A stretch of 64,000 bases of DNA. It comes from Steroidobacteraceae bacterium (lineage in GTDB: Bacteria > Pseudomonadota > Gammaproteobacteria > Steroidobacterales > Steroidobacteraceae). Below the pieces are notes generated by a model. The model ran no database searches. It was not told the origin of the DNA and worked only from the letters and a program-made list of their open reading frames with translations. The translations under genes were made by a program, and so were the position numbers. Shown in pieces: positions 1 to 64,000 of this stretch. The number at the start of each line of letters is the position of its first letter. The first letter of the stretch is position 1. The stretch spans positions 45,596 to 109,595 of the forward strand of contig DASXMG010000009.1 of NCBI GenBank assembly GCA_036495805.1, in the 5' to 3' direction.

Positions 1-771
1 ACGGCACTGGCGACAGGGACCGTCAGCTTGCGCTATGGCTATAACGATGCCGGCGGAACGCCCAATTTCGGCGTGTTGAATATTCCGTACGCCGCGACGA
101 CCAACGACAACGTCGTCGGCACGGCAGCGCCCTCCGGCCCGATCACTGCCATGTTGGGCTCCCCGGGGCAACCCGTCAGCGTTACTTTCACAACCGACGA
201 TGGACGTCTCGCCACCGCGCTGCAGATCACGAGTGGCTTGAGCGCATTGCCCGCGGGATGGAACGCCAGCCCAGGCGCCTTTAGCTGCAGCGTCGTGAGC
301 AGCGGCACCACCTGCCAGCTCGTGCTCACCTATGCACCGACCGGCGTCGACAACGGCACGCTGAATCTCGGCTATTCATACGTAAATAACGCCGGCGAGT
401 CGAAGAGCGGATCGATCGGCATCCCGTATCAAACCACGACCAACGACAATGTGGTGGGCACGGCCAATCCGCTCATGGTGGCAGCCGTCACCGGCAGCAG
501 CAATCCCGTGACGGTTACTTTCACCACCGATGACGGCAACTTCGCGAGTGGTTTGTCCGCGGATCTCTCGGCGCTGCCGCTCGGCTGGACCGCGCCGGTA
601 AGCACCTTCACCTGCATCAGCGTGAGCGTCGGGGCCGCCTGCCAGGTAGCACTGACTTACGCGCCCACGGCCGCGGCCAGCAGCACCCTGGCGTTTGGCT
701 TCAGCTACGTGAACAGCGCCGGAACCACCAAGACCGGAACGGTCTCGATCCCTTACAGCGCCGCCCCTTAA
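1..771 (+). CDS. repeat-containing secreted/surface protein, C-terminal fragment (5' end outside the window)
   Basis: Frame 1 is open from base 1 to TAA at 769-771. The translation consists of tandem ~110-aa modules (GT..L.Y.Y....G....G...IPY..TTNDNVVGTA....VTFTTDDG....LSALP.GW....F.C.......C...LTYAPT). No family recognised. Confidence 0.7.
   Translation, partial: TALATGTVSLRYGYNDAGGTPNFGVLNIPYAATTNDNVVGTAAPSGPITAMLGSPGQPVSVTFTTDDGRLATALQITSGLSALPAGWNASPGAFSCSVVSSGTTCQLVLTYAPTGVDNGTLNLGYSYVNNAGESKSGSIGIPYQTTTNDNVVGTANPLMVAAVTGSSNPVTVTFTTDDGNFASGLSADLSALPLGWTAPVSTFTCISVSVGAACQVALTYAPTAAASSTLAFGFSYVNSAGTTKTGTVSIPYSAAP
16..768 (+). repeat. in-frame tandem coding repeat, about 330 nt per unit (unit 1 16-354, unit 2 355-681, partial unit 3 682-768)
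   Basis: Direct comparison of the translated units. Shared blocks are IPY..TTNDNVVGTA, VTFTTDDG, LSALP.GW and LTYAPT, with two conserved Cys per unit. Confidence 0.8.
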
Positions 772-815
772 GCAGCGCAATATCGAGCGGCAGAATTCCG
801 GACAGGACCGCCGGG

Positions 816-2930
816 CTATTTCCTTCGTCTTGCACTGATGATGTTGGGCAGCTGCGCAATGCGCGACAGGACTTTGGAGAGCTGCGGCAATCCCGAGATC
901 GAAATTCCGAGGCGCATGTGCGCCACATTGTCGTGCTTGTCGGTGACCATGGTCATCCCCTGGATGCTGATTTTTTCGTCCGCCAAAGCCGCGCTCACAT
1001 CGCGCACCAGGCCGCGCCGGTCGAAAGCCTGCACCTCGATATCGACCGGAAATTCGCCGCGTCCCATTTTGCCCCAGTCGACGGCGAGCACACGGGCCGG
1101 CGACTTGACGGCAAGCCGGGCCAGATTCGCGCAGGCCTGGCTGTGAATGCTCACGCCGCGTCCCACCGTGATGTAGCCGACGATGGGTTCGGGCGGCACG
1201 GGCTTGCAGCAGCGCGCATAGGTTGACAGCAGATCGCCGATTCCTTGCACTTCGGCCTCGGGTGCACGGCCGGTCCGCGGCCGTGTATGCGCGAGGGCGG
1301 TGTCGCGCGTATGCAGCGAGCGCTGAATCGCGCCGGCGACTTGCGCGCCGCTGATCTCTCCCAAGCCCAGCGCTTCATGCAGCGATTCGGCGCTGTCCAA
1401 CTCCAGTTCGCGCAGCAGTAGGGCCGTGGGCGGGCTCTTGAGCCCTAAGCGCTGCAACTCGCGCTCCAGCAGCGCACGGCCCTCGACCTTGTTCTGTGCT
1501 TCGTTCTGCTTGCGAAACCATGCCCGCACCTTGTTGCGATGGCGCGGGCTGGCTAAAAAACCCGACTGCGCCGAAAGCCAGTCGCGCGAGGGCTGCGAGG
1601 TCTTGGCAGCAATGATTTCCACGGTTTCGCTGTTCTTCAGCCGATAGTCGAGCGGTACCATGCGCCCGTTGACCTTTGCGCCGCGGGTCCGATGCCCCAG
1701 ATCCGTGTGCACCTGATAGGCAAAGTCGAGCGGCGTGCCGCCGACCGGCACGTCGACGATTTCGCCCTTGGGCGATATCACATAAATACGGTCTTGAAAC
1801 AGATCGACGCGAACCCGATCGAGAAAATCGCGGCCGCCATCCGCGCCTTCCGCGGGCGTCAGGAGCGAGCGCAGCTCGTTGATCTTCCGCTCGTAGGCCT
1901 GATTGCCGCGGCCGCCTTCCTTGTAGCGCCAATGCGCCGCCACACCGCGCTCGGAATCGGCGTGCATTTCGTGCGTGCGGATCTGAATCTCGACCGGCTC
2001 CTGGCCGGGACCGATCACCGCGGTATGGATGGAGCGGTACAGATTGCCCTTCGGCGTCGCGATATAGTCGTCGAACTCGCCCGGGATGAACTGCCAGAGC
2101 GAGTGCACCACGCCCAGCGCCCCATAGCAGTCCGCAATGCTGTTGACCAACACGCGCGCCGCGCGAATGTCCATCAGCTGCTCGAAAGCCAGCTGTTTCA
2201 CCTGCATTTTTTTCCAGATGCTGTAGATGTGTTTAGGCCGCGCCTCGATGGCCGCTGCAATGCCGGCGCCGCGCATCGCCGTCTCGAGCAGCGTTTTTAA
2301 TTCATCGATGTAGCGCTCGCGCTCGGAACGGCGCGTTTTCAACGCCGCCGCAATATGCTTGTACTGCAATGGTTCCAGATAACGAAATGCCAGGTCCTCC
2401 AGTTCCCACTTGACCTGCCACACCCCGAGCCGATTGGCGAGCGGCGCATAGACCTCGCGAGTGTCGACCGCGAGCTTGCGCTGTCGCGCCGCGCTCACGT
2501 CCTTCGCGGAACGCATGCGCTGCAGCTGTTGCGCGAGGCGCACCACCACCAGCCGCACATCGCCGATCACGGCCAGCAGCATTTTCCGCAAGGCTTCGGC
2601 CTGCGCCGCTTCGAGGCCACGCTCCGGGGCCCAGTCGGCCGGCAGGCCGAACTCCCCTAGCTGGCGGAGCGCTTGGGCGAGGCGCAGCGGCTCCTCGCCG
2701 AAGCGTTTCGCCGCGCCCTCGCGCTCGATATAGCCGGCGTCCAGCAGCGGTTGAATCATCGCCGCGATCACGACCTCGTCGTCCGCGTCCAGCAATCGCA
2801 CGATGTCGGCCACCTCCAAAGCGGCGTTGCGCACCGGCTCGCCGCCGGTAGGCAAGTCGACCTCGCGCAAGGCCGTGATGGCGGCATGCAATCGGCCGCT
2901 TAGGGCCTGGACGGGTGCGGTTGTTTCCAT
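816..2930 (-). CDS. relA: GTP pyrophosphokinase, RelA-type (p)ppGpp synthetase
   Basis: 704-aa ORF with the RelA/SpoT synthetase core (HTAVIGPGQEPVEIQIRTHEMH), a TGS-like segment and a C-terminal ACT-like region. The N-terminal pseudo-hydrolase region has no HD dyad and resembles the E. coli RelA N-terminus. Confidence 0.9.
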   Translation of the reverse strand: METTAPVQALSGRLHAAITALREVDLPTGGEPVRNAALEVADIVRLLDADDEVVIAAMIQPLLDAGYIEREGAAKRFGEEPLRLAQALRQLGEFGLPADWAPERGLEAAQAEALRKMLLAVIGDVRLVVVRLAQQLQRMRSAKDVSAARQRKLAVDTREVYAPLANRLGVWQVKWELEDLAFRYLEPLQYKHIAAALKTRRSERERYIDELKTLLETAMRGAGIAAAIEARPKHIYSIWKKMQVKQLAFEQLMDIRAARVLVNSIADCYGALGVVHSLWQFIPGEFDDYIATPKGNLYRSIHTAVIGPGQEPVEIQIRTHEMHADSERGVAAHWRYKEGGRGNQAYERKINELRSLLTPAEGADGGRDFLDRVRVDLFQDRIYVISPKGEIVDVPVGGTPLDFAYQVHTDLGHRTRGAKVNGRMVPLDYRLKNSETVEIIAAKTSQPSRDWLSAQSGFLASPRHRNKVRAWFRKQNEAQNKVEGRALLERELQRLGLKSPPTALLLRELELDSAESLHEALGLGEISGAQVAGAIQRSLHTRDTALAHTRPRTGRAPEAEVQGIGDLLSTYARCCKPVPPEPIVGYITVGRGVSIHSQACANLARLAVKSPARVLAVDWGKMGRGEFPVDIEVQAFDRRGLVRDVSAALADEKISIQGMTMVTDKHDNVAHMRLGISISGLPQLSKVLSRIAQLPNIISARRRK

Positions 2931-3001
2931 GCTTTCGGTGGGTTTAGGCGGCTATTGCCGGTATCATACTAGGGCCATGCCAGCCTCTACGACGAATCAA
3001 A

Positions 3002-3520
3002 TTGCCCGAGCGTGAGATCGCGGCCATCCGCGTGCTCGGCATCGATCCGGGCTCGCAACGCACCGGCTTCGGCGTCTTGGATGCCGCGGGTTCGCGTTTG
3101 ACGTACGTGGCGAGCGGTGTCATCCGCACCGGTCAGGCCGATTTTGCCGCTCGGCTGTGCGAAATTTTCCGCTGCATGCAGAGCATCGTTGCGCAATATC
3201 AGCCGCACGAGATTGCCATCGAGAAGGTGTTCGTGAACCGCAACCCCGACAGCGCCTTGAAGTTGGGCCAGGCGCGCGGTGCGGCCATCTGCGGTACGGC
3301 GAATGCCAAGGTTGAAGTGTTCGAATACGCCACGCGCCAGATCAAGCAGGCGGTGGTCGGTTCGGGCAATGCCGAAAAGGCGCAAGTGCAGCTGATGATG
3401 AGAAGCCTGCTCAAGCTCGACGGCCCCGTGGCCGTGGATGCAGCCGACGCATTGGCCGCGGCGGTGTGCCACGCGCTGCGCGGCCGGGCGATTTTGCTGC
3501 GGGCGGCTTTAAGCCGATGA
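3002..3520 (+). CDS. ruvC: crossover junction endodeoxyribonuclease RuvC
   Basis: IRVLGIDPGSQRTGFGVLD N-terminal motif and RuvC length. The TTG start at 3002 is uncertain and the true start may be slightly downstream. Confidence 0.9.
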   Translation: MPEREIAAIRVLGIDPGSQRTGFGVLDAAGSRLTYVASGVIRTGQADFAARLCEIFRCMQSIVAQYQPHEIAIEKVFVNRNPDSALKLGQARGAAICGTANAKVEVFEYATRQIKQAVVGSGNAEKAQVQLMMRSLLKLDGPVAVDAADALAAAVCHALRGRAILLRAALSR

Positions 3521-4116
3521 TCGGCTTCCTCAAGGGCCGGCTGGCAATGAAGCAGCCGCCAACGCTGATGCTCGATGTCAACGGCGTCGGCTATGAGCTG
3601 GAAGCGCCGATGTCGACTTTCTATGCGCTTCCGTCCACCGGTGAACCGGTCGCGCTGTTCACTCACCTGGTGGTGCGCGAGGATGCGCATATATTGTTCG
3701 GATTCGGCACCGACAGCGAGCGGCGCCTGTTCCGCGGGCTGCTGAAAGTATCGGGAGTCGGGCCGAAGATCGCACTGGGCGTGCTGTCGGGCGCCAGCGT
3801 GGAGGATTTCTTGCGCACCATCGAGGCCGAGGACGTGGCCATGCTGCAGCGAATTCCCGGCATCGGCCGAAAAACCGCGGAACGAATCATCATCGAGATG
3901 CGCGACAGCGTGCAGAAACTGTCATTGCCCACGCTCGCGGGCAATCCCTTGAGCCCGGGCGCCGCGCAATCGGCGCAGAGCGAGGCGTTCAGCGCGCTGA
4001 TCGCTTTGGGCTATAAGCCCGCTGAAGTGACGCGGCTCTTGAAGTCGGCCGATGAACCGGGCCTGTCGACGACCGAAATCATTCGCCGCGCCCTCAAATC
4101 CGCGGTGAAAGCTTAA
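3517..4116 (+). CDS. ruvA: Holliday junction DNA helicase subunit RuvA
   Basis: MIGFLKGRL... N-terminus and the HhH region [16 protein letters not shown] 3517 overlaps the ruvC stop (ATGA). The longer ORF from 3466 is an upstream extension. Confidence 0.92.
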
Positions 4117-4124
4117 GATCGCAT

Positions 4125-5168
<1,044 letters not shown>

Positions 5169-5582
5169 ATGGTTGCGGCGCCGAGCTTCCGCAAAGCGTT
5201 CAACGTTTACTGGGAAGATACCGATGCCGGCGGCGTCGTGTATTACGCGAACTACCTGAAGTTCCTGGAGCGCTGCAGAACCGATTGGCTGCGGGCCTTA
5301 GGTATAGATCAGCAGCAGCTGCGGGCCGAGCGCGGCCTGCAGTTCGTCGTGGTAAATATTACCGTTGATTTCCTGCGGCCCGCGGTGCTGCATGATGAAA
5401 TTCTCGTCACGGCTACCCTTGAGCGTCTGGCGGGTGCCACAATACATTTCAAGCAAACGATAGAGCGGAGCGGCGAGCAGCTGATCGATGCCACTGTGCG
5501 TGTTGCCTGCCTCGATTCCGGCACGCTGAAGCCGCGTGCCATCCCCAAGGATCTTTTCACGGAGTGGCGCAATGCCGAATGA
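5169..5582 (+). CDS. ybgC: Tol-Pal-associated acyl-CoA thioesterase YbgC (4HBT family)
   Basis: YWEDTDAGGVVYYANYLKFLERCRTDWL hot-dog thioesterase motif, positioned directly upstream of tolQ. Confidence 0.9.
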   Translation: MVAAPSFRKAFNVYWEDTDAGGVVYYANYLKFLERCRTDWLRALGIDQQQLRAERGLQFVVVNITVDFLRPAVLHDEILVTATLERLAGATIHFKQTIERSGEQLIDATVRVACLDSGTLKPRAIPKDLFTEWRNAE

Positions 5583-6255
5583 CTTGTCGGTTTGGAGCAT
5601 GGTGCTTGATGCGAGCCCCATCGTGCAGGTGGTGGTGGCGATTCTGCTGATCGCCTCGGTGTCTTCCTGGGCAGTCATCTTTGGCAAGAGCCAGGTGATC
5701 GGACGCTCGCGCCGCCAGGCCGAGAAATTTGAGACCGCCTTTTGGTCCGGCGGCGATCTGGCAACTTTGTATCGCAACATCGAAACCAAGGGACGCGCGG
5801 GCACGGGACTGCAGAGCATTTTCGAGTCCGGCTTCGGCGAATTCAGCCGGCTGCGGCAGCAGGGCGTACCGGCGGAACAGCTGCTGGACGGCGCGCGGCG
5901 CGCGATGCGGGTCGCGCAATTGCGCGAGTTGGATCGCTTGGAGCAACACCTCGCGATGCTGGCCACGGTCGGCTCGACCAGTCCTTATGTGGGATTGTTC
6001 GGTACGGTTTGGGGCATCATGACTGCGTTCCACAACCTCGGTAATGTGCAGCAGGCGACGCTCGCGGCGGTCGCCCCCGGCATCGCCGAAGCGCTGATCA
6101 CGACGGCTGTGGGCTTGTTCGCGGCCATCCCCGCCGTCGTGGCCTACAATCGCCTCGCCGATCAGGTCAGCCGCCTGGAACTGCGCTTCGATACTTTCGT
6201 CGAAGAGTTCTCTACCATCTTGCAGCGCCACGGTTCCACTCGGGCGCAGGTCTGA
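5572..6255 (+). CDS. tolQ: Tol-Pal system protein TolQ
   Basis: MotA/TolQ/ExbB-type membrane protein (…GSTSPYVGLFGTVWGIM…). ATG 5572 gives the canonical 227 aa and overlaps the ybgC end by 11 nt. Confidence 0.93.
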   Translation: MPNDLSVWSMVLDASPIVQVVVAILLIASVSSWAVIFGKSQVIGRSRRQAEKFETAFWSGGDLATLYRNIETKGRAGTGLQSIFESGFGEFSRLRQQGVPAEQLLDGARRAMRVAQLRELDRLEQHLAMLATVGSTSPYVGLFGTVWGIMTAFHNLGNVQQATLAAVAPGIAEALITTAVGLFAAIPAVVAYNRLADQVSRLELRFDTFVEEFSTILQRHGSTRAQV

Positions 6256-6259
6256 CGAG

Positions 6260-6742
6260 ATGCCGACGCCGCACCGCCGCCGCCGATTGATGGGCGAAAT
6301 CAACGTGGTGCCGTACATCGACGTCATGCTGGTGCTGCTCATCATATTCATGATCACGGCGCCCTTGCTCAAGGAAGGGGTCAAGGTCGACTTGCCTGAT
6401 GCCGGCGCGAAGCCGATCGATGCGGATTTCCTGGCAAAACACGAGCCGCTCATCCTGACCATCGATTCCAGCGGGCGCTTATTCATCAACTTCGGCCAAA
6501 ACCAAGATCAACCCGTGCCGGAGTCAACCGTCAGCTCGCGCACGGCGGCGCTGCTCCGCCGCGACCCTCAGACCCCGGTCCTGGTCAAGGCCGACACCAC
6601 CGTACCCTACGGCACCGTGGTGCGGGCCATGGTGCTGCTGCAGAAGGCGGGTGCTGCGAAGGTCGGGTTTCTGACCGACCCGGTACGCAATGTGCCCGGA
6701 CCGCGCGCTGCACCCAATGGAGCGCCCCGCGGAGCGCGCTGA
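6260..6742 (+). CDS. tolR: Tol-Pal system protein TolR (ExbD/TolR family)
   Basis: INVVPYIDVMLVLLIIFMITAPLL motif, located between tolQ and tolA. Confidence 0.93.
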   Translation: MPTPHRRRRLMGEINVVPYIDVMLVLLIIFMITAPLLKEGVKVDLPDAGAKPIDADFLAKHEPLILTIDSSGRLFINFGQNQDQPVPESTVSSRTAALLRRDPQTPVLVKADTTVPYGTVVRAMVLLQKAGAAKVGFLTDPVRNVPGPRAAPNGAPRGAR

Positions 6743-7626
6743 TGCCCCGTTTCTTTCGCGAACATTCATGGCCGATCGTATTCTCCGTGGCTTTGCACGG
6801 CTTGCTGGCGGCGGCGCTGCTGGCGGCATCCCTCATTTCCATCAACCACTCGCTGCCGAAGCTGCAGCCGATTCCCGTCGATGCCGTCGTCGTCGATTCA
6901 CAAGTCCTGCATGCCGCGCAGCGTGCGTTGACCGAGCGGGCCGAGCAGGAAGCGGCGCGGGTGCGCGCGGCCGCCGACGCAAAGGCAGCCGCGGATGCCG
7001 CCGCTGCGCAGGCCACGGCGGATGCGCAAATGGCGGCGGAAAAGCAGCGCGCCGCGGAGGAGGCAAAGAGCGCCGCAGCGGAGGTTGAGCGCACCAGGCA
7101 AGCCGAGGCGGCGAAGGCTACCGAGGCGCAGAAAGCCGCCGCCGCGAAGCATGCCGAGGACCTCAAACGGGCGGAGGATGCGAAGCGCGCCGACGATGCC
7201 AAACGTGCCGATGACGCCAAGCGCGCGGCGGAAGCCAAACAGGCCGATGATGCGAAGCGTGCTGCGGATCTCAAAGCGAAGGCCGATCGCGAGGCGGAGT
7301 TGCGGCGTCAACTTGCCGAAGAGGAGCATGTGAGTGCGGTCGAGGCCAGCCCGGCGCGCGCGCAATATATTGCGCGGCTGGCCGCCAGAATTCAGAATGC
7401 CTGGATCAAGCCGCCATCGGCACGTGCCGGGCTCGATTGCATTGTAAACATTACACAGATACCGGGTGGCGAGGTCACGAGCGCTCACGTCAGCCAATGC
7501 AATGGCGACGCCGCGGCCCGCCAGTCGATCGAGAATGCGGTGTACCGGGCGTCGCCCTTGCCGGCGCCGCCGGACCCGGCATTATTCGAGCGCAATCTTG
7601 TAATTCACTTTCATCCTGACGAATAG
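6742..7626 (+). CDS. tolA: Tol-Pal system protein TolA
   Basis: N-terminal TM anchor, a long Ala/Glu/Lys/Asp-rich helical domain and a C-terminal TonB/TolA-like domain. TGATG junction with tolR. Confidence 0.9.
   Translation: MPRFFREHSWPIVFSVALHGLLAAALLAASLISINHSLPKLQPIPVDAVVVDSQVLHAAQRALTERAEQEAARVRAAADAKAAADAAAAQATADAQMAAEKQRAAEEAKSAAAEVERTRQAEAAKATEAQKAAAAKHAEDLKRAEDAKRADDAKRADDAKRAAEAKQADDAKRAADLKAKADREAELRRQLAEEEHVSAVEASPARAQYIARLAARIQNAWIKPPSARAGLDCIVNITQIPGGEVTSAHVSQCNGDAAARQSIENAVYRASPLPAPPDPALFERNLVIHFHPDE
7171..7275 (+). repeat. 15-nt periodic coding repeat in the TolA helical domain (DAKRA pentapeptide units)
   Basis: The translation reads AEDAKRADDAKRADDAKRAAEAKQADDAKRAAD. The nucleotide units gatgc(g/c)aa(g/a)cg(c/t)gc recur in phase. 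Confidence 0.7.
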
Positions 7627-7634
7627 AGTTACCC

Positions 7635-8936
7635 ATGCACAAGCTGTTTTCCTGTTTGGCTGTCCTCGCGCTGGTGTGGGCTTGCCCTTTGGCGCACGCC
7701 TCCGAGTTTGTGGTCGAGGTCACGAAAGGTCAGACGGAAGCCATTCCGATTGCCGTGGTGCCGTTCGCCTCGCCGGAAATGACGGCCGCGACGTTCGACG
7801 TCGCGCAGCTGGTGAGCGACGATCTGGCGCGCAGCGGCCGCTTCAAGACCATGGACCGCAAGGACATGATCGACCAGCCGCACGCCGGTGCCAACATCGG
7901 TTTCGATGATTGGCGCCGACTGAACAACGACTATATGGTGGTGGGTTCCATGCAGGCGGACGGCACGGACTACTACAAGATCACTTACGAGTTGTACAAC
8001 GTCCTCACCAAGCAGCGCTTGCTGGGGTTTCAGGTCAGCGCCAATCGGCCGGGCTTGCGATCCGCAGGCCATCAAATCGCCGACGCCATATTTGAAAAAA
8101 TCCTCGGCATTCGCGGCGCATTCTCCACACGTATTGCCTACATCTCGGTGCTGGGGCATCTGCCCGACAAGACCTTTCAGCTCATCGTCGCGGACGCCGA
8201 CGGTGAGAACCCGCGCGTCGTCATGCAGTCTCACGAGCCGCTGATGTCGCCTTCTTGGTCGCCGGATGGCTCGAGCCTGGCTTACGTCTCCTTCGAGGCG
8301 CGATTGCCCACGGTGTATGTGCAGACTCTGAAAACCGGCGATCGGCACGTTGTCTCGGCGCAAGCCGGCGTGAATCAGGCGCCGGCCTGGTCCCCGGACG
8401 GCAAGAAATTGGCGCTGGTGCTGTCCACGCGCGACGGCAACCTGGACATCTATGTGAAGGACTTGACCACCCAGCAACTGACTCGCATCACGGACGATCC
8501 CGGAATCGATACCGAGCCGCAGTGGTCCAAGGATGGCCAAAGCATCTATTTCACCTCCGATCGGGCCGGCGGCCCGCAGATCTACAAGGTCGGAATCAGA
8601 CCGGGCGACAAGCCGCGGCGCCTCACCTTTCAAGGCAGCTACAATGCGCGGGCGCGTCTTTCCCCCGACGAATCGCAGCTGGCTTTTGTCACCCAGGAAG
8701 ATGGCGCCTATCGGATAGCAACCATGGACCTTCGCGGGCACGGCGATGTCCAAGTGCTGACCAAGGGCCGTTTTGATGTTTCACCCTGCTATGCGCCCAA
8801 TGGGGCGGTGCTGATTTATGCCAGCCGGGACAAGGGAAGAGGCGTCCTGGCCCTGGTCAGCGCCGATGGCAGAGTGCAGCAACGCCTGGTATCGAGCGAA
8901 GGAGAACTTCAAGAGCCGGCTTGGGCGCCATTCTGA
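7635..8936 (+). CDS. tolB: Tol-Pal system beta-propeller protein TolB
   Basis: Signal peptide MHKLFSCLAVLALVWACPLAHA, repeated SPDG/WSPDG propeller blades, 433 aa. Confidence 0.96.
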   Translation: MHKLFSCLAVLALVWACPLAHASEFVVEVTKGQTEAIPIAVVPFASPEMTAATFDVAQLVSDDLARSGRFKTMDRKDMIDQPHAGANIGFDDWRRLNNDYMVVGSMQADGTDYYKITYELYNVLTKQRLLGFQVSANRPGLRSAGHQIADAIFEKILGIRGAFSTRIAYISVLGHLPDKTFQLIVADADGENPRVVMQSHEPLMSPSWSPDGSSLAYVSFEARLPTVYVQTLKTGDRHVVSAQAGVNQAPAWSPDGKKLALVLSTRDGNLDIYVKDLTTQQLTRITDDPGIDTEPQWSKDGQSIYFTSDRAGGPQIYKVGIRPGDKPRRLTFQGSYNARARLSPDESQLAFVTQEDGAYRIATMDLRGHGDVQVLTKGRFDVSPCYAPNGAVLIYASRDKGRGVLALVSADGRVQQRLVSSEGELQEPAWAPF

Positions 8937-9020
8937 TTGTACAAACTAATACACAAATAGACTCATCGTCGGTACCCTTACAACCTATTGATCCACTTAG
9001 GACCCCGGACGGAGAAATAA

Positions 9021-9569
9021 ATGAAACGCATTCTATCGATCGCTGTGCTCATCGCAGGCGCTGCGCTGCTGGCCGGTTGCCCCAAGAAGCACAATGTGAA
9101 TGACGCCCCCGTCGCCGGTGCTCAGGTTCCGGATTCGAGCGGAAACTCCGCCGAAGGTGCATCGACCTCGACGTCGGCGCTCGCCGGCGACGCGAACAGC
9201 AGTTCGCGCGGCCTGAACGGCGAAGGCACGGGGCCTCTCGCGCGCAAGATCATCTATTTCGATTTCGACAAGTCGGAGATCAAGCCGGAGTTCGCGGATA
9301 TCGTGACCGCCGCGGCACACAATCTGAGCGCAAATCCACGCTTGAAGATGAAACTCGAGGGCAACACCGACGAGCGCGGTACGCGCGAATACAATATCGG
9401 CTTGGGCGAGCGCCGGGCACAGGCGGTGCGCCGGGCCTTGATGCTGCAAGGCGTGGCGGAGTCGCAAGTATCGACGGTTAGTTTCGGCGCTGAGCGGCCC
9501 GCGGCCGAGGGCGATGACGAAGCCGCGTGGGCGAAAAACCGACGCGTGGAACTGGTCTATCTGCCGTGA
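9021..9569 (+). CDS. pal: peptidoglycan-associated lipoprotein Pal
   Basis: Lipobox LLAGC and an OmpA-like C-terminal domain (GNTDERGTREYNIGLGERRA). Confidence 0.96.
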   Translation: MKRILSIAVLIAGAALLAGCPKKHNVNDAPVAGAQVPDSSGNSAEGASTSTSALAGDANSSSRGLNGEGTGPLARKIIYFDFDKSEIKPEFADIVTAAAHNLSANPRLKMKLEGNTDERGTREYNIGLGERRAQAVRRALMLQGVAESQVSTVSFGAERPAAEGDDEAAWAKNRRVELVYLP

Positions 9570-10372
9570 ATACGCGCGCGTTACTCGCCTTGAGCGTTGC
9601 CTGCGCCTGGTCATTGAGCGGTTGCGCCTCCACCCCGCCGGACGAGGATCCGGTGCAAATCAAATTGAAAGACCTGGACACGCGCCTGGCGCGCATCGAG
9701 CGGGTGATGGCCAATCAGAGCCTGCTCGAGGTGGCGAACCAGCTGGAAGCTCTGCGTGCCGACGTTCGCGGTATGCATAACGATGTGGACCAGCTGAACA
9801 ATGCCCTGGAAACGGGGCGTAAACAGCAGCGAGATATGTATGCGGACCTGGATCAACGCATGAAAAATCTCGAGTCGCGCAGCAGCGCCGCGGGAGCAGC
9901 GGGCTCCGCGGCCGGCGGCGCGACCGCGGCCGGCTCAGCCGGTGCTCCCGCCGCCGCAGGGACAGCCGCAGGCGCCTCGGACTCCGGCGAGGACAAAGGC
10001 GCTTATCAGGCGGCCTTCAACTTGCTCAAAGACGGCCAATATGACCGCGCCATTGTCGCCTTCCAGAAGTTCCTGGTGGCCTATCCCGATAGCTCCCTGT
10101 CGGACAATGCGCAGTACTGGCTGGGTGAGGCCTACTATGTGAATAAGGCCTATCCGGAAGCCGAGGCGTCATTTCAGCGCGTCGTCGACAAGTATCCGCA
10201 ATCTCGCAAGCTCGGCGATGCGCTGCTCAAGATTGGATTCTGCCGCTATGAGCTAAAGCAATGGCAGTCCGCCCGCGAAGTGCTCGGCCAAGTGGTGGCG
10301 CGATTTACCGATACGCCCGCGGCGCGCCTGGCCCAACAACGGCTTGATAAGATGTCGGCCGAGAAACATTGA
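9566..10372 (+). CDS. cpoB: cell division coordinator CpoB/YbgF (TPR protein)
   Basis: GTG 9566 overlaps the pal stop (GTGA). Coiled-coil N-terminal part plus a TPR C-terminal part (YQAAFNLLKDGQYDRAIVAFQKFL…). The signal sequence ends in the lipobox-like LSGC. Confidence 0.88.
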   Translation: MNTRALLALSVACAWSLSGCASTPPDEDPVQIKLKDLDTRLARIERVMANQSLLEVANQLEALRADVRGMHNDVDQLNNALETGRKQQRDMYADLDQRMKNLESRSSAAGAAGSAAGGATAAGSAGAPAAAGTAAGASDSGEDKGAYQAAFNLLKDGQYDRAIVAFQKFLVAYPDSSLSDNAQYWLGEAYYVNKAYPEAEASFQRVVDKYPQSRKLGDALLKIGFCRYELKQWQSAREVLGQVVARFTDTPAARLAQQRLDKMSAEKH

Positions 10373-11031
10373 GTGAACAGGCCGTCAAACCTGAGCGATT
10401 GCGCATCAACGAGATCTTTCTTTCGTTGCAAGGCGAGGCTGACCGCGTCGGCTTCCCAACGGTGTTCGTGCGCCTCACGGGTTGCCCGCTGCGCTGCCAG
10501 TATTGCGATACCGAATACGCTTTTCACTCCGGGGACTGGTTCGATCTCGACGCCATCCTGAGCAAGGTTCGCGAGCTCGAGGCCCGGTATGTTTGCGTGA
10601 CCGGCGGCGAGCCCTTGGCACAGCCGAATTGCTTGAAATTACTCGAACGCCTGTGCGACTTAGGCTTTAGCGTGTCGCTGGAGACCAGCGGGGCGCTCGA
10701 CATAGCCGCGGTGGATCCGCGGGTTTCGCGCGTGATCGATGTCAAGACGCCGGCGTCCAACGAAGCTTCACGCAACCGCCTGGAAAATTTCGCGCATCTT
10801 TCGCAGAGCGACCAGCTCAAATTCGTGATTTGTTCGCGCGCGGACTATGACTGGAGCAAGGCCTTCCTGCTCGAGCATGACCTGCAGGAGCGCTGCCGCA
10901 TCCTCTTTTCGCCCAGCTACAGTCAGCTCTCGCCCACCTTGTTGGCTGATTGGATTTTGGCGGATCACCTATCCGTCCGGTTTCAGATTCAGCTTCACAA
11001 GGTTCTGTGGGGCGATGTGCCCGGTAAATGA
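10369..11031 (+). CDS. queE: 7-carboxy-7-deazaguanine synthase QueE (radical SAM)
   Basis: [36 protein letters not shown] motif. TTG start overlaps the cpoB stop. Confidence 0.92.
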
Positions 11032-11723
11032 CCGCGGCCGCCTCAACCGCGCAACGGAAGCGCGCCGTCGTATTGCTTTCCGGCGGCCTCGACTCGGCCA
11101 CGGTGCTCGCCATGGCGCGCGCGATAAATTACCAGTGCTACGCGCTGAGCGTCGAATACGGCCAGCGGCATCGCGCCGAACTCGACGCAGCTCAGCGAGT
11201 CGCAGCGGCACTCGGGGCCCATGAGCATCGGATCATGCGCGTGGACCAGGCGGGGATCGGAGGTTCGGCGTTGACTGACGTCAGTATCGCGGTGCCCGAA
11301 ACACCGCAGCCGGGGATTCCAACGACCTATGTGCCGGCACGCAATACGCTATTTTTGTCGCTGGCGTTGGGATGGGCCGAAGTGATTGGTGCCAACGATA
11401 TTTTTCTGGGTGTCAACGCGGTGGACTTTTCGGGCTATCCGGATTGCCGGCCCGCCTTCATTCAAGAATTCGAAAAACTGGCGCAATTGGCCACCAAGGC
11501 CGGCCTCGAAGGCGCGCGCTTCAAGATTCACGCACCGCTGCTCGAGATGAGCAAGGCGGACATCATCCGCGCCGGCCTTAAGCTTGGGGTGGATTTCAGC
11601 GCCACCGTGTCGTGCTATCAGGCCGACGCCGACGGCCGGGCCTGCGCCAGGTGCGATTCCTGCCGGCTGCGGGCCGCAGGCTTCGCTTCGGCCAACACGC
11701 CCGATCCCACGCGTTATGCCTAA
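11028..11723 (+). CDS. queC: 7-cyano-7-deazaguanine synthase QueC
   Basis: [20 protein letters not shown]-loop, C-terminal Cys cluster C…CxxCxxC, ATGA overlap with queE. Confidence 0.95.
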
Positions 11724-11781
11724 GGCGGCCCTTTGGCGGTGATCTGGCGTCGAAGTTCGGCTATGATGCGCGCCTGCAAAT

Positions 11782-11857
11782 GGGACGGTAGCTCAGTTGG
11801 TAGAGCAAGGCCCTTTTAAGGCTTTGGTCCTGGGTTCGAGTCCCAGCCGTCCCACCA
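11782..11857 (+). tRNA. tRNA-Lys (anticodon UUU)
   Basis: Hand-folded cloverleaf. Acceptor GGGACGG/CCGTCCC, D arm GCTC/GAGC, anticodon stem AGGCC/GGCTT with loop CTTTTAA, T arm CTGGG-TTCGAGT-CCCAG, encoded CCA. Confidence 0.95.
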
Positions 11858-12052
11858 CTTAAATCAATACGTTGGCGCATTGAGATTACTCGGTCGCAAG
11901 AAGTTTAAATTAATAAAATCAATTAGATACTATATAAACATAGATTGAGTCTAATAAATTGCCGTATGGTCTCGGTCTCGGAATCGCCGAACAGAGGTCG
12001 CGAAATCGCAAACACCGTGGTCCATTTGAGCTTTAGAAAAGACCAAATGAGC

Positions 12053-12058
12053 TATAAT
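12053..12058 (+). promoter_or_regulatory. consensus -10 hexamer TATAAT, probable promoter of the Xre/RES pair
   Basis: Perfect TATAAT 26 nt upstream of ATG 12084, flanked by a duplicated TGAGCT (12027-12032, 12047-12052) that could be an operator. Confidence 0.35.
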
Positions 12059-12083
12059 GCCAGCGTACCGAAGGAAGCCTGAT

Positions 12084-12524
12084 ATGGCCGCAGACCCACC
12101 CATAATCGACGAGGTTCTCGGTCCTTTGCCGGGCGCAAAATATCCGTATCGCCTTGCGAAGCTACACGAACTGGTGGGCCAAGGGCTGCCGGCAAGCGTA
12201 ATCAGCCGCCTTGAAAAGACCTTGCACCTCACCGCGCCCCAGAGCGCGCGAATCCTGGCCGTTAGCGAGACCTCCCGTAAGCGCTTTAAGCAAATGCCGC
12301 GCAAGCGTTTGGACAGTGCCGTCTCCGATCGAATCATGCGCGTCATCAGCACGATTTCCGAGGCTGCTGAAATCTTTGGAGATAGGGCTAAGGCCATCGG
12401 TTGGTTCAAAACACTGAGTCCGGCGCTCGGCGACCGCCAGCCCATCGACCTTATGACCAGTGATCCCGGCGCCAAACTCGTGCGTGACGAGCTGAACCGC
12501 ATCCGCTACGGGCATTGGGCGTGA
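12084..12524 (+). CDS. Xre/MbcA/ParS-like antitoxin (DUF2384 C-terminal domain)
   Basis: C-terminal …AIGWFKTLSPALGDRQPIDLMTSDPGAKLVRDELNRIRYGHWA is typical of RES-partner antitoxins. ATG 12084 has a GGAAG RBS. The TTG at 12057 would fall inside the -10 box. Confidence 0.8.
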   Translation: MAADPPIIDEVLGPLPGAKYPYRLAKLHELVGQGLPASVISRLEKTLHLTAPQSARILAVSETSRKRFKQMPRKRLDSAVSDRIMRVISTISEAAEIFGDRAKAIGWFKTLSPALGDRQPIDLMTSDPGAKLVRDELNRIRYGHWA

Positions 12525-12985
12525 TTGAAGTTTTCCGCCTGGCAGGGGCGGAATTCAAAGATTCCCTTTGGTCGGGCGAAGGCGGACTGCATGTTGATGG
12601 CCGTTGGCACATACCCGGCAAGCGCATTGTTTACACCGCGCAATCTTTGTCGCTGGCGCAGCTTGAAGTGCTCGTCCACATTGCCGATAGACGTCAAATT
12701 CCGACGCTTGCGCAGGCCGTTGCCGTCATTCCGGATACCGTACCAATAGCGACCGTTGACCATTCCGCACTACCCTCGGACTGGCGCCGATTCGCCCCGT
12801 ACTCCGCGATCACACAGCACCTCGGAATGGCGTGGCTCAGCGAGATGTCGACTGCCGTACTCAAGGTACCCTCTGCCGTCAGCGAGACGGAGTGGAACTT
12901 CCTGCTCAATCCTGCGCACACGGACTTCAGATCGCTCAACTTTGGCGTATCGAAAGATTTTTCTATGGATTCTCGTTTGTTGTGA
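12521..12985 (+). CDS. RES-domain toxin (NAD+-degrading MbcT/Res family)
   Basis: G…R(W/F)H.PG..(V/I)VY.A.S...A.LE motif series (DGRWHIPGKRIVYTAQSLSLAQLEVLVH). GTG 12521 overlaps the antitoxin stop (GTGA). Confidence 0.82.
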   Translation: MIEVFRLAGAEFKDSLWSGEGGLHVDGRWHIPGKRIVYTAQSLSLAQLEVLVHIADRRQIPTLAQAVAVIPDTVPIATVDHSALPSDWRRFAPYSAITQHLGMAWLSEMSTAVLKVPSAVSETEWNFLLNPAHTDFRSLNFGVSKDFSMDSRLL

Positions 12986-13025
12986 CACACCCGATACAAA
13001 ATGCTGTTTGAGAACGGCCGACGCG

Positions 13026-15464
13026 CTAAACCTGCGGGCGATCGTCGATGAGCCTCACGGGACCTGCGCTTCGAGTGTGGTGAGAAGATTCCGATCTGCG
13101 GTACAGCCGATTGATTTGCTGAATGAGTTCCTCGCATAAAAAGGGCTTGATCAGGAGCGACAATCCGTATGAGGCGATCGCTTCCCTCGTTTGCGATCTG
13201 GTGTCACCGGTCATCACGATGGCAGGAAGATTCCATGCAAGAGTGGCGCGCAGCCACTTAATGCTCTCAATGCCGTTCATTGGACCCTGGAGGTTGTAAT
13301 CACATAACACTAGCTCAGGAACCAATCCTTTCTGCTGGATCAGGGCGGCCCCGTCGCTAGCCGTCGCAGCTGCAATGACGCAGATGTCTCTCGAGGTCAG
13401 CATCCGATTGAGCGCAGAGCGTACAGACGTTTCGTCTTCGATGACCAGGACTGTGCCGCGGAAAGGCGCGGCGTCAACGTCGGGTATTGGCACTGATTCA
13501 GATGCAACGACATCCGCTCGACCCCGCGGAACCTCAATGGAAAAGGCGGTGCCCTTCCCCGGCGTGGAGCGCACTTCAATCCTATGATCCAATATTTCTC
13601 CCAGTCGCTTGACGATTGCCAGGCCTATTCCGAAGCCGCCGCGCTCAGGGCCGCAATAGTATTCTTCGAATATGTGGGGCAGCTGATCTCCCGCGATGCC
13701 GATGCCGGTATCCCAAACTTCGATCCGAATCCTTTCGCCGGCGCGTCGGCAACCCAACAGGATCTTCCCTCGATCGGTGTAGCGTATTGCATTCGATAGT
13801 AGATTTCGGATCATCTGCTCCAGCATGCGCTTATCGCTATGGACCACGAGATCGGACGGCACCACGCGCCATTGCAAGCGCTTTTCCTCAAGCGGCCAAA
13901 GAAGGTCAATCGCAACGGAATCGAATAGTGCATTGACAGCGAAGTCGCTCATCGATGGACGGAGGTTTCCAGTTTCGAGTCGATTGATATTGAGCAGGCT
14001 GGACAACATGCTGGACATCGTATCGATGGAGTGACCCATGCCGACAATAATGTGGCGGTCCTCTTCATCCCGAAGCTGCGGTTTAAGCGCCCCTAGCAGC
14101 AGTCGCAAAGTTTGCAAGGGTTGCCGCAGATCGTGACTTGCGGCTGCGAGAAAAATCGATTTGGTACGATCCGCCCGTTCCGCCAGTTTCTGTGCACGCG
14201 ATATCTCTTCTTCGAATCGCTTCCGTTGGGTGATATCGGTCGTCAGGCCCTGGACGCGCACCGGCAATCCGTCTGAATCGAATTGAGCGGTAGCCACTTG
14301 TTCCAGCCACAGGTCGTCATCGCCATCCGCTCGTTGGTAGCGGAATGTCACCGAATAAGAGGGCTTGTCGCGGCTGACGCCGCGCACGCCGGCTGTCAGG
14401 TGCGCGCGATCGTGCGGATGAACTTGTCCTAACATCTCACGCGCGCTGAAAACATCTTTCGATCTGAATCCTAGGATTGCTGCCGCGTTCCGGCTGTGAC
14501 GCACTTGGTCAGCACGCAAATCCCAGTCGAAGGCCATCACGCCTCCGGCGCGAAGCGCCTCTTGGAGCCGCGCCTCCCGGTCTAGAAGCGCGATCTGTTG
14601 ACGCTTTCGTTCGCTAAACAGCGCAGTAAGGACCAGCGCGCCGAATACGATTGCCAAAATACTCGCTTGCGCAGACTGGATGCGCTGCTCCAACGAGACG
14701 TGGGAATCGCCAAAAAGGCCGATGGAAAATGTCGTCGTCTCGACGATCGTAATCGAGCAGATAAACGTTGCCGCGCTGGTTATGCCGGGCGGTAGGCGCG
14801 CCGCCATCCAAACGAACCAAGGGCCGAGAGTGATGACCGCGAGCTCGCCGGTCCAATACGTGTGTGGCAAGAACACCAGGAATGTGCACAGCACGCAGAG
14901 CAACGCGAGCGCCAAAGCACTTTCTGCGGCTTCCCGCCTCGACGGAACATTGCGCATCAACGATGCTGAACCGATCACCAGCGGTGCGACTGTGAGCGTG
15001 CCAAGCGAGTCCGAGGCGAACCAGTGAAACCACACGGTTGGCACGGATGCGGTCGCATCATCATGGAACCAGATGAATCCCAGCGTACCGACAATACCCG
15101 AAACGGCCGCTCCCGTGATCGTGGCCGCAAACAGCCCGAGCACGCGTCGCAGCGTGTTGAGTTCAAATGGCGAGCCGTACGATCGCTCGATAAGGCCCGC
15201 GACTAGGACGGCCTCACTGGCGTTGGCAATGGAGAAGACGATCGAACTCCAAACGTTGCGATCGCCCAGCAGATTCGCCAGGAATGTCGCGACCATCACC
15301 CCGAGGATAACCGGCCACCGAGCCGCGGAACCCGCGGCTATTAAGAGGCCGGAGGCTACGCCGGCAGCCGGCCAAAAGACGGCGACACCGTCGGGCTGCC
15401 CGAGGAGGGCTAGACTCAGTCGCGCCGACAGGAAACAAGCAATCGCGACTGCCATTGTGGCCAT
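13026..15464 (-). CDS. hybrid sensor histidine kinase (MASE1 membrane domain-PAS-HisKA-HATPase-receiver)
   Basis: About 290-aa polytopic N-terminus, H-box FLAAASHDLRQPLQT, G-boxes DTGIGI and GGFGIGLAIVKRL, C-terminal receiver VLVIEDETSVR…CDYNL. Confidence 0.9.
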   Translation of the reverse strand: MATMAVAIACFLSARLSLALLGQPDGVAVFWPAAGVASGLLIAAGSAARWPVILGVMVATFLANLLGDRNVWSSIVFSIANASEAVLVAGLIERSYGSPFELNTLRRVLGLFAATITGAAVSGIVGTLGFIWFHDDATASVPTVWFHWFASDSLGTLTVAPLVIGSASLMRNVPSRREAAESALALALLCVLCTFLVFLPHTYWTGELAVITLGPWFVWMAARLPPGITSAATFICSITIVETTTFSIGLFGDSHVSLEQRIQSAQASILAIVFGALVLTALFSERKRQQIALLDREARLQEALRAGGVMAFDWDLRADQVRHSRNAAAILGFRSKDVFSAREMLGQVHPHDRAHLTAGVRGVSRDKPSYSVTFRYQRADGDDDLWLEQVATAQFDSDGLPVRVQGLTTDITQRKRFEEEISRAQKLAERADRTKSIFLAAASHDLRQPLQTLRLLLGALKPQLRDEEDRHIIVGMGHSIDTMSSMLSSLLNINRLETGNLRPSMSDFAVNALFDSVAIDLLWPLEEKRLQWRVVPSDLVVHSDKRMLEQMIRNLLSNAIRYTDRGKILLGCRRAGERIRIEVWDTGIGIAGDQLPHIFEEYYCGPERGGFGIGLAIVKRLGEILDHRIEVRSTPGKGTAFSIEVPRGRADVVASESVPIPDVDAAPFRGTVLVIEDETSVRSALNRMLTSRDICVIAAATASDGAALIQQKGLVPELVLCDYNLQGPMNGIESIKWLRATLAWNLPAIVMTGDTRSQTREAIASYGLSLLIKPFLCEELIQQINRLYRRSESSHHTRSAGPVRLIDDRPQV

Positions 15465-15640
15465 GACAGAAAATGTCCACGGCGGCGCCCATGCCTTTGG
15501 CCCCCGCCCAGCGGCCGATGTTCCTTTCGATTGAAGAATAATGGAACTTCCTGGAACGACCGGGCGATTCTATAGTGAATGGGTCGCAGGTCATAATGCG
15601 TGTCTTGGCTGCTTGCCCTCCTTGCGTTGCTAAATCGAGA

Positions 15641-16834
15641 TCAGGCGGCGGCCGCGAGGTTCAGCAGCGCCGCCGTGTGCTCGGCAATCATGCGCTCCTC
15701 GTCGGTGGGTATGATCCAGACTTCATTGGAGGATTGGTCGCTGCTGATACGGCCGCACTTTCCAGCCTTATTGAGGGCCGGGTCCAGCCGCAGGCCGAGC
15801 CACGCAGAACCTGCCACGATTTCATCCCGTATGCCCGCGTCGTGCTCACCAATGCCGGCCGTGAAGACCAGCCCGTCGAGTCCGCCGAGCGCCGCCGCCA
15901 TCGAGCCGATTTCGCGAATCACCCGGTAGACGAAAAGGGCGATGGCTTCGGCGGCCGCAGCGCTTGCCGAGCCATGTAGCTCGCGCATGTCGGAGGAGAT
16001 CCCTGAGACGCCGAGCAGTCCGCTGCGCCGATAGATCAAGTTCTCGATCTCACGTGCGCCCATCTTGTGCTGATCCATCAGGTAAACCAGGACTCCGGGA
16101 TCGATCGAGCCACAGCGGGTGCCCATCATCAGGCCTTCCACGGCAGTGAAGCCCATCGTGGAAGCGACACTCCTGCCATTGTGCACGGCGCACAGACTCG
16201 CTCCATTACCCAGATGGGCGATCACCACCCGGCCCGCAGCCAGCCTTGGGGCGAGGTCACGCAGACGGCGGCTCACGAACTCGTAGGAAATCCCATGAAA
16301 GCCATAGCGAAGGACGCCTTCCTCCCTCAGAGCAATCGGTAGCGCATAGCTGCGTGCGATCATCGGCTGGCTCACGTGGAAGCTGGTGTCGAAGCACGCC
16401 ACCTGGGGCAGATCGGGCACAGCAGCCGCAATGGTGCGAATGGGCCGCAGATTGTGGGGCTGATGGAGCGGGGCGAGCGGCACGAGCGTCTCGAGATCGG
16501 CTAACACTGCGGCATCGACGCGCTCGGGCGCCACGTGCCGGGTACCGCCGTGCACCACGCGATGCCCGACGGCTGAGATCGCGCCGGCACCCAACTGCTT
16601 CTGGATGACAGTGATGATTGCGCGCGTTGCGGCGTCGTGGTCGAACCCCGCAGCCTGCCATTTCTGCTCATGCAGCTGCGCACCATCGGCATCCTTCAGA
16701 TCAAGTCGCGGCGCGATGCCGATGGCTTCAACCTGGCCCCGGAGAATCAGCGCCACGTCGGGTCCGGCGTTGCGCACGGCGAACTTGATGCTGGAGGAGC
16801 CGGCGTTGAGCACCGCGAGGTAACGCGGCTTCAT
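15641..16834 (-). CDS. ackA: acetate kinase
   Basis: MKPRYLAVLNAGSSSIKFAV N-terminus, 397 aa. ATG at 16834 overlaps the pta stop by 1 nt (TGATG). The 515-aa ORF in the track is an Arg-rich upstream extension. Confidence 0.95.
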   Translation of the reverse strand: MKPRYLAVLNAGSSSIKFAVRNAGPDVALILRGQVEAIGIAPRLDLKDADGAQLHEQKWQAAGFDHDAATRAIITVIQKQLGAGAISAVGHRVVHGGTRHVAPERVDAAVLADLETLVPLAPLHQPHNLRPIRTIAAAVPDLPQVACFDTSFHVSQPMIARSYALPIALREEGVLRYGFHGISYEFVSRRLRDLAPRLAAGRVVIAHLGNGASLCAVHNGRSVASTMGFTAVEGLMMGTRCGSIDPGVLVYLMDQHKMGAREIENLIYRRSGLLGVSGISSDMRELHGSASAAAAEAIALFVYRVIREIGSMAAALGGLDGLVFTAGIGEHDAGIRDEIVAGSAWLGLRLDPALNKAGKCGRISSDQSSNEVWIIPTDEERMIAEHTAALLNLAAAA

Positions 16835-17811
16835 CAAGCGGCTGCCTTGAACGCCTTCGCTTGCTCCGCCCGCCGCGCGGCCACCAGAAGCGAGGCGACC
16901 GCGCACGAGGCCATGCGCGCAAGCAGGCTGTCCGCGCGACTGGTCAGGATGATCGGCACCTTCGCACCAAGCACGATCCCCGCGGCATCGGCACCGGCTA
17001 GAAAGCTCAGGCTCTTGGCCAGCATATTTCCGGCCTCGAGATCCGGTACCACCAGCACATTGGCGCGGCCCGCGACCGGAGAGACGATACGCTTGATCGC
17101 CGCCGCTTCGACATTGATCGCGTTGTCTAGCGCCAGAGGGCCGTCGAGCACAGCGCCGCTGATCTGGCCGCGATCGGCCATCTTGCACAGTGCCGCGGCG
17201 TCAATCGTCGATGCTACCTTCGAGGTGACCGTCTCCATCGCGCTGAGGATTGCCACCCGCACTTCGTCGAAGCGGATCGCTTTGGCCAGTTCGATGGCAT
17301 TCTGGATGATGTCCGCCTTCTCCTCGAGCGTCGGTGCGATGTTCACCGCGGCATCCGTGATGATCAGCGGCGTTGCATAACCGGGCACGTCCATAACGAA
17401 ACAATGGCTGACGCGGCGCACGGTCCGGAGGCCGGTTTCGCGCGCCACCACCGCGGCCATGACTTCGTCGGTGTGCAGGCTGCCCTTCATCAGTGCTTGG
17501 GCGCGGCCCTCGCGCACCAGCTCAACGGCGCGCGCCGCGGAACCGTGGCTGTGCTCGGCGGAGACGATGAGAAACGCACCGATATCGAGGTCAGCGGCCT
17601 CGGCCACCGCGTGTATCTTTGCTTTGGGCCCCACCAAGATCGGCTCGATCAGGCCCGCTTTGGCGGCCTCGAGAGCTGAACTCAGCGAGGCGTCATCGCA
17701 AGGATGCACCACCGCAGTTGGAATTGGGGGCAGTTCCCGCGCGGCGGCGAGCAGCCGTTCATAACGCGTGTGAGGCCTTGTGGATTTTTCGCTCATTGGT
17801 TTGCACTCCAA
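16834..17811 (-). CDS. pta: phosphate acetyltransferase (short PTA_PTB type)
   Basis: 325-aa PTA_PTB-family sequence (…VVHPCDDASL…, …GRANVLVVPDLEAGNMLAKSL…) directly upstream of ackA. The start could instead be the ATG five codons downstream, at 17796. Confidence 0.9.
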   Translation of the reverse strand: MECKPMSEKSTRPHTRYERLLAAARELPPIPTAVVHPCDDASLSSALEAAKAGLIEPILVGPKAKIHAVAEAADLDIGAFLIVSAEHSHGSAARAVELVREGRAQALMKGSLHTDEVMAAVVARETGLRTVRRVSHCFVMDVPGYATPLIITDAAVNIAPTLEEKADIIQNAIELAKAIRFDEVRVAILSAMETVTSKVASTIDAAALCKMADRGQISGAVLDGPLALDNAINVEAAAIKRIVSPVAGRANVLVVPDLEAGNMLAKSLSFLAGADAAGIVLGAKVPIILTSRADSLLARMASCAVASLLVAARRAEQAKAFKAAA

Positions 17812-17860
17812 AAACGTCCGGACCTGCGTGGATTATGTATCGCGATGCTCGCCTTCGGTG

Positions 17861-17927
17861 CTGCCCTTTTGGGCAGAACTTCGTGCCTGTTCGCCCAGTT
17901 GCTCCGCCCGCGTTTCAGACTGACGAT
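17861..17927 (+). promoter_or_regulatory. conserved box1-box2 / -35 / -10 element, copy A (upstream of the sdaA-like gene, divergent from pta)
   Basis: CTGCCCTTTTGGGCAG-AACTTC-GTGCCTGTTCGCCCAG-TTGCTC-17 nt-GACGAT. Same architecture as copies at 24148, 40140 and 58467(-). Confidence 0.55.
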
Positions 17928-18018
17928 CCAAAGGGCAGACGCGTGTCGCATGCACGTGTGGGGCAGGTTGGAAGAAGCATCCATCCCGCCGTTGGCAGAT
18001 AGACTTCAAGGAGGCCGC

Positions 18019-18183
18019 GTGTCCGAAAACAATGGCAAAGATCGACATGGTCCGCTCGCGGCAAAAGATTTCCACCTCGAGCCGGCGGTTCCCGAGGGTT
18101 CTGACCGGCGCGCGTTCCTGGTGCGAAGCGCACTCGCGACGGCGATTGCGATGTTGACGGGCCGGGCTATTCCGGCAAGCGCG
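18019..18183 (+). other. putative Tat signal peptide coding segment
   Basis: S-D-R-R-A-F-L-V matches S/T-R-R-x-F-L-K. It is followed by the h-region SALATAIAMLTG and an AxA site (ASA|Q). Confidence 0.5.
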
Positions 18184-19626
18184 CAGACACCCGCGGCGGC
18201 GCCCGCGCCGCCGGGAGGTACGAAGCTGTCGCCAGACCTTGCGCTGAACAAAACCTCGAAGGGGCCCGTGATGACGACGGTCGAGGAGATGTACAAGGTG
18301 GGGCCGGGTCCCTCATCGTCGCACACGATCGGGCCGATGCGGATCACTTACGATTTTTACCAGCGATGCGCCAAGCTGCCTGCGGCGCAACTCGATCAAG
18401 CGACCGGACTGAAGGTTCATCTCTACGGGAGCCTGTCGGCGACGGGGAAGGGGCACGGGACGGAACGTGCCGCGCTCGCCGGGATCGTCGGCAAGGAACC
18501 GGCGACAGTCGATCCGGCGTTCCTCGATGAGTTGGCCGCGAAGCCGGATCAGGTGTTTCCAGTCAAGCTCGGCAAAGGTTTCAATGTGTCCTTGAAGGAC
18601 ATCATCTACGACGCCCCGAAGGGCGATTTTCCGCACCCCAACACCATGACCTGTCAGCTGATGGCCGGCGACAAGCCGTTGCTGGAGCTCGAGTATTATT
18701 CGGTCGGCGGCGGCTTCATTGAGTGGAAGGGTTATACGCCGCCCAAGAAAGGCGCGCCTCGCTACCCATACTCGACCATGAAGGAAATGGTCGCGCACAC
18801 CGAGAAGAGCGGACTGTCGTTCGCGAAGGTGGCGATGGCGAACGAGGTCGCGGTATCCGGCAAGAGCGAGGCGGACGTGAATGCGTTCCTCGACAAGATC
18901 GCGACCGCCATGACGAACATCGTGAAGTCAGGGCTCGATGCGCCGCCATCCACGCTGCCTGGGCCGATCAAACTCAAGACCAAGGCCGGCGAAGTCTACA
19001 AGCGGTCCAAGGACGACGCAGGCCAGGCGCAACGGGCAATCGGCCTCGTGTCGGCGTACGCACTCGCGGGTTCCGAGGAGAATGCGCGCGGGCACTTGGT
19101 CGTGACCGCGCCGACCGGAGGCTCGGCGGGAGTGATTCCGGCCGTGCTTTACACAGTGGGCGAAGGTGGCCTCAAGATCCCGCAAGAGAAAATCCGCGAG
19201 GGGCTGCTGGCTGCGGCCGTCGTCGGCTATCTCGGCAAGCACAATGCGACGCTCGCCGGTGCCGAGGGGGGCTGCCAGGCGGAGATCGGCATCGCATCGG
19301 GCATGGGAGCCGCCTTCCTCGGTGCGGCTTTCGATGCGCCGGCGCAGGTGATCGCGAATGCGGCGGAGAGCTCGATCGAACATCATCTTGGCATGACCTG
19401 CGACCCCGTCGCCGGTTTTGTGCAGGTCCCGTGCATCGAGCGCTGCGCTTTCGGCGCCGTCAAGTCGTGGATCGGTTACGAGATCGCCAGCAACGAAATA
19501 CCGGTCAATCGGCGCGTCGACTTCGACACGACGATCAGCGCGCTCGCGTTGACCGCCAAGGAGATGAACTCGAAGTACAAGGAGACCTCCGAAGGCGGTC
19601 TCGCCGTCTCGGTTGTTCTGTGCTGA
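18019..19626 (+). CDS. sdaA: L-serine ammonia-lyase (Fe-S type, single chain) with a predicted N-terminal twin-arginine signal
   Basis: Core …MYKVGPGPSSSHTIGPMRI… through …TSEGGLAVSVVLC. GTG 18019 is preceded by AAGGAGG (18008-18014). The N-terminal 55 aa contain SDRRAFLV, a hydrophobic stretch and ASA-Q. The canonical cytoplasmic start would be ATG 18271. Confidence 0.85.
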   Translation: MSENNGKDRHGPLAAKDFHLEPAVPEGSDRRAFLVRSALATAIAMLTGRAIPASAQTPAAAPAPPGGTKLSPDLALNKTSKGPVMTTVEEMYKVGPGPSSSHTIGPMRITYDFYQRCAKLPAAQLDQATGLKVHLYGSLSATGKGHGTERAALAGIVGKEPATVDPAFLDELAAKPDQVFPVKLGKGFNVSLKDIIYDAPKGDFPHPNTMTCQLMAGDKPLLELEYYSVGGGFIEWKGYTPPKKGAPRYPYSTMKEMVAHTEKSGLSFAKVAMANEVAVSGKSEADVNAFLDKIATAMTNIVKSGLDAPPSTLPGPIKLKTKAGEVYKRSKDDAGQAQRAIGLVSAYALAGSEENARGHLVVTAPTGGSAGVIPAVLYTVGEGGLKIPQEKIREGLLAAAVVGYLGKHNATLAGAEGGCQAEIGIASGMGAAFLGAAFDAPAQVIANAAESSIEHHLGMTCDPVAGFVQVPCIERCAFGAVKSWIGYEIASNEIPVNRRVDFDTTISALALTAKEMNSKYKETSEGGLAVSVVLC

Positions 19627-19640
19627 CGCGGATGCGCTAG

Positions 19641-20936
19641 ATGACAGCGGGCAGGCGCATCATCGTTGTCGCGTGGCTGGTCACGTCGCTGTTCTACTTT
19701 CATCAGTACGCAGCACGCTCCGCTCCGGCGGTGATGATGCCGCAGCTGAGCGAGGTCTTTGGTCTATCAGCCGCAGGCCTCGCCGCGCTCCTCGGTCTTT
19801 TCTATTACGGCTATGCGCCCTTCAGTCTGGTGGCGGGCGTGGCCATGGACGAGTTGGGCGCACGCACCGCGGTCCCGATCGGTGCGGCGGCAATGGGCGT
19901 GGGCGCGCTGCTGTTCGCGACCGGCGACCCGCTGCTGGCCGGGGTCGGGCGCTTCTTGCAGGGGGCCGGCGGCGTCTTTGCGCTGATCGGCGCGGCGTAC
20001 CTCGCGACCACTAACTTTCCGGCCTCGCGCGCGGCGACACTGATCGGCGCGACACAGATGTTCGGCATGGCCGGCGGATCGGCCGGACAATTTCTCGTCG
20101 GCCCGTTGATTGCGAGCGGGTTAGCTTGGAACAAGTTCTGGCTTCTCATGGGAGCGGCCGGTCTCTTGCTATCTATCATGCTGTTCTTGCTGCTGCCCAA
20201 GCGCGAACGGCTCGGCGCGACGCCGCTCAAGGCGGCGCAGCCTGCCAAGGCGCGCTCCCATTGGGCGAAGGATGCGGCTATCGCATTGGGATCCGTGTTC
20301 CGCAATCCGCAGTCGCTGCTATGCGGGATTATCGCCGGACTCATGTTTGTCCCTACGACCATCTTTGGTTTGGTCTGGGGGGTCCGGTTCATCCAAGAAG
20401 GCTTCGATCTCGATTTTCGCATGGCGGTCATGCGCTCGGCGGCTGTGCCGTTCGGCTGGATGATCGGATGCCCGCTCCTCGGCTGGGTCTCCGACCGGAT
20501 TGGCCGGCGCAAGCCGGTGATACTCGGCGGTGCGGCCGTCCTGCTCGTCACCTTGTTCGTGATCTTCTATGGCCCGGTCACGGCGTTTCCGCCCTTTGTG
20601 CTCGGTCTGATCATGGGTATCGCATCGGGCGCCTCGATGCTCACCTACACCATCATCAAGGAAGTGAACCGTCCTGAGTACAGCGGCACAGCGACCGGCG
20701 TCGTCAACTTCATCAACTTCTCTTTTTCCGCACTGCTCGGTCCTGTGCTCGGAAGGTTGCTGACAGAGGCCAGCCAGGGCGGTGAGCGTGAGCTTGGCCA
20801 CTACCAGGTGGCGTTCTCGCCGCTCCTGTGGGGCGTAGGCCTCGCGATCCTGCTCGCGGTATTCCTCCGGGAAACCGGTCCCAAGGAAACGAGCCGCAAG
20901 GCGGCTGCGGTCTTGTCCGTCGGTCACAGTCGGTAA
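19641..20936 (+). CDS. MFS transporter
   Basis: 431 aa, about 12 hydrophobic segments, MFS loop motif [12 protein letters not shown]. Confidence 0.85.
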
Positions 20937-20976
20937 TGTTGGTTCGATGCTGGGCGAGATACGGAGGAGTGTAAAC

Positions 20977-23250
20977 ATGGCAACGGTAATGGCGGCGCCC
21001 CGTGCGCAAGAGAAAACTGATCCGTGGGATGGCTTCAGCCCCGGTCTGTGGATGAAGGAAATCAATGTCCGTGCCTTCATACAGCGGCATGTGAGTCCTT
21101 ACTATGGCGATGGGGCTTTTCTTGCCGGGCCCACGCCGCGCACCCAGGCCATCTGGGCGAAGCTGCAGGCGATGTTCCCCGAGGAGCGGGCGAAGGGTGT
21201 GCTGGACGTCTCGCAAATCCCGAGCTCCATCACCGCGCACGAGCCCGGTTACATCGACCTAGCTAATGAAGTGATCGTCGGCCTCCAGACGGATGCGCCG
21301 CTCAAGCGCGCGATCATGCCGAACGGCGGCTTCCGGCTCGTCGCCGGCGCGCTGAAGGTATACGGTTATGAGCCGGATCCGGCAGTGGTCGAGACCTTCA
21401 CGAAGTATCGCAAGACTCACAATGATGCGGTCTTCGACGCCTATACGGATGACATCAGGCGCTGCCGCAGCTCGCACATTTTGACGGGTCTTCCCGATGC
21501 CTATGGTCGCGGCCGGATCATTGGCGACTACCGCCGGGTCGCGCTGTACGGAGTCGACCACCTTGTCACCGTCAAGAAAGCCGAGAAGGCTGCGCTCGAT
21601 GCCGAATGGTCGACCGATGAAATTATCCGCGACCGTGAGGAGCTGGCCGAGCAGATCCGCGCGCTGGGTGAGCTCAAGGAGATGGCTGCCAAGTACGGCT
21701 TCAATATTTCGGGCCCGGCCCGCACCGCGAAGGAGGCCGTGCAGTGGCTCTACTTCGGGTATCTCGCCGGCGTCAAAGAGCAGAACGGCGCGGCCATGTC
21801 GCTGGGACGCACCTCGACCTTCATCGACATTTTTTTCGAGCGCGATTTCGCGGCCGGCTTGCTCAACGAATCGGCTGCACAGGAGATCATCGACGATTTT
21901 GTCATCAAGCTAAGGATCGTGCGTTTTCTGCGGACCCCGGAATATGACGAGCTGTTCTCGGGGGATCCGACCTGGGTGACTGAATCCATCGGCGGGATGG
22001 GCGATGATGGTCGGACGCTCGTGACCAAGACGAGCTTCCGCTTCCTGCAAACGCTCTACAATCTGGGACCGGCACCCGAACCGAACCTGACCATCTGGTA
22101 TTCCCCGCGCCTGCCGGAGCCATTCCGGCGCTTCGCGGCCAAGGTTGCGATTGACACCTCGTCGATCCAGTTTGAAAACGACGAGACGATGCGAGGCGCC
22201 TGGGGCGATGACGGCGCGATCGCCTGTTGCGTCTCGCCCATGGCTTTGGGTAAGCAGATGCAGTTCTTCGGGGCGAGAGCGAATCTTGCCAAGTGTCTTC
22301 TCTACGGAATCAACGGCGGCCGCGACGAAGTTACCGGCAAGCAGGTCGGCCCGAAATGGGAGCCGCTGGCGGGCGATGTCCTCGATTTCGAGCAGGTGGT
22401 CGAACGACTCGAGGCGATGATGGGCTGGCTGGCCGGCGTCTATGTCAGCGCAATGAACGTCATCCACTACATGCACGACAAATACGCCTACGAGCGCCTC
22501 GAGATGGCCCTGCATGATTACGCGCCGCTGCGAACCATGGCGTTTGGCATCGCGGGGCTGTCAGTGGTTGCCGATAGTCTGTCGGCGATCCGCTATGCCA
22601 AGGTGAAGCCGATACGCGACGCCTCAGGTCTCGTGGTCGACTACCAGACTGAGGGCGAGTTCCCAACGTTCGGGAACAACGACAACCGCGTAGATCACAT
22701 CGCCGCCTGGCTGGTCTCGAGCTTCATGAAGAAGCTGCGCAAATATCCCACCTATCGCAACGCACTGCACACCCAGTCGGTCCTTACGATCACATCGAAC
22801 GTGGTCTACGGCAAGGCCACAGGCAACACACCGGATGGGCGGCGGAAAGGTGAGCCCTTTGCGCCCGGCGCCAACCCGATGCACGGGCGTGATAGCCATG
22901 GAGTCGCCGCCTCGGCAGCCTCAGTCGCCAAGATTCCCTATCGAGATGCAGCCGACGGGATTTCCCTGACGACAACCCTGGTACCAACCGGTCTTGGCAA
23001 CACGGCGGATGAGCGGATCGGCAACTTGACGTCAATCCTGGATGCCTACTTCGGGACCACCGGCTATCACATGAACATCAACGTGCTCAATCGCGAAACC
23101 TTGCTCGATGCGATGGACCACCCGGAGAAGTATCCCAGTTTGACGATCCGTGTTTCGGGCTATGCGGTGAACTTCGTGCGGCTGACCCGCGAGCAACAGA
23201 TGGATGTGATTCGCCGCACTTTTCACGGTGAGCGAGGTGGACGCAAATGA
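20977..23250 (+). CDS. pflB: formate C-acetyltransferase (pyruvate formate-lyase)
   Basis: 757 aa. Active-site Cys pair (…[10 protein letters not shown]…), glycyl-radical motif [19 protein letters not shown] before ATG 20977. Confidence 0.95.
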
Positions 23251-24092
23251 GCGCCGTTAGGCCCATGAATAGCACCCCGCTCGAGGCAAGGTCTCCGTAC
23301 GAGCTTCGGCTGGATTTGGGGAAAGGTGTTCCCGAGGTAGACGTGAAAACCGCGCTGGCATCGGGAGACGTCGGCTTCCTGCACTCCTTTACGACCGGCT
23401 CGGCTGTGGATGGGCCCGGCATCCGCTTGGTCGCGTGGACCACGGCATGCATGTTTCGCTGCCGCTTCTGCCATAACCCGGACACCTGGACAATGTTGAA
23501 CGGCATCCCGGTACTGCTGACGCGCGCAATCGAGGAAGTGCGCAAGTACGCGCACGCGCTGAAGGTCATGCACGGCGGATTGACTCTGTCAGGGGGTGAG
23601 CCGTTGGTGCAGAACCGCTTCGCGGTAAGGCTCTTCCGTGCGACAAAGGAGCTCGGGACCCACACCGCGATCGAGACCAACGGCTTTCTAGGTGAAAAGC
23701 TTTCGGACGAAGAGCTCGAGCTTATCGATCTCGTCATTCTCGACATGAAGGCCTTCGGCGCCGTGCAGCACAAGCGAGTGACGGGAATCGGGAACGAACC
23801 GGTTCTGGCGTTTGCCAAGCGCCTGGCGGAGCACAAGCGCCCGATGTGGCTGCGCTACGTGCTGGTGCCGGGGCTGACGGACGACCCCGACGAGATGCGG
23901 CGCGTCGCCAGTTTCGGCGCCTCGCTCGGGGTGATCGAGCGAGCCGAGATTCTGCCTTTTCACCAGATGGGCCGCTACAAGTGGAAGCGGCTCGCGATCG
24001 ATTACACCCTCGATCCGACCGAGCCACCCTCAGACGCAACACTCGATGCCGCGGTGGCGATCTTCCGTCACGCGGGACTCCATGTGCTTTGA
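23247..24092 (+). CDS. pflA: pyruvate formate-lyase activating enzyme (radical SAM)
   Basis: [14 protein letters not shown] cluster motif, ATGA overlap with pflB. Confidence 0.93.
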
Positions 24093-24147
24093 GACATTGA
24101 TCCTAGCGCGGCAGCGCACGGAACCTTCGATTTAACGCACTTGCCGG

Positions 24148-24214
24148 CTGCCCATTCGGGCACACCGTTATGCCCGTTCGCCTAATTGTCCCGCCGGCGT
24201 ACGTTGCAGATGAT
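24148..24214 (+). promoter_or_regulatory. conserved box1-box2 / -35 / -10 element, copy C (upstream of the porin gene)
   Basis: CTGCCCATTCGGGCAC-ACCGTT-ATGCCCGTTCGCCTAA-TTGTCC-17 nt-GATGAT. 78 nt lie between the -10 and ATG 24293. Confidence 0.5.
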
Positions 24215-24292
24215 GCATCAGCCAGTGCGCGCTGCGTGGAAAGACTAGCTGGATGGCGCATCAAACGGATGTTCGAGTGGTAAGGGAGCAGT

Positions 24293-25534
24293 ATGACCAA
24301 CAAGTACCTGGGATGCGTTGCAGTTGGTGCTTTTGGAATTCTTTGCGTCGCGTCGCTGGAAGTCAAAGCCGCCGAGGAAACCCGCTCGTTCGAAATCTAC
24401 GGTTTCGCGCAGGCTGACTGGATTCAAGACTCCAAGCGCATGGATCCCAACTGGGTAGATGCTTTTCGCCCCTCGAAGATCGGAGTCGATAACGAGGAGG
24501 GCGTCAACCCGTACGGCGCGAATGGGGATTCGAGTGTCAGCGTCAAGCAAAGCCGCTTTGGCGCCAAAGGCGTAATGCCGACCGACGAGAGTCATGGGGC
24601 AATTACATTTAAGTTCGAATTCGATGTGTTTGGCACCGGCGTCGACGAGGGGCAGACCACCTTTCGCCTGCGTCACATATTTGGTGAATGGGAGCAGATA
24701 CTCGCCGGACAAACCAACAGCGTATTCATGGACGGCGATGTGTTGCCCAACGGCATCGATTACTGGGGCCCGAACGGCGCCGTTTTCTTGCGTACCCCGC
24801 AGATTCGCTGGACGCCTTACAAAACAGAAACCGCCAGCTTCGTCATTGCGATTGAGCGTCCCGGCAATGACATCGATCCGGGCAACATTCGACTGATCGA
24901 CCAGTATCAAAACGCCACGATCCAGAATCAGGAAAAGGTGCCCGATCTTACCTCGCATTTTCGGCTGGACGGGGGCTGGGGGCATTTTCAAATCGCAACC
25001 ATTTTGCGCCGTGTCGGCTTCGAATATCAGACGGTCGCCGGACAGGGGGCGTGGACCAGCGGATATGAGACGGGCTGGGGCGTTAGTTTGGGCGGCGCCA
25101 TCAAGGCGGTCGGCAAGGATCAAATCCTGCTGCAAGTTACGCACGGCAATGGCATCGCGAGCTTCATGAACGATGGTGGCACCGATCTTGCGCCGAACGC
25201 GAACTTTAATTCGTCGTCGCCCACCTCCCCGACATTGTCGGCCGAAGCAGTGCCCTTGACCGGCGTGCTTGCCTACTATGATCACTACTGGAGCCCGAAG
25301 TTTTCGAGTTCTATCGGCTACAGTTTCGTAGATGTGGACAACACCAGCTTCCAGACTCCGGATGCCTTCCACAAAGCCCAATACGCGTCGGTCAACTTGC
25401 TTTGGACGCCGGTCAGCAGTGTCATGATGGGTGGCGAAGTGCTTTGGGGCGATCGCAAGAACAATGACGGGCTCTCAGGCAACGATGCGCGCTTTCAATT
25501 CACCGTCAAGTACAATTTTGGAATCGCGCTTTGA
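24293..25534 (+). CDS. putative outer-membrane beta-barrel porin
   Basis: Signal peptide …LCVASLEVKA|AEE, alternating amphipathic beta-strand pattern, aromatic-rich C-terminal strands. Family not firmly recognised. Confidence 0.7.
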   Translation: MTNKYLGCVAVGAFGILCVASLEVKAAEETRSFEIYGFAQADWIQDSKRMDPNWVDAFRPSKIGVDNEEGVNPYGANGDSSVSVKQSRFGAKGVMPTDESHGAITFKFEFDVFGTGVDEGQTTFRLRHIFGEWEQILAGQTNSVFMDGDVLPNGIDYWGPNGAVFLRTPQIRWTPYKTETASFVIAIERPGNDIDPGNIRLIDQYQNATIQNQEKVPDLTSHFRLDGGWGHFQIATILRRVGFEYQTVAGQGAWTSGYETGWGVSLGGAIKAVGKDQILLQVTHGNGIASFMNDGGTDLAPNANFNSSSPTSPTLSAEAVPLTGVLAYYDHYWSPKFSSSIGYSFVDVDNTSFQTPDAFHKAQYASVNLLWTPVSSVMMGGEVLWGDRKNNDGLSGNDARFQFTVKYNFGIAL

Positions 25535-26591
25535 AGTTTGACCGCGTATTGAGTGCTAATCCTCCGGCACGCGCGATGCTTGGCGTCGTTCCCGACCACC
25601 TTTTGAACGCATGCGTGAACGCGCTGACCTCCCGATAGCCCAGCAGCCACGCAATCCGAGATATCGACAGATCGGCGTTCGACAAATACTGCCTCGCCAG
25701 ATCGATCCGCAGGTCTTCCAGGACCTTCGAATACGTCACTCCCTCTAGCGCGAGTCGGCGCGCTAGAGTTCGCCGGCTAAGATGGAGTATTGGGGCGATT
25801 TTCGGCGCGAGTACCTTTCCATGCGGCAGCAGGGGGACAATCGCATTCTCGACCGCCGCGCGGCACGCGCCGCTACGTGTCGGCCGATGCGAGAGAGCTT
25901 GCTCGCCATAGGCTACTAAAATTTCGTTGAGGTAGGGATCGGCGCTGGTGATCCTTTCGTGCTTGGTCCGCCCGACGAAAGTAAGTTCATCCGCCTTCGC
26001 CCCAAAAGTTATGTTGCGGCCAAAATACGCGGTCAATGGAGATCCGGCCCTTTTAATGCGCTGATGTGTGATTTGAACACGCCTTGGGGTGACGCGCCGT
26101 TTGGTCAAGTGCCGGCAAACACGGATCAACGCTGTCATGAAGAACTCAATCTGATGACGATCCGGGTGACGGGCGACACCGACATATTCGAACACTATGC
26201 GCAAGTCCCGTCCCTCGAAATATCTGAGCGACAGTCCTTCGTTGACAATCGAGCTGTACCGCGCGGTTCGCTGCAACGCATCGCCCAGCGTTTCAGAGGA
26301 AGCAGCGACGTAATGGAGCAGCCCCAGCTCGCGAAGATCAAATAATTCCGCGAGATGAAAACCGAGAAACACATCCCCTAGGGAAGCCGCAACCAGATTT
26401 AAGAATTCGATCTGTTGCCGCACCGCAAGTCGCGTACGCGAGTCGTTGATCTGCCGTTCGGTCAGTCCAACCTTCTTTAAAAGCGGTTTCACTGCAATGC
26501 CGGACCGTCGCGCGCATGCATAGGCGATTCGGGCGATCCCACCGGTCGCAGTGGGAAGGGCGTGGAGCCGCCGCGTAGCGATATCACTCAT
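25506..26591 (-). CDS. AraC-family transcriptional regulator (AraC-type ligand-binding N-domain + HTH)
   Basis: C-terminal dual HTH (…SISRIAWLLGYREVSAFTHAFKRWSGTTP). Its 3' end overlaps the porin 3' end by 29 nt (convergent). Confidence 0.88.
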   Translation of the reverse strand: MSDIATRRLHALPTATGGIARIAYACARRSGIAVKPLLKKVGLTERQINDSRTRLAVRQQIEFLNLVAASLGDVFLGFHLAELFDLRELGLLHYVAASSETLGDALQRTARYSSIVNEGLSLRYFEGRDLRIVFEYVGVARHPDRHQIEFFMTALIRVCRHLTKRRVTPRRVQITHQRIKRAGSPLTAYFGRNITFGAKADELTFVGRTKHERITSADPYLNEILVAYGEQALSHRPTRSGACRAAVENAIVPLLPHGKVLAPKIAPILHLSRRTLARRLALEGVTYSKVLEDLRIDLARQYLSNADLSISRIAWLLGYREVSAFTHAFKRWSGTTPSIARAGGLALNTRSNFKARFQNCT

Positions 26592-26633
26592 GATCTTCGT
26601 GCCGAATTGTCATTGGCCTAAGGCGACAAAAGC

Positions 26634-27083
26634 TTGGCCCAAGAACGCAAGACCATGACGCAAATTCACGCATATAAAGGGCGCCCACTGGCCAAGCGGA
26701 TTGGTATGCCAACGAAGCGCAAAGTCATCGCGGTAATCGACGATAGCCTCGGCATCCTCAGCGCCTTGGGGCGTTTGTTGTCAACACTTGGGTACGACAC
26801 GGAACTCTATGCCTCAAATTGGGAGTTCCTTGATGCTCGGATGATCACCGCAGCAAGTTGCCTCATACTCGACGTACACCTTGGTGAGAGTTCGGGTCTG
26901 GATCTGGCGGAGCAACTCGCGAACACCGGCTGCAAAATCCCGTTCATTTTCATGAGTTCGGATCCTGGTGAATCAGTTAAAGAGAGAGCTGGGAAAATCG
27001 GCGCCCTTGCTTTTTTGATCAAGCCATTTGGCGTAGATGAACTGGTCAAGGCGCTGGCTCTGGTACCCCCTCGTCGCCCTTAA
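26634..27083 (+). CDS. single-domain response regulator (CheY-like receiver)
   Basis: KVIAVIDDSLGIL…CLILDVHLGESSG…FMSS…LIKPF. The start is uncertain (26634, 26655 or 26706). Confidence 0.8.
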   Translation: MAQERKTMTQIHAYKGRPLAKRIGMPTKRKVIAVIDDSLGILSALGRLLSTLGYDTELYASNWEFLDARMITAASCLILDVHLGESSGLDLAEQLANTGCKIPFIFMSSDPGESVKERAGKIGALAFLIKPFGVDELVKALALVPPRRP

Positions 27084-27275
27084 GCCCAGCTCGGGCGAAT
27101 GCACAGCATCTGGAGCTTCCGAGGGCCTGATGTGCATCGAGGCAGACTAACGAATTCGTACCGCGAAGTTAAATTGGATCTAAGTCTCATTCACATCCTG
27201 AGGCCGGTCGCTTCACTCGCGTGCGCCAATTTGAGATAAATAGGGACCGAGCGACGCACGAAAGGAGTCAAGGGA

Positions 27276-28043
27276 ATGCTCAACGCATTCGACTATCCGC
27301 TGCTTATTTTCGGTGTCTCGTTTTTTGTGCTATGGCTGGTGGCGAGGCTCGGCTGGTCGGTACTCAAACGACGGCGAGAATTGGACAGTGTGGCACGTGA
27401 GGATTTTGACGTGATTGTGGGCGCCACCTTGACGCTGCTCGCTCTTCTCATTGGTTTCAGCTTTTCAATGGCCATAGGCCGATACGATCAGCGCAAGAAC
27501 TACGAGGAGGCGGAAGCAAACGCAATCGGCACCGAACTGGTACGAGCCAGCCTGCTGCCGGCAGCGGACTGGGCAAGAGTGCGAACGCTGCTTCACAATT
27601 ACCTCGATCAGCGTGTCTTGTTCTATCTGAGCCGCGACTATCGAGAGATTCGCGAGATCAATATCCGCACCGCACAGTTGCAGACCGAATTGTGGTCTGC
27701 CGTTCAGGTGCCCGCCGTTGCACAGCCGAATCCGCTAGTCGCTTTGACCGTTGCGGGGATGAATGACGTGCTGAACTCGCAGGGCTACACGCAGGCTGCC
27801 TGGTCGAATCGAATTCCTCCTGCGGCATGGAGTTTGATGGCGCTGGTCGCCATTTGCTGCAATCTGCTGGTCGGCTATGGAGCGCGAATCACCAGAGTCG
27901 GAGGCCTGCTTCTCATGGTTCTGCCCCTGGTCGTCTCCATCGCGTTTTTGCTAATCGCGGACATTGACAGCCCGCGCGGGGGGCTTATTCATGTCCATCC
28001 TCAGAATCTCCTTGGCCTGTCCGCAACGACGCCGGCGCATTAG
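27276..28043 (+). CDS. membrane protein, DUF4239-like
   Basis: Two N-terminal and two C-terminal TM segments flank a soluble region (…AIGRYDQRKNYEEAEANAIGTE…). Family call is from memory. Confidence 0.6.
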   Translation: MLNAFDYPLLIFGVSFFVLWLVARLGWSVLKRRRELDSVAREDFDVIVGATLTLLALLIGFSFSMAIGRYDQRKNYEEAEANAIGTELVRASLLPAADWARVRTLLHNYLDQRVLFYLSRDYREIREINIRTAQLQTELWSAVQVPAVAQPNPLVALTVAGMNDVLNSQGYTQAAWSNRIPPAAWSLMALVAICCNLLVGYGARITRVGGLLLMVLPLVVSIAFLLIADIDSPRGGLIHVHPQNLLGLSATTPAH

Positions 28044-28063
28044 TCGGTCATCCCACAGATCTG

Positions 28064-29011
28064 TCAGAAAATTATTCCAACCATAACCTGCAGCGAATAG
28101 CCCTGGTATGTCGAATGGTTGGCAAACTCTTTGAAATATTTGAGGCCAAGGTTGAGCCCGTGCTCTGGTACCGTCCCGTTCACTACGAACCCGAGCGCAT
28201 TGACCGCGTAGCGGCTTGCTGTTTCGGCAGCGGAAAGCATGGGTCCGGTCTTAGGGGTTGTTTGGCGCTGCTCGTATCCGGCAAAACCCATCTGAACTCG
28301 AAAGCCTGCCGCACCCGGCAACGCGACCAGCAGCGAGTAGTCTAGATTGATGTTCTGGCCGGGATGGATGCCCGACCCTTCTTGCTTCGTATGAAACTCG
28401 TACATCTCGAACATTGAAAAGGTGAGAATCTTATTACTAAGGACGTCGACGGTTTGTCCGGACGCAAGGGTAGGGCTCCAATACCCATTCCCCACGTTGT
28501 CGTTTGCGGTTGCTTCAAACCGTCCGGTAGGCGCCACTGTTCCGGCCATTGCGCGCACCGAAACACGCGCGCCGTTCCAGCCAAAAATCAGCGGCACAAG
28601 GTAGGCGTCTGCCAGCCCCGTCCCAGCACTGATAGGTCCGTAGGTTTCTGACGTCAAGCTGTTTGTCGCGATGGGAAGCGTGGCGGACGCAGAATAGACC
28701 GCTCCGAGGATCTTCCAATCGCTGATCCAGGCAATGCTGTTCAGATCCATCAACACGGAATTGTCGCCGGCAACCTGAAGCGTATTGCCATCGTTGTCTT
28801 TCGAAATGTTGCGCGAGTAGTACAGCAGCTGATTGGAGTAGGTGAATCCCGATTCAGGAGTGACGCCGGCGTTTACCGCGCTCATGCCCAGGGGATACGT
28901 CCCCCGGTTCTGTGCTTCTGCCCTGAACAACGGGATCATCGCAAGGAAAATGACAGCCCAGGGTTTGATGGCGAAGCTTCCCTCAACGCCTCCGTGCGAG
29001 GCGGCATACAA
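28064..29011 (-). CDS. outer-membrane transporter-like beta-barrel (MetA-pathway/phenol-degradation-like family)
   Basis: Signal-like KPWAVIFLAMIPLFRAEA|Q, then GTYPLGMSAVNAGVTPESGFTYSNQLLYYS. The start is uncertain: TTG 29011 gives a sensible signal peptide, and the ORF in the track runs to 29113. Confidence 0.65.
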   Translation of the reverse strand: MYAASHGGVEGSFAIKPWAVIFLAMIPLFRAEAQNRGTYPLGMSAVNAGVTPESGFTYSNQLLYYSRNISKDNDGNTLQVAGDNSVLMDLNSIAWISDWKILGAVYSASATLPIATNSLTSETYGPISAGTGLADAYLVPLIFGWNGARVSVRAMAGTVAPTGRFEATANDNVGNGYWSPTLASGQTVDVLSNKILTFSMFEMYEFHTKQEGSGIHPGQNINLDYSLLVALPGAAGFRVQMGFAGYEQRQTTPKTGPMLSAAETASRYAVNALGFVVNGTVPEHGLNLGLKYFKEFANHSTYQGYSLQVMVGIIF

Positions 29012-29360
29012 TGCCGCGCAGGCTGAGGTACGGCACGATCGCCAGCAACAAAGCAATCGCCAGGGCTTCCAAGGGAAATAAATTGTGCAGCTCTCTGATC
29101 TGAAATATGACATCGAGAATGATCGCTAAAACGAATACCTTGCCGACGCTCTTCCAACCGTGCTTGAGCTGTGCTTCCACGTGTTGAGGTTGTGTGAAAA
29201 GGCTCCACAGGTACGGTACCTTTCCTGCCTTGGCATCCTTCAACCCATCGATCGTGGCAAAGATAATCGCCATTAGCGGTTGAAGAATGAATCTAATCCT
29301 CATGGAACCGTCAATGCGGTGGGAGAAGTTTTCCATGACGCGCATCCAAACTTCGTGCAT
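28983..29360 (-). CDS. small conserved-looking membrane protein, function unknown
   Basis: 125-aa ORF with hydrophobic segments ILQPLMAIIFATI, VFVLAIILDVIF and ALAIALLLAIVPYL, on the same strand as its neighbours. Coding status not proven. Confidence 0.5.
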   Translation of the reverse strand: MHEVWMRVMENFSHRIDGSMRIRFILQPLMAIIFATIDGLKDAKAGKVPYLWSLFTQPQHVEAQLKHGWKSVGKVFVLAIILDVIFQIRELHNLFPLEALAIALLLAIVPYLSLRGIVCRLARRR

Positions 29361-29409
29361 GTCAATAACTTCGGCCGATCTTCAGCACGGGTCTACCCAT
29401 CGGCGATCT

Positions 29410-30426
29410 TCACATCGCCGCAATGTTTTTCCAGAAATGTTTCAAGCTGTCGGTGCCGCCAAAAAGCGTAGTAAAGTTGGTTGAATCAACCATCAGGATC
29501 TCTCCCGCGCGCTGCGCAGTGGCCGGTAACCAGAGCAGGCTGTTGAATTCCCGGTTTCCCGCCTCGGTAAAAGGGTGGGGACGGTCCGGATCGATGGGCT
29601 GCCGCGCGAGAACATGAACAGTTTGGCCGGCATCGCCGGTCACAGCATAATGCGGTAGATGCGGGTGAAAATTGAGCGTCGGGACGTTATGCAGCAGGCC
29701 AAGTTTGTCCAAATCATTGAAGGGCGTGAGCGGCGTAATGTTGCGTGTGCCCTTTACCAGCGCCGGCCGCAAGCCCCATTGATTGATCACCGGTATGTCC
29801 AGCGCCCTCATGAGAGAGCGCGTGTATAGACCGAAACGTTGTTGGCGCGGCACGAGCCGGTCGCCATGGTGCAGGTATTCAACTTGACGCTGCTCGAGAT
29901 CAGCAGTAAAGCCGACATCGTGGTGCGGCGCGACCAATAGGCAGGTACCTTCGCGTTTCAGCCAAGTTTTGATGGCGTCAATTTCCTCCGCTTCGGCCTC
30001 CTGCCCGGAAAGAATATGATCGAGGCCGAACACGAGCAGCGTGTCGGTGTCCGCGAGAAGCTGTTCGCCTATCGGCAGTTTGAAACCCGCCTGGTCAATG
30101 CGCTGAAATACGGCAACCGGGTACCCGGTGACCTCACCGGCGATTTGCTGGAAGTGCAACGTGGAACGGTGAAAGAGCTCCAGCGTTCCTGCAATGCCCT
30201 GAAGAAACTGTGCCGCGCTCCACTCCGGGGTTTCATAGGTCGGCCAAAGCACATTGCGGACTTCGGTCATCGTCGAGAAACGATTTTCAATCACGGCCGG
30301 ATCGCGTTGCGACTCCCATGGATAACTCCACGCCCAGTAGATACTGATGCGTCGCCTGCCCGCACAGTATTTTCGGGCGATATGGTTTTGATTGTATGTG
30401 CGTATGGGCGGGATCGGTGAACTCAT
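29410..30426 (-). CDS. hypothetical protein (possibly ThuA/GATase1-like fold)
   Basis: 338-aa ORF, ATGA overlap with the DyP stop. The segment DTLLVFGLDH…EEIDAIKTWLKREGTCLLVAPHHDVG is reminiscent of ThuA-like proteins. Weak call. Confidence 0.6.
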   Translation of the reverse strand: MSSPIPPIRTYNQNHIARKYCAGRRRISIYWAWSYPWESQRDPAVIENRFSTMTEVRNVLWPTYETPEWSAAQFLQGIAGTLELFHRSTLHFQQIAGEVTGYPVAVFQRIDQAGFKLPIGEQLLADTDTLLVFGLDHILSGQEAEAEEIDAIKTWLKREGTCLLVAPHHDVGFTADLEQRQVEYLHHGDRLVPRQQRFGLYTRSLMRALDIPVINQWGLRPALVKGTRNITPLTPFNDLDKLGLLHNVPTLNFHPHLPHYAVTGDAGQTVHVLARQPIDPDRPHPFTEAGNREFNSLLWLPATAQRAGEILMVDSTNFTTLFGGTDSLKHFWKNIAAM

Positions 30427-31760
30427 GGATGCACCGCGTCGGAGTTGTCGATTGCCGCGAGCCAGCGCAACGCTTTGAGGCCGGGAAGAAAAAAATAGGC
30501 GCCACCGCGTACGCTCGTGAATGCAGGCAGGCCGGTAAACTTCTTGCGGATCGGCCGCCTCGGGACTGTGAAGTCCAAGGCGCCGTCCTGATTGCCTACA
30601 AACGGGTCGCGTTCATTGCCAAGCTCGTGAAAATTCCTGTCGTTCACCCAGACGTTCTGCGCGAACTCGAACTGCCGGATAAGGCTCGAGCAAATTACGA
30701 ATGCGCCGATGCCGCGCTCCGTGCCGTCGTCTGGTGCGCCATCCGCCAAATATGATCCGTAGGTCGCACCGCGGCGAATCATGCGGCGGCGGTTGATATT
30801 GGCGGCAGTGTCGCGCGGATTCATGCGGCGAATATGCGATCCAAGAGGTACCGCATAACCGTGCGGGTCCTCTTCCTTGTAGTTGAATTGGTTGTTTCGT
30901 TGTGGATCCGCACCGAGCGCGGCATCATCCTTTTGCGGCGAGAGCACGAGCGGTGCGCCGCTGCGCCAACGGCCCATGAGTTTCGCCGCGATATGTTCCT
31001 GCTCCTCCAGTGTTTGTCCGTTGGCGCGCAAAAATTCCCTGAATCGTCCGACATGCTCTGCGAGCCGGCGATAGGCCATGTAGCTGCCGTTGCGCGAGAG
31101 GATCTCCGGCTGTGGCAGCATGGGACCGGCACCCGCTTCGTCCTCATACCCCAGGATGAATTCGCCCGGTTTCACTGGAGGGCCGGATCCTGGGGTCGGC
31201 ACATCGCCCGAGCCTTCGATGACGGGCTGCGAGAGACGGTCGCGATATCCGAAGTGATCGTGCGCATACTCGAAGGGCGGAGTGGCCTCGAGATCAAGCG
31301 TGGACAGCACGTCAACGCCGGGGCACCGTGCGAGCAATTTCTCATGCTCCATCGTGGCGCGTGTGCGCTCGTTGCCATCGCGCGCAAAAAGTATCGCGAC
31401 GGCATGTAGATCGGCCCCGCCGGTTTTGTCCACCCAGTTGTCAGGATGGTTCGAGCCGGTGTCGCCCAGGATCGCCGCGCGCTTGACCATGCCTTGCCGA
31501 AACTCCTCCGGAAATGTCGCCAACGAGGCCGCGTCCACGCCGAGGGCGCCCAGCCCATTCCATGTGAACGCGACCGTGACCCAGCGCCTGTCCTGCGAGA
31601 CGGCGTCTCTCATTGCTTTTACGGAATGTACCTTCTGGAGCACTGCCGCCAGCCACGCGCGGCCGGCCGCGGCATGCTTGAAGGACAGGAAAATGTATTG
31701 TCCGTTGAGTGCGGGCGCGCGGGTCAAGAGGATGTATTGGATGTCGTCGAAGTCGAGCAT
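30423..31760 (-). CDS. DyP-type heme peroxidase (no signal peptide)
   Basis: GXXDG motif (GNQDG), proximal-His region GSHIRRMNPRD, 445 aa. Confidence 0.88.
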   Translation of the reverse strand: MLDFDDIQYILLTRAPALNGQYIFLSFKHAAAGRAWLAAVLQKVHSVKAMRDAVSQDRRWVTVAFTWNGLGALGVDAASLATFPEEFRQGMVKRAAILGDTGSNHPDNWVDKTGGADLHAVAILFARDGNERTRATMEHEKLLARCPGVDVLSTLDLEATPPFEYAHDHFGYRDRLSQPVIEGSGDVPTPGSGPPVKPGEFILGYEDEAGAGPMLPQPEILSRNGSYMAYRRLAEHVGRFREFLRANGQTLEEQEHIAAKLMGRWRSGAPLVLSPQKDDAALGADPQRNNQFNYKEEDPHGYAVPLGSHIRRMNPRDTAANINRRRMIRRGATYGSYLADGAPDDGTERGIGAFVICSSLIRQFEFAQNVWVNDRNFHELGNERDPFVGNQDGALDFTVPRRPIRKKFTGLPAFTSVRGGAYFFLPGLKALRWLAAIDNSDAVHP

Positions 31761-31778
31761 GGCGTTGCGGTGAGCTCG

Positions 31779-32351
31779 TTACTGCATTTGGTCAAGCATG
31801 TTGGAGAAAGAGGTTTTGAGCCGTAGTGCCTTCTTGATCTCCTCGGCGCTCACGAACGGATATTCCCCATATTCCAGGAAGCTCGGACATTGGTGTTCGC
31901 GCACGAATTTGGCGAAGGCCGGCGAATTGGTCTGCCAGTCCGCGGGGAATCCTTCGAGATTTTCAAAAACCGTGCGGATACCAAGTGCCGAAAAAAGTGC
32001 CACGGCGTCCTCGGTATATTTGTCGAAGTCCGTGTCGAAGATGCCCTGATACATGAAGTAGATCTCGCCCTTGATTGGGAAGAGAACCCAGCGCAGATAA
32101 TGCAGTTTGAGCACTGCGAGACAGTCCGGCTGGCCGGCGACCGCCTTCTCGAGGTTGCGCGCATACTCGTAAAAGACCGGCTCCCTGCCGGCAATGATCT
32201 TTGCGATAATCGTGAAGCCGTACGAGGCGGGCGTCTTTGGGAAGATCGGCCCGAAACGGCCCTGTTCGACTTTGTCGGCGAAGAAGCCGCCCTTTGGGAT
32301 CGCCATCGCGGCGGGTTTGGACCACTCGGGCTGTTTGGAAATGTCGGACAT
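31779..32351 (-). CDS. hypothetical protein, first gene of the DyP cluster
   Basis: 190-aa ORF 18 nt upstream of the DyP gene, normal composition, no recognised motif. Confidence 0.6.
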   Translation of the reverse strand: MSDISKQPEWSKPAAMAIPKGGFFADKVEQGRFGPIFPKTPASYGFTIIAKIIAGREPVFYEYARNLEKAVAGQPDCLAVLKLHYLRWVLFPIKGEIYFMYQGIFDTDFDKYTEDAVALFSALGIRTVFENLEGFPADWQTNSPAFAKFVREHQCPSFLEYGEYPFVSAEEIKKALRLKTSFSNMLDQMQ

Positions 32352-32468
32352 GGTGTGTGCTCTAGTGACTTTGGCGGGGCGGAAGACTAGCGGACAGCCG
32401 CAATTCGCAACCTACGGTATGCAGACCTGAGCGGCAATTGTCCTTTGGTGCAGAACTGAGTGGGTTCT

Positions 32469-35400
32469 TCAAGGTCCGCGACTCACGCCATCGATTGCCG
32501 GGCGGTTCTCGGCGTCATTGGTGGCGAACTGAGGCCGCACGACAGACTTATCGGTCGACTCTTCGATCAACGCACGGAGTTTCGGCGCGAGCGCTCGTAG
32601 CAGCGAGACGGCTAGGGAGCTGGTGAAGTGGTAGTTCGCCGCCTGTGCTCCGGGTACAAATGCGGTGACCGTGCCGTACAGGCGATCGCCAACAAAAAAC
32701 ACGAATGTCGCGGTCCGGTCGACCAAGCGCGATTCGATGAGTTGGTGCCCGGGCCCGAACGACTCGAATCGGTTATCGCCAGTTCCCGTCTTGCCGCCGA
32801 TCCGAAGCGGTCTCCCGTCTGCTCCGAAGAAAACGCCGCGCGCCCTCGCCGCGGTTCCCGCATCGACGACACCGACGAGGACACGGCGCAGCGTGGCGGC
32901 GACCTCCGCGGACATCACTCGTGTTGATGGCGCAGGCTTGTAGATCATTTCTGTTTCGTACGGTGTGCCGGCAGCGAAACGCACGTGTTGAAGATCGGTG
33001 GTGGGCAGCTTTACGCCGTCATTGAGGATGATTCCCATCAGCGTGGCGAGCGCATCGGGTCGGTCGCCGGAACTGCCTATCGCCGTGGCCAGAGATGGAA
33101 CCAGGCGGCCGAATGGATAGCCTTGCTGTTTCCAGTCCAGCAAAAGGCGGTCGAATGCATCCTGCTCGATCAACTCCCGGATTCGTACGTTTTGCTGGTG
33201 GGTTTTTGCGTTTTTAAACAGCCAGGCATACGCCTGCTGTCGTTGGTCGGCGCTGGCAGCGATGACCTGCGAGCGCGTGACGTGCGGGTGCTGGTACAGG
33301 TGCGCCGCCAGCCAGAGTTCGAGCGGGTGGACGCCGGCAAGGTATCCGCGGTCATTCAGCGAGAATCTTTTCGGGGCGAATTTGGCGTACAGATCCTTGG
33401 CGGCGCTTGCAGATACTTCTTCGTTGGCATAACGCGCGATGAAGTCCTGCATCTGCGCCATTGTTTCATCGGGCCGTACAGTACGAAAAACCACCGCGAG
33501 CCGGCGCGGCGTCGGTTGGCCGCTGCCGGCGAGCTGCTCAAGCGCCTCGTCTGGCGATAGATTCGCGTAGCTGAGATAGAAATGATTGAGGAAAACAGTG
33601 CCTTCCTGATCGGCGAAGCGGCGCAACAGTTCCTGGCGTACGGAACCATCGGAACCGTGCACGCCCTCGTGCGCGCCCAAGTTGGCTTCGTAGTGCTGTA
33701 TCACTTCCCGTAACAGGCGCACGAAGGCAAGATTGATCGAGCGCTCGAAGGCTTGTTCGACGGTCGGGATCTCAGTGTCTTCCCCGGGCTCGAAATTATG
33801 AAAGACGTGTACGCCGCCGCCGGTGAAGAATTCCTGGAGCGGACTGGCGGAATAGCGGCGCTGCATCGCGCCATTCAGCATTGTCTGCAACGTACGGTGT
33901 CCGGGCTGCGTGCTTGAAAGGTAGTCCGCCGCCCATCTCCTCAGCGGGTCATCGCTGGTCTCGGCCAGCTTGCGCAGCGCCGGCGCCGGCAAATTAGAGA
34001 GTTCGCGATACTGGCTGTCGATGATGCCAAGATAGGTCGAAAGTGTCCTCAGCTTGGCGGTAGATCCCAGTATCAGCTTCGCTCCTGAATTCAAGTCAAA
34101 GGGCTGCTCCATACTGTCGGCGTGAACGCGGATAAGATTGCGGTCCTTGACGCGCTCATAGAGAACAACGCTCCACACGACGTTGCCTGGATCGGCCTCG
34201 TCCAGGAGTTGATAGCCCGTCAATCCCAGCGCACCGACCTCCGTGGGATCCTTCAGCTGCTCGAGGAGCGTCGCCACCTGGCTTTGTGTCGCTCCATCGA
34301 TGCTGATATCGGCCGAAAGATCCAACCGGTCGAGGATATTGACCTGCGGCAGACCAAGCGCCCGCATAAGCTCCTTGCGCACGGCATCGATGGCTTTGCG
34401 CTCCACGAATGAGCGCGCACTCGGCGGCGGCGGTGCCGGTGTGAAATTGAGCCGGCGCACCAGTGCCGCGTCGCGCAGTGCAGGATCGATCACGCCTGCC
34501 GAAGCCAGGGCGCGCAGATAGCTGTCGGTGAGGAGTTCGAGATCCGCGCGGCCGGCGTTCAAATAGTAGGTGGGCCTACGTTGAGCGATCAGCAGCCCCA
34601 ACACCTCCTTGTAGATCTGCGCACGGCGCTCCATTTGAGCGTCAGAGGCAGGCGGAAGCGAAAGCAGCTTGTTCGCCTCAGTCAGATCGACACCAAACCA
34701 TGCGGACATTGCATCGCCCAAGCCGACAACCTCTCCATAGGCCGGCCTTGAGCCCAAAGGCGTCGAATCAAGATAGGCCGTGACGATCTCCCGTTGCGCA
34801 GCCATCGTCTCAAAATCATCCAGATAAGCGCGGGCTGTCGCTGTCACGATTTGCCGCATTTTCTCGGTAGCGCTCCCAGTACGCCCATCGGGCGAGTGCC
34901 GATATTTCTCGATCTGCGTCGCCAACGTACTGGCTCCTCCGAGCCTGAGGCGGGGATTGACCATTCCGCCCAGCTGCCCGGCGGCTGCCCGGGCGAAGCG
35001 CCGCCAAACGACTGCGGGATTGCGGTAAGGGTCTTTCGGATTCAAAAGCTCACGATCTTCAATAAACCGCAGCGTGTCGACGAGCAGTTTGGGTATCTCC
35101 TCGAAGCGGCGATAAATCGCCGACGGATAAGACGTGGCCTCGAGCGTGCGGCCCGAACTATCCGTCAGCATCAGTCCCGCCTGCGCCTTTTCGTGGTACA
35201 CAGCATAGCCGCCGGCCTCGATGAAGCGCACCAACGCAGCCGACTGAACCGCCTGGCTGACGATCTCGAAGTTGCGGGATTTCAGGCGACCAATCAGCGC
35301 GGGCATATTGGCGTAACCCAGGCGTTGATCGTATGGTCCGCCGCGAGGAAATCGCACAGCCGGGCTTGCCCCCGGTTTCATCTCGAATCTCAAGTCGGCA

Positions 35401-35696
35401 ACGGCACGATGGATAAACAACGAATCTAGATGCGCATTGCCAAGCAGCAGCATGAGGAGCACGCATCCCAGCAGCAAGCCAAAGCCCCAATACAATGCCC
35501 GCTTGAGCTTCGATTTTCGCGGCCGTGCTGCGGGGCTTGTGTCTGGGTCGTACTTCGCGCCGGCTGAACGAAGCTTCGCCGTCGCTGCACGCGGAATCGT
35601 TCCCGCATATGTCGCTACCAGAGGCGTGCGATCACGGGATTCGGCCGTCATCCCGACTGGTTGGGGGCGCCGTTCGTTGGAGAACTGGACTGTCAC
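32469..35696 (-). CDS. very large transglycosylase-domain (GT51-like) / penicillin-binding-like membrane protein
   Basis: N-terminal TM ALYWGFGLLLGCVLLMLLLG, GT51-like motifs RFIEDRELL and GGASTLATQIEKY, SxxK-like GSTAKL, KTG motif GGKTGTGDN near the C-terminus, 1075 aa. Confidence 0.8.
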   Translation of the reverse strand: MTVQFSNERRPQPVGMTAESRDRTPLVATYAGTIPRAATAKLRSAGAKYDPDTSPAARPRKSKLKRALYWGFGLLLGCVLLMLLLGNAHLDSLFIHRAVADLRFEMKPGASPAVRFPRGGPYDQRLGYANMPALIGRLKSRNFEIVSQAVQSAALVRFIEAGGYAVYHEKAQAGLMLTDSSGRTLEATSYPSAIYRRFEEIPKLLVDTLRFIEDRELLNPKDPYRNPAVVWRRFARAAAGQLGGMVNPRLRLGGASTLATQIEKYRHSPDGRTGSATEKMRQIVTATARAYLDDFETMAAQREIVTAYLDSTPLGSRPAYGEVVGLGDAMSAWFGVDLTEANKLLSLPPASDAQMERRAQIYKEVLGLLIAQRRPTYYLNAGRADLELLTDSYLRALASAGVIDPALRDAALVRRLNFTPAPPPPSARSFVERKAIDAVRKELMRALGLPQVNILDRLDLSADISIDGATQSQVATLLEQLKDPTEVGALGLTGYQLLDEADPGNVVWSVVLYERVKDRNLIRVHADSMEQPFDLNSGAKLILGSTAKLRTLSTYLGIIDSQYRELSNLPAPALRKLAETSDDPLRRWAADYLSSTQPGHRTLQTMLNGAMQRRYSASPLQEFFTGGGVHVFHNFEPGEDTEIPTVEQAFERSINLAFVRLLREVIQHYEANLGAHEGVHGSDGSVRQELLRRFADQEGTVFLNHFYLSYANLSPDEALEQLAGSGQPTPRRLAVVFRTVRPDETMAQMQDFIARYANEEVSASAAKDLYAKFAPKRFSLNDRGYLAGVHPLELWLAAHLYQHPHVTRSQVIAASADQRQQAYAWLFKNAKTHQQNVRIRELIEQDAFDRLLLDWKQQGYPFGRLVPSLATAIGSSGDRPDALATLMGIILNDGVKLPTTDLQHVRFAAGTPYETEMIYKPAPSTRVMSAEVAATLRRVLVGVVDAGTAARARGVFFGADGRPLRIGGKTGTGDNRFESFGPGHQLIESRLVDRTATFVFFVGDRLYGTVTAFVPGAQAANYHFTSSLAVSLLRALAPKLRALIEESTDKSVVRPQFATNDAENRPAIDGVSRGP

Positions 35697-35912
35697 TCGG
35701 CGCTCCCGGAGAAATCAAGGCTCACGCGGTTTCGCGCCGCCATCGCCAATGCGTAAATCTGTGGTGTCCCGAACATATCGGAAGACATGGGGCAGCGCGA
35801 TGTACGAAGGGGCATGCCGCTTGGCCCCGCAGGGCAAGTCCGCGAATGAAGTCATGGAGCTAAGATGCGAGACCGTTAAGGTCCGATCTAAAGCAAACGG
35901 AGATTCTCAAGT

Positions 35913-36521
35913 ATGAAAGCCGCCGCCTCCACGATTGCGTTGGCAATCATCGCGATTCTGATTGACGCCGCGCCGCTCGCCGCGAACGCGCAAACGGCCG
36001 TTACGAACGTGACGTCTGCCCCGGGTAAGCTTCGGGCCGGCGGAACTCTCAGGATGACCGCCACCGTGCTTTCCATCGACATGGGCAGCCGTGACGTATT
36101 GCTGATGGACGCGCAGGGAAAGCTGCTCACGGTCAATGTGAGCGACCAAGCCAGAAATCTTGATCAAGTGAGGGTCGGAGATAAGTTGACCGCCGAATAC
36201 ACCGAGGCGATATCGTTGCAGCTGAAGAAGCGCGGCAGCGCAGGCGGCTCGCCGGCGATTACGGACGAGGCCTTGGTGCGCTCGCCTAAGGGTGCGAAGC
36301 CGGCCGGTGCCGTCGGCCGCAAAGTGACGGCCATTGCTACCGTTGTGGCGGTGAACACGGAGAAACAATTCATCACTCTGCGCGGCCCCCAGGGCAACGA
36401 ATACGATTTGCAGGTGCGCGACCCCGCTCAGTTCACTGCTGTCAAGAAAGGCGACGAGGTCGAAGTGGTTTATACCGAGGCGATGGCTCTTGCTGTGGAG
36501 CCGACGCCGAACTCGCAGTAG
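35913..36521 (+). CDS. secreted protein with an internally duplicated ~70-aa beta-rich module, function unknown
   Basis: Signal peptide …APLAANA|Q. Repeat 1 is …LTVNVSDQARNLDQVRVGDKLTAEYTEAISLQL and repeat 2 is …YDLQVRDPAQFTAVKKGDEVEVVYTEAMALAV. Confidence 0.7.
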   Translation: MKAAASTIALAIIAILIDAAPLAANAQTAVTNVTSAPGKLRAGGTLRMTATVLSIDMGSRDVLLMDAQGKLLTVNVSDQARNLDQVRVGDKLTAEYTEAISLQLKKRGSAGGSPAITDEALVRSPKGAKPAGAVGRKVTAIATVVAVNTEKQFITLRGPQGNEYDLQVRDPAQFTAVKKGDEVEVVYTEAMALAVEPTPNSQ

Positions 36522-36547
36522 CGGCGACATTCAACGACCCTACGATG

Positions 36548-38050
36548 TCATATTGATGGCGGCAGCAATATTGCCGTGCGTTCAAGATAGCGGGCAGAAG
36601 TGCGGTTACGGGGGTCGCCAATGTTGACGTAAAACGTCGCGGCCTGTTTTCGGGATCTGTTCGGAATAATCCTGATGAATAGGCTGGCTAAGCCCTTTCC
36701 CTTCGGCAGAAGCCGAGTTATCCGGGCCTGTGGTACGTAATCTATGCCGGGTTTTGCCGATGAAGGCTCGGTCCACCACACGAACGCCGCATCGCCGGCA
36801 TATCCCAAGGAGCGGCGGACGTGGATTTCGGCGAAATGTTCCTGCGACGGAATCCTGTATGTGTCGGCGGCCATGCTCAGCTTATGAGGCTTGACTTTGT
36901 TGAGTAATGGGTAGCGGGTGGTGGCGCTTTGGAGCGCTGCCGCATGGGTCGCTGCCGCAGCCGGGTTCTCGTTATTGATCAGCGGAATCTCCGCCGTCTT
37001 GGGGAGGTCGAATGAGCCGCTGATTTTTCTGTCGAACGAAGCGCGATTGATCGAAACGCACACCGCTAGAGCAAGGCAGAGAACGGCAGACATTGCGATG
37101 GCGCTTGACGAACGCGGCCTCAACAGGGCTGTGGGCGCCGTGTAGCGGGCAGAGAGGGGCGCTATTCGCCGTTCGCTCGCTTGTCCTGGAATCAGCCTGG
37201 CAATCCACTCGCGTATCGAAATCGAGCGGTCTTCCCGGCTCCCGGAAAGACCCATTGCCAATGTTTGCCACTGTCGCCGAGTGAGTCCACTTGGCCGTCG
37301 CGCCATCGAGCGGAGATCCTGCGCTTCGGTCGATGTGCGGCGTTGAAACGGATGCCGGCCCGAAAGCAACTCGTACGATATGCAGGACAAGGCATAGAGA
37401 TCGTCGCGCGGATCGGCTTGGGAGGCGCCAAAACCGAGTATGCGCAATTCACCCGAATGGGTAATTATGATATTTCGCGGTTTCAGGTCACCGTGCACGA
37501 TGTTACGCGAATGCGCGTGCGCCAAAACTTCCCCTACCTCTCGTATTATTGCCCAAGCAGATGCCCTGGGTATTGAAATGGCCGGCAATCTCTCAAACGC
37601 GCTGCTCAAAGTTTCACCCTTCAGAAACTCCATCGTGAAGAAGGCAATATCATTGTCCCGATCCCACTCGTACACTTTGACCGTGCTGCGATGCGAGAGC
37701 GTTAGCGCGCAAAGGAACTCGCGCCGTAGTTTCGATGAAATCTCTGCGCGCTTGTCAGTGGTTTCATGGGGCTCACGCTGCAATTTTATTGCGATGTGGC
37801 GATTGTCCTCGGGGTGATTGCTGCGATATAGATCCATTGCTTTGAACACTGTTCCGGCAACGCCCTTGCCCATGCGACTTTCTAAAAAATAGCGATTTCG
37901 CAATATTCGGCCAACCTCAGGGAGTGGTGCGGTTCGCTCATTCATGTGCGCCGGCGCAGCTTTGAACTGAGCCGATTGAGCGCCATCCGATAGATGACGG
38001 CCACACATAGGGCAATTCATGAGAAATCTGTGGATTGTCATTCGGCCCAA
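36548..38050 (-). CDS. Ser/Thr protein kinase-like membrane protein (degenerate kinase core) with N-terminal zinc ribbon
   Basis: CPMCGRHL. G-loop GKGVAGTVF, AIK Lys (HIAIKLQ), catalytic loop HGDLKPRNI, but GFG in place of DFG and a very short activation segment. TM segment AIAMSAVLCLALAVCV. C-terminal Calx-beta-like region. Confidence 0.8.
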   Translation of the reverse strand: MGRMTIHRFLMNCPMCGRHLSDGAQSAQFKAAPAHMNERTAPLPEVGRILRNRYFLESRMGKGVAGTVFKAMDLYRSNHPEDNRHIAIKLQREPHETTDKRAEISSKLRREFLCALTLSHRSTVKVYEWDRDNDIAFFTMEFLKGETLSSAFERLPAISIPRASAWAIIREVGEVLAHAHSRNIVHGDLKPRNIIITHSGELRILGFGASQADPRDDLYALSCISYELLSGRHPFQRRTSTEAQDLRSMARRPSGLTRRQWQTLAMGLSGSREDRSISIREWIARLIPGQASERRIAPLSARYTAPTALLRPRSSSAIAMSAVLCLALAVCVSINRASFDRKISGSFDLPKTAEIPLINNENPAAAATHAAALQSATTRYPLLNKVKPHKLSMAADTYRIPSQEHFAEIHVRRSLGYAGDAAFVWWTEPSSAKPGIDYVPQARITRLLPKGKGLASLFIRIIPNRSRKQAATFYVNIGDPRNRTSARYLERTAILLPPSI

Positions 38051-38285
38051 ATCATCCCGTTTGGCAGATATTGTTTTTCTTTCGAGTCACTACGTTGACG
38101 TTATCGATGTATCGCATGCGCCGCTCCATCGCAATTGGACTAAAGGGCAACATGCCCTGCCTGCAAGGGCAGCCGCCGGGGAGGATGACTGCACCTAGGT
38201 ACAGGCGGATATTGCGCTTCGTTTTGATAACCTTCGGTCGCGGTCCGCAGCGCCGTCCTAGCCTTCACAAGCGGGTTGGAATGCC

Positions 38286-39293
38286 GTGAAAACCCGGCCG
38301 GTTGTGCAGTTTATTGCGACAGCGACATTATCCGCGATTGCTGTCAGCGTGGTGATCTGGGCTACGCTCGCTTTGTGGTTCGACGGGCCGAGTTCGCGGC
38401 CGCTCGCAGGTTCAATGTGCGCGGCGCTTGCCGCTATCAGCCTCTGCTTGGCAATGCGCGTGCACTCATATTTCAGCAGACGTTTGGCGGCAATCTTTCC
38501 GTCGGTTTTAGTCATGGCCTGGTGGCTGTCGATCGCTCCAAGCACCTCGCGCAACTGGGCTCCAGACGTTGCCCGCACAGCTCAGGCGGTTTTTCGAGGC
38601 TCGTCGGTAACCATCTCGAATGTGCGCGATTTCGAGTATCGCTCGGAGACCGACTACGATCAACGCTGGGAGGCGCGCACCTACGACCTCGGGGCGATTC
38701 GCGGTTTCGATCTATTCCTGTCCTATTGGGGGCCAACACGAATTGCGCACACGATTGCCAGTTGGGATTTCGCCGACGGCCGGCACCTTGCGATATCCAT
38801 CGAGACGCGTAAGGAAAAAGGTGAGTCGTATTCAGCGCTTCGCGGCTTCTTCCGCCAGTACGAACTCCATTACGTGGTCGCCGACGAGCGCGATGTCATC
38901 GGCTTGCGCGCCGGCTTTCGCGGCGAACAGGTCTATCTGTACCGCATCCGAATCCCGGTTTCACAAGCACGCGCCTTGTTGATCGACTACCTCGATCAAG
39001 TCAATCGTATCGCCGGGCATCCTCAGTGGTACAACGCCCTCACGCAAAACTGTACGACTGCAATTCGTTGGCATGGACAGAATGTCGGCGACAGTGGACC
39101 ATGGGATTGGAGACTGCTGCTCAACGGCAGCCTCGATCAACTGCTGTACGAGCGTGGTCAGATCGACACGAGCCTGCCGTTCGCCGATCTTCGGGCACGC
39201 AGCAATATTACAGAGAGAGCCGCGGCCGCCGCCGGCTCCGCGTTTTTCTCCGCCCGCATCCGGGGGATGCAGGATCCGCGTACCTCCAAATGA
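38286..39293 (+). CDS. DUF4105-like membrane-anchored protein
   Basis: N-terminal TM segments, then …VRDFEYRSETDYDQRWEARTYDL…FLSYWGP..IAHT…F…ISIETRKEKGESYS pattern recalled from DUF4105/Lnb N-terminal domain proteins. Confidence 0.65.
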   Translation: MKTRPVVQFIATATLSAIAVSVVIWATLALWFDGPSSRPLAGSMCAALAAISLCLAMRVHSYFSRRLAAIFPSVLVMAWWLSIAPSTSRNWAPDVARTAQAVFRGSSVTISNVRDFEYRSETDYDQRWEARTYDLGAIRGFDLFLSYWGPTRIAHTIASWDFADGRHLAISIETRKEKGESYSALRGFFRQYELHYVVADERDVIGLRAGFRGEQVYLYRIRIPVSQARALLIDYLDQVNRIAGHPQWYNALTQNCTTAIRWHGQNVGDSGPWDWRLLLNGSLDQLLYERGQIDTSLPFADLRARSNITERAAAAAGSAFFSARIRGMQDPRTSK

Positions 39294-39303
39294 TGATAAT
39301 GCT

Positions 39304-39981
39304 TCAGGGGGTGATGGCTTTCGCTTTGTCAAGTTCGCCACGCAGAGTCTTCGCCCAACCCGAGGCCGCGTTTCGTGCCTCGACAGCATTGTAGAACGTG
39401 TTCGAAAATCGGAAATTGCCCGGCGAGTGTGCCTGGTAGCGGTCGAGCATACGCACCATGATTTCCCCGGTCTCAGAATCCGCCAGCTCGGCGAGCAAGG
39501 TCATCTCACCGGCGGATACGGTATATACGCGCACTCGTCCGGCCGTGGGTACATCCGGTGCGGTAACGTAGAGATTGATGATCGAAGCCTGTACGCGCAA
39601 CACCTCCGGGCCTGGCTCGGAGACGATGGAGTAGCCGCCCTTCTTCAATTCCTCCACGAAGGCGTCGTGGATACATTCGGCGACATCGTCGCGGATTTTT
39701 TGCAATTCGCCGGAAGACAAGCCGCGCCTGCTGCCCGGGACGGTCGGCTTGAAACTTTTGTGAAAGCGTACGCCGATCGGCTGGATCATCACCGTTTTGT
39801 AGCCGGCAAGTGTTGCGCCCGGCAGCGCATAGGCCACGTCGACGTTTTTGATGTCGATCTTCCGCAGACCGTCATAGCTCATTACCTCGTCCAGGGTCTT
39901 TGCCTGCTGGGCGAGTACCGAGGTAGTCAAGAACAGACTGATGAGCCCAGCCAGTTGCCGAAGCAACCGTTTGTGATTCAT
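39304..39981 (-). CDS. secreted protein, DUF3313-like
   Basis: MNHKRLLRQLAGLISLFLTTSVLAQQ signal peptide from ATG 39981. The longer ORF to 40047 is an upstream extension. Confidence 0.6.
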   Translation of the reverse strand: MNHKRLLRQLAGLISLFLTTSVLAQQAKTLDEVMSYDGLRKIDIKNVDVAYALPGATLAGYKTVMIQPIGVRFHKSFKPTVPGSRRGLSSGELQKIRDDVAECIHDAFVEELKKGGYSIVSEPGPEVLRVQASIINLYVTAPDVPTAGRVRVYTVSAGEMTLLAELADSETGEIMVRMLDRYQAHSPGNFRFSNTFYNAVEARNAASGWAKTLRGELDKAKAITP

Positions 39982-40139
39982 GAGCACCTCAAGCCCTCCT
40001 ATAGTTTGACGTGCCGTCTCGGGCTGTCTCCTGCCGCATCCTGCCAACCTTAGGAACGCGAGACACTTGGATCAAAAGGCATAACGGACTGCCCGAATGG
40101 GAGGAAGTCGAGTAACGTAGCCGGCGCTGACCGCGGCAG

Positions 40140-40206
40140 CTACCCCTTTGGGCAGAAGTCATGCCTTTTCGTCGGATTGTCTCCGCCCGCAACTCGGGCG
40201 AAGGAT
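40140..40206 (+). promoter_or_regulatory. conserved box1-box2 / -35 / -10 element, copy E (upstream of the GH13-led operon)
   Basis: CTACCCCTTTGGGCAG-AAGTC-ATGCCTTTTCGTCGGA-TTGTCT-18 nt-AAGGAT. There is an extra box1-like CTGCCCGAATGG at 40089. Confidence 0.5.
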
Positions 40207-40270
40207 GTGATTGGCCACCGACGCTCGAAAAGGACAAGCAACTCCGCAGGCGGAAAGCCGAGCAATTATC

Positions 40271-41776
40271 ATGTCCACGTGGGTGAAATATCCTACATTG
40301 TACGAAATCAATACTTGGGTCTGGCTTTCCGATCTCAGCCTGAAAGCGGGAAAGCCCGTTGACTTGAGTTGCGTGCCCGCGGCGGAGTGGGATTGTATCG
40401 CCAGCCTCGGATTTCATGCCGCCTGGTTGATGGGCGTATGGGAGCGAAGCCCGGCCGGAATGACGATTGCCAATCGGAATGAGAATCTAGTCGAATCCTT
40501 CAGGCATGTCCTCGCGGATTTCACACCGCAGGACAATGTTGGATCTCCGTATTGCATTCATCGCTACGTCGTCGACCGGCAACTCGGCGGTGCGAGAGCG
40601 CTTGCAATTGCCCGCGAACAACTTGCAAACCGTGGCGTGAAGCTGCTCCTGGATTTCGTGCCGAACCATGTGGCGCCGGATCATCCGTGGGTCGGCGAAC
40701 ACCCGGATTATTTCATTCGCGGGAATGTCGAGGATCTAAGAAGCGATCCTGCGTCCTATCTCGAAGTCCAAGACCGCATTTACGCATGCGGACGCGATCC
40801 ATTTTTCCCGGCTTGGCCGGATGTTTTGCAGCTCAATGCGTTTGAACCGGGGCTGCGGCAGGCCGCGCTTGCCACCATTTCCAGCATCGCCGCACAGTGC
40901 GATGGTATTCGTTGCGACATGGCGATGCTTCTGCTGAACAAAATCTTTGCCCGGACTTGGGGCCGCCGCGCCGGAGTTCAACCGTCGACGGAGTATTGGA
41001 GCGATTTGATCTCGGCCACCAAGAAAGCAAACCCGCACTTCCTTTTCATTGCTGAAGCTTATTGGGATCAAGAGTGGGAACTTCAGCAGTTGGGCTTTGG
41101 CTACTGCTATGACAAGCGGCTGTACGACCGTTTGGAACACGACAATGCGGAGAGCGTCCGCCTTCATCTGTGCGCCGATATAGGCTACCAAAGAAAACTG
41201 CTTCGCTTTCTTGAGAATCACGATGAGCCGCGCGCTGCGGCAGTCTTCTCAGCTGCTAAGGAACGGGCTGCCGCGCTCATCACAGCGTCAGTCCCGGGCG
41301 CTAGATGCTTTCATGAAGGTCAATTGGAAGGCAGAAAAATCCGCTTGCCCGTATTTCTGGGTAGGCGCCCAGCGGAGCCCGTGGACAAAGACTTACAGTC
41401 GTTCTACATGAAATTATTGGCGGCGATCGATGCCCCGATTTTTCGCGATGGCGATTGGCAGTTATGCGAACGAAGCGGCTGGCCAGACAATTCAAGCGTT
41501 CGAAATCTCGTGGCATGGAGCTGGGTGAAGTGCACCGATCGGCGCCTCATCGTGGTCAACTTTTGCGGCGCTGCCGTGCAAGCTCATGTGCAGGTACCGT
41601 GGGAGAACCAAAGTGACTCTACTTGGCGTTTTACTGACAAGCTTTCGGATACCAGCTTCGAGCGCCATTTGCGCGAGCTTGCCGCACCAGGGTTGTATGT
41701 GGAGTTGGGTCCTTGGGGCTTCCATTTGTTCGAGTGCGAGATTACGCGCAATCACGCCGAAACTGCGCACCGGTAG
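40271..41776 (+). CDS. alpha-amylase family (GH13-like) glycoside hydrolase
   Basis: All four GH13 regions are present: LLLDFVPNHV, GIRCDMAML, FIAEAYWD, FLENHDEPR. ATG 40271 is preferred because TTG 40211 would sit at the predicted transcription start. Confidence 0.85.
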   Translation: MSTWVKYPTLYEINTWVWLSDLSLKAGKPVDLSCVPAAEWDCIASLGFHAAWLMGVWERSPAGMTIANRNENLVESFRHVLADFTPQDNVGSPYCIHRYVVDRQLGGARALAIAREQLANRGVKLLLDFVPNHVAPDHPWVGEHPDYFIRGNVEDLRSDPASYLEVQDRIYACGRDPFFPAWPDVLQLNAFEPGLRQAALATISSIAAQCDGIRCDMAMLLLNKIFARTWGRRAGVQPSTEYWSDLISATKKANPHFLFIAEAYWDQEWELQQLGFGYCYDKRLYDRLEHDNAESVRLHLCADIGYQRKLLRFLENHDEPRAAAVFSAAKERAAALITASVPGARCFHEGQLEGRKIRLPVFLGRRPAEPVDKDLQSFYMKLLAAIDAPIFRDGDWQLCERSGWPDNSSVRNLVAWSWVKCTDRRLIVVNFCGAAVQAHVQVPWENQSDSTWRFTDKLSDTSFERHLRELAAPGLYVELGPWGFHLFECEITRNHAETAHR

Positions 41777-41893
41777 TCGAAATAGACATGCTGGTCGCGC
41801 TGCACTTTAGTGCAATGTTTGAAGCGCTTTGGTGCAATTGTTGTAGTGCGTTCTTGATGTGATCCTGTCTTGGTCCATTGCGAGGAGCGCCCT

Positions 41894-43858
41894 ATGACCA
41901 ACCAAATCGGCCGGATTGATCAGTCAATCGTTGCGCTGTTAACGGACGTCGATGGGACGTTGGTTACAAAAGACAAAGTGATCACGGCGCGAGCATCTCA
42001 GGCAGTGAAGAGATTGCGAGAGCTTGGACTGGTATTTACCATCACGAGTGGCCGACCACCGCGCGGAATGCGCATGCTGGTGGCGCCGCTCCAGTTGACG
42101 TTGCCCATGGCCGCTTTCAGCGGCGCAGTGATCGTGCTCCCGGATCTGTCCGTAGTCGATCAAAGGACCCTTCCCGACTACGTGCTTCCTTCCCTCGTGG
42201 AAATGATCGCGTCGTTTGGCCTCGATGTATGGTTATATAGTGCCTCTGATTGGTACGTTCGCTCCCGCGAGGCTCTGCGAGTGGACCGCGAGTCATCAAC
42301 GGTGCAGTTCGAACCCACGGTGGTCCGCGACTTCGACCACGTGCTCACCGAGATCGTGAAAATAGTCGGCGTCAGTAACGATCACGCGCGCGTCGCGGCC
42401 TGCGAGGCGGCCCTTCAGGAAGAGTTCGGGACCCAGGTGACCGCTGCGCGATCGCAGCCGCATTATCTCGACGTGACCCATCCCAGCGCCAACAAGGGGA
42501 CGGTAATCGAGCGGCTGTCGCGTTATCTGAAGATTCCGTTGCAGCAAATCGCCACGATCGGCGATCAGTTGAACGACGTGCCGATGTTCAAACGCAGCGG
42601 ACTTAGCATCGCGATGGGCAACGCAAGCGACGAAGTCAAGCGCCAGGCAATGTTCGTAACGAGTTCGTTTGGCGATGAGGGCTTCGCCAATGCCGTTGAA
42701 AATTACATCCTGCCTCGGGCCAAGGCCGCGTGTGGTCCGGCAATCAAGGCCACCGGTCAGCTCAACCGGCTCGGGCAAAGCCTTTGGCTTGACAACATAA
42801 CGCGCGATTTGCTGACGAGCGGCACGCTCGAGAGCTATGTTGACGATCTGTCGATCACCGGGCTCACTTCGAATCCGACGATCTTCGAGCAAGCGATCAA
42901 GAACAGCTCTGCTTACGACGCGGCGATCGGCAAGAAGATCAGGCAGGAAAAAACGGCAGAGGAACTGTTTTTCGAACTCGCTATCGACGATCTCACGCAA
43001 GCGGCAGAAAGTTTTCGTCCGATATTCGATCGGACCAATGGCGTGGATGGATGGGTGTCGCTCGAGGTCTCGCCGCTCCTAGCCTACGACACCGCCGGGA
43101 CGCTGGCGGCCGCCAAGGAGCTCTTCGCTCGGGCAGCGTGCCGCAACCTCTTGATCAAAATCCCAGGCACCCGGGAAGGCCTGCCGGCCATCGAGGAAGC
43201 CATCTTCGCGGGAATTCCTGTGAACGTGACCCTGCTTTTCTCGCGCGAGCAGTATTTGGCGGCCGCCGAAGCGTTCTTGCGCGGCATCGAGCGCCGCATC
43301 GATGCCGGACTGAAGCCTGATGTAGGTTCTGTGGCGTCGGTTTTCGTAAGCCGCTGGGACGCGGCAGTGAGGGACAAGGTCCCCGAGTCACTGCGCAACA
43401 AGCTCGGCCTCGCGGTGTCGCAACGCACTTACAAGGCGTATCGAGCACTGCTCAGCTCGCCGCGTTGGCAGCGCAGCTACAATCTGGGCGCCCGGCCGCA
43501 GCGCCTGTTATGGGCAAGTACCGGCACCAAGGATCCATTGGCTTCCGACGTTTTGTACATCAAGGCGCTGGCGGCCCCCTTCACGGTAAACACGATGCCC
43601 GAAAACGCACTCAAGGCGCTCGCCGACCACGGTGATATTCCGGCGCTCATGCGTGCAGACGGCGGAAACTGCGAGGAGGTTTTGAAGCGGTTTGCGGTGG
43701 AGGGGATCGATATCCACGCGCTGGCGCGCAAGTTGCAGAGCGATGCCGCGCAGTCGTTCGTCAAGTCTTGGAATGAACTGATGCGGGTAATTGCTTCGCG
43801 CAGCGCAACGCTCGGAAAAACTCATTACGCAATGCGCGGCCACGCCGGCGCCCATTGA
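41894..43858 (+). CDS. tal: fusion protein: Cof-type HAD phosphatase (N) + transaldolase (C)
   Basis: HAD motifs LLTDVDGTL, TSGR and GDQLND in the first ~280 aa. Transaldolase follows from …GQSLWLDNITRD, …ITGLTSNPTIF and the Schiff-base Lys region NLLIKIPGT. GAGGAG RBS before ATG 41894. No stop codon or internal start at the junction. Confidence 0.85.
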   Translation: MTNQIGRIDQSIVALLTDVDGTLVTKDKVITARASQAVKRLRELGLVFTITSGRPPRGMRMLVAPLQLTLPMAAFSGAVIVLPDLSVVDQRTLPDYVLPSLVEMIASFGLDVWLYSASDWYVRSREALRVDRESSTVQFEPTVVRDFDHVLTEIVKIVGVSNDHARVAACEAALQEEFGTQVTAARSQPHYLDVTHPSANKGTVIERLSRYLKIPLQQIATIGDQLNDVPMFKRSGLSIAMGNASDEVKRQAMFVTSSFGDEGFANAVENYILPRAKAACGPAIKATGQLNRLGQSLWLDNITRDLLTSGTLESYVDDLSITGLTSNPTIFEQAIKNSSAYDAAIGKKIRQEKTAEELFFELAIDDLTQAAESFRPIFDRTNGVDGWVSLEVSPLLAYDTAGTLAAAKELFARAACRNLLIKIPGTREGLPAIEEAIFAGIPVNVTLLFSREQYLAAAEAFLRGIERRIDAGLKPDVGSVASVFVSRWDAAVRDKVPESLRNKLGLAVSQRTYKAYRALLSSPRWQRSYNLGARPQRLLWASTGTKDPLASDVLYIKALAAPFTVNTMPENALKALADHGDIPALMRADGGNCEEVLKRFAVEGIDIHALARKLQSDAAQSFVKSWNELMRVIASRSATLGKTHYAMRGHAGAH

Positions 43859-43909
43859 AGCCGACTCGCGCACGAACCTCATGATTCCGGCTTATGACTA
43901 GCTTTCCGC

Positions 43910-44623
43910 ATGAGTGTTCTGGCGATTGACATAGGAGGAACGAACATAAAAATCCTTGCTACAGGCCAGAAAGAGCCAAGAAGGTTTCCATCCGGGGAAA
44001 AAATGACGCCCAAGCAGATGGTTGCTGGGGTGAAGAGACTTGCGAGCGACTGGCAGTATGACGTGGTGTCGATCGGCTATCCGGGGATGGTCAAGGCCGG
44101 CCGTCTGTTCAGCGAACCTAATAACCTTGCGCCGGGCTGGGTTGGATTCGATTTCGAGCGTGCGTTTCGCCGACCAGTCAAGCTAATAAACGACGCTGCA
44201 ATGCAGGCAATGGGAAGTTATCAAGGCGGCGTGATGCTGTTCCTGGGTCTCGGTACGGGACTTGGATCCGCGCTGATCGTGAATGATACCGTCGTGCCGA
44301 TGGAGCTTGGCAGGCTGTCCTATAAGGACGGGACCATCGAGGACTACCTTGGCCGTCAAGGACTGACAAGGCTGGGAAGGAAGAGATGGGAAAGACTTCT
44401 CGCCGGGGTGGCCATGCGGCTTTCAGCAGCAATTCATCTGGATGATCTCGTGGTGGGCGGCGGCAATGCCAAAAAACTGACCTATTTGCCCGCCGGATGC
44501 CGCGTCGGCAGCAACGCGAACGCATTTATAGGCGGCTTTCGCATGTGGAACGAAGAGGAGCGACCGCGCGCTCTGGCGCCCGCGCGCGACGCTGCGACAA
44601 AAGGGGAGGCACGCAAAACATGA
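43910..44623 (+). CDS. ROK-family sugar kinase (short, glucokinase-like)
   Basis: [13 protein letters not shown]-terminal ATP-binding motif, …[12 protein letters not shown]…, 237 aa. Confidence 0.75.
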
Positions 44624-46266
44624 CGGCGCAGATCGCACGGCTTACCGAGCGCGTGGCGTGGAGACGTCTGGCGCAGCATCATCAAAAAGTGGGCGCGAAT
44701 TTGCACCTGCGTGAGCTATTTGCCGATGATCCAGGACGCGCTGAGCGCATGACGATCGAGGCGGTCGGACTCTATCTCGACTATTCAAAGAACCGCGTCA
44801 CCGACGAAACCATCGAACTGTTGTTGGACCTGGCGCAGCAATCCGGCCTGCGCGCGCGCATCGACGCGATGTTCAACGGAGAGGAAATCAACACCACGGA
44901 GAAGCGCGCAGTCTTGCACATTGCTCTGCGAGCGCCGCCAGGCGCATCGATCATGGTCGACGGCGAGAATATAGTGCCGCGAATCCATGCGGTACTGGAG
45001 AAGATGACTGCCCTTAGCATGCGCGTACGCAGCGGGGCTTGGAAAGGCCATACCGGGAAGCGGATTCGCACCATTGTCAATATCGGCATCGGCGGCTCGG
45101 ACCTTGGTCCGGTAATGGCTTATGAGGCACTAAAGCATTTTAGCGACCGGGCTATCGAGTGCCGCTTTGTGTCCAACGTCGACGGAACCGATTTTGCAGA
45201 AGCGGTTCATGATCTCGAGCCCGCGGAGACGTTGTTCATTGTATCTTCGAAGACTTTTACCACGCTCGAGACAATGACCAACGCGCGCACAGCGCGCGCG
45301 TGGCTGCTCGCCGGTCTCGGCGGCGATGAAAAATCGGTCGCGCGGCACTTTGTCGCGGTATCGACTAACGCAGCGGAAGTCGCGAAGTTCGGCATCGACA
45401 CCGCCAATATGTTCGAGTTCTGGGACTGGGTCGGCGGCCGCTATTCCATGACCTCCGCGATCGGCCTTTCAACCATGCTGGCCATCGGACCAGACAACTT
45501 TCGGGGGATGTTGACGGGTTTTCATCAGATGGATGAACACTTTCGCGGTTCCCCCTTCGAACGCAACTTGCCGGTTCTCATGGGCCTTCTGGCGCTCTGG
45601 TACAACAATTTCTTCGGGTCCCAGACCGTCGCGGTGCTGCCATATGAGCAGTATCTGAAGCGCTTCCCGGCTTATCTGCAGCAGTTGGCGATGGAGAGCA
45701 ACGGTAAACGCGTCACGGTCAATGGGGATTTGGTTGAGTACGACACCGCCCCTATTTACTGGGGCGAGCCGGGAACGAACGGCCAGCATTCATTTTATCA
45801 GCTGATTCACCAGGGAACTCGGCTCATTCCCTGCGACTTCATCGCGTTCTTCAAGAGCTTGAATGCGCTTGGAAGTCATCACGACATTCTTCTCGCGAAC
45901 GTCTTCGCACAGGCTGAAGCTCTCGCCTTTGGCAAGACACCCCAACAGGTGAAGGCCGAGGGGACGCCGGACTGGCTGGTGCCGCACCGGGTATTCGCGG
46001 GTAATCATCCGTCCAATACGATTCTTGCGGAACGGCTGACGCCTGACTCGCTTGGCAGGCTCGTCGCCCTTTATGAGCACTCCGTTTTTGTTCAGGGCGC
46101 GATCTGGAATATTGACTCATTCGACCAGTGGGGCGTCGAACTCGGCAAGGTGCTCGCGCAGCGGATCATCCCGGAAGTTCACGCCAGGGTAGAGCCCCGT
46201 CTAGGTCACGACAGTTCCACCAACGCGCTGATCCGCTGCTACCGGCGACATCGGGAGGCCTCATGA
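44620..46266 (+). CDS. pgi: glucose-6-phosphate isomerase
   Basis: 548 aa from ATG 44620 (ATGA overlap with the ROK stop). Motifs …[10 protein letters not shown]…, …SKTFTTLET…, …[18 protein letters not shown]…. Confidence 0.95.
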
Positions 46267-47225
46267 ACGATCTTGGCTACTTACAGCCGCTCTATATTCT
46301 GCCCTTCGACCATCGCGCAACATTCCAGGCCAACCTATTCGGCTGGACGGGCCGTGTGTCCGAGGAGCAATCCGCCCAGATCGCCACCTCCAAGCAGGTG
46401 ATCTACGACGGCTTCAAGGCAGCTCTCGCGGCCGGCGTGCCGAAGCAGAACGCCGGCATCTTGGTAGATGAGCAGTTCGGCGCTGCAATCCTCTGCGACG
46501 CCGCGGAACACGACTATTTAACGTGCTGTCCTGCCGAAAAGAGCGGACTGGACGAATTCGACTTCGAATACGGCGAGGAATTCGCCAGCCATATCGATTT
46601 GTTCGAGCCAACCTTCTGCAAGGTGCTGGTGCGCTACAACCCGGAAGGCGATTCGCTCCTGAACCGGCGCCAATCGGCTCGCTTAAGACGACTGTCCGAA
46701 TACCTGAGCGCGCGCAACAAGAGCCGCTTGATGTTCGAGCTGCTGGTGCCGCCCGAGCCGGCGCAACTAGAGCGAGTCCGGGGCGACAAGAAAAGGTGGG
46801 ATGCGGAGATTCGGCCCCGCCTGATGGTTAAGGCGATTGAGGAGCTGCAGGATGCTCAGGTCGAAGCGGACGTATGGAAGATCGAAGGCCTCGATTTCGA
46901 GGACGACTGCGAGAGGATTGTGCGCGCGGCGCGCCGCGGCGGCCGGGACAATGTCTCCTGCATCGTTTTTGGCCGGGGTGAGGACGAAAAAAAAGTGCGC
47001 GACTGGCTCGCGACAGCGGCGCGCGTCGAAGGATTTGCCGGGTTTGCCGTGGGGCGGACGGTGTTTTGGGACGCATTGGTCAGCTGGCGCGCGAAGACGT
47101 TAACCCGCGAGGCGGCCGTGGCCCAGATTGCGAGACGCTTTGAAGAGTTTGTCGATATTTTTGAAAACTGCGGCGAGCTGGGTACCGGCAATGCGGCAAT
47201 ACTTGCGGACCACGGCAGCAGATGA
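46263..47225 (+). CDS. DUF2090 / class I aldolase-like protein (annotated in databases as 2-deoxy-5-keto-D-gluconate 6-phosphate aldolase domain protein)
   Basis: [13 protein letters not shown]-terminus, …[12 protein letters not shown]…, …VWKIEG…, …[15 protein letters not shown] overlap with the pgi stop. Confidence 0.7.
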
Positions 47226-47259
47226 ATTCGGATCAGCCCAGCTTGGAAGGAATAACACC

Positions 47260-47712
47260 ATGCGCGTTGGAATAGCGACGGATCACGGCGGCTTCAGCCT
47301 GAAACAAGAAATTCTCGCGCAACTGCGCGCGGCGGGGTATGAGGTGGTCGATTTTGGGGCACATATCGTAAATCCGCGAGATGACTACACCGATTTGGTC
47401 GTGCCGTTGGCGCGGGCGGTTGCCGCCGGAAAGGTCGAGCGCGGCGTGGCGATCTGCGGCAGTGGCGTCGGCGCCTCGGTGTGCGCCAACAAATTGCCCG
47501 GCGTTCGCGCGGCGATCATTCACGACCACTTCTCGGCCGTGCAGGGCGTCCAAGACGACGATATGAACATCATTTGCATGGGCGGCCGAACAGTCGGCCC
47601 GTCCGTCGCCTGGGACTTGGTGCAGGCCTTCCTTGCCGCCACGTTCAGCAACGCCGACCGGCACGCGCGGCGTCTTGGCAAAGTCGCCGCGCTGGAGGCG
47701 GGACGACCCTAG
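47260..47712 (+). CDS. rpiB: ribose-5-phosphate isomerase B
   Basis: MRVGIATDHGGFSLKQ…GVAICGSGVGASVCANK…, 150 aa. Confidence 0.93.
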   Translation: MRVGIATDHGGFSLKQEILAQLRAAGYEVVDFGAHIVNPRDDYTDLVVPLARAVAAGKVERGVAICGSGVGASVCANKLPGVRAAIIHDHFSAVQGVQDDDMNIICMGGRTVGPSVAWDLVQAFLAATFSNADRHARRLGKVAALEAGRP

Positions 47713-47780
47713 CCGAGCAATCTGCCGATTCGGCGCATCGTGGGGCGAGCGGGATTTCTTCCGTGCTTACGGAGAAGGTC

Positions 47781-49838
47781 ATGGGAAACGAGACGATAAT
47801 TCAAACAGCGATCAATACCATCCGCACCCTGTCGATGGATGCCGTGCAGAAGGCCAACTCCGGGCACCCTGGTACACCGATGGGCATGGCTCCCGTGATG
47901 TATTGTCTCTGGCAGCACTTTTTACGCTTCGATCCCGACGATCCCATTTGGCCAAATCGCGATCGCTTTGTGCTTTCTGTCGGTCACGCATCGATGCTGC
48001 TGTATTCGATGCTGTATCTGACAGGCGTCAAAGCGGTGGACCCGGACTATGAGATCGTCGGTGAATCTTCGGTTTCTCTCGAGGACATCAAGAATTTTCG
48101 CCAGCTAGGCAGCCGCTGCGCCGGGCATCCGGAATATCACTGGACTTCGGGAGTGGAAACTACGACCGGCCCGCTGGGTCAAGGTGTTGCGACCAGTGTC
48201 GGCATGGCGATCGCTTCGAAATGGCTCAGCGTGCGCTACAACCGCCCCGGATTCGAACTGTTCACAAACGATGTCTATGCGCTGTGCGGCGACGGCTGCA
48301 TGATGGAAGGCATTTCAAGCGAAGCCGCCTCTCTCGCCGGCCACCTGCAGCTCGACAATCTTTGTTGGATCTACGACAACAACCGCATAACGATCGAGGG
48401 GAGCACCAACCTCGCGTTTCGCGACGATATCGCGGCACGCTTTCTTTCTTATGGCTGGAATGTCACCCGAGTTGGCGACGCCAACGACGTTGAGGTGCTG
48501 ACGCGGGCGTTCAGCGTTTTCAAGAAGACATCCGACAGACCCACGCTGATCATCGTCGACAGCCACATTGGCTACGGGGCGCCGACTAAGGAGGGTACGG
48601 CCGCGGCGCACGGCGAGCCGCTCGGCACCGCAGAGGTCAGAGCCACCAAGCAGATCTACGGTTGGCCGGCAGACGCCGAGTTCTTGGTGCCTGAGGGCGT
48701 GAGGGAGCACTTTCTCGACGGCATCGGAAAACGCAGTCGAGACCTGCGCATCGAATGGGAGGCGAATTTCCAGAAGTACAAGCACGAATTTCCGCAGCTG
48801 GCGCAGCAGATCGAACAAATGCAATGCCGTGAATTGCCCGATGGTTGGGATAGGGACCTGCCAGTATTCCCGGCCGATCAAAAGGGCATGGGTGGGCGGG
48901 ATGCCGGCAGTAAGGCGCTCACAGTCCTCGCAAAGAGCATCCCATGGCTCATGGGCGGGTCGGCCGACTTGGCGCCGTCGACCAAAACCAGATTGGACTT
49001 CGAGGGCGCGGGTGATTTTCAAGCCGGCCAATATGGCGGCCGCAATCTGCATTTCGGTATCCGCGAGCATGGCATGGCGGCGATGCTGAACGGCATGAGT
49101 CTCGTGAAGGTGCGTCCGTTCGGATCCGGGTTTTTCATCTTCAGCGACTACGCTCGCGGCGCGATTCGCTTGAGCGCCTTGATGGAGCTGCCGGTCATTC
49201 ATATTTTCACCCACGATTCGATCGGCGTTGGGGAGGACGGCCCAACGCACCAGCCGGTGGAGCATCTTGCCTCGTTGCGTGCCGTCCCCGGACTGGTCAC
49301 GCTGCGGCCCGGGGACGCCAATGAGGTCGTCGAGGCGTGGCGCTACGTCATGAAGCTGCGCCACAAACCGGCAGTGCTCGTGCTGTCGCGTCAAGCGCTG
49401 CCCACGCTGGATCGAGGCAAGTACGCACCCGCGGCCGGAGTCGCTCGCGGCGCCTACGTACTTGCGGAGGCGCCGGGCGGAAAGCCTGAGGTCATACTTA
49501 TCGCGTCGGGCAGCGAAATCAGCCTTGCTGTGCTGGCGCATGAGACGCTGATTGCCGAAGGCATACGCTCGCGCGTGGTCTCGATGCCATCCTGGGATAT
49601 CTTCGATCACCAGACGCAAGAGTATCGCGACAGCGTGCTGCCGCCCGGTGTGGCGGCGCGCGTCGCGGTGGAACAGGCATCCACATTTGGATGGGAGCGC
49701 TACGTCGGTACGTCCGGGCGCATCATCGGTATGAAGACGTTTGGCGCGTCCGCGCCGCTCAAGGAGTTGCAAAAGAAATTCGGCTTCGAGCCGGAGCAAT
49801 TGGTGGCGGCCGCCAGAGAATTGTTGGGCAAAGGATGA
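47781..49838 (+). CDS. tkt: transketolase
   Basis: …NTIRTLSMDAVQKANSGHPGTPMG…, ThDP motif GDGCMMEG, …HDSIGVGEDGPTHQPVEHL…. GGAGAAGG RBS before ATG 47781. Confidence 0.96.
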   Translation: MGNETIIQTAINTIRTLSMDAVQKANSGHPGTPMGMAPVMYCLWQHFLRFDPDDPIWPNRDRFVLSVGHASMLLYSMLYLTGVKAVDPDYEIVGESSVSLEDIKNFRQLGSRCAGHPEYHWTSGVETTTGPLGQGVATSVGMAIASKWLSVRYNRPGFELFTNDVYALCGDGCMMEGISSEAASLAGHLQLDNLCWIYDNNRITIEGSTNLAFRDDIAARFLSYGWNVTRVGDANDVEVLTRAFSVFKKTSDRPTLIIVDSHIGYGAPTKEGTAAAHGEPLGTAEVRATKQIYGWPADAEFLVPEGVREHFLDGIGKRSRDLRIEWEANFQKYKHEFPQLAQQIEQMQCRELPDGWDRDLPVFPADQKGMGGRDAGSKALTVLAKSIPWLMGGSADLAPSTKTRLDFEGAGDFQAGQYGGRNLHFGIREHGMAAMLNGMSLVKVRPFGSGFFIFSDYARGAIRLSALMELPVIHIFTHDSIGVGEDGPTHQPVEHLASLRAVPGLVTLRPGDANEVVEAWRYVMKLRHKPAVLVLSRQALPTLDRGKYAPAAGVARGAYVLAEAPGGKPEVILIASGSEISLAVLAHETLIAEGIRSRVVSMPSWDIFDHQTQEYRDSVLPPGVAARVAVEQASTFGWERYVGTSGRIIGMKTFGASAPLKELQKKFGFEPEQLVAAARELLGKG

Positions 49839-51520
49839 GCGGGCAGCGGCGGCTTGATGCGCCGTCGATGCCGCGCTCTGTCAGCGGATTGGCGGCCTTC
49901 AGCGTCTGCTTGCTCACGCTGTACCTTGTGCGGTCTCCGCCTGCGGGTGCGCAAGGCGCTACGATCCCGCATGTCGCCGCACCGGTTCAACGCGCCGCCG
50001 CCAAAGACCCGCTCGACCGCAATACCCCCAGAGGTACCGTTCTCGGTTTCTTGATTGCCGGCCGCAAGGGGCAGAATGATCTCGCAGCTCAATATCTTAA
50101 CACCCGGCTTTCCGGCAACGAGGCCGCAACGCTCGCCCGACAATTGTTCACCGTGCTCGATCGTCGTCTACCTCCGAAACTTCCGGGTCTTAGCGAACTG
50201 CCTGAGGGTTCACGCTCGAATCCGTTGAGGCCTGACGAAGATCGCGTGGGGACGATCGACGGCGCCGGCGGTGACGTCGATATCCTCTTAGAACGCGTGG
50301 ACCGCGGTGCAGGGCCGTTGTGGCTCTTTTCCCGCAAGACCCTCGAAGCGGTGCCGGAACTCTATAAAGAGACCAACTTGACGTTGGCGGACGATGTTGT
50401 TCCTGAATTCATGAAGTTCCGAATCGCAGGCATTGGCCTGTATCACTGGCTTGCCGCGTTTGTGGGCATGCCGCTCATCTTTTACATCGCAACGCTTTTG
50501 AGCCGCCTCTGCGGTCTGATCCTTGGCGGGTTGCGCCGACGCTTTTACAGAAAGCCCGATTTACCGAATCCGGAACTGCTACCCAAGCCAGTTCGCCTTC
50601 TGTTTCTGGCTCTGGTCATTCGCTGGACTATTTCCAAGGTCGGTCTATCGTTGTTCGCACGGCAGATCTGGTCCAGCACCGCGACAGTCATTACGATCGC
50701 AGCCACGGCTTGGCTGCTGATTCGTGTGGCTGGTTGGGTCGAGCAGCTCGTTCAGCGGCTGCTCATCAAGCGCAGGATCACCGGACTCACGGCGATTGTG
50801 CGCCTTCTGCTCGCAGTGTTTGATCTGGTGATCTTCGTTGCCGCCGCACTGGTAACGGTTTACCGCTTTGGATTGAACCCGGCCGCATTTCTGACCGGAC
50901 TCGGCGTCGGCGGAATCGCCATTGCGCTCGCCGCGCAGAAGACCTTGGAAAACATCATCGGCGGCGTCTCTCTCATTCTCGACAGGGTCGTGCGCCTCGG
51001 CGACATCATCGCGCTCGGCGACATCCGGGGCACGGTCGAGGCCATCAGTTTGCGTTCGACGCAGATCCGAACCTTCGACCGAACGGTGGTCAGTGTTCCC
51101 AACGGCCAGATGGCCAACATGACGCTTGAGAATCTGTCGAGTCGCGACAAATTCTGGTTTCACCCCATCCTGGCGCTACGTTACGGGACAACTGCAATAC
51201 AAATTCGCGCTCTGGTCGATCGCATCCGCAGCCTCCTGGAGCAGTGCCGGGATGTTGTGCCGGGTACGGTTGGCGTGCATTTTCATCAATTCGCCCGAGT
51301 GTCTCTCGAGGTAGAGGTTTTTGCCTATGTTCTAGGGCGTGATTTGAAACAGTTCCGCGGAATACGGGAACGACTGCTGCTACGCATCGCAGAATGTTTC
51401 GAGTCGACCGGAGTTCAAATGGCGGTGCCGCTGCAAGAACTCCTGCCTGGCAATGCCAGCACGTCGAATAAAACACACGAATCCAGAGGGCCTCGCCATG
51501 ACAAATCCTGCATCGACTAA
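49835..51520 (+). CDS. MscS-family mechanosensitive channel with large N-terminal extension
   Basis: ATGA overlap with the tkt stop. Signal/TM, then several TM segments, then the MscS core …LENIIGGVSLILDRVVRLGDIIALGDIRGTVEAISLRSTQIRTFDRTVVSVPNG…. Confidence 0.85.
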   Translation: MSGQRRLDAPSMPRSVSGLAAFSVCLLTLYLVRSPPAGAQGATIPHVAAPVQRAAAKDPLDRNTPRGTVLGFLIAGRKGQNDLAAQYLNTRLSGNEAATLARQLFTVLDRRLPPKLPGLSELPEGSRSNPLRPDEDRVGTIDGAGGDVDILLERVDRGAGPLWLFSRKTLEAVPELYKETNLTLADDVVPEFMKFRIAGIGLYHWLAAFVGMPLIFYIATLLSRLCGLILGGLRRRFYRKPDLPNPELLPKPVRLLFLALVIRWTISKVGLSLFARQIWSSTATVITIAATAWLLIRVAGWVEQLVQRLLIKRRITGLTAIVRLLLAVFDLVIFVAAALVTVYRFGLNPAAFLTGLGVGGIAIALAAQKTLENIIGGVSLILDRVVRLGDIIALGDIRGTVEAISLRSTQIRTFDRTVVSVPNGQMANMTLENLSSRDKFWFHPILALRYGTTAIQIRALVDRIRSLLEQCRDVVPGTVGVHFHQFARVSLEVEVFAYVLGRDLKQFRGIRERLLLRIAECFESTGVQMAVPLQELLPGNASTSNKTHESRGPRHDKSCID

Positions 51521-54278
51521 AACCGCCGAACAGACCCGGCTCGATGAGGATCGCGAGCGGTCGGTGCCCTGGAAGAAATGGGGACCTTACGTCAGCGAGC
51601 GTCAGTGGGGCACTGTGCGCGAAGACTACAGCGAGGGCGGGGACGCCTGGAATTACTTCCCGCACGACCATGCTCGCTCTCGCACCTACCTTTGGGGCGA
51701 GGATGGCATAGCCGGCATTTCGGACGACATGCAGCACCTGTGTTTCGCCTTGGCCCTCTGGAACGGGAAAGATCCCATCCTCAAAGAGCGGCTCTTCGGG
51801 CTCACGAACAGCGAGGGCAATCACGGCGAGGACGTGAAGGAGTGCTACTTCTACCTCGACAGCACGCCGAGCCACTCGTACATGAAGTATCTCTATAAGT
51901 ACCCGCAGGCGGCATTCCCCTACGATGACCTGGTGGCGACCAACCGCCGACGGTCCCGCACCGAAGGCGAGTATGAGCTCCTTGACACTGGCGTCTTCGA
52001 TGGAGATCGCTACTTCGACGTTTTCGTGGAATACGCGAAAGCCGGTCCCGAAGACATTCTCGTGCGGTATACGGCCATTAACCGTGGACCGGAAACGGCC
52101 GAACTGCATCTCTTGCCGACGCTGTGGTTTCGCAACGACTGGGCGCACTGGATTTCCGAAGCGAACAGGGCGGCCGACATGCCAAACCTCAGGCAGGTCG
52201 CGGCGGCGGTCGGCAGGAGCGCGGTCGTGGCAAGGCATTCGCGGCTGGGTGAATTCATTCTTTCGTGTGAAGGCGAGGTGCCGCTGCTGTTCACCGACAA
52301 TACGACCAATAACGAGCGTCTCTTCCCCGACCGCCCGAATTCCAGCCCCTATGTTAAAGACGGCATCAACAACTGCGTGGTGCATAATCATCAGCGTGCG
52401 GTAAACCCCCAAAAACAGGGCACCAAGGTGTCTGCACACTACCGCATGATGATTGCCTCCGGACAGGAAGCGACTGTACGGTTGCGCCTAGTGGGCCAAT
52501 CCGCGGCCCGAAAGGTTAGGGACACTGCGAACGTCTCAGGTTTTTTCAGCCCCGAGTTTGACGAGACTGTGGCCTCCCGATTGCGCGAAGCGGACGAATT
52601 CTATCGCTCGGTAACACCGCCCTCGATCTCCCCTGACGCGGCCAGCGTCATGCGCCAAGCCATCGCCGGTATGCTCTGGAGCAAGCAGTTCTACTTCTTC
52701 GACGGAGACAGCTGGCTGCACGCGCACAATGCCAATCCGCGGCACGCCGGCTACCGCAATGCCCGGAACTCCGAGTGGTTTCACATGCTCAGCAGGGACA
52801 TCATTTCGATGCCCGACAAGTGGGAGTACCCCTGGTACGCTGCGTGGGACCTGGCATTTCACGCGCTGCCGCTCGCGATTGTGGACTCTGACTTCGCCAA
52901 GCAGCAGATGGCACTGATGCTCGATAGTCTTCACATGCATCCCAACGGGCAATTGCCTGCATACGAATGGAACTTCAGCGACGTGAACCCGCCGGTCCAC
53001 GCTTTTGCAACGCTGTTTTTGCACCGCACCGACCTCGCGCTGCGCGGACACGCGGACATTGAATTCCTCAAGTCGGCATTTAACAAGCTGCTGCTGAACT
53101 TCACCTGGTGGATGAACCGCAAGGACCGCTTCGGCAAGAACGTATTCGAGGGCGGGTTCCTCGGATTGGACAACATCGGCGTTTTCGACCGCAGCGCGCC
53201 GCTACCCACGGGAGGACATCTCGAGCAGGCAGACGGCACGGCATGGATGGCCGTGTTCAGCCAGAACATGGTCGAACTCGCCGCAGAGCTCACCGCGCAC
53301 GACCCGATCTATGAGGACATGATCGTCAAGTTTCTCGAGCACTTCTATTATATAGCCGGGGCCATGAACCACCCTGGCGAGGATGGCATGTGGGATGAGG
53401 CGGATGGCTTCTACTACGATCTGCTGCGACTTCCCGATGGCGGTGCGCAGAGACTGAAAGTGCGCTCGATGGTCGGACTGCTACCCCTATGTGCGGCGAC
53501 TGTGTTCGAGAAACAGCAGCGAGAGCATTTTCCGCGCGCGATGGCGCATCTGTCAGAACGTCTGCGCCGGATGCCCGAACTCGCAAAGAGCACGCATCCG
53601 ACGGGCCCAGGCCACCTCGGGGTGGCCGACCGTGGAATCATCGCCCTGCTCAACGAGGAGCGGCTGCGTCGGATTCTGACAAAGATGCTCGATGAGAACG
53701 AATTCCTTTGTCCCTACGGTATTCGCTCGCTTTCCAAGATCCACGAGTCGCAACCGTATGTCTTGTACAAAGGCGGCCGGGAATACCGCGTGCCCTACAC
53801 TCCGGCGGAATCGGACAATGGTATTTTCGGCGGCAATTCCAACTGGCGCGGCCCGGTGTGGATGCCGGTGAATGTAATGCTCATCCGGGCGCTCCTGAAT
53901 TACTACCTATACTACGGCGACAAATTCAAAATTGAATGCCCTACGAGATCAGGCAAGATGATGAATCTCTTTGAAGTGAGCAAGGAAATCGCTGACCGCC
54001 TCGCACGGATATTCCTGCGCAATGAAGAGGGGAGGCGTCCCGTTTACGGCGGCACCGAGAAGTTCCAGTCTGACCCTCACTGGCGGGACTGCATCCTTTT
54101 TTACGAGTATTTTCACGGCGACAACGGCCGGGGACTCGGCGCGAGTCACCAGACCGGCTGGACCGGACTCGTGGCCAGGACGATTCAGCTTTACGGCTCT
54201 CTCGATTCCAGCCGTTTCCTGGATGTTGGCAAGCATGAGGGCTTCATGCAGGGTTTCCACCGCAAGTACGGTCGGTGA
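51498..54278 (+). CDS. GH63-like glucosidase (MGH1/glucosyl- or mannosylglycerate hydrolase-like family)
   Basis: N-terminus …WKKWGPYVSERQWGTVREDYS..GDAWNYFPHDHARSR.Y.WGEDG… and a C-terminal (alpha/alpha)6-type region …WRGPVWMPVN…. 926 aa from ATG 51498 (23-nt overlap with the MscS gene). Confidence 0.75.
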   Translation: MTNPASTKTAEQTRLDEDRERSVPWKKWGPYVSERQWGTVREDYSEGGDAWNYFPHDHARSRTYLWGEDGIAGISDDMQHLCFALALWNGKDPILKERLFGLTNSEGNHGEDVKECYFYLDSTPSHSYMKYLYKYPQAAFPYDDLVATNRRRSRTEGEYELLDTGVFDGDRYFDVFVEYAKAGPEDILVRYTAINRGPETAELHLLPTLWFRNDWAHWISEANRAADMPNLRQVAAAVGRSAVVARHSRLGEFILSCEGEVPLLFTDNTTNNERLFPDRPNSSPYVKDGINNCVVHNHQRAVNPQKQGTKVSAHYRMMIASGQEATVRLRLVGQSAARKVRDTANVSGFFSPEFDETVASRLREADEFYRSVTPPSISPDAASVMRQAIAGMLWSKQFYFFDGDSWLHAHNANPRHAGYRNARNSEWFHMLSRDIISMPDKWEYPWYAAWDLAFHALPLAIVDSDFAKQQMALMLDSLHMHPNGQLPAYEWNFSDVNPPVHAFATLFLHRTDLALRGHADIEFLKSAFNKLLLNFTWWMNRKDRFGKNVFEGGFLGLDNIGVFDRSAPLPTGGHLEQADGTAWMAVFSQNMVELAAELTAHDPIYEDMIVKFLEHFYYIAGAMNHPGEDGMWDEADGFYYDLLRLPDGGAQRLKVRSMVGLLPLCAATVFEKQQREHFPRAMAHLSERLRRMPELAKSTHPTGPGHLGVADRGIIALLNEERLRRILTKMLDENEFLCPYGIRSLSKIHESQPYVLYKGGREYRVPYTPAESDNGIFGGNSNWRGPVWMPVNVMLIRALLNYYLYYGDKFKIECPTRSGKMMNLFEVSKEIADRLARIFLRNEEGRRPVYGGTEKFQSDPHWRDCILFYEYFHGDNGRGLGASHQTGWTGLVARTIQLYGSLDSSRFLDVGKHEGFMQGFHRKYGR

Positions 54279-54293
54279 ACTTCCTGAGATCCC

Positions 54294-55268
54294 TTAGTGA
54301 AGCTTGACACCCTCTTCTAGAAATCGCGCATGTTGTACTGCGAGATTCAGGGCGCTGAAGTCCTCATCCGCATTTTCGCAATATAGCGATAGATCGCGAA
54401 GAGTTTCTGCGAGTCGCTTGGGTGTGCCAAGATCGCTCCATCCGCAGTGCCGCGCTTGCAACACCCGCAAAGACGGCTCGGCCCCCGGCAATATCTGGCG
54501 CGAAAAGTCCAGGTTGGGCAAGTCACGATAAAAATTTGTCGCTGCGCGAGACAGATCCGCAGTGGATGGGTTCTTGGCAACTATGGACTGCATACTGGCC
54601 ACGATACCGGGAAACCGCCGCATAAACATTTGCAGCAGCGCTCGACCGCTCGCAGCGATGATGAAGGCGTTCCACAACGCGCCGGCCTGCACCAGCGCGT
54701 GTGCCAGTGGCGCGTCGGGCTTTTCGACAAATCGATCGACAGTCGAAACCGCGCCCTCGCTGCGGCCCGGGACAATATATCCGAGATCCGGATCCGCTTC
54801 TTCCGGCAGAATTCCAACCAGTAGAATTTGATCGCCGCGGGTTTGCAATTCGAATGCGGCCTCCTGCAGCGCGGCAGCAAGCGTTTTCTCGTCGCGGACG
54901 TGATGATCAGAGGGTAACAGCACCACCCTGGCTTCCGGATCGCGTGCCAGAATGTACAGGAGCGGCAGCAGAATCCCGTTCCCCGTGCCGCAATTCCTTG
55001 GTTGAACGACGATATTAGCAATAGGCATTGCCGGCAATCCGCGACTCCACCAGCGCCTATGATGCTGCGACACGATGGTGCAGATGCACTCTGGTTGCGC
55101 TACTGCCTCGGCACGCTTGAGGGCCTCGGATAGCAACGAGTACCCGCCTCGCAGCGAACAAAACTGCTTGGGAACGGCAACTCCCAATGCAGTCGTTGTC
55201 ACTCCGTGGAGCCGGCTTCCTTCGCCTCCCGCCAAAACGATCGCCCAAGTATTCCCAGAAGTGGTCAT
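54294..55268 (-). CDS. sugar-phosphate nucleotidyltransferase (mannose-1-phosphate guanylyltransferase-like)
   Basis: WAIVLAGGEGSRL nucleotide-binding motif, 324 aa, no isomerase domain. Confidence 0.75.
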   Translation of the reverse strand: MTTSGNTWAIVLAGGEGSRLHGVTTTALGVAVPKQFCSLRGGYSLLSEALKRAEAVAQPECICTIVSQHHRRWWSRGLPAMPIANIVVQPRNCGTGNGILLPLLYILARDPEARVVLLPSDHHVRDEKTLAAALQEAAFELQTRGDQILLVGILPEEADPDLGYIVPGRSEGAVSTVDRFVEKPDAPLAHALVQAGALWNAFIIAASGRALLQMFMRRFPGIVASMQSIVAKNPSTADLSRAATNFYRDLPNLDFSRQILPGAEPSLRVLQARHCGWSDLGTPKRLAETLRDLSLYCENADEDFSALNLAVQHARFLEEGVKLH

Positions 55269-55328
55269 TCTTCATAGCTCCCGCGCCAATGCAGATGTGG
55301 GAGGCAGCCGGATTTCTCGCGGTTGTCT

Positions 55329-55748
55329 CTACGGTTCGATCGCGGTCCGGATCGCCGCCAGCAACGTAGCGCCGCTGAGCGGCTTCGGCAAATAGGCTGC
55401 CACGTCATAATATTCAGCCACTTTTCGGATAGTCGACGAATCGTACGCTGTCATTAAAATCACTGGCTGGAGACAGCCACGCTGGCGTAGCTCGGCCAGA
55501 AGCTGCAGGCCCGATATGCCCGGAAGTTTGAGATCCGAAACCACGCAGGTATCGCCTGCGCCGAGACCGACTGCCAGCAGCGCCTCCGCCGATTCGTAAC
55601 TCGCCGTCGACACGCCTAATGAATTCAGCAGTCGCACCATTGACTTGCGTACGCTGTCGTCGTCCTCAACCAAAAGCACTCTGCCCGGATCGTCGAGCGC
55701 TTTCGGGAGCCGGGCGAGCGACGGTTCTAAGAGGCACGCTTGTTGCAT
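55329..55748 (-). CDS. single-domain response regulator (CheY-like receiver)
   Basis: RVLLVEDDDSVR…CVVSDLKLPGISG…LMTAY…YLPKPL. ATG 55748 is preferred over the 187-aa ORF, which would overlap the xfp 3' end. Confidence 0.8.
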   Translation of the reverse strand: MQQACLLEPSLARLPKALDDPGRVLLVEDDDSVRKSMVRLLNSLGVSTASYESAEALLAVGLGAGDTCVVSDLKLPGISGLQLLAELRQRGCLQPVILMTAYDSSTIRKVAEYYDVAAYLPKPLSGATLLAAIRTAIEP

Positions 55749-55825
55749 CTTCAGTTTGAAAAGAGGGTAGGGCGATTCGGCAAAAAGCCGCAAAGTCTTG
55801 GGCGCGCCGCTGCTGGGTGTTGTTG

Positions 55826-58300
55826 TTAGCACTGGGTACGTGCTCCCACCGGGGACGCAAGCTCGGCCTGCGAGTTCAACGGCCACACCCAATTGTCAAA
55901 CTCGTCGTGGTCGGTGCCTTGCTCATGCGCATAGCTCAAATTCTTAATGATCTCGTTCTTCATTTGCTCCTTGAGATGGGCGGCGCGTCCGGAGAGTCCG
56001 GGCACCCTGTCGATTACATCGATCACGAGTGTGAAGCGGTCAGTTTGATTGAGAATTGCCAGCTCCAGAGGCGTGTTGATATTGCCTCGCTCTTTATAGC
56101 CGCGCACGTGCAAGTTCACGTGGTTTGTGAATCGATACGCGAGCTTGTGAATGAGCCAAGGATAGCCATGAAAGTTAAAGATCACGGGTTTGTCGGTGGT
56201 GAACAGGCTGTCAAATTCCCGTTCCGTCGAACCGTGCGGGTGCTCGGTGATCGGCTGCATCTTGAACAGGTCCACCACGTTGACAAAACGGACCTTCAAG
56301 TCGGGCAGGTGCTCCCGCAGCAGCGCGGTCGCCGCGAGTGACTCTTGAGTCGCCCCATCGCCGCAGCAAGCCATCACAACATCAGGCTCGACGCCGTGAT
56401 CGTTGCTGGCCGCGCGCCAAATTCCGATGCCTTTGGCGCAGTGTAATATAGCATCGTCGATGTTGACGAACTGCAAATGCTTTTGCTTGTCAGCTACAAT
56501 GACATTGATGCAGTCGGTCGAGCGCAGGCAACTGTCCGCAACCACCAAAAGAGTATTGGCATCGGGCGGCAGATAGATGCGCGTCACACTCGGACTCTTG
56601 TTGGTGACCAGATCGACGAAGCCGGGGTCCTGATGCGAGAAGCCGTTATGGTCTTGGCGCCAGACTGTCGAAGATAGCAGGATATTCTGCGAGGCGACCG
56701 AGGCTCGCCACGGCACATGATTCTTGCTGACGTCCAACCACTTGGCGTGCTGATTGAACATCGAATCGATCACGTGTGCGAAGGCCTCGTAGGTGTGGAA
56801 GAAGCCGTGCCGACCCGACAGCAGATACCCTTCGAGCCAGCCTAGCAGCGTGTGCTCGGAGAGCATCTCCATTACACGCCCGTCGCGTGATAGTTCGCCG
56901 CCGTCGGCATCCTCGGGATACAGATCCGCCATCCACACTTTCTTGCTCGCTTCATACACCGCCTGCAGGCGGTTGGACGCGGTCTCGTCGGGACCAAAGA
57001 TGCGGAAGTTGGTCATGTTGTCGCGCATTACGTCGCGAAGAAATTCACCAAGAGGTTTGGTATTTTCGTAGAACTTGGTGCCGGCAGGCGTCGCATCTAC
57101 CGCATAGTTGCGAAAATCCGGCATCTTGAGTTCCTTGCGTAGCAATCCGCCGTTCGCATGCAGGTTCGCGCTCATGCGCTTCGCGCCGGTCGGGGCAAGC
57201 CTTCGAAGTTCCGGGCGCAGTATGCCGTTGGCGTCGAAGAGTTCTTCCGGCTTGTAGCTGCGCATCCAGTCCTCGAGGAGCTTCAGGTGAGCGGGATTCT
57301 CACGCACATCCGAAAACGGCACTTGATGGGAGCGCCAGGAACCCTCCGCCTTGTGGCCGTTGATCTCAGTTGGTCCAGTCCAACCTTTCGGGGAACGCAG
57401 CACGATCATCGGCCAACGCGGACGTTCAGCTTTGCCGCTGCTGCGCGCGGCTTCCTGAAGGGCACGGATTTCGCCAATGGCGGTTTCCAGCGACCCGGCC
57501 ATGTTCTCGTGCATGGTCTCGGGATCGTCCCCCTCTACGAAATAGGGTGTATAACCGTAGCCGCGGAACAGGGCCTCCAGCTCCTCGTGGCTGATGCGGG
57601 CGAGGATGGTGGGATTGGCGATCTTGTAGCCGTTGAGATTCAGAATCGGCAGCACAGCGCCGTCGCGAATCGGATTGATGAACTTGTTGGAGTGCCACGC
57701 GGTGGCCAGGGGGCCGGTTTCGGCTTCGCCATCTCCCACCACGCAGGCAACGATGAGCTCCGGATTGTCGAAACAGGCGCCATAAGCGTGCGATAGGCTG
57801 TAGCCGAGTTCGCCGCCCTCATGGATTGACCCTGGCGTTTCTGGAGTGACGTGAGATCCGATGTGGCCGGGGAAGGAGAACTGCTTGAAGAATTTCTTCA
57901 ATCCCTCCGCATCCTGGCTTTTGTCTGGATAAACCTCCGAGTAGGTGCCTTCCAGATACGTCGGGCCCAGTACACCGGGCGCGCCATGCCCGGGGCCGGC
58001 CATGAAAATTACGTCCAGATCGTCGCGCTTAATGAGGCGATTCAGGTGCGCCCAGACAAAGGATAGCGCCGGGCTCGTTCCCCAATGGCCGAGCAAGCGA
58101 TGCTTGACGTGCTCGACTTTGAGCGGTTCCTTGAGCAGCGGGTTGTCGCGCAGGTAGATCATGCCCACCGAAAGGTAGTTGCAGGCGTGCCACCAAGTAT
58201 TGATCGATTTCAATTCCTTGGGATCTAGTGGAGTTCGCGTCAGTGGCCTGGCGGCGCTCGCTTTGCCGGTCTTGAAGTTCCTAATCATAGGAGTGTCCAT
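55826..58300 (-). CDS. xfp: xylulose-5-phosphate/fructose-6-phosphate phosphoketolase
   Basis: 824 aa. …LLGHWGTSP…, …GPGHGAP…, …[14 protein letters not shown]…, …EGDDP… phosphoketolase signature regions. Confidence 0.95.
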
Positions 58301-58400
58301 CCACGGTGATTTGCGTCTGAGGGTCTGCTTGGAATGACCCCACCATTGGCAACGCTCATGCCTCGATCCCGAAGATCAACGCGGTGCGTGCTTGGCTTGC

Positions 58401-58467
58401 ATCCTTAGCTCTAAAACACGCTCGGACAACTGGGCGAACAGGCACAACAATCTGCCCATAGGGGCAG
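58401..58467 (-). promoter_or_regulatory. conserved box1-box2 / -35 / -10 element, copy B (upstream of xfp)
   Basis: Minus strand reads CTGCCCCTATGGGCAG-ATTGTT-GTGCCTGTTCGCCCAG-TTGTCC-17 nt-AAGGAT. The 19-mer GTGCCTGTTCGCCCAGTTG is identical to copy A. Confidence 0.55.
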
Positions 58468-58585
58468 ACGCGATCGCCCTCCCAATCATTGAATTTTTGT
58501 GCTGCACCAAACACTATGTCCGGGCGTCTAGACAGGTTCGTTACGAGCTGTCCCTTAAGACCCGGACTGCGCCGAGGTACAAATT

Positions 58586-59143
58586 TTGAATCCTTCAAAT
58601 TCGAAGGTGGAACGGGGCTTGGAGCGTGTACTCTTTGCCAGCCGCTGGCTTCTAGCGCCGTTCTATTTCGGCATGATTGCCGCTCTCACCGTAATTTTGT
58701 TCGTGTTCTTGCACGAGCTTGCCGCTGGAATTGCGCATCTCCCGGATGTGGACGAGGAGGCCGCACTTATTCTTGCTCTGTCGCTTATCGATTTATCGCT
58801 CACCGGCAATCTTGTTCTAATCGTGATGTTCTCCGGCTATGAGAATTTCGTATCGAAAATCCGCGCCGGAGACCGCGAGAATCGCCCGAGCTGGATGGGA
58901 ACGATTGATTTTAGCGGCATCAAATTGAAACTGATCGCGTCAATTGTGGCGATCAGCGGAATAGGATTGCTGCGCTCATTTCTGACGCTCAACGACGCCG
59001 GGATTCCAATCGATAGCCGTCGCATTGGATGGATGCTTGCCATTCATCTCACTTTTGTCGCATCCGGAGTTCTGGTCGCGACGATGGATTGGATCTCGTC
59101 GAAAACTGCGGAACATTTGCCGCGGCAACCAGATAATCAATGA
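58586..59143 (+). CDS. yqhA: UPF0114 family inner-membrane protein YqhA
   Basis: …RVLFASRWLLAPFYFGMIAAL… typical N-terminus, 185 aa with 3-4 TM segments. Confidence 0.8.
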   Translation: MNPSNSKVERGLERVLFASRWLLAPFYFGMIAALTVILFVFLHELAAGIAHLPDVDEEAALILALSLIDLSLTGNLVLIVMFSGYENFVSKIRAGDRENRPSWMGTIDFSGIKLKLIASIVAISGIGLLRSFLTLNDAGIPIDSRRIGWMLAIHLTFVASGVLVATMDWISSKTAEHLPRQPDNQ

Positions 59144-59185
59144 TTAGATTTGCGAAAGGCTGCTCAAAGATTTAGACCGATACTG

Positions 59186-60397
59186 TCAAAAAATCAATCT
59201 CAATAAATGCCCCATCAGGTCATGGAGCGAAAACATCGTCAGCGCCAACGGCAGCAGCGGCGACAGGGAGATCACTGCCACCTGAATGACGTCACCGAGC
59301 GTGAACGGTACGAAGCGCATTTGCTGCACAACCTGGAAACTGTTTCCCATGTCGGCCAGCGACTCGATGTCCTCGCTGCCTAGCAGTGGCTCGTCCGCGG
59401 GCGCACCGCCGCGCAGCCATTTTTGATCGAAATCGCGTGCGTATCTTTGTGCAAGTTCGCCGTATTCGCGCGCACCGGATCTGGCGATCGCTTCGAGCCT
59501 GCGAGTGAACACGAGGAGCGGCCCCAAGACGATAAGCACTGCAACGGCGATACTCGCCGCGATTATATCCAGGAAGTCGGGCAGAGCGCCGCCGGCGAAG
59601 AAAATGCGGTTTGCAATCACACCCGCCAAATCGACACCCTGAGCCAACAATAGCGGCGCGAGCGCGAAGCGCACGAACTTGAGGAAGCTCAGGCCGCCGC
59701 ATCGGTCCGGATGAGTGGGTAGCAGTCGCAGTTCGATGCGGGACACCTGCCATAGGAAACGGGTCCAGATGAACAATCTGAAGTACCAGCGCAGGAACAG
59801 GAACTGCAACAGTGGCACGCTTACGCAGCCCAGCCACCAACCCGCCAGAGACGGATGCAATTTTCCCGCCTCCATCACGCCGTACCAGCTCACCAGGTCG
59901 AGCGCGACGTAGTTGCGCCACAAATACGGTACACCCAGGCCGTACACGAGCGCCAGCAACAGCAACTCGGCCACCCGCGAATTGCGCAGTCGCATCGCCG
60001 AGGCCACGGCTGAATCGAACTGCGCCCGGGCGCCATCCGGGATCAGGCCAAGAACCAAAAACTGCGCCACTCCTTGACGCATGCGCGTATGGACCGTCAG
60101 CTCCGCGGCGATCATCAGGGGCAAGGCGACCAACAATCGCAGGTTCTGCTCCGCGTCAAGGAGAAACGGCAGTTTGACGCTCGCGCCCCAGGCGTGACCT
60201 TCCATGGCCGACAACAGCAGAAGCGGCAGCCATGCTGCGCATACCATGACGAGAATTCGGCGGCGCATCAGCTCCAAGTGTCCGCCACTCAGGCGCGTGC
60301 CAAGCCACAGCTGAAACAAGGGTCCGCCGAGAACCAGCGAAAAACCCTGTGCATCACGCCTATCTTGATTGCCGAGCGCTGGAATGGAATAGCTCAT
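59186..60397 (-). CDS. polytopic membrane protein, function unknown
   Basis: Long ORF with many TM segments. ATG 60397 (MSYSIPALG…) is preferred, because the 471-aa version would run into the divergent promoter region. Confidence 0.6.
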   Translation of the reverse strand: MSYSIPALGNQDRRDAQGFSLVLGGPLFQLWLGTRLSGGHLELMRRRILVMVCAAWLPLLLLSAMEGHAWGASVKLPFLLDAEQNLRLLVALPLMIAAELTVHTRMRQGVAQFLVLGLIPDGARAQFDSAVASAMRLRNSRVAELLLLALVYGLGVPYLWRNYVALDLVSWYGVMEAGKLHPSLAGWWLGCVSVPLLQFLFLRWYFRLFIWTRFLWQVSRIELRLLPTHPDRCGGLSFLKFVRFALAPLLLAQGVDLAGVIANRIFFAGGALPDFLDIIAASIAVAVLIVLGPLLVFTRRLEAIARSGAREYGELAQRYARDFDQKWLRGGAPADEPLLGSEDIESLADMGNSFQVVQQMRFVPFTLGDVIQVAVISLSPLLPLALTMFSLHDLMGHLLRLIF

Positions 60398-60472
60398 TTG
60401 TGTGTCGCGATTCGACGACCAGAGACAAATGTAGCCACGCGGCTTCGGCGCCGCGACATCCCTTAGGTGCAA

Positions 60473-60501
60473 TTGACAGTCTCGCCAGAGCGCGCGGTAA
60501 T
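60473..60501 (+). promoter_or_regulatory. sigma70-type promoter candidate for the SYLF gene
   Basis: Perfect TTGACA (60473-60478), 17-nt spacer, GGTAAT (60496-60501), about 50 nt upstream of GTG 60552. Confidence 0.35.
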
Positions 60502-60551
60502 GATCGTGTGCGTAACAGGACTGACAGTTTAGGAAATAGGAGCGAACAAGC

Positions 60552-61091
60552 GTGAGACTAACGAAAACTGCGGTCATTCTTACTGCGATCTTATTCACCA
60601 CTCAGAGTCATCCGACATTTGCGGGTGATATCGTCATGGCTGACGCGAATGCCGCATTGGATAAGCTCTATGCCAAGGAAAGTGTGGCGAAGATGCTCTC
60701 CGGGAAAGCAGCGGGCATTCTGGTGTTTCCCAACATCGTCAAGGCAGGCTTTATCGTCGGCGGGCATTACGGTGAAGGAGCGTTGCTGAAGGACGGCAAT
60801 CTCGTCGCGCACTATAATTCGGTGGCGGCGTCCTATGGCCTGCAGGCCGGCGTGCAGTCGTTCGGCTACGTGCTGTTTCTGATGAACGACAAGACGCTTC
60901 AATACCTGGACAGCAGCGACGGCTGGGAAATCGGCGTCGGCCCGAGCATTGTCATCATCGACGCGGGCAAGGCAAAGTCGATGACCACGCTGACCCTGAA
61001 GGACGATGTCTACGCGTTCATTTTCAACCAGCAAGGTCTGATGGCAGGGCTCGGCCTCCAAGGCTCCAAGATTACGAAGTTGAACAAGTAG
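60552..61091 (+). CDS. SYLF (Ysc84/DUF500) domain lipid-binding protein, secreted
   Basis: Signal peptide, then …AAGILVFPNIVKAGFIVGGHYGEGALL…SYGLQAGVQSFGYVLFLMND…. AGGAG RBS. Confidence 0.75.
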   Translation: MRLTKTAVILTAILFTTQSHPTFAGDIVMADANAALDKLYAKESVAKMLSGKAAGILVFPNIVKAGFIVGGHYGEGALLKDGNLVAHYNSVAASYGLQAGVQSFGYVLFLMNDKTLQYLDSSDGWEIGVGPSIVIIDAGKAKSMTTLTLKDDVYAFIFNQQGLMAGLGLQGSKITKLNK

Positions 61092-61101
61092 CCAAACGCT
61101 C

Positions 61102-62100
61102 TTAGTCGATATCCAGTACCGGTGTCCATGATCGATCCGGGTTGAAGCGCTCCATCTTCTGGAATGCCGTAAGCGTCTCGGGCCCTAAATCCTTCTGGTA
61201 GACCACACCGCTTTGGTTGACGATGAATGCTTTGACCCCGGTCTCGCCGTATTCGGCAGGAACGGCGACGAGCGCGAAACCGCCGATCATCACGCCCTTC
61301 ACCACGTAGTCCATCTCCCCAAGCGGCGCGTTAGGGCCTTGTCCCTTCAGTACCTTGAAGAAGTACCCATGGAAGGGGGTAGCCTTGCCCTGCTCCAAGC
61401 TGTAGCCCTGCTCGATGGCGCGTGCGGCGGTCTCACCGATCGGACCGCCCCAAGTTCCATCTGGGTTCGGCCACGCGAGGCCATCACGCTTACCGGATGC
61501 ACTAATAATGTGCTGCGCATACTGAGTCACGTCATAGCCCTCGCGCGGCCGAAAAGCGTATTCCTGCTGCGCCTCTACGTAGCCGCGGCAGAATTCAATG
61601 GCATCCAATTCGTTGCGGCCGATGCGCCGATACTCGAGTTCTTTCAGGCCTGCGGCCGCATCGAACTGCCATCGGCTCGCGCGCTTGACGATGGGTACCG
61701 GGAATGGCCATTCCCCGTCACCCACTACGAGAAACGCACGGCTCTTGCTGATGGGATCGTTCGCGACAGCGGTCTTCTCCCGAGCCTTGGCAGCGAATTC
61801 CTGCGCACGCTGGCGGTCCTGCGCATATTCGCCCGAGAGGACTACTTCCTCTCCGCCGACGCCGAAAATTCTCACCAGCGCATCCACATCGAATTTGTCG
61901 GCCGCGTTAACCAGAGCCGCGGCCGCCTGCTCCGGGGTCGCAAAAGTTTCGGTGCCATTGACGCCAACCGCGGGCGCCGTGTTTTTTGCGCCCTCCGGTT
62001 CTACCGCGAAAGAATCCGAGGCGGCGAGAAATACTAGGGCAAATGGGATGAGGATCCCGAGAAGCCGGTAAACTCGTGTATTCACGGATACTGATTTCAT
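61102..62100 (-). CDS. DUF2950 family secreted protein
   Basis: MKSVSVNTRVYRLLGILIPFALVFLAASDSFA signal. C-terminal …FHGYFFKVLKGQG…GGFALVAVPAEYGETGVKAFIVNQSGVVYQKDLG…. Confidence 0.75.
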   Translation of the reverse strand: MKSVSVNTRVYRLLGILIPFALVFLAASDSFAVEPEGAKNTAPAVGVNGTETFATPEQAAAALVNAADKFDVDALVRIFGVGGEEVVLSGEYAQDRQRAQEFAAKAREKTAVANDPISKSRAFLVVGDGEWPFPVPIVKRASRWQFDAAAGLKELEYRRIGRNELDAIEFCRGYVEAQQEYAFRPREGYDVTQYAQHIISASGKRDGLAWPNPDGTWGGPIGETAARAIEQGYSLEQGKATPFHGYFFKVLKGQGPNAPLGEMDYVVKGVMIGGFALVAVPAEYGETGVKAFIVNQSGVVYQKDLGPETLTAFQKMERFNPDRSWTPVLDID

Positions 62101-62136
62101 TTGTGTGCTCCTGATGTACGTTCGCCTCAACCGCGA

Positions 62137-63486
62137 CTAGCGCCGGCCGCCTCGACCACCACCGCCTCGACCACCACCGCCTCGACCGCCACCGCCGCGG
62201 GATCCCATGCTCCCTGCGCCGCGGCTACCCGACGCTCGAGCGTTTGAGCCGTTGTAGCCGCCACCGCCGCCAAAACCATTGCGGCCGCCGCCGCCACTTC
62301 CGCCACCACCGCGCGACAAATCCCTGTTGCCGACGCGATCGCCGCCACCGCCGCCGCGAGAGCCGGCGCCCCCGCCACGAGGGCCGGCACCGGCGCCGCC
62401 AACGCCGTCACGAGGCCCGTTCCCACCCGCGCCGTTTCGGCCGCCAAGACCGCCATCCGCGCCGCCGGCCGGACGCTGGCTTGCTATGTTGCCGCCTTGC
62501 CTGCCGATCTGATTACGCGCATTGGATTGCCGATTTCCGATGGAGTCGCCGCGCGCACCGCCGCCGAAGCGATCGGCTGTCGCTCGGTCACGATAGGGTG
62601 CACCGCCGCGATGTTCCGGGCGGTGCTGCCACCGGTTACCGCCGCCGAGATTATTGCCGCCGTTACGGATGTTTCCGTTGCGGACAAAATTATTATTGTT
62701 GTTGATGTTGATGTTGCCGCCATAGTTGCCCCAACCGCATCCCCAGCCGCCTCCTCCGTTTCCCCACCACGCGCCCATCGCTATTCCGACACCGAAGGCA
62801 AGCGCCAGGGATCCCGCCGGCGGATAGTAAATTGGTGGATAGGGATAAACAGGTGCGCCCCAAACGACTTCCGGGCTGTATGAGGGTACATAGATGACCT
62901 GCGGATTCGCGGGCTCGATCACGATCACCGTCTCGCTTTCGACGACCTTGGTTACCACCAGCTGCTGTTCGGTGGTCTTCAGCACATTTTTGTCCTTTGC
63001 TAATTTGCGCATGCGCTGGACAGCTGCCATCACGTCGGACTCCTGCGCCAGGAAAGCATTGCCCAAGTCTGTGGTCCACTGAATGTCATCTGCCAAGCGT
63101 TTCACTACTTCCGGAGTTCCGGCGAGCGCTTGGACGCTTGGATCCCAAGGCTCCTTCTGCACGGCATCGGCAAGCGCTTTGTCTTTCAAGCCTGTGTTTC
63201 GTGTGAGGAACTGCTGCAGCTGGATGATCTCGAGAGGATAGGTCGAGGCTGCCAGGGTTTGTGCAAGCAGGGGGTCGGGGTACAGCGCAATGGGTGCGAC
63301 GAGCGAGGAGAGCTGGTCGGGCGGAATCTTTGCAGCCGGGTTGGCCGCGGGCGACTGCGCGTTGGCAAACGGCGCAAAGCCTGGTTGCGCCGACATGCCG
63401 AGTACCGCCAGCATTGCGGAACAAAGAATCGCCACAGCGCGTCGCGTGATTGCGTGAATGGGCCGTCCCGTCGGGCTCGTAACCAT
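62137..63486 (-). CDS. DUF3300 family secreted protein with long Gly/Arg/Asn-rich C-terminal tail
   Basis: Signal peptide. …LVAPIALYPDPLLAQTLAASTYPLEIIQLQQFL… DUF3300 signature. The last ~210 aa are low complexity and end in GGGGRGGGGRGGGGRGGRR. Confidence 0.8.
   Translation of the reverse strand: MVTSPTGRPIHAITRRAVAILCSAMLAVLGMSAQPGFAPFANAQSPAANPAAKIPPDQLSSLVAPIALYPDPLLAQTLAASTYPLEIIQLQQFLTRNTGLKDKALADAVQKEPWDPSVQALAGTPEVVKRLADDIQWTTDLGNAFLAQESDVMAAVQRMRKLAKDKNVLKTTEQQLVVTKVVESETVIVIEPANPQVIYVPSYSPEVVWGAPVYPYPPIYYPPAGSLALAFGVGIAMGAWWGNGGGGWGCGWGNYGGNININNNNNFVRNGNIRNGGNNLGGGNRWQHRPEHRGGAPYRDRATADRFGGGARGDSIGNRQSNARNQIGRQGGNIASQRPAGGADGGLGGRNGAGGNGPRDGVGGAGAGPRGGGAGSRGGGGGDRVGNRDLSRGGGGSGGGGRNGFGGGGGYNGSNARASGSRGAGSMGSRGGGGRGGGGRGGGGRGGRR
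62140..62775 (-). repeat. low-complexity G/R/N-rich coding region with 15-nt tandem units at the 3' end
   Basis: The plus strand shows cctcgaccaccaccg x3 at about 62149-62195. The translation is dominated by GGG, RGG and NN runs. Confidence 0.7.
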
Positions 63487-63532
63487 GTCTTTCTCCGATC
63501 GACTGCCGCCGTTCGGCGCAGCGATAATGTGT

Positions 63533-64000
63533 TCATGCGATTTCCGGCACTCTCTTGTAGGTTCGATCCGTCGGCTCCTCGTAACCTTTGGCTTTCTGGC
63601 GGGCAGGCAATTTGATCTTGTCGCGCTTCACTTCGCGATAAGGGATGAGGCTCAGCAGATGCGAGATACAGTTCAGCCGGGCGCGGCGTTTGTCGTCGGC
63701 GTTGACGATGTACCACGGCGCGGCCTCGGTGTCGGTGGCTTGCAGCATCTCGTCCCTGGCGCGCGAGAAGTCATACCAGTGGCGGTGCGACTCCAAGTCC
63801 ATGGGACTCAGCTTCCAAAGTTTGCGTCCATCCTTGATCCGCGATTCAAAGCGCCGGGTCTGCTCTTTTTGGCTCACTTCGAACCAGTATTTGATAAGGA
63901 TGATGCCCGACTCCACCACGACTCGCTCCCACGCGGCGCAGAGCGACAAGAATCGCTTGGTTTCACGCTCGGAGCAGAACCCCATCACTCGCTCCACTCC
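63533..64000 (-). CDS. ppk2: polyphosphate kinase 2 (PPK2), C-terminal part (5' end outside the window)
   Basis: …ILIKYWFEVSQKEQTRRFESRIKDGRKLWKLSPMDLESHRHWYDFSRARDEM…APWYIVNADDKRRARLN…. The reading frame is open to the window edge. Confidence 0.85.
   Translation of the reverse strand, partial: GVERVMGFCSERETKRFLSLCAAWERVVVESGIILIKYWFEVSQKEQTRRFESRIKDGRKLWKLSPMDLESHRHWYDFSRARDEMLQATDTEAAPWYIVNADDKRRARLNCISHLLSLIPYREVKRDKIKLPARQKAKGYEEPTDRTYKRVPEIA

Follow-up and report, generated by a model that had tools for sequence, protein, structure and literature searches.

What is the sequence module that recurs upstream of fermentation genes in this DNA, and which protein reads it? The window analyzed here is a stretch of 64,000 nt from a Steroidobacteraceae bacterium, a member of an uncultured and apparently common lineage of soil gammaproteobacteria. 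An earlier note on this DNA described a promoter/operator layout in four copies, named a local AraC-family protein or, alternatively, a CRP/FNR- or LysR-like dimer as its possible binder, and regarded the operator as unmatched and the downstream genes as a dedicated fermentative carbon regulon. We find that the module is a real signal, with an undescribed operator sequence and of an ordinary kind for a regulon: it is repeated, conserved DNA in a fixed orientation that is retained at orthologous genes and is genomically linked to a regulator. It provides a testable cis-element (as an nhmmer or PWM model) and a named candidate regulator for fermentation genes, namely, those of phosphoketolase, the acetate kinase neighborhood, pyruvate formate-lyase, and a glucan/pentose-phosphate operon. 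No concept of how such promoters work is altered by it.

Results

The module is ~70 bp long and has the consensus CTGCCC-yTTC-GGGCAG, N6, rTGCCyGTTCGyCCAr, TTGTCy, N17-18, nAssAT-GCA. Its first part, box 1, forms a 16-bp dyad that is nearly perfect, with half-site centers 10 bp, or one helical turn, apart; across 27 instances, the inner 5-4-5 positions are at least 85% conserved, with four invariant and seven at least 90% conserved. Box 2 is a degenerate version of box 1 in which the left half and the center are kept and the right half is degenerate, and the two centers lie 22 bp apart in nearly all instances (21 bp in copy E of the window and in 234aa_L046). At one locus of a relative (L046, 16031 to 16100), three boxes stand in tandem. 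The 5 to 6 nt between the boxes, previously taken as nonconserved, are in fact semiconserved (AACnTT). Box 2 directly abuts a weak −35-like TTGTCy, followed by N17-18 and by nAssAT, of which A2, A5, and T6 are kept in nearly all instances; both promoter hexamers are predicted, and no sigma-70 hexamer pair with at least 9 of 12 consensus matches was found in the four module-bearing intergenic regions scanned. As first described, TTGYYY stands 16 nt from the first base of box 2, the spacer is 17 to 18 nt long, and the hexamer is NANGAT. That hexamer does not close the element, however, as conservation runs past it: a third conserved block, with the family consensus rGGCGArcGCr..CCGC, lies just 3' of the −10-like hexamer (in the window at 17931 to 17950, +, where it reads AAAGGGCAGACGCGTGTCGC). 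On the gene-proximal strand, the center of both boxes is yTTC in 27 of 27 instances. A dimer with full symmetry leaves this single orientation unexplained; the orientation fits a direct-repeat reading with TGCCynTTCG in both boxes at a spacing of 21 to 22 bp, yet box 1 is a symmetric dyad.

All four copies reported earlier (A, C, E, and B) were recovered in the window with their positions and strands unchanged, but they are not the only ones, and the total is six full copies and one decayed copy. Every copy is intergenic and shares its strand with the gene that follows, toward which it is oriented. Copy A (17861 to 17927, +) stands 5' of sdaA (18019 to 19626), an MFS gene, pflB, and pflA; its box 1 (17861 to 17876, CTGCCC TTTT GGGCAG) is followed by box 2 (17883 to 17898), the −35-like TTGCTC (17899 to 17904), a 17-nt spacer, and the −10-like GACGAT (17922 to 17927). 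Copy C (24148 to 24214, +), 5' of a DcaP-like porin gene (24293 to 25534), has box 1 at 24148 to 24163, with right arm GGGCAC, and box 2 at 24170 to 24185, then TTGTCC, a 17-nt spacer, and GATGAT. Copy E (40140 to 40206, +) precedes an operon that begins with a GH13-like gene (40271 to 41776) and continues with HAD/transaldolase, ROK, PGI, DUF2090, transketolase, MscS, and GH63 genes; the left arm of its box 1 (40140 to 40155) is CTACCC, and only N5 precedes box 2 (40161 to 40176), after which come TTGTCT, an 18-nt spacer, and AAGGAT. On the opposite strand, copy B (58401 to 58467, −) lies 5' of the phosphoketolase gene xfp (55826 to 58300), a receiver-only gene, and an NTP-transferase gene, with a perfectly palindromic box 1 (58467 to 58452) and box 2 at 58445 to 58430, followed by TTGTCC, a 17-nt spacer, and AAGGAT (58406 to 58401). 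The perfect 6-4-6 inverted repeat that had been ascribed to all four copies holds for A and B but fails in one arm each of C and E; the 19-mer common to A and B is confirmed.

Both of the additional full copies are on the minus strand. Copy G (40038 to 40104, −; nhmmer, 52.9 bits), 5' of a DUF3313 lipoprotein gene (39304 to 39981), has CCTCCC ATTC GGGCAG as box 1 (40104 to 40089) and a box 2 (40082 to 40067) that is followed by GTGTCT, a 17-nt spacer, and CAGGAT (40043 to 40038). Copies G and E are arranged back-to-back. Copy F (38106 to 38172, −; 36.8 bits), the weakest among the full copies in the window, is found 5' of a Ser/Thr protein kinase gene (36548 to 38050), with CTGCCC TTGC AGGCAG as box 1 (38172 to 38157) and TTGCCCTTTAGTCCAA as box 2 (38150 to 38135), then TTGCGA. 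The decayed copy (55736 to 55816, −; 21.9 bits, E = 4.8e-5) follows the stop codon of xfp and precedes the receiver-only (REC) gene located 3' of xfp (approximately 55374 to 55724, −). Its box 1 is gone and its box 2 is mutated, and its −10-like GAAGATGCA and leader are still alignable with sdaA-type copies.

The box 2 sequence RTGCCYKTTCGYC has exactly four occurrences in the window at 0 or 1 mismatch, and the combined box 1 and box 2 pattern has three matches, compared with 0.00 expected (100 shuffles). In a single-box PWM scan, the six full copies took the top ranks (17.7 to 25.7 bits), the remaining new sites reached at most 13.6 bits, and one further entry at 16.3 bits was the palindrome of copy B itself, read on the opposite strand, against a shuffled-window background with a mean of ~14 bits and a maximum of 18.1 bits. 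Upstream of the 190-aa/DyP operon of the window, where the relative L039 has a module, there is a chance-level box only.

In related MAGs at 82 to 89% overall DNA identity, the module is kept 5' of sdaA, porin, and xfp orthologues, as the operator interpretation had predicted. Orthologues of copy A are present in L008, of copy C in L007, and of copy B in L017, L008, and L046. An alignment of the xfp upstream region from four genomes shows no conservation 5' of box 1 and an abrupt onset at box 1. Module targets in relatives also include a DyP operon and glutaminase, and the orthologues of the receiver-only gene, which adjoin a kinase-regulator pair, are the most constant target of all; in L018, the REC gene orthologue, at 61% identity, comes with a full module copy of its own. 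A strict motif pattern searched against 185,579 representative genomes matched only two related MAGs, both of which also encode the regulator of FixJ/StyR type described below, and the earlier view that the motif is not REP-like agrees with this. Most matches from two pattern scans of public collections, on GC-rich actinobacterial and other contigs, were due to chance, as judged from reading their flanks.

A gene for a regulator with REC and GerE domains lies ~40 nt 5' of the module in L018, L027, L039 (twice), L045, L047, and L048, and a histidine kinase-response regulator pair adjoins the module-driven receiver-only gene in L018, L041, L045, L047, L048, and L050; the usual order in relatives is kinase, regulator, module, and receiver-only gene. 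Over all relatives, linkage of the regulator and its kinase to the module was observed in L018, L027, L039-41, L042-46, L045, L047, L048, and L050, although these loci are partly orthologous, so that the independent linkage observations are fewer than the loci. The linkage is kept at 63 to 69% regulator identity, in genomes without fermentation genes nearby, where the adjacent module is strong in L045 and L047 and weak but correctly placed in L048 and L050. In the window itself, tblastn identified no GerE regulator gene, only receiver domains.

The closest solved structure to the linked regulator, which L018 encodes at 5736 to 6356, is StyR (1yio; E = 5e-46, full length), followed by FixJ (5xso). 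Its best NCBIfam model is FixJ, at 184.9 bits (below the cutoff of 255), and that of the kinase core is FixL, at 170 bits (below the cutoff of 850); the 370-aa N-terminal region of the kinase lacks a PAS/heme domain and matches nothing in Pfam or the PDB. The regulator has RTVKVYRAQMM as its recognition helix, which is common to the paralogues and unlike those of StyR and FixJ. Several paralogous FixJ-type regulators and one NarL-type regulator are encoded in the gene island. A close paralogue, P0009, which is 83% identical and reads KVHRAQ in its recognition helix, lacks a module in the surrounding 10 kb. The most likely binder is a two-component response regulator of the FixJ/StyR family rather than the local AraC protein.

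The two alternatives that would also place a helix-turn-helix protein on the boxes can be weighed against this candidate. Under the one favored by the earlier note, the QhpR-like AraC-family protein encoded in the window (25506 to 26591, −; below the NCBIfam cutoff) would bind boxes 1 and 2 as direct repeats in the activation geometry of AraC/XylS, whose operators likewise have similar sequences ~21 to 22 bp apart in a fixed orientation, with the proximal one abutting the −35. The recurrence of TGCCynTTCG at 21 to 22 bp with its central yTTC in a single orientation suits this idea, and the window, L007, L039/40, and L046 each have an AraC gene within or close to the island. However, no such gene is present in the fetched flanks of the module-bearing loci L018, L045, L047, L048, and L050, and three loci with AraC orthologues at 70 to 75% identity (L051-L053) are without the module at nhmmer E ≤ 1, whereas the FixJ/StyR-type orthologues keep one adjacent even at 63 to 69%. 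Furthermore, the half-sites of box 1 are identical and make up a true dyad, a form not expected for an AraC monomer, in which the two helix-turn-helix units differ. We consider this assignment quite improbable; the AraC gene of L039 is preceded by a module and so looks like a target, and that of the window is more probably a neighbor or target than the binder. Binding of TGCCC-N4-GGGCA by another dimeric regulator (CRP/FNR, LysR, or the NarL-type protein of the island), with the FixJ-like linkage reflecting coincidental coregulation, also seems improbable. FNR boxes are 5-4-5 dyads, and LysR-type regulators use a recognition site at −65 and an activation site at −43, with both of which the 5-4-5 dyad of the module and its sites near −65/−43 are compatible; in addition, L041, L042, and L046 encode a HisKA_3 kinase and NarL-like regulator pair next to the FixJ-type regulator, and paralogue P0009 lacks a nearby module. 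Against this, neither a CRP/FNR nor a LysR gene was called in the ~15 fetched loci, the module dyad is T-N12-A with an even center and so departs from the T-N11-A signature of LysR, and the NarL-type pair is missing from L018, L045, L047, L048, and L050, where the module persists.

Explanations that dispense with an operator fare worse. It is hardly tenable that GGGCAs-N7-TGC is a sigma-54 −24/−12 promoter and the remainder incidental: GGGCAG...GTGCC is superficially like TGGCAC-N5-TTGC, but the GG-GC spacing, aligned across both boxes, is 11 nt and not 10 in 22 of 24 instances, 1 nt too long for such a promoter and the reason for its rejection (the shorter N5 occurs only in E and 234aa_L046). 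No locus encodes a sigma-54 activator (bEBP, AAA+), and conservation runs on to TTGTCy-N17-18-nAssAT, which such a promoter would not need. The notion of an RNA element (leader hairpin, riboswitch, or terminator of the upstream gene) or of a REP/MITE-like repeat draws on the ability of box 1 to form a 6-bp GC-rich hairpin and on the several copies that begin ~40 nt past the stop codon of the regulator gene; it too is extremely improbable. Among 27 distinct instances, the arms of box 1 show no compensatory change (0 of 6 pairs doubly changed), all arm changes either break pairs or yield a G-U wobble (18 pair-breaking cells), and covariation is no better than in shuffles, 473 of 500 of which reach the observed score. 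At the gathering threshold, Rfam has no match to the module (the only match in the window is a tRNA), and leader folding is no better than that of shuffles; on these three grounds, we reject a hairpin or leader, the alternative for which the earlier note had proposed a structural check. A terminator of the upstream regulator gene is rejected because the hairpin lacks a T-run behind it and no module hairpin was called in the terminator scan, the only two matches of which lie outside the modules in the region 39950 to 40300. A REP/MITE-like repeat is contradicted by the low copy number and by the orientation of each intergenic copy toward a start codon.

Discussion

With the FixJ/StyR-type protein as the candidate, the module can be compared with promoters that such proteins control. 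The operator sequence was in no paper searched, and a literature search for it gave no relevant match, which upholds that part of the claim of an unmatched operator; the architecture is known, since the layout of a 16-bp dyad and a degenerate site 22 bp downstream at the −35, judged by analogy, matches StyR, TodT, and FixJ promoters. The module operator, CTGCCC-N4-GGGCAG, is unrelated in sequence to the STY box, which is AT-rich (ATAAACCATGGTTTAT). Dimers of phosphorylated StyR bind inverted-repeat sites, with an activating high-affinity site at ~−40 and lower-affinity sites that are cooperative (PMC2442086). The StyS/StyR-PstyA system of Pseudomonas fluorescens ST resembles the module in having multiple sites, the proximal one of which touches the −35 in the module. 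In contrast to StyR, the better dyad of the module is the distal one, its sites are contiguous (22 bp) where those of StyR are separated by an IHF site, the recognition-helix residues are KVYRAQ in the linked regulator and KVHRHN in StyR, and the module marks a multioperon regulon, whereas StyR controls one catabolic operon. The TodS/TodT-PtodX system of Pseudomonas putida has the same regulator subfamily and the same 22-bp spacing, with TodT boxes 1 and 2 centered at −107 and −85. The TodT operator combines a half-site with two pseudopalindromic boxes (bioRxiv 10.1101/2025.05.12.653411, citing Lacal et al.). The boxes of TodT are remote from the promoter on its upstream side and depend on bending by IHF, whereas the module sites extend to the −35; the box sequences differ, and the TodT kinase is of another type.

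At PfixK, FixJ protects −69/−44 and −57/−31, on a 16-bp site or an 18-bp imperfect palindrome (PMC4999443), and this is the promoter interval occupied by boxes 1 and 2 of the module. The published FixJ sites (TAAGTAATTTCCCTTA, GTAGTTTCCC, and GTAMGTAG; PMC4999443) are, by inspection, unlike CTGCCCyTTCGGGCAG. FixT, a receiver-only feedback inhibitor of the kinase that is induced by FixLJ (PMC7078487), resembles the module-driven REC-only genes. The linked pair is nevertheless not the FixLJ oxygen-sensing system proper, given its scores below the equivalog level and the lack of a heme-PAS sensor, and FixJ regulons are tiny cascades via FixK, whereas the operons with a module are many and apparently direct targets. 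Lux boxes have a class-II-like placement near −42, which the module shares by its predicted start. Box 1, as a 16-bp dyad, fits CT-N12-AG, the signature of las-rhl boxes of the LuxR type (PMC2018727), and the helix-turn-helix superfamily is shared (GerE/LuxR_C); however, the module-linked regulators carry a phosphoreceiver domain in place of the autoinducer-binding domain of LuxR-type proteins, no Autoind_bind domain was found in any locus examined, and the tandem second site is atypical for lux boxes.

The copies are probably activator-dependent sigma-70-type promoters with a tandem operator for a FixJ/StyR-family regulator; binding, activation, transcription starts, and the physiological signal are inferred. 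Under this model, box 1, ~65 bp 5' of the predicted start, would be the high-affinity site for a phosphorylated dimer (REC plus GerE helix-turn-helix). Box 2, two helical turns 3' of box 1 and centered at about −43 relative to the predicted start, would take a second dimer, probably cooperatively; this dimer would bring RNA polymerase to the promoter, the −10 of which (nAssAT) appears too poor for unaided firing. The genes for the regulator and its putative membrane histidine kinase would lie outside the window; in relatives, they lie within or beside the same gene island. With a receiver-only protein as the most constant target, the system may include feedback on the kinase in the manner of FixT.

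The regulon brings together serine dehydratase, pyruvate formate-lyase, phosphoketolase, the glucan/pentose-phosphate operon, porins, and a lipoprotein, a composition that would suit a switch to fermentative, low-energy metabolism. The label of a fermentative carbon regulon is apt in that the set is rich in fermentative and sugar-catabolic genes, but the set is wider, with porins, a lipoprotein, a kinase, and receiver-only proteins and, in relatives, the DyP operon and glutaminase. More tentatively, this may be a large, lineage-specific, and directly controlled regulon of widespread uncultured soil Gammaproteobacteria, in which an expanded FixJ/StyR-like set senses a periplasmic or envelope signal under FixT-like damping and, through a new operator and a third element at the transcript start, drives bifid-shunt (phosphoketolase) and pyruvate-formate-lyase fermentation with remodeled porins, as a DosR-like low-oxygen/low-energy program. 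TGCCC-N4-GGGCA would be a new specificity for the StyR/TodT/FixJ branch, the DNA recognition code of which is poorly mapped. The signal could be approached via the unannotated 370-aa sensor domain of the kinase, and complete MAGs would permit the regulon to be listed in silico; one 2.58-Mb contig carries four strict-motif sites.

Module copies and surrounding genes

The module of about 70 bp that joins two boxes to -35-like and -10-like hexamers is a genuine operator-promoter cassette, kept by selection and most likely belonging to a two-component regulon. The earlier note saw this cassette correctly but undercounted its copies and probably named the wrong family of regulator. Alignment of the four sites that it described (A, 17861-17927, C, 24148-24214, and E, 40140-40206, on the plus strand; B, 58467-58401, on the minus strand) upheld the order and spacings of the ~67-nt layout at all four: a 6-4-6 inverted repeat (box 1), 5 to 6 nt, box 2, TTGYYY starting 16 nt past the first base of box 2, a 17- to 18-nt spacer, and NANGAT. 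Perfect 6-4-6 arms had been overstated for C (right arm GGGCAC) and E (left arm CTACCC). With at most one mismatch allowed, the window has box 2 at four positions only, and a combined pattern of both boxes gave three matches versus 0.00 expected.

Relaxed searches and an nhmmer model brought out two more full copies on the minus strand: F (38172 to 38106) precedes a Ser/Thr kinase gene, and G (40104 to 40038), which lies back-to-back with E, precedes a DUF3313 lipoprotein gene. A decayed copy (55816 to 55736, minus strand) lies in the 100-nt gap between the phosphoketolase gene xfp and a receiver-only gene, which encodes a receiver (REC) domain without an output domain. It has lost box 1, keeps the -10 region and leader, and looks like a relic of the receiver gene's own promoter, whose module is intact in four loci from relatives (L018, L041, L045, and L047). 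All module copies are intergenic and oriented toward the next start codon. With a weight matrix of box 1 only, the six full copies ranked on top at 17.7 to 25.7 bits; a 16.3-bit entry was B's own palindrome read on the opposite strand, all other new window sites scored at most 13.6 bits, and shuffled windows gave a mean of ~14 bits and a maximum of 18.1.

Copy A precedes sdaA (serine dehydratase), MFS, pflB, and pflA, divergent from pta-ackA; copy C precedes a DcaP-like porin gene; copy E precedes genes for a GH13-like protein, a HAD/transaldolase fusion, ROK kinase, PGI, DUF2090, transketolase, MscS, and GH63; and copy B precedes those for phosphoketolase, a receiver-only protein, and an NTP-transferase. 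Regulators in the window comprise the Ser/Thr kinase, an AraC-family (QhpR-like) protein (25506-26591), two receiver-only proteins (26634-27083 and ~55374-55724), and a MASE1-PAS hybrid histidine kinase of the NahK/ErcS family (13026-15464, minus strand) whose gene adjoins ackA-pta; this kinase and the two receiver-only genes suggest a multi-kinase phosphorelay around the regulon. No gene for a GerE-type regulator lies within the window. The fusion of a HAD phosphatase (Hydrolase_3/S6PP-like) with transaldolase (41870-43858, plus strand) is kept as a 644-aa gene in three related loci (L039, L042, and L046). It shares its operon with GH13-like, GH63/mannosylglycerate-hydrolase-like, and MscS channel genes, which hints that turnover of compatible solutes or glucan feeds the phosphoketolase pathway.

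Consensus and conservation

From ~27 distinct instances we drew the consensus yTCTGCCCyTTCGGGCAGAACnTTGTGCCTGTTCGyCCArTTGTCy-N17/18-nAssATGCA, in which the inner part of box 1, TGCCC-N4-GGGCA, is nearly invariant and the outermost C/G pair is variable. The TGCCynTTCG of box 1 recurs in register in box 2, 22 bp further downstream (21 bp for E and the instance 234aa_L046); the right half of box 2 is degenerate and directly continuous with TTG. The -10-like hexamer retains A2, A5, and T6. A scan of the four intergenic regions for hexamer pairs with at least 9 of the 12 sigma-70 consensus positions found none, so the proposed promoter is weak and without an obvious rival. If transcription starts ~7 nt past the hexamer, the boxes would be centered at about -65.5 and -43.5. 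Both box centers always read yTTC on the gene side, a constant orientation that is unaccounted for by a symmetric dimer. A third conserved block, rGGCGArcGCr..CCGC (variant cAGGCGAACGCAATCCGAGACGGCA), stands immediately 3' of the -10-like hexamer and is common to nonorthologous copies (17931-17950, plus strand, and 58400-58380, minus strand, in the window; also copies in L008, L017, L018, L039, and L046). It bears a partial resemblance to the box 1 right arm with the spacer (GGGCAGAAC); in the L018 copy at the receiver gene, a 24-nt insertion has shifted its position, and no structure was predicted for the leaders.

One pass of a strict pattern over 185,579 representative genomes gave real matches only in two Microflora Danica MAGs labeled "uncultured Gammaproteobacteria," which share 82 to 89% DNA identity with the window, carry the module 5' of their sdaA, porin, and xfp orthologues, and have two more copies elsewhere. 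When the regions 5' of xfp from four genomes are aligned, conservation is absent before box 1, sets in abruptly there, and covers box 2, both promoter-like hexamers (-35 and -10), and a further block, a pattern repeated in the sdaA upstream pair. A metagenome scan added soil contigs that carry the module (L021/L033/L035, L027, and L034). By the genome scan and alignments, the module is low-copy, gene-oriented, and conserved at orthologues, and on these points the reading in the earlier note stands.

RNA structure was ruled out for box 1: across 27 sequences, the stem shows 0 compensatory changes, 18 unpaired cells, and covariation no better than that of shuffles, no T-run follows it, leaders of the module fold no better than shuffles, and an Rfam search of the window returned a single tRNA and nothing else. 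Because these tests were negative, we regard the dyad as a sequence-constrained protein site. A sigma-54 look-alike (GGCAs...TGC) was also rejected: in 22 of the 24 instances with both boxes aligned, its spacing exceeds that of a sigma-54 promoter by one base.

The candidate regulator

The AraC-family protein proposed earlier probably belongs to the wrong family, given that three AraC-orthologue loci (L051 to L053, 70 to 75% identity) hold no module at an E value of ≤1 and that in L039 a module copy precedes the AraC gene itself. For the CRP/FNR or LysR factor offered as an alternative, no such gene occurs in any fetched locus. The AraC gene and its receiver-only neighbor form a conserved divergent pair (25506-27083 in the window; 6011-7642 in L051; 7470-9137 in L052), which in L051 and L052 has its own conserved intergenic sequence, one with no relation to the module.

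Genomic linkage ties the module to a FixJ-type response regulator. In soil contig L027, a REC-plus-GerE regulator gene ends ~40 nt before a module, and in L018, from a related MAG, an 89%-identical orthologue sits in a histidine kinase-regulator operon divergent from a module-driven receiver-only gene, with a second module after the regulator gene. Further loci were fetched via regulator homologues. At 81% regulator identity (L039 to L041), a regulator-REC-regulator cluster is divergent from a GH13-HAD/TAL-PGI operon, with five module copies; at 71 to 76% (L042 to L044 and L046), a kinase and two regulators lie between the HAD/TAL operon, xfp, a DyP operon, and pfl, with several copies; and at 63 to 69%, kinase, regulator, module, and receiver-only gene recur in otherwise unrelated neighborhoods, with box 1 perfect in L045 and L047 and diverged in L048 and L050. 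Module onset ~40 nt past the regulator stop codon recurs in L018, L027, L039 (twice), L045, L047, and L048, and the gene 3' of that module varies (REC, outer membrane protein, or 190-aa protein). An 83%-identical paralogue, P0009 (L037/L038), has no module within 10 kb, and its recognition helix reads KVHRAQ in place of KVYRAQ. The module sites could be shared by, or divided among, several regulator paralogues.

The regulator has Response_reg and GerE Pfam domains, and its closest solved structure is StyR (1yio, E = 5e-46), followed by Bradyrhizobium japonicum FixJ. The top-scoring NCBIfam model is FixJ, whose 185 bits fall under the cut-off of 255; TtrR is second. The kinase core resembles the FixL transmitter; its N-terminal 370 aa lack a PAS domain and match nothing in Pfam or PDB. 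With equivalog scores and sensor type both unlike FixLJ, the system is not FixLJ. The module also differs in sequence from FixJ, StyR, and TodT boxes, and the operator string occurs in none of the papers that were searched. The helix RTVKVYRAQMM, common to the FixJ-type paralogues, differs from those of StyR (TVKVHRHNIM) and FixJ (RTIEVYRANVM), which is consistent with a distinct operator.

Proposed mechanism

TodT boxes are reportedly centered at -107, -85, and -57, the first two 22 bp apart. TodT has two pseudopalindromes and a half-site (bioRxiv 10.1101/2025.05.12.653411); phosphorylated StyR activates from an inverted-repeat site at ~-40 and binds further sites cooperatively (PMC2442086); FixJ footprints at PfixK cover -69/-44 and -57/-31, and the FixJ site is 16 bp long (PMC4999443); the las-rhl boxes are CT-N12-AG dyads of 16 bp (PMC2018727); and FixT, a receiver of one domain whose expression FixLJ induces, inhibits FixL (PMC7078487). 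Beyond the DNA conservation, orientation, geometry, and genomic linkage that the analysis demonstrates, we infer from this comparison that the module probably works like a StyR/TodT/FixJ-type promoter, by activation. A phosphorylated regulator dimer on box 1 would draw a second, cooperatively, to box 2, the degenerate site that adjoins the -35 on the same helix face, and so bring RNA polymerase to a poor promoter. The receiver-only proteins, being driven by the module too, may feed back on the kinase. It is gene content and a cytochrome bd operon near L045 that suggest low oxygen or low energy as a possible signal. Conceptually unsurprising, the module would be useful for rebuilding the physiology of an uncultured soil lineage.

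Variation among relatives

An operon of 190-aa, DyP, 338-aa, and MetA-like genes has a full module in L039 and only a chance-level box in the window (32351-32469), so regulon membership varies among relatives. In L046 (16031-16100) and L043 (13236), three boxes in tandem, spaced by 22 and 21 bp, precede the gene for a 200- to 234-aa protein. In L047, the whole module is duplicated (6660 and 10230), identical over >100 nt, with a truncated receiver fragment after the first copy, which suggests that a segment was recently duplicated or inserted between the regulator gene and its REC gene. A Logan-assembly protein (P0121; contig of 2436 nt) is 100% identical to the window's AraC protein, so at least one public sequencing run contains the window's organism.
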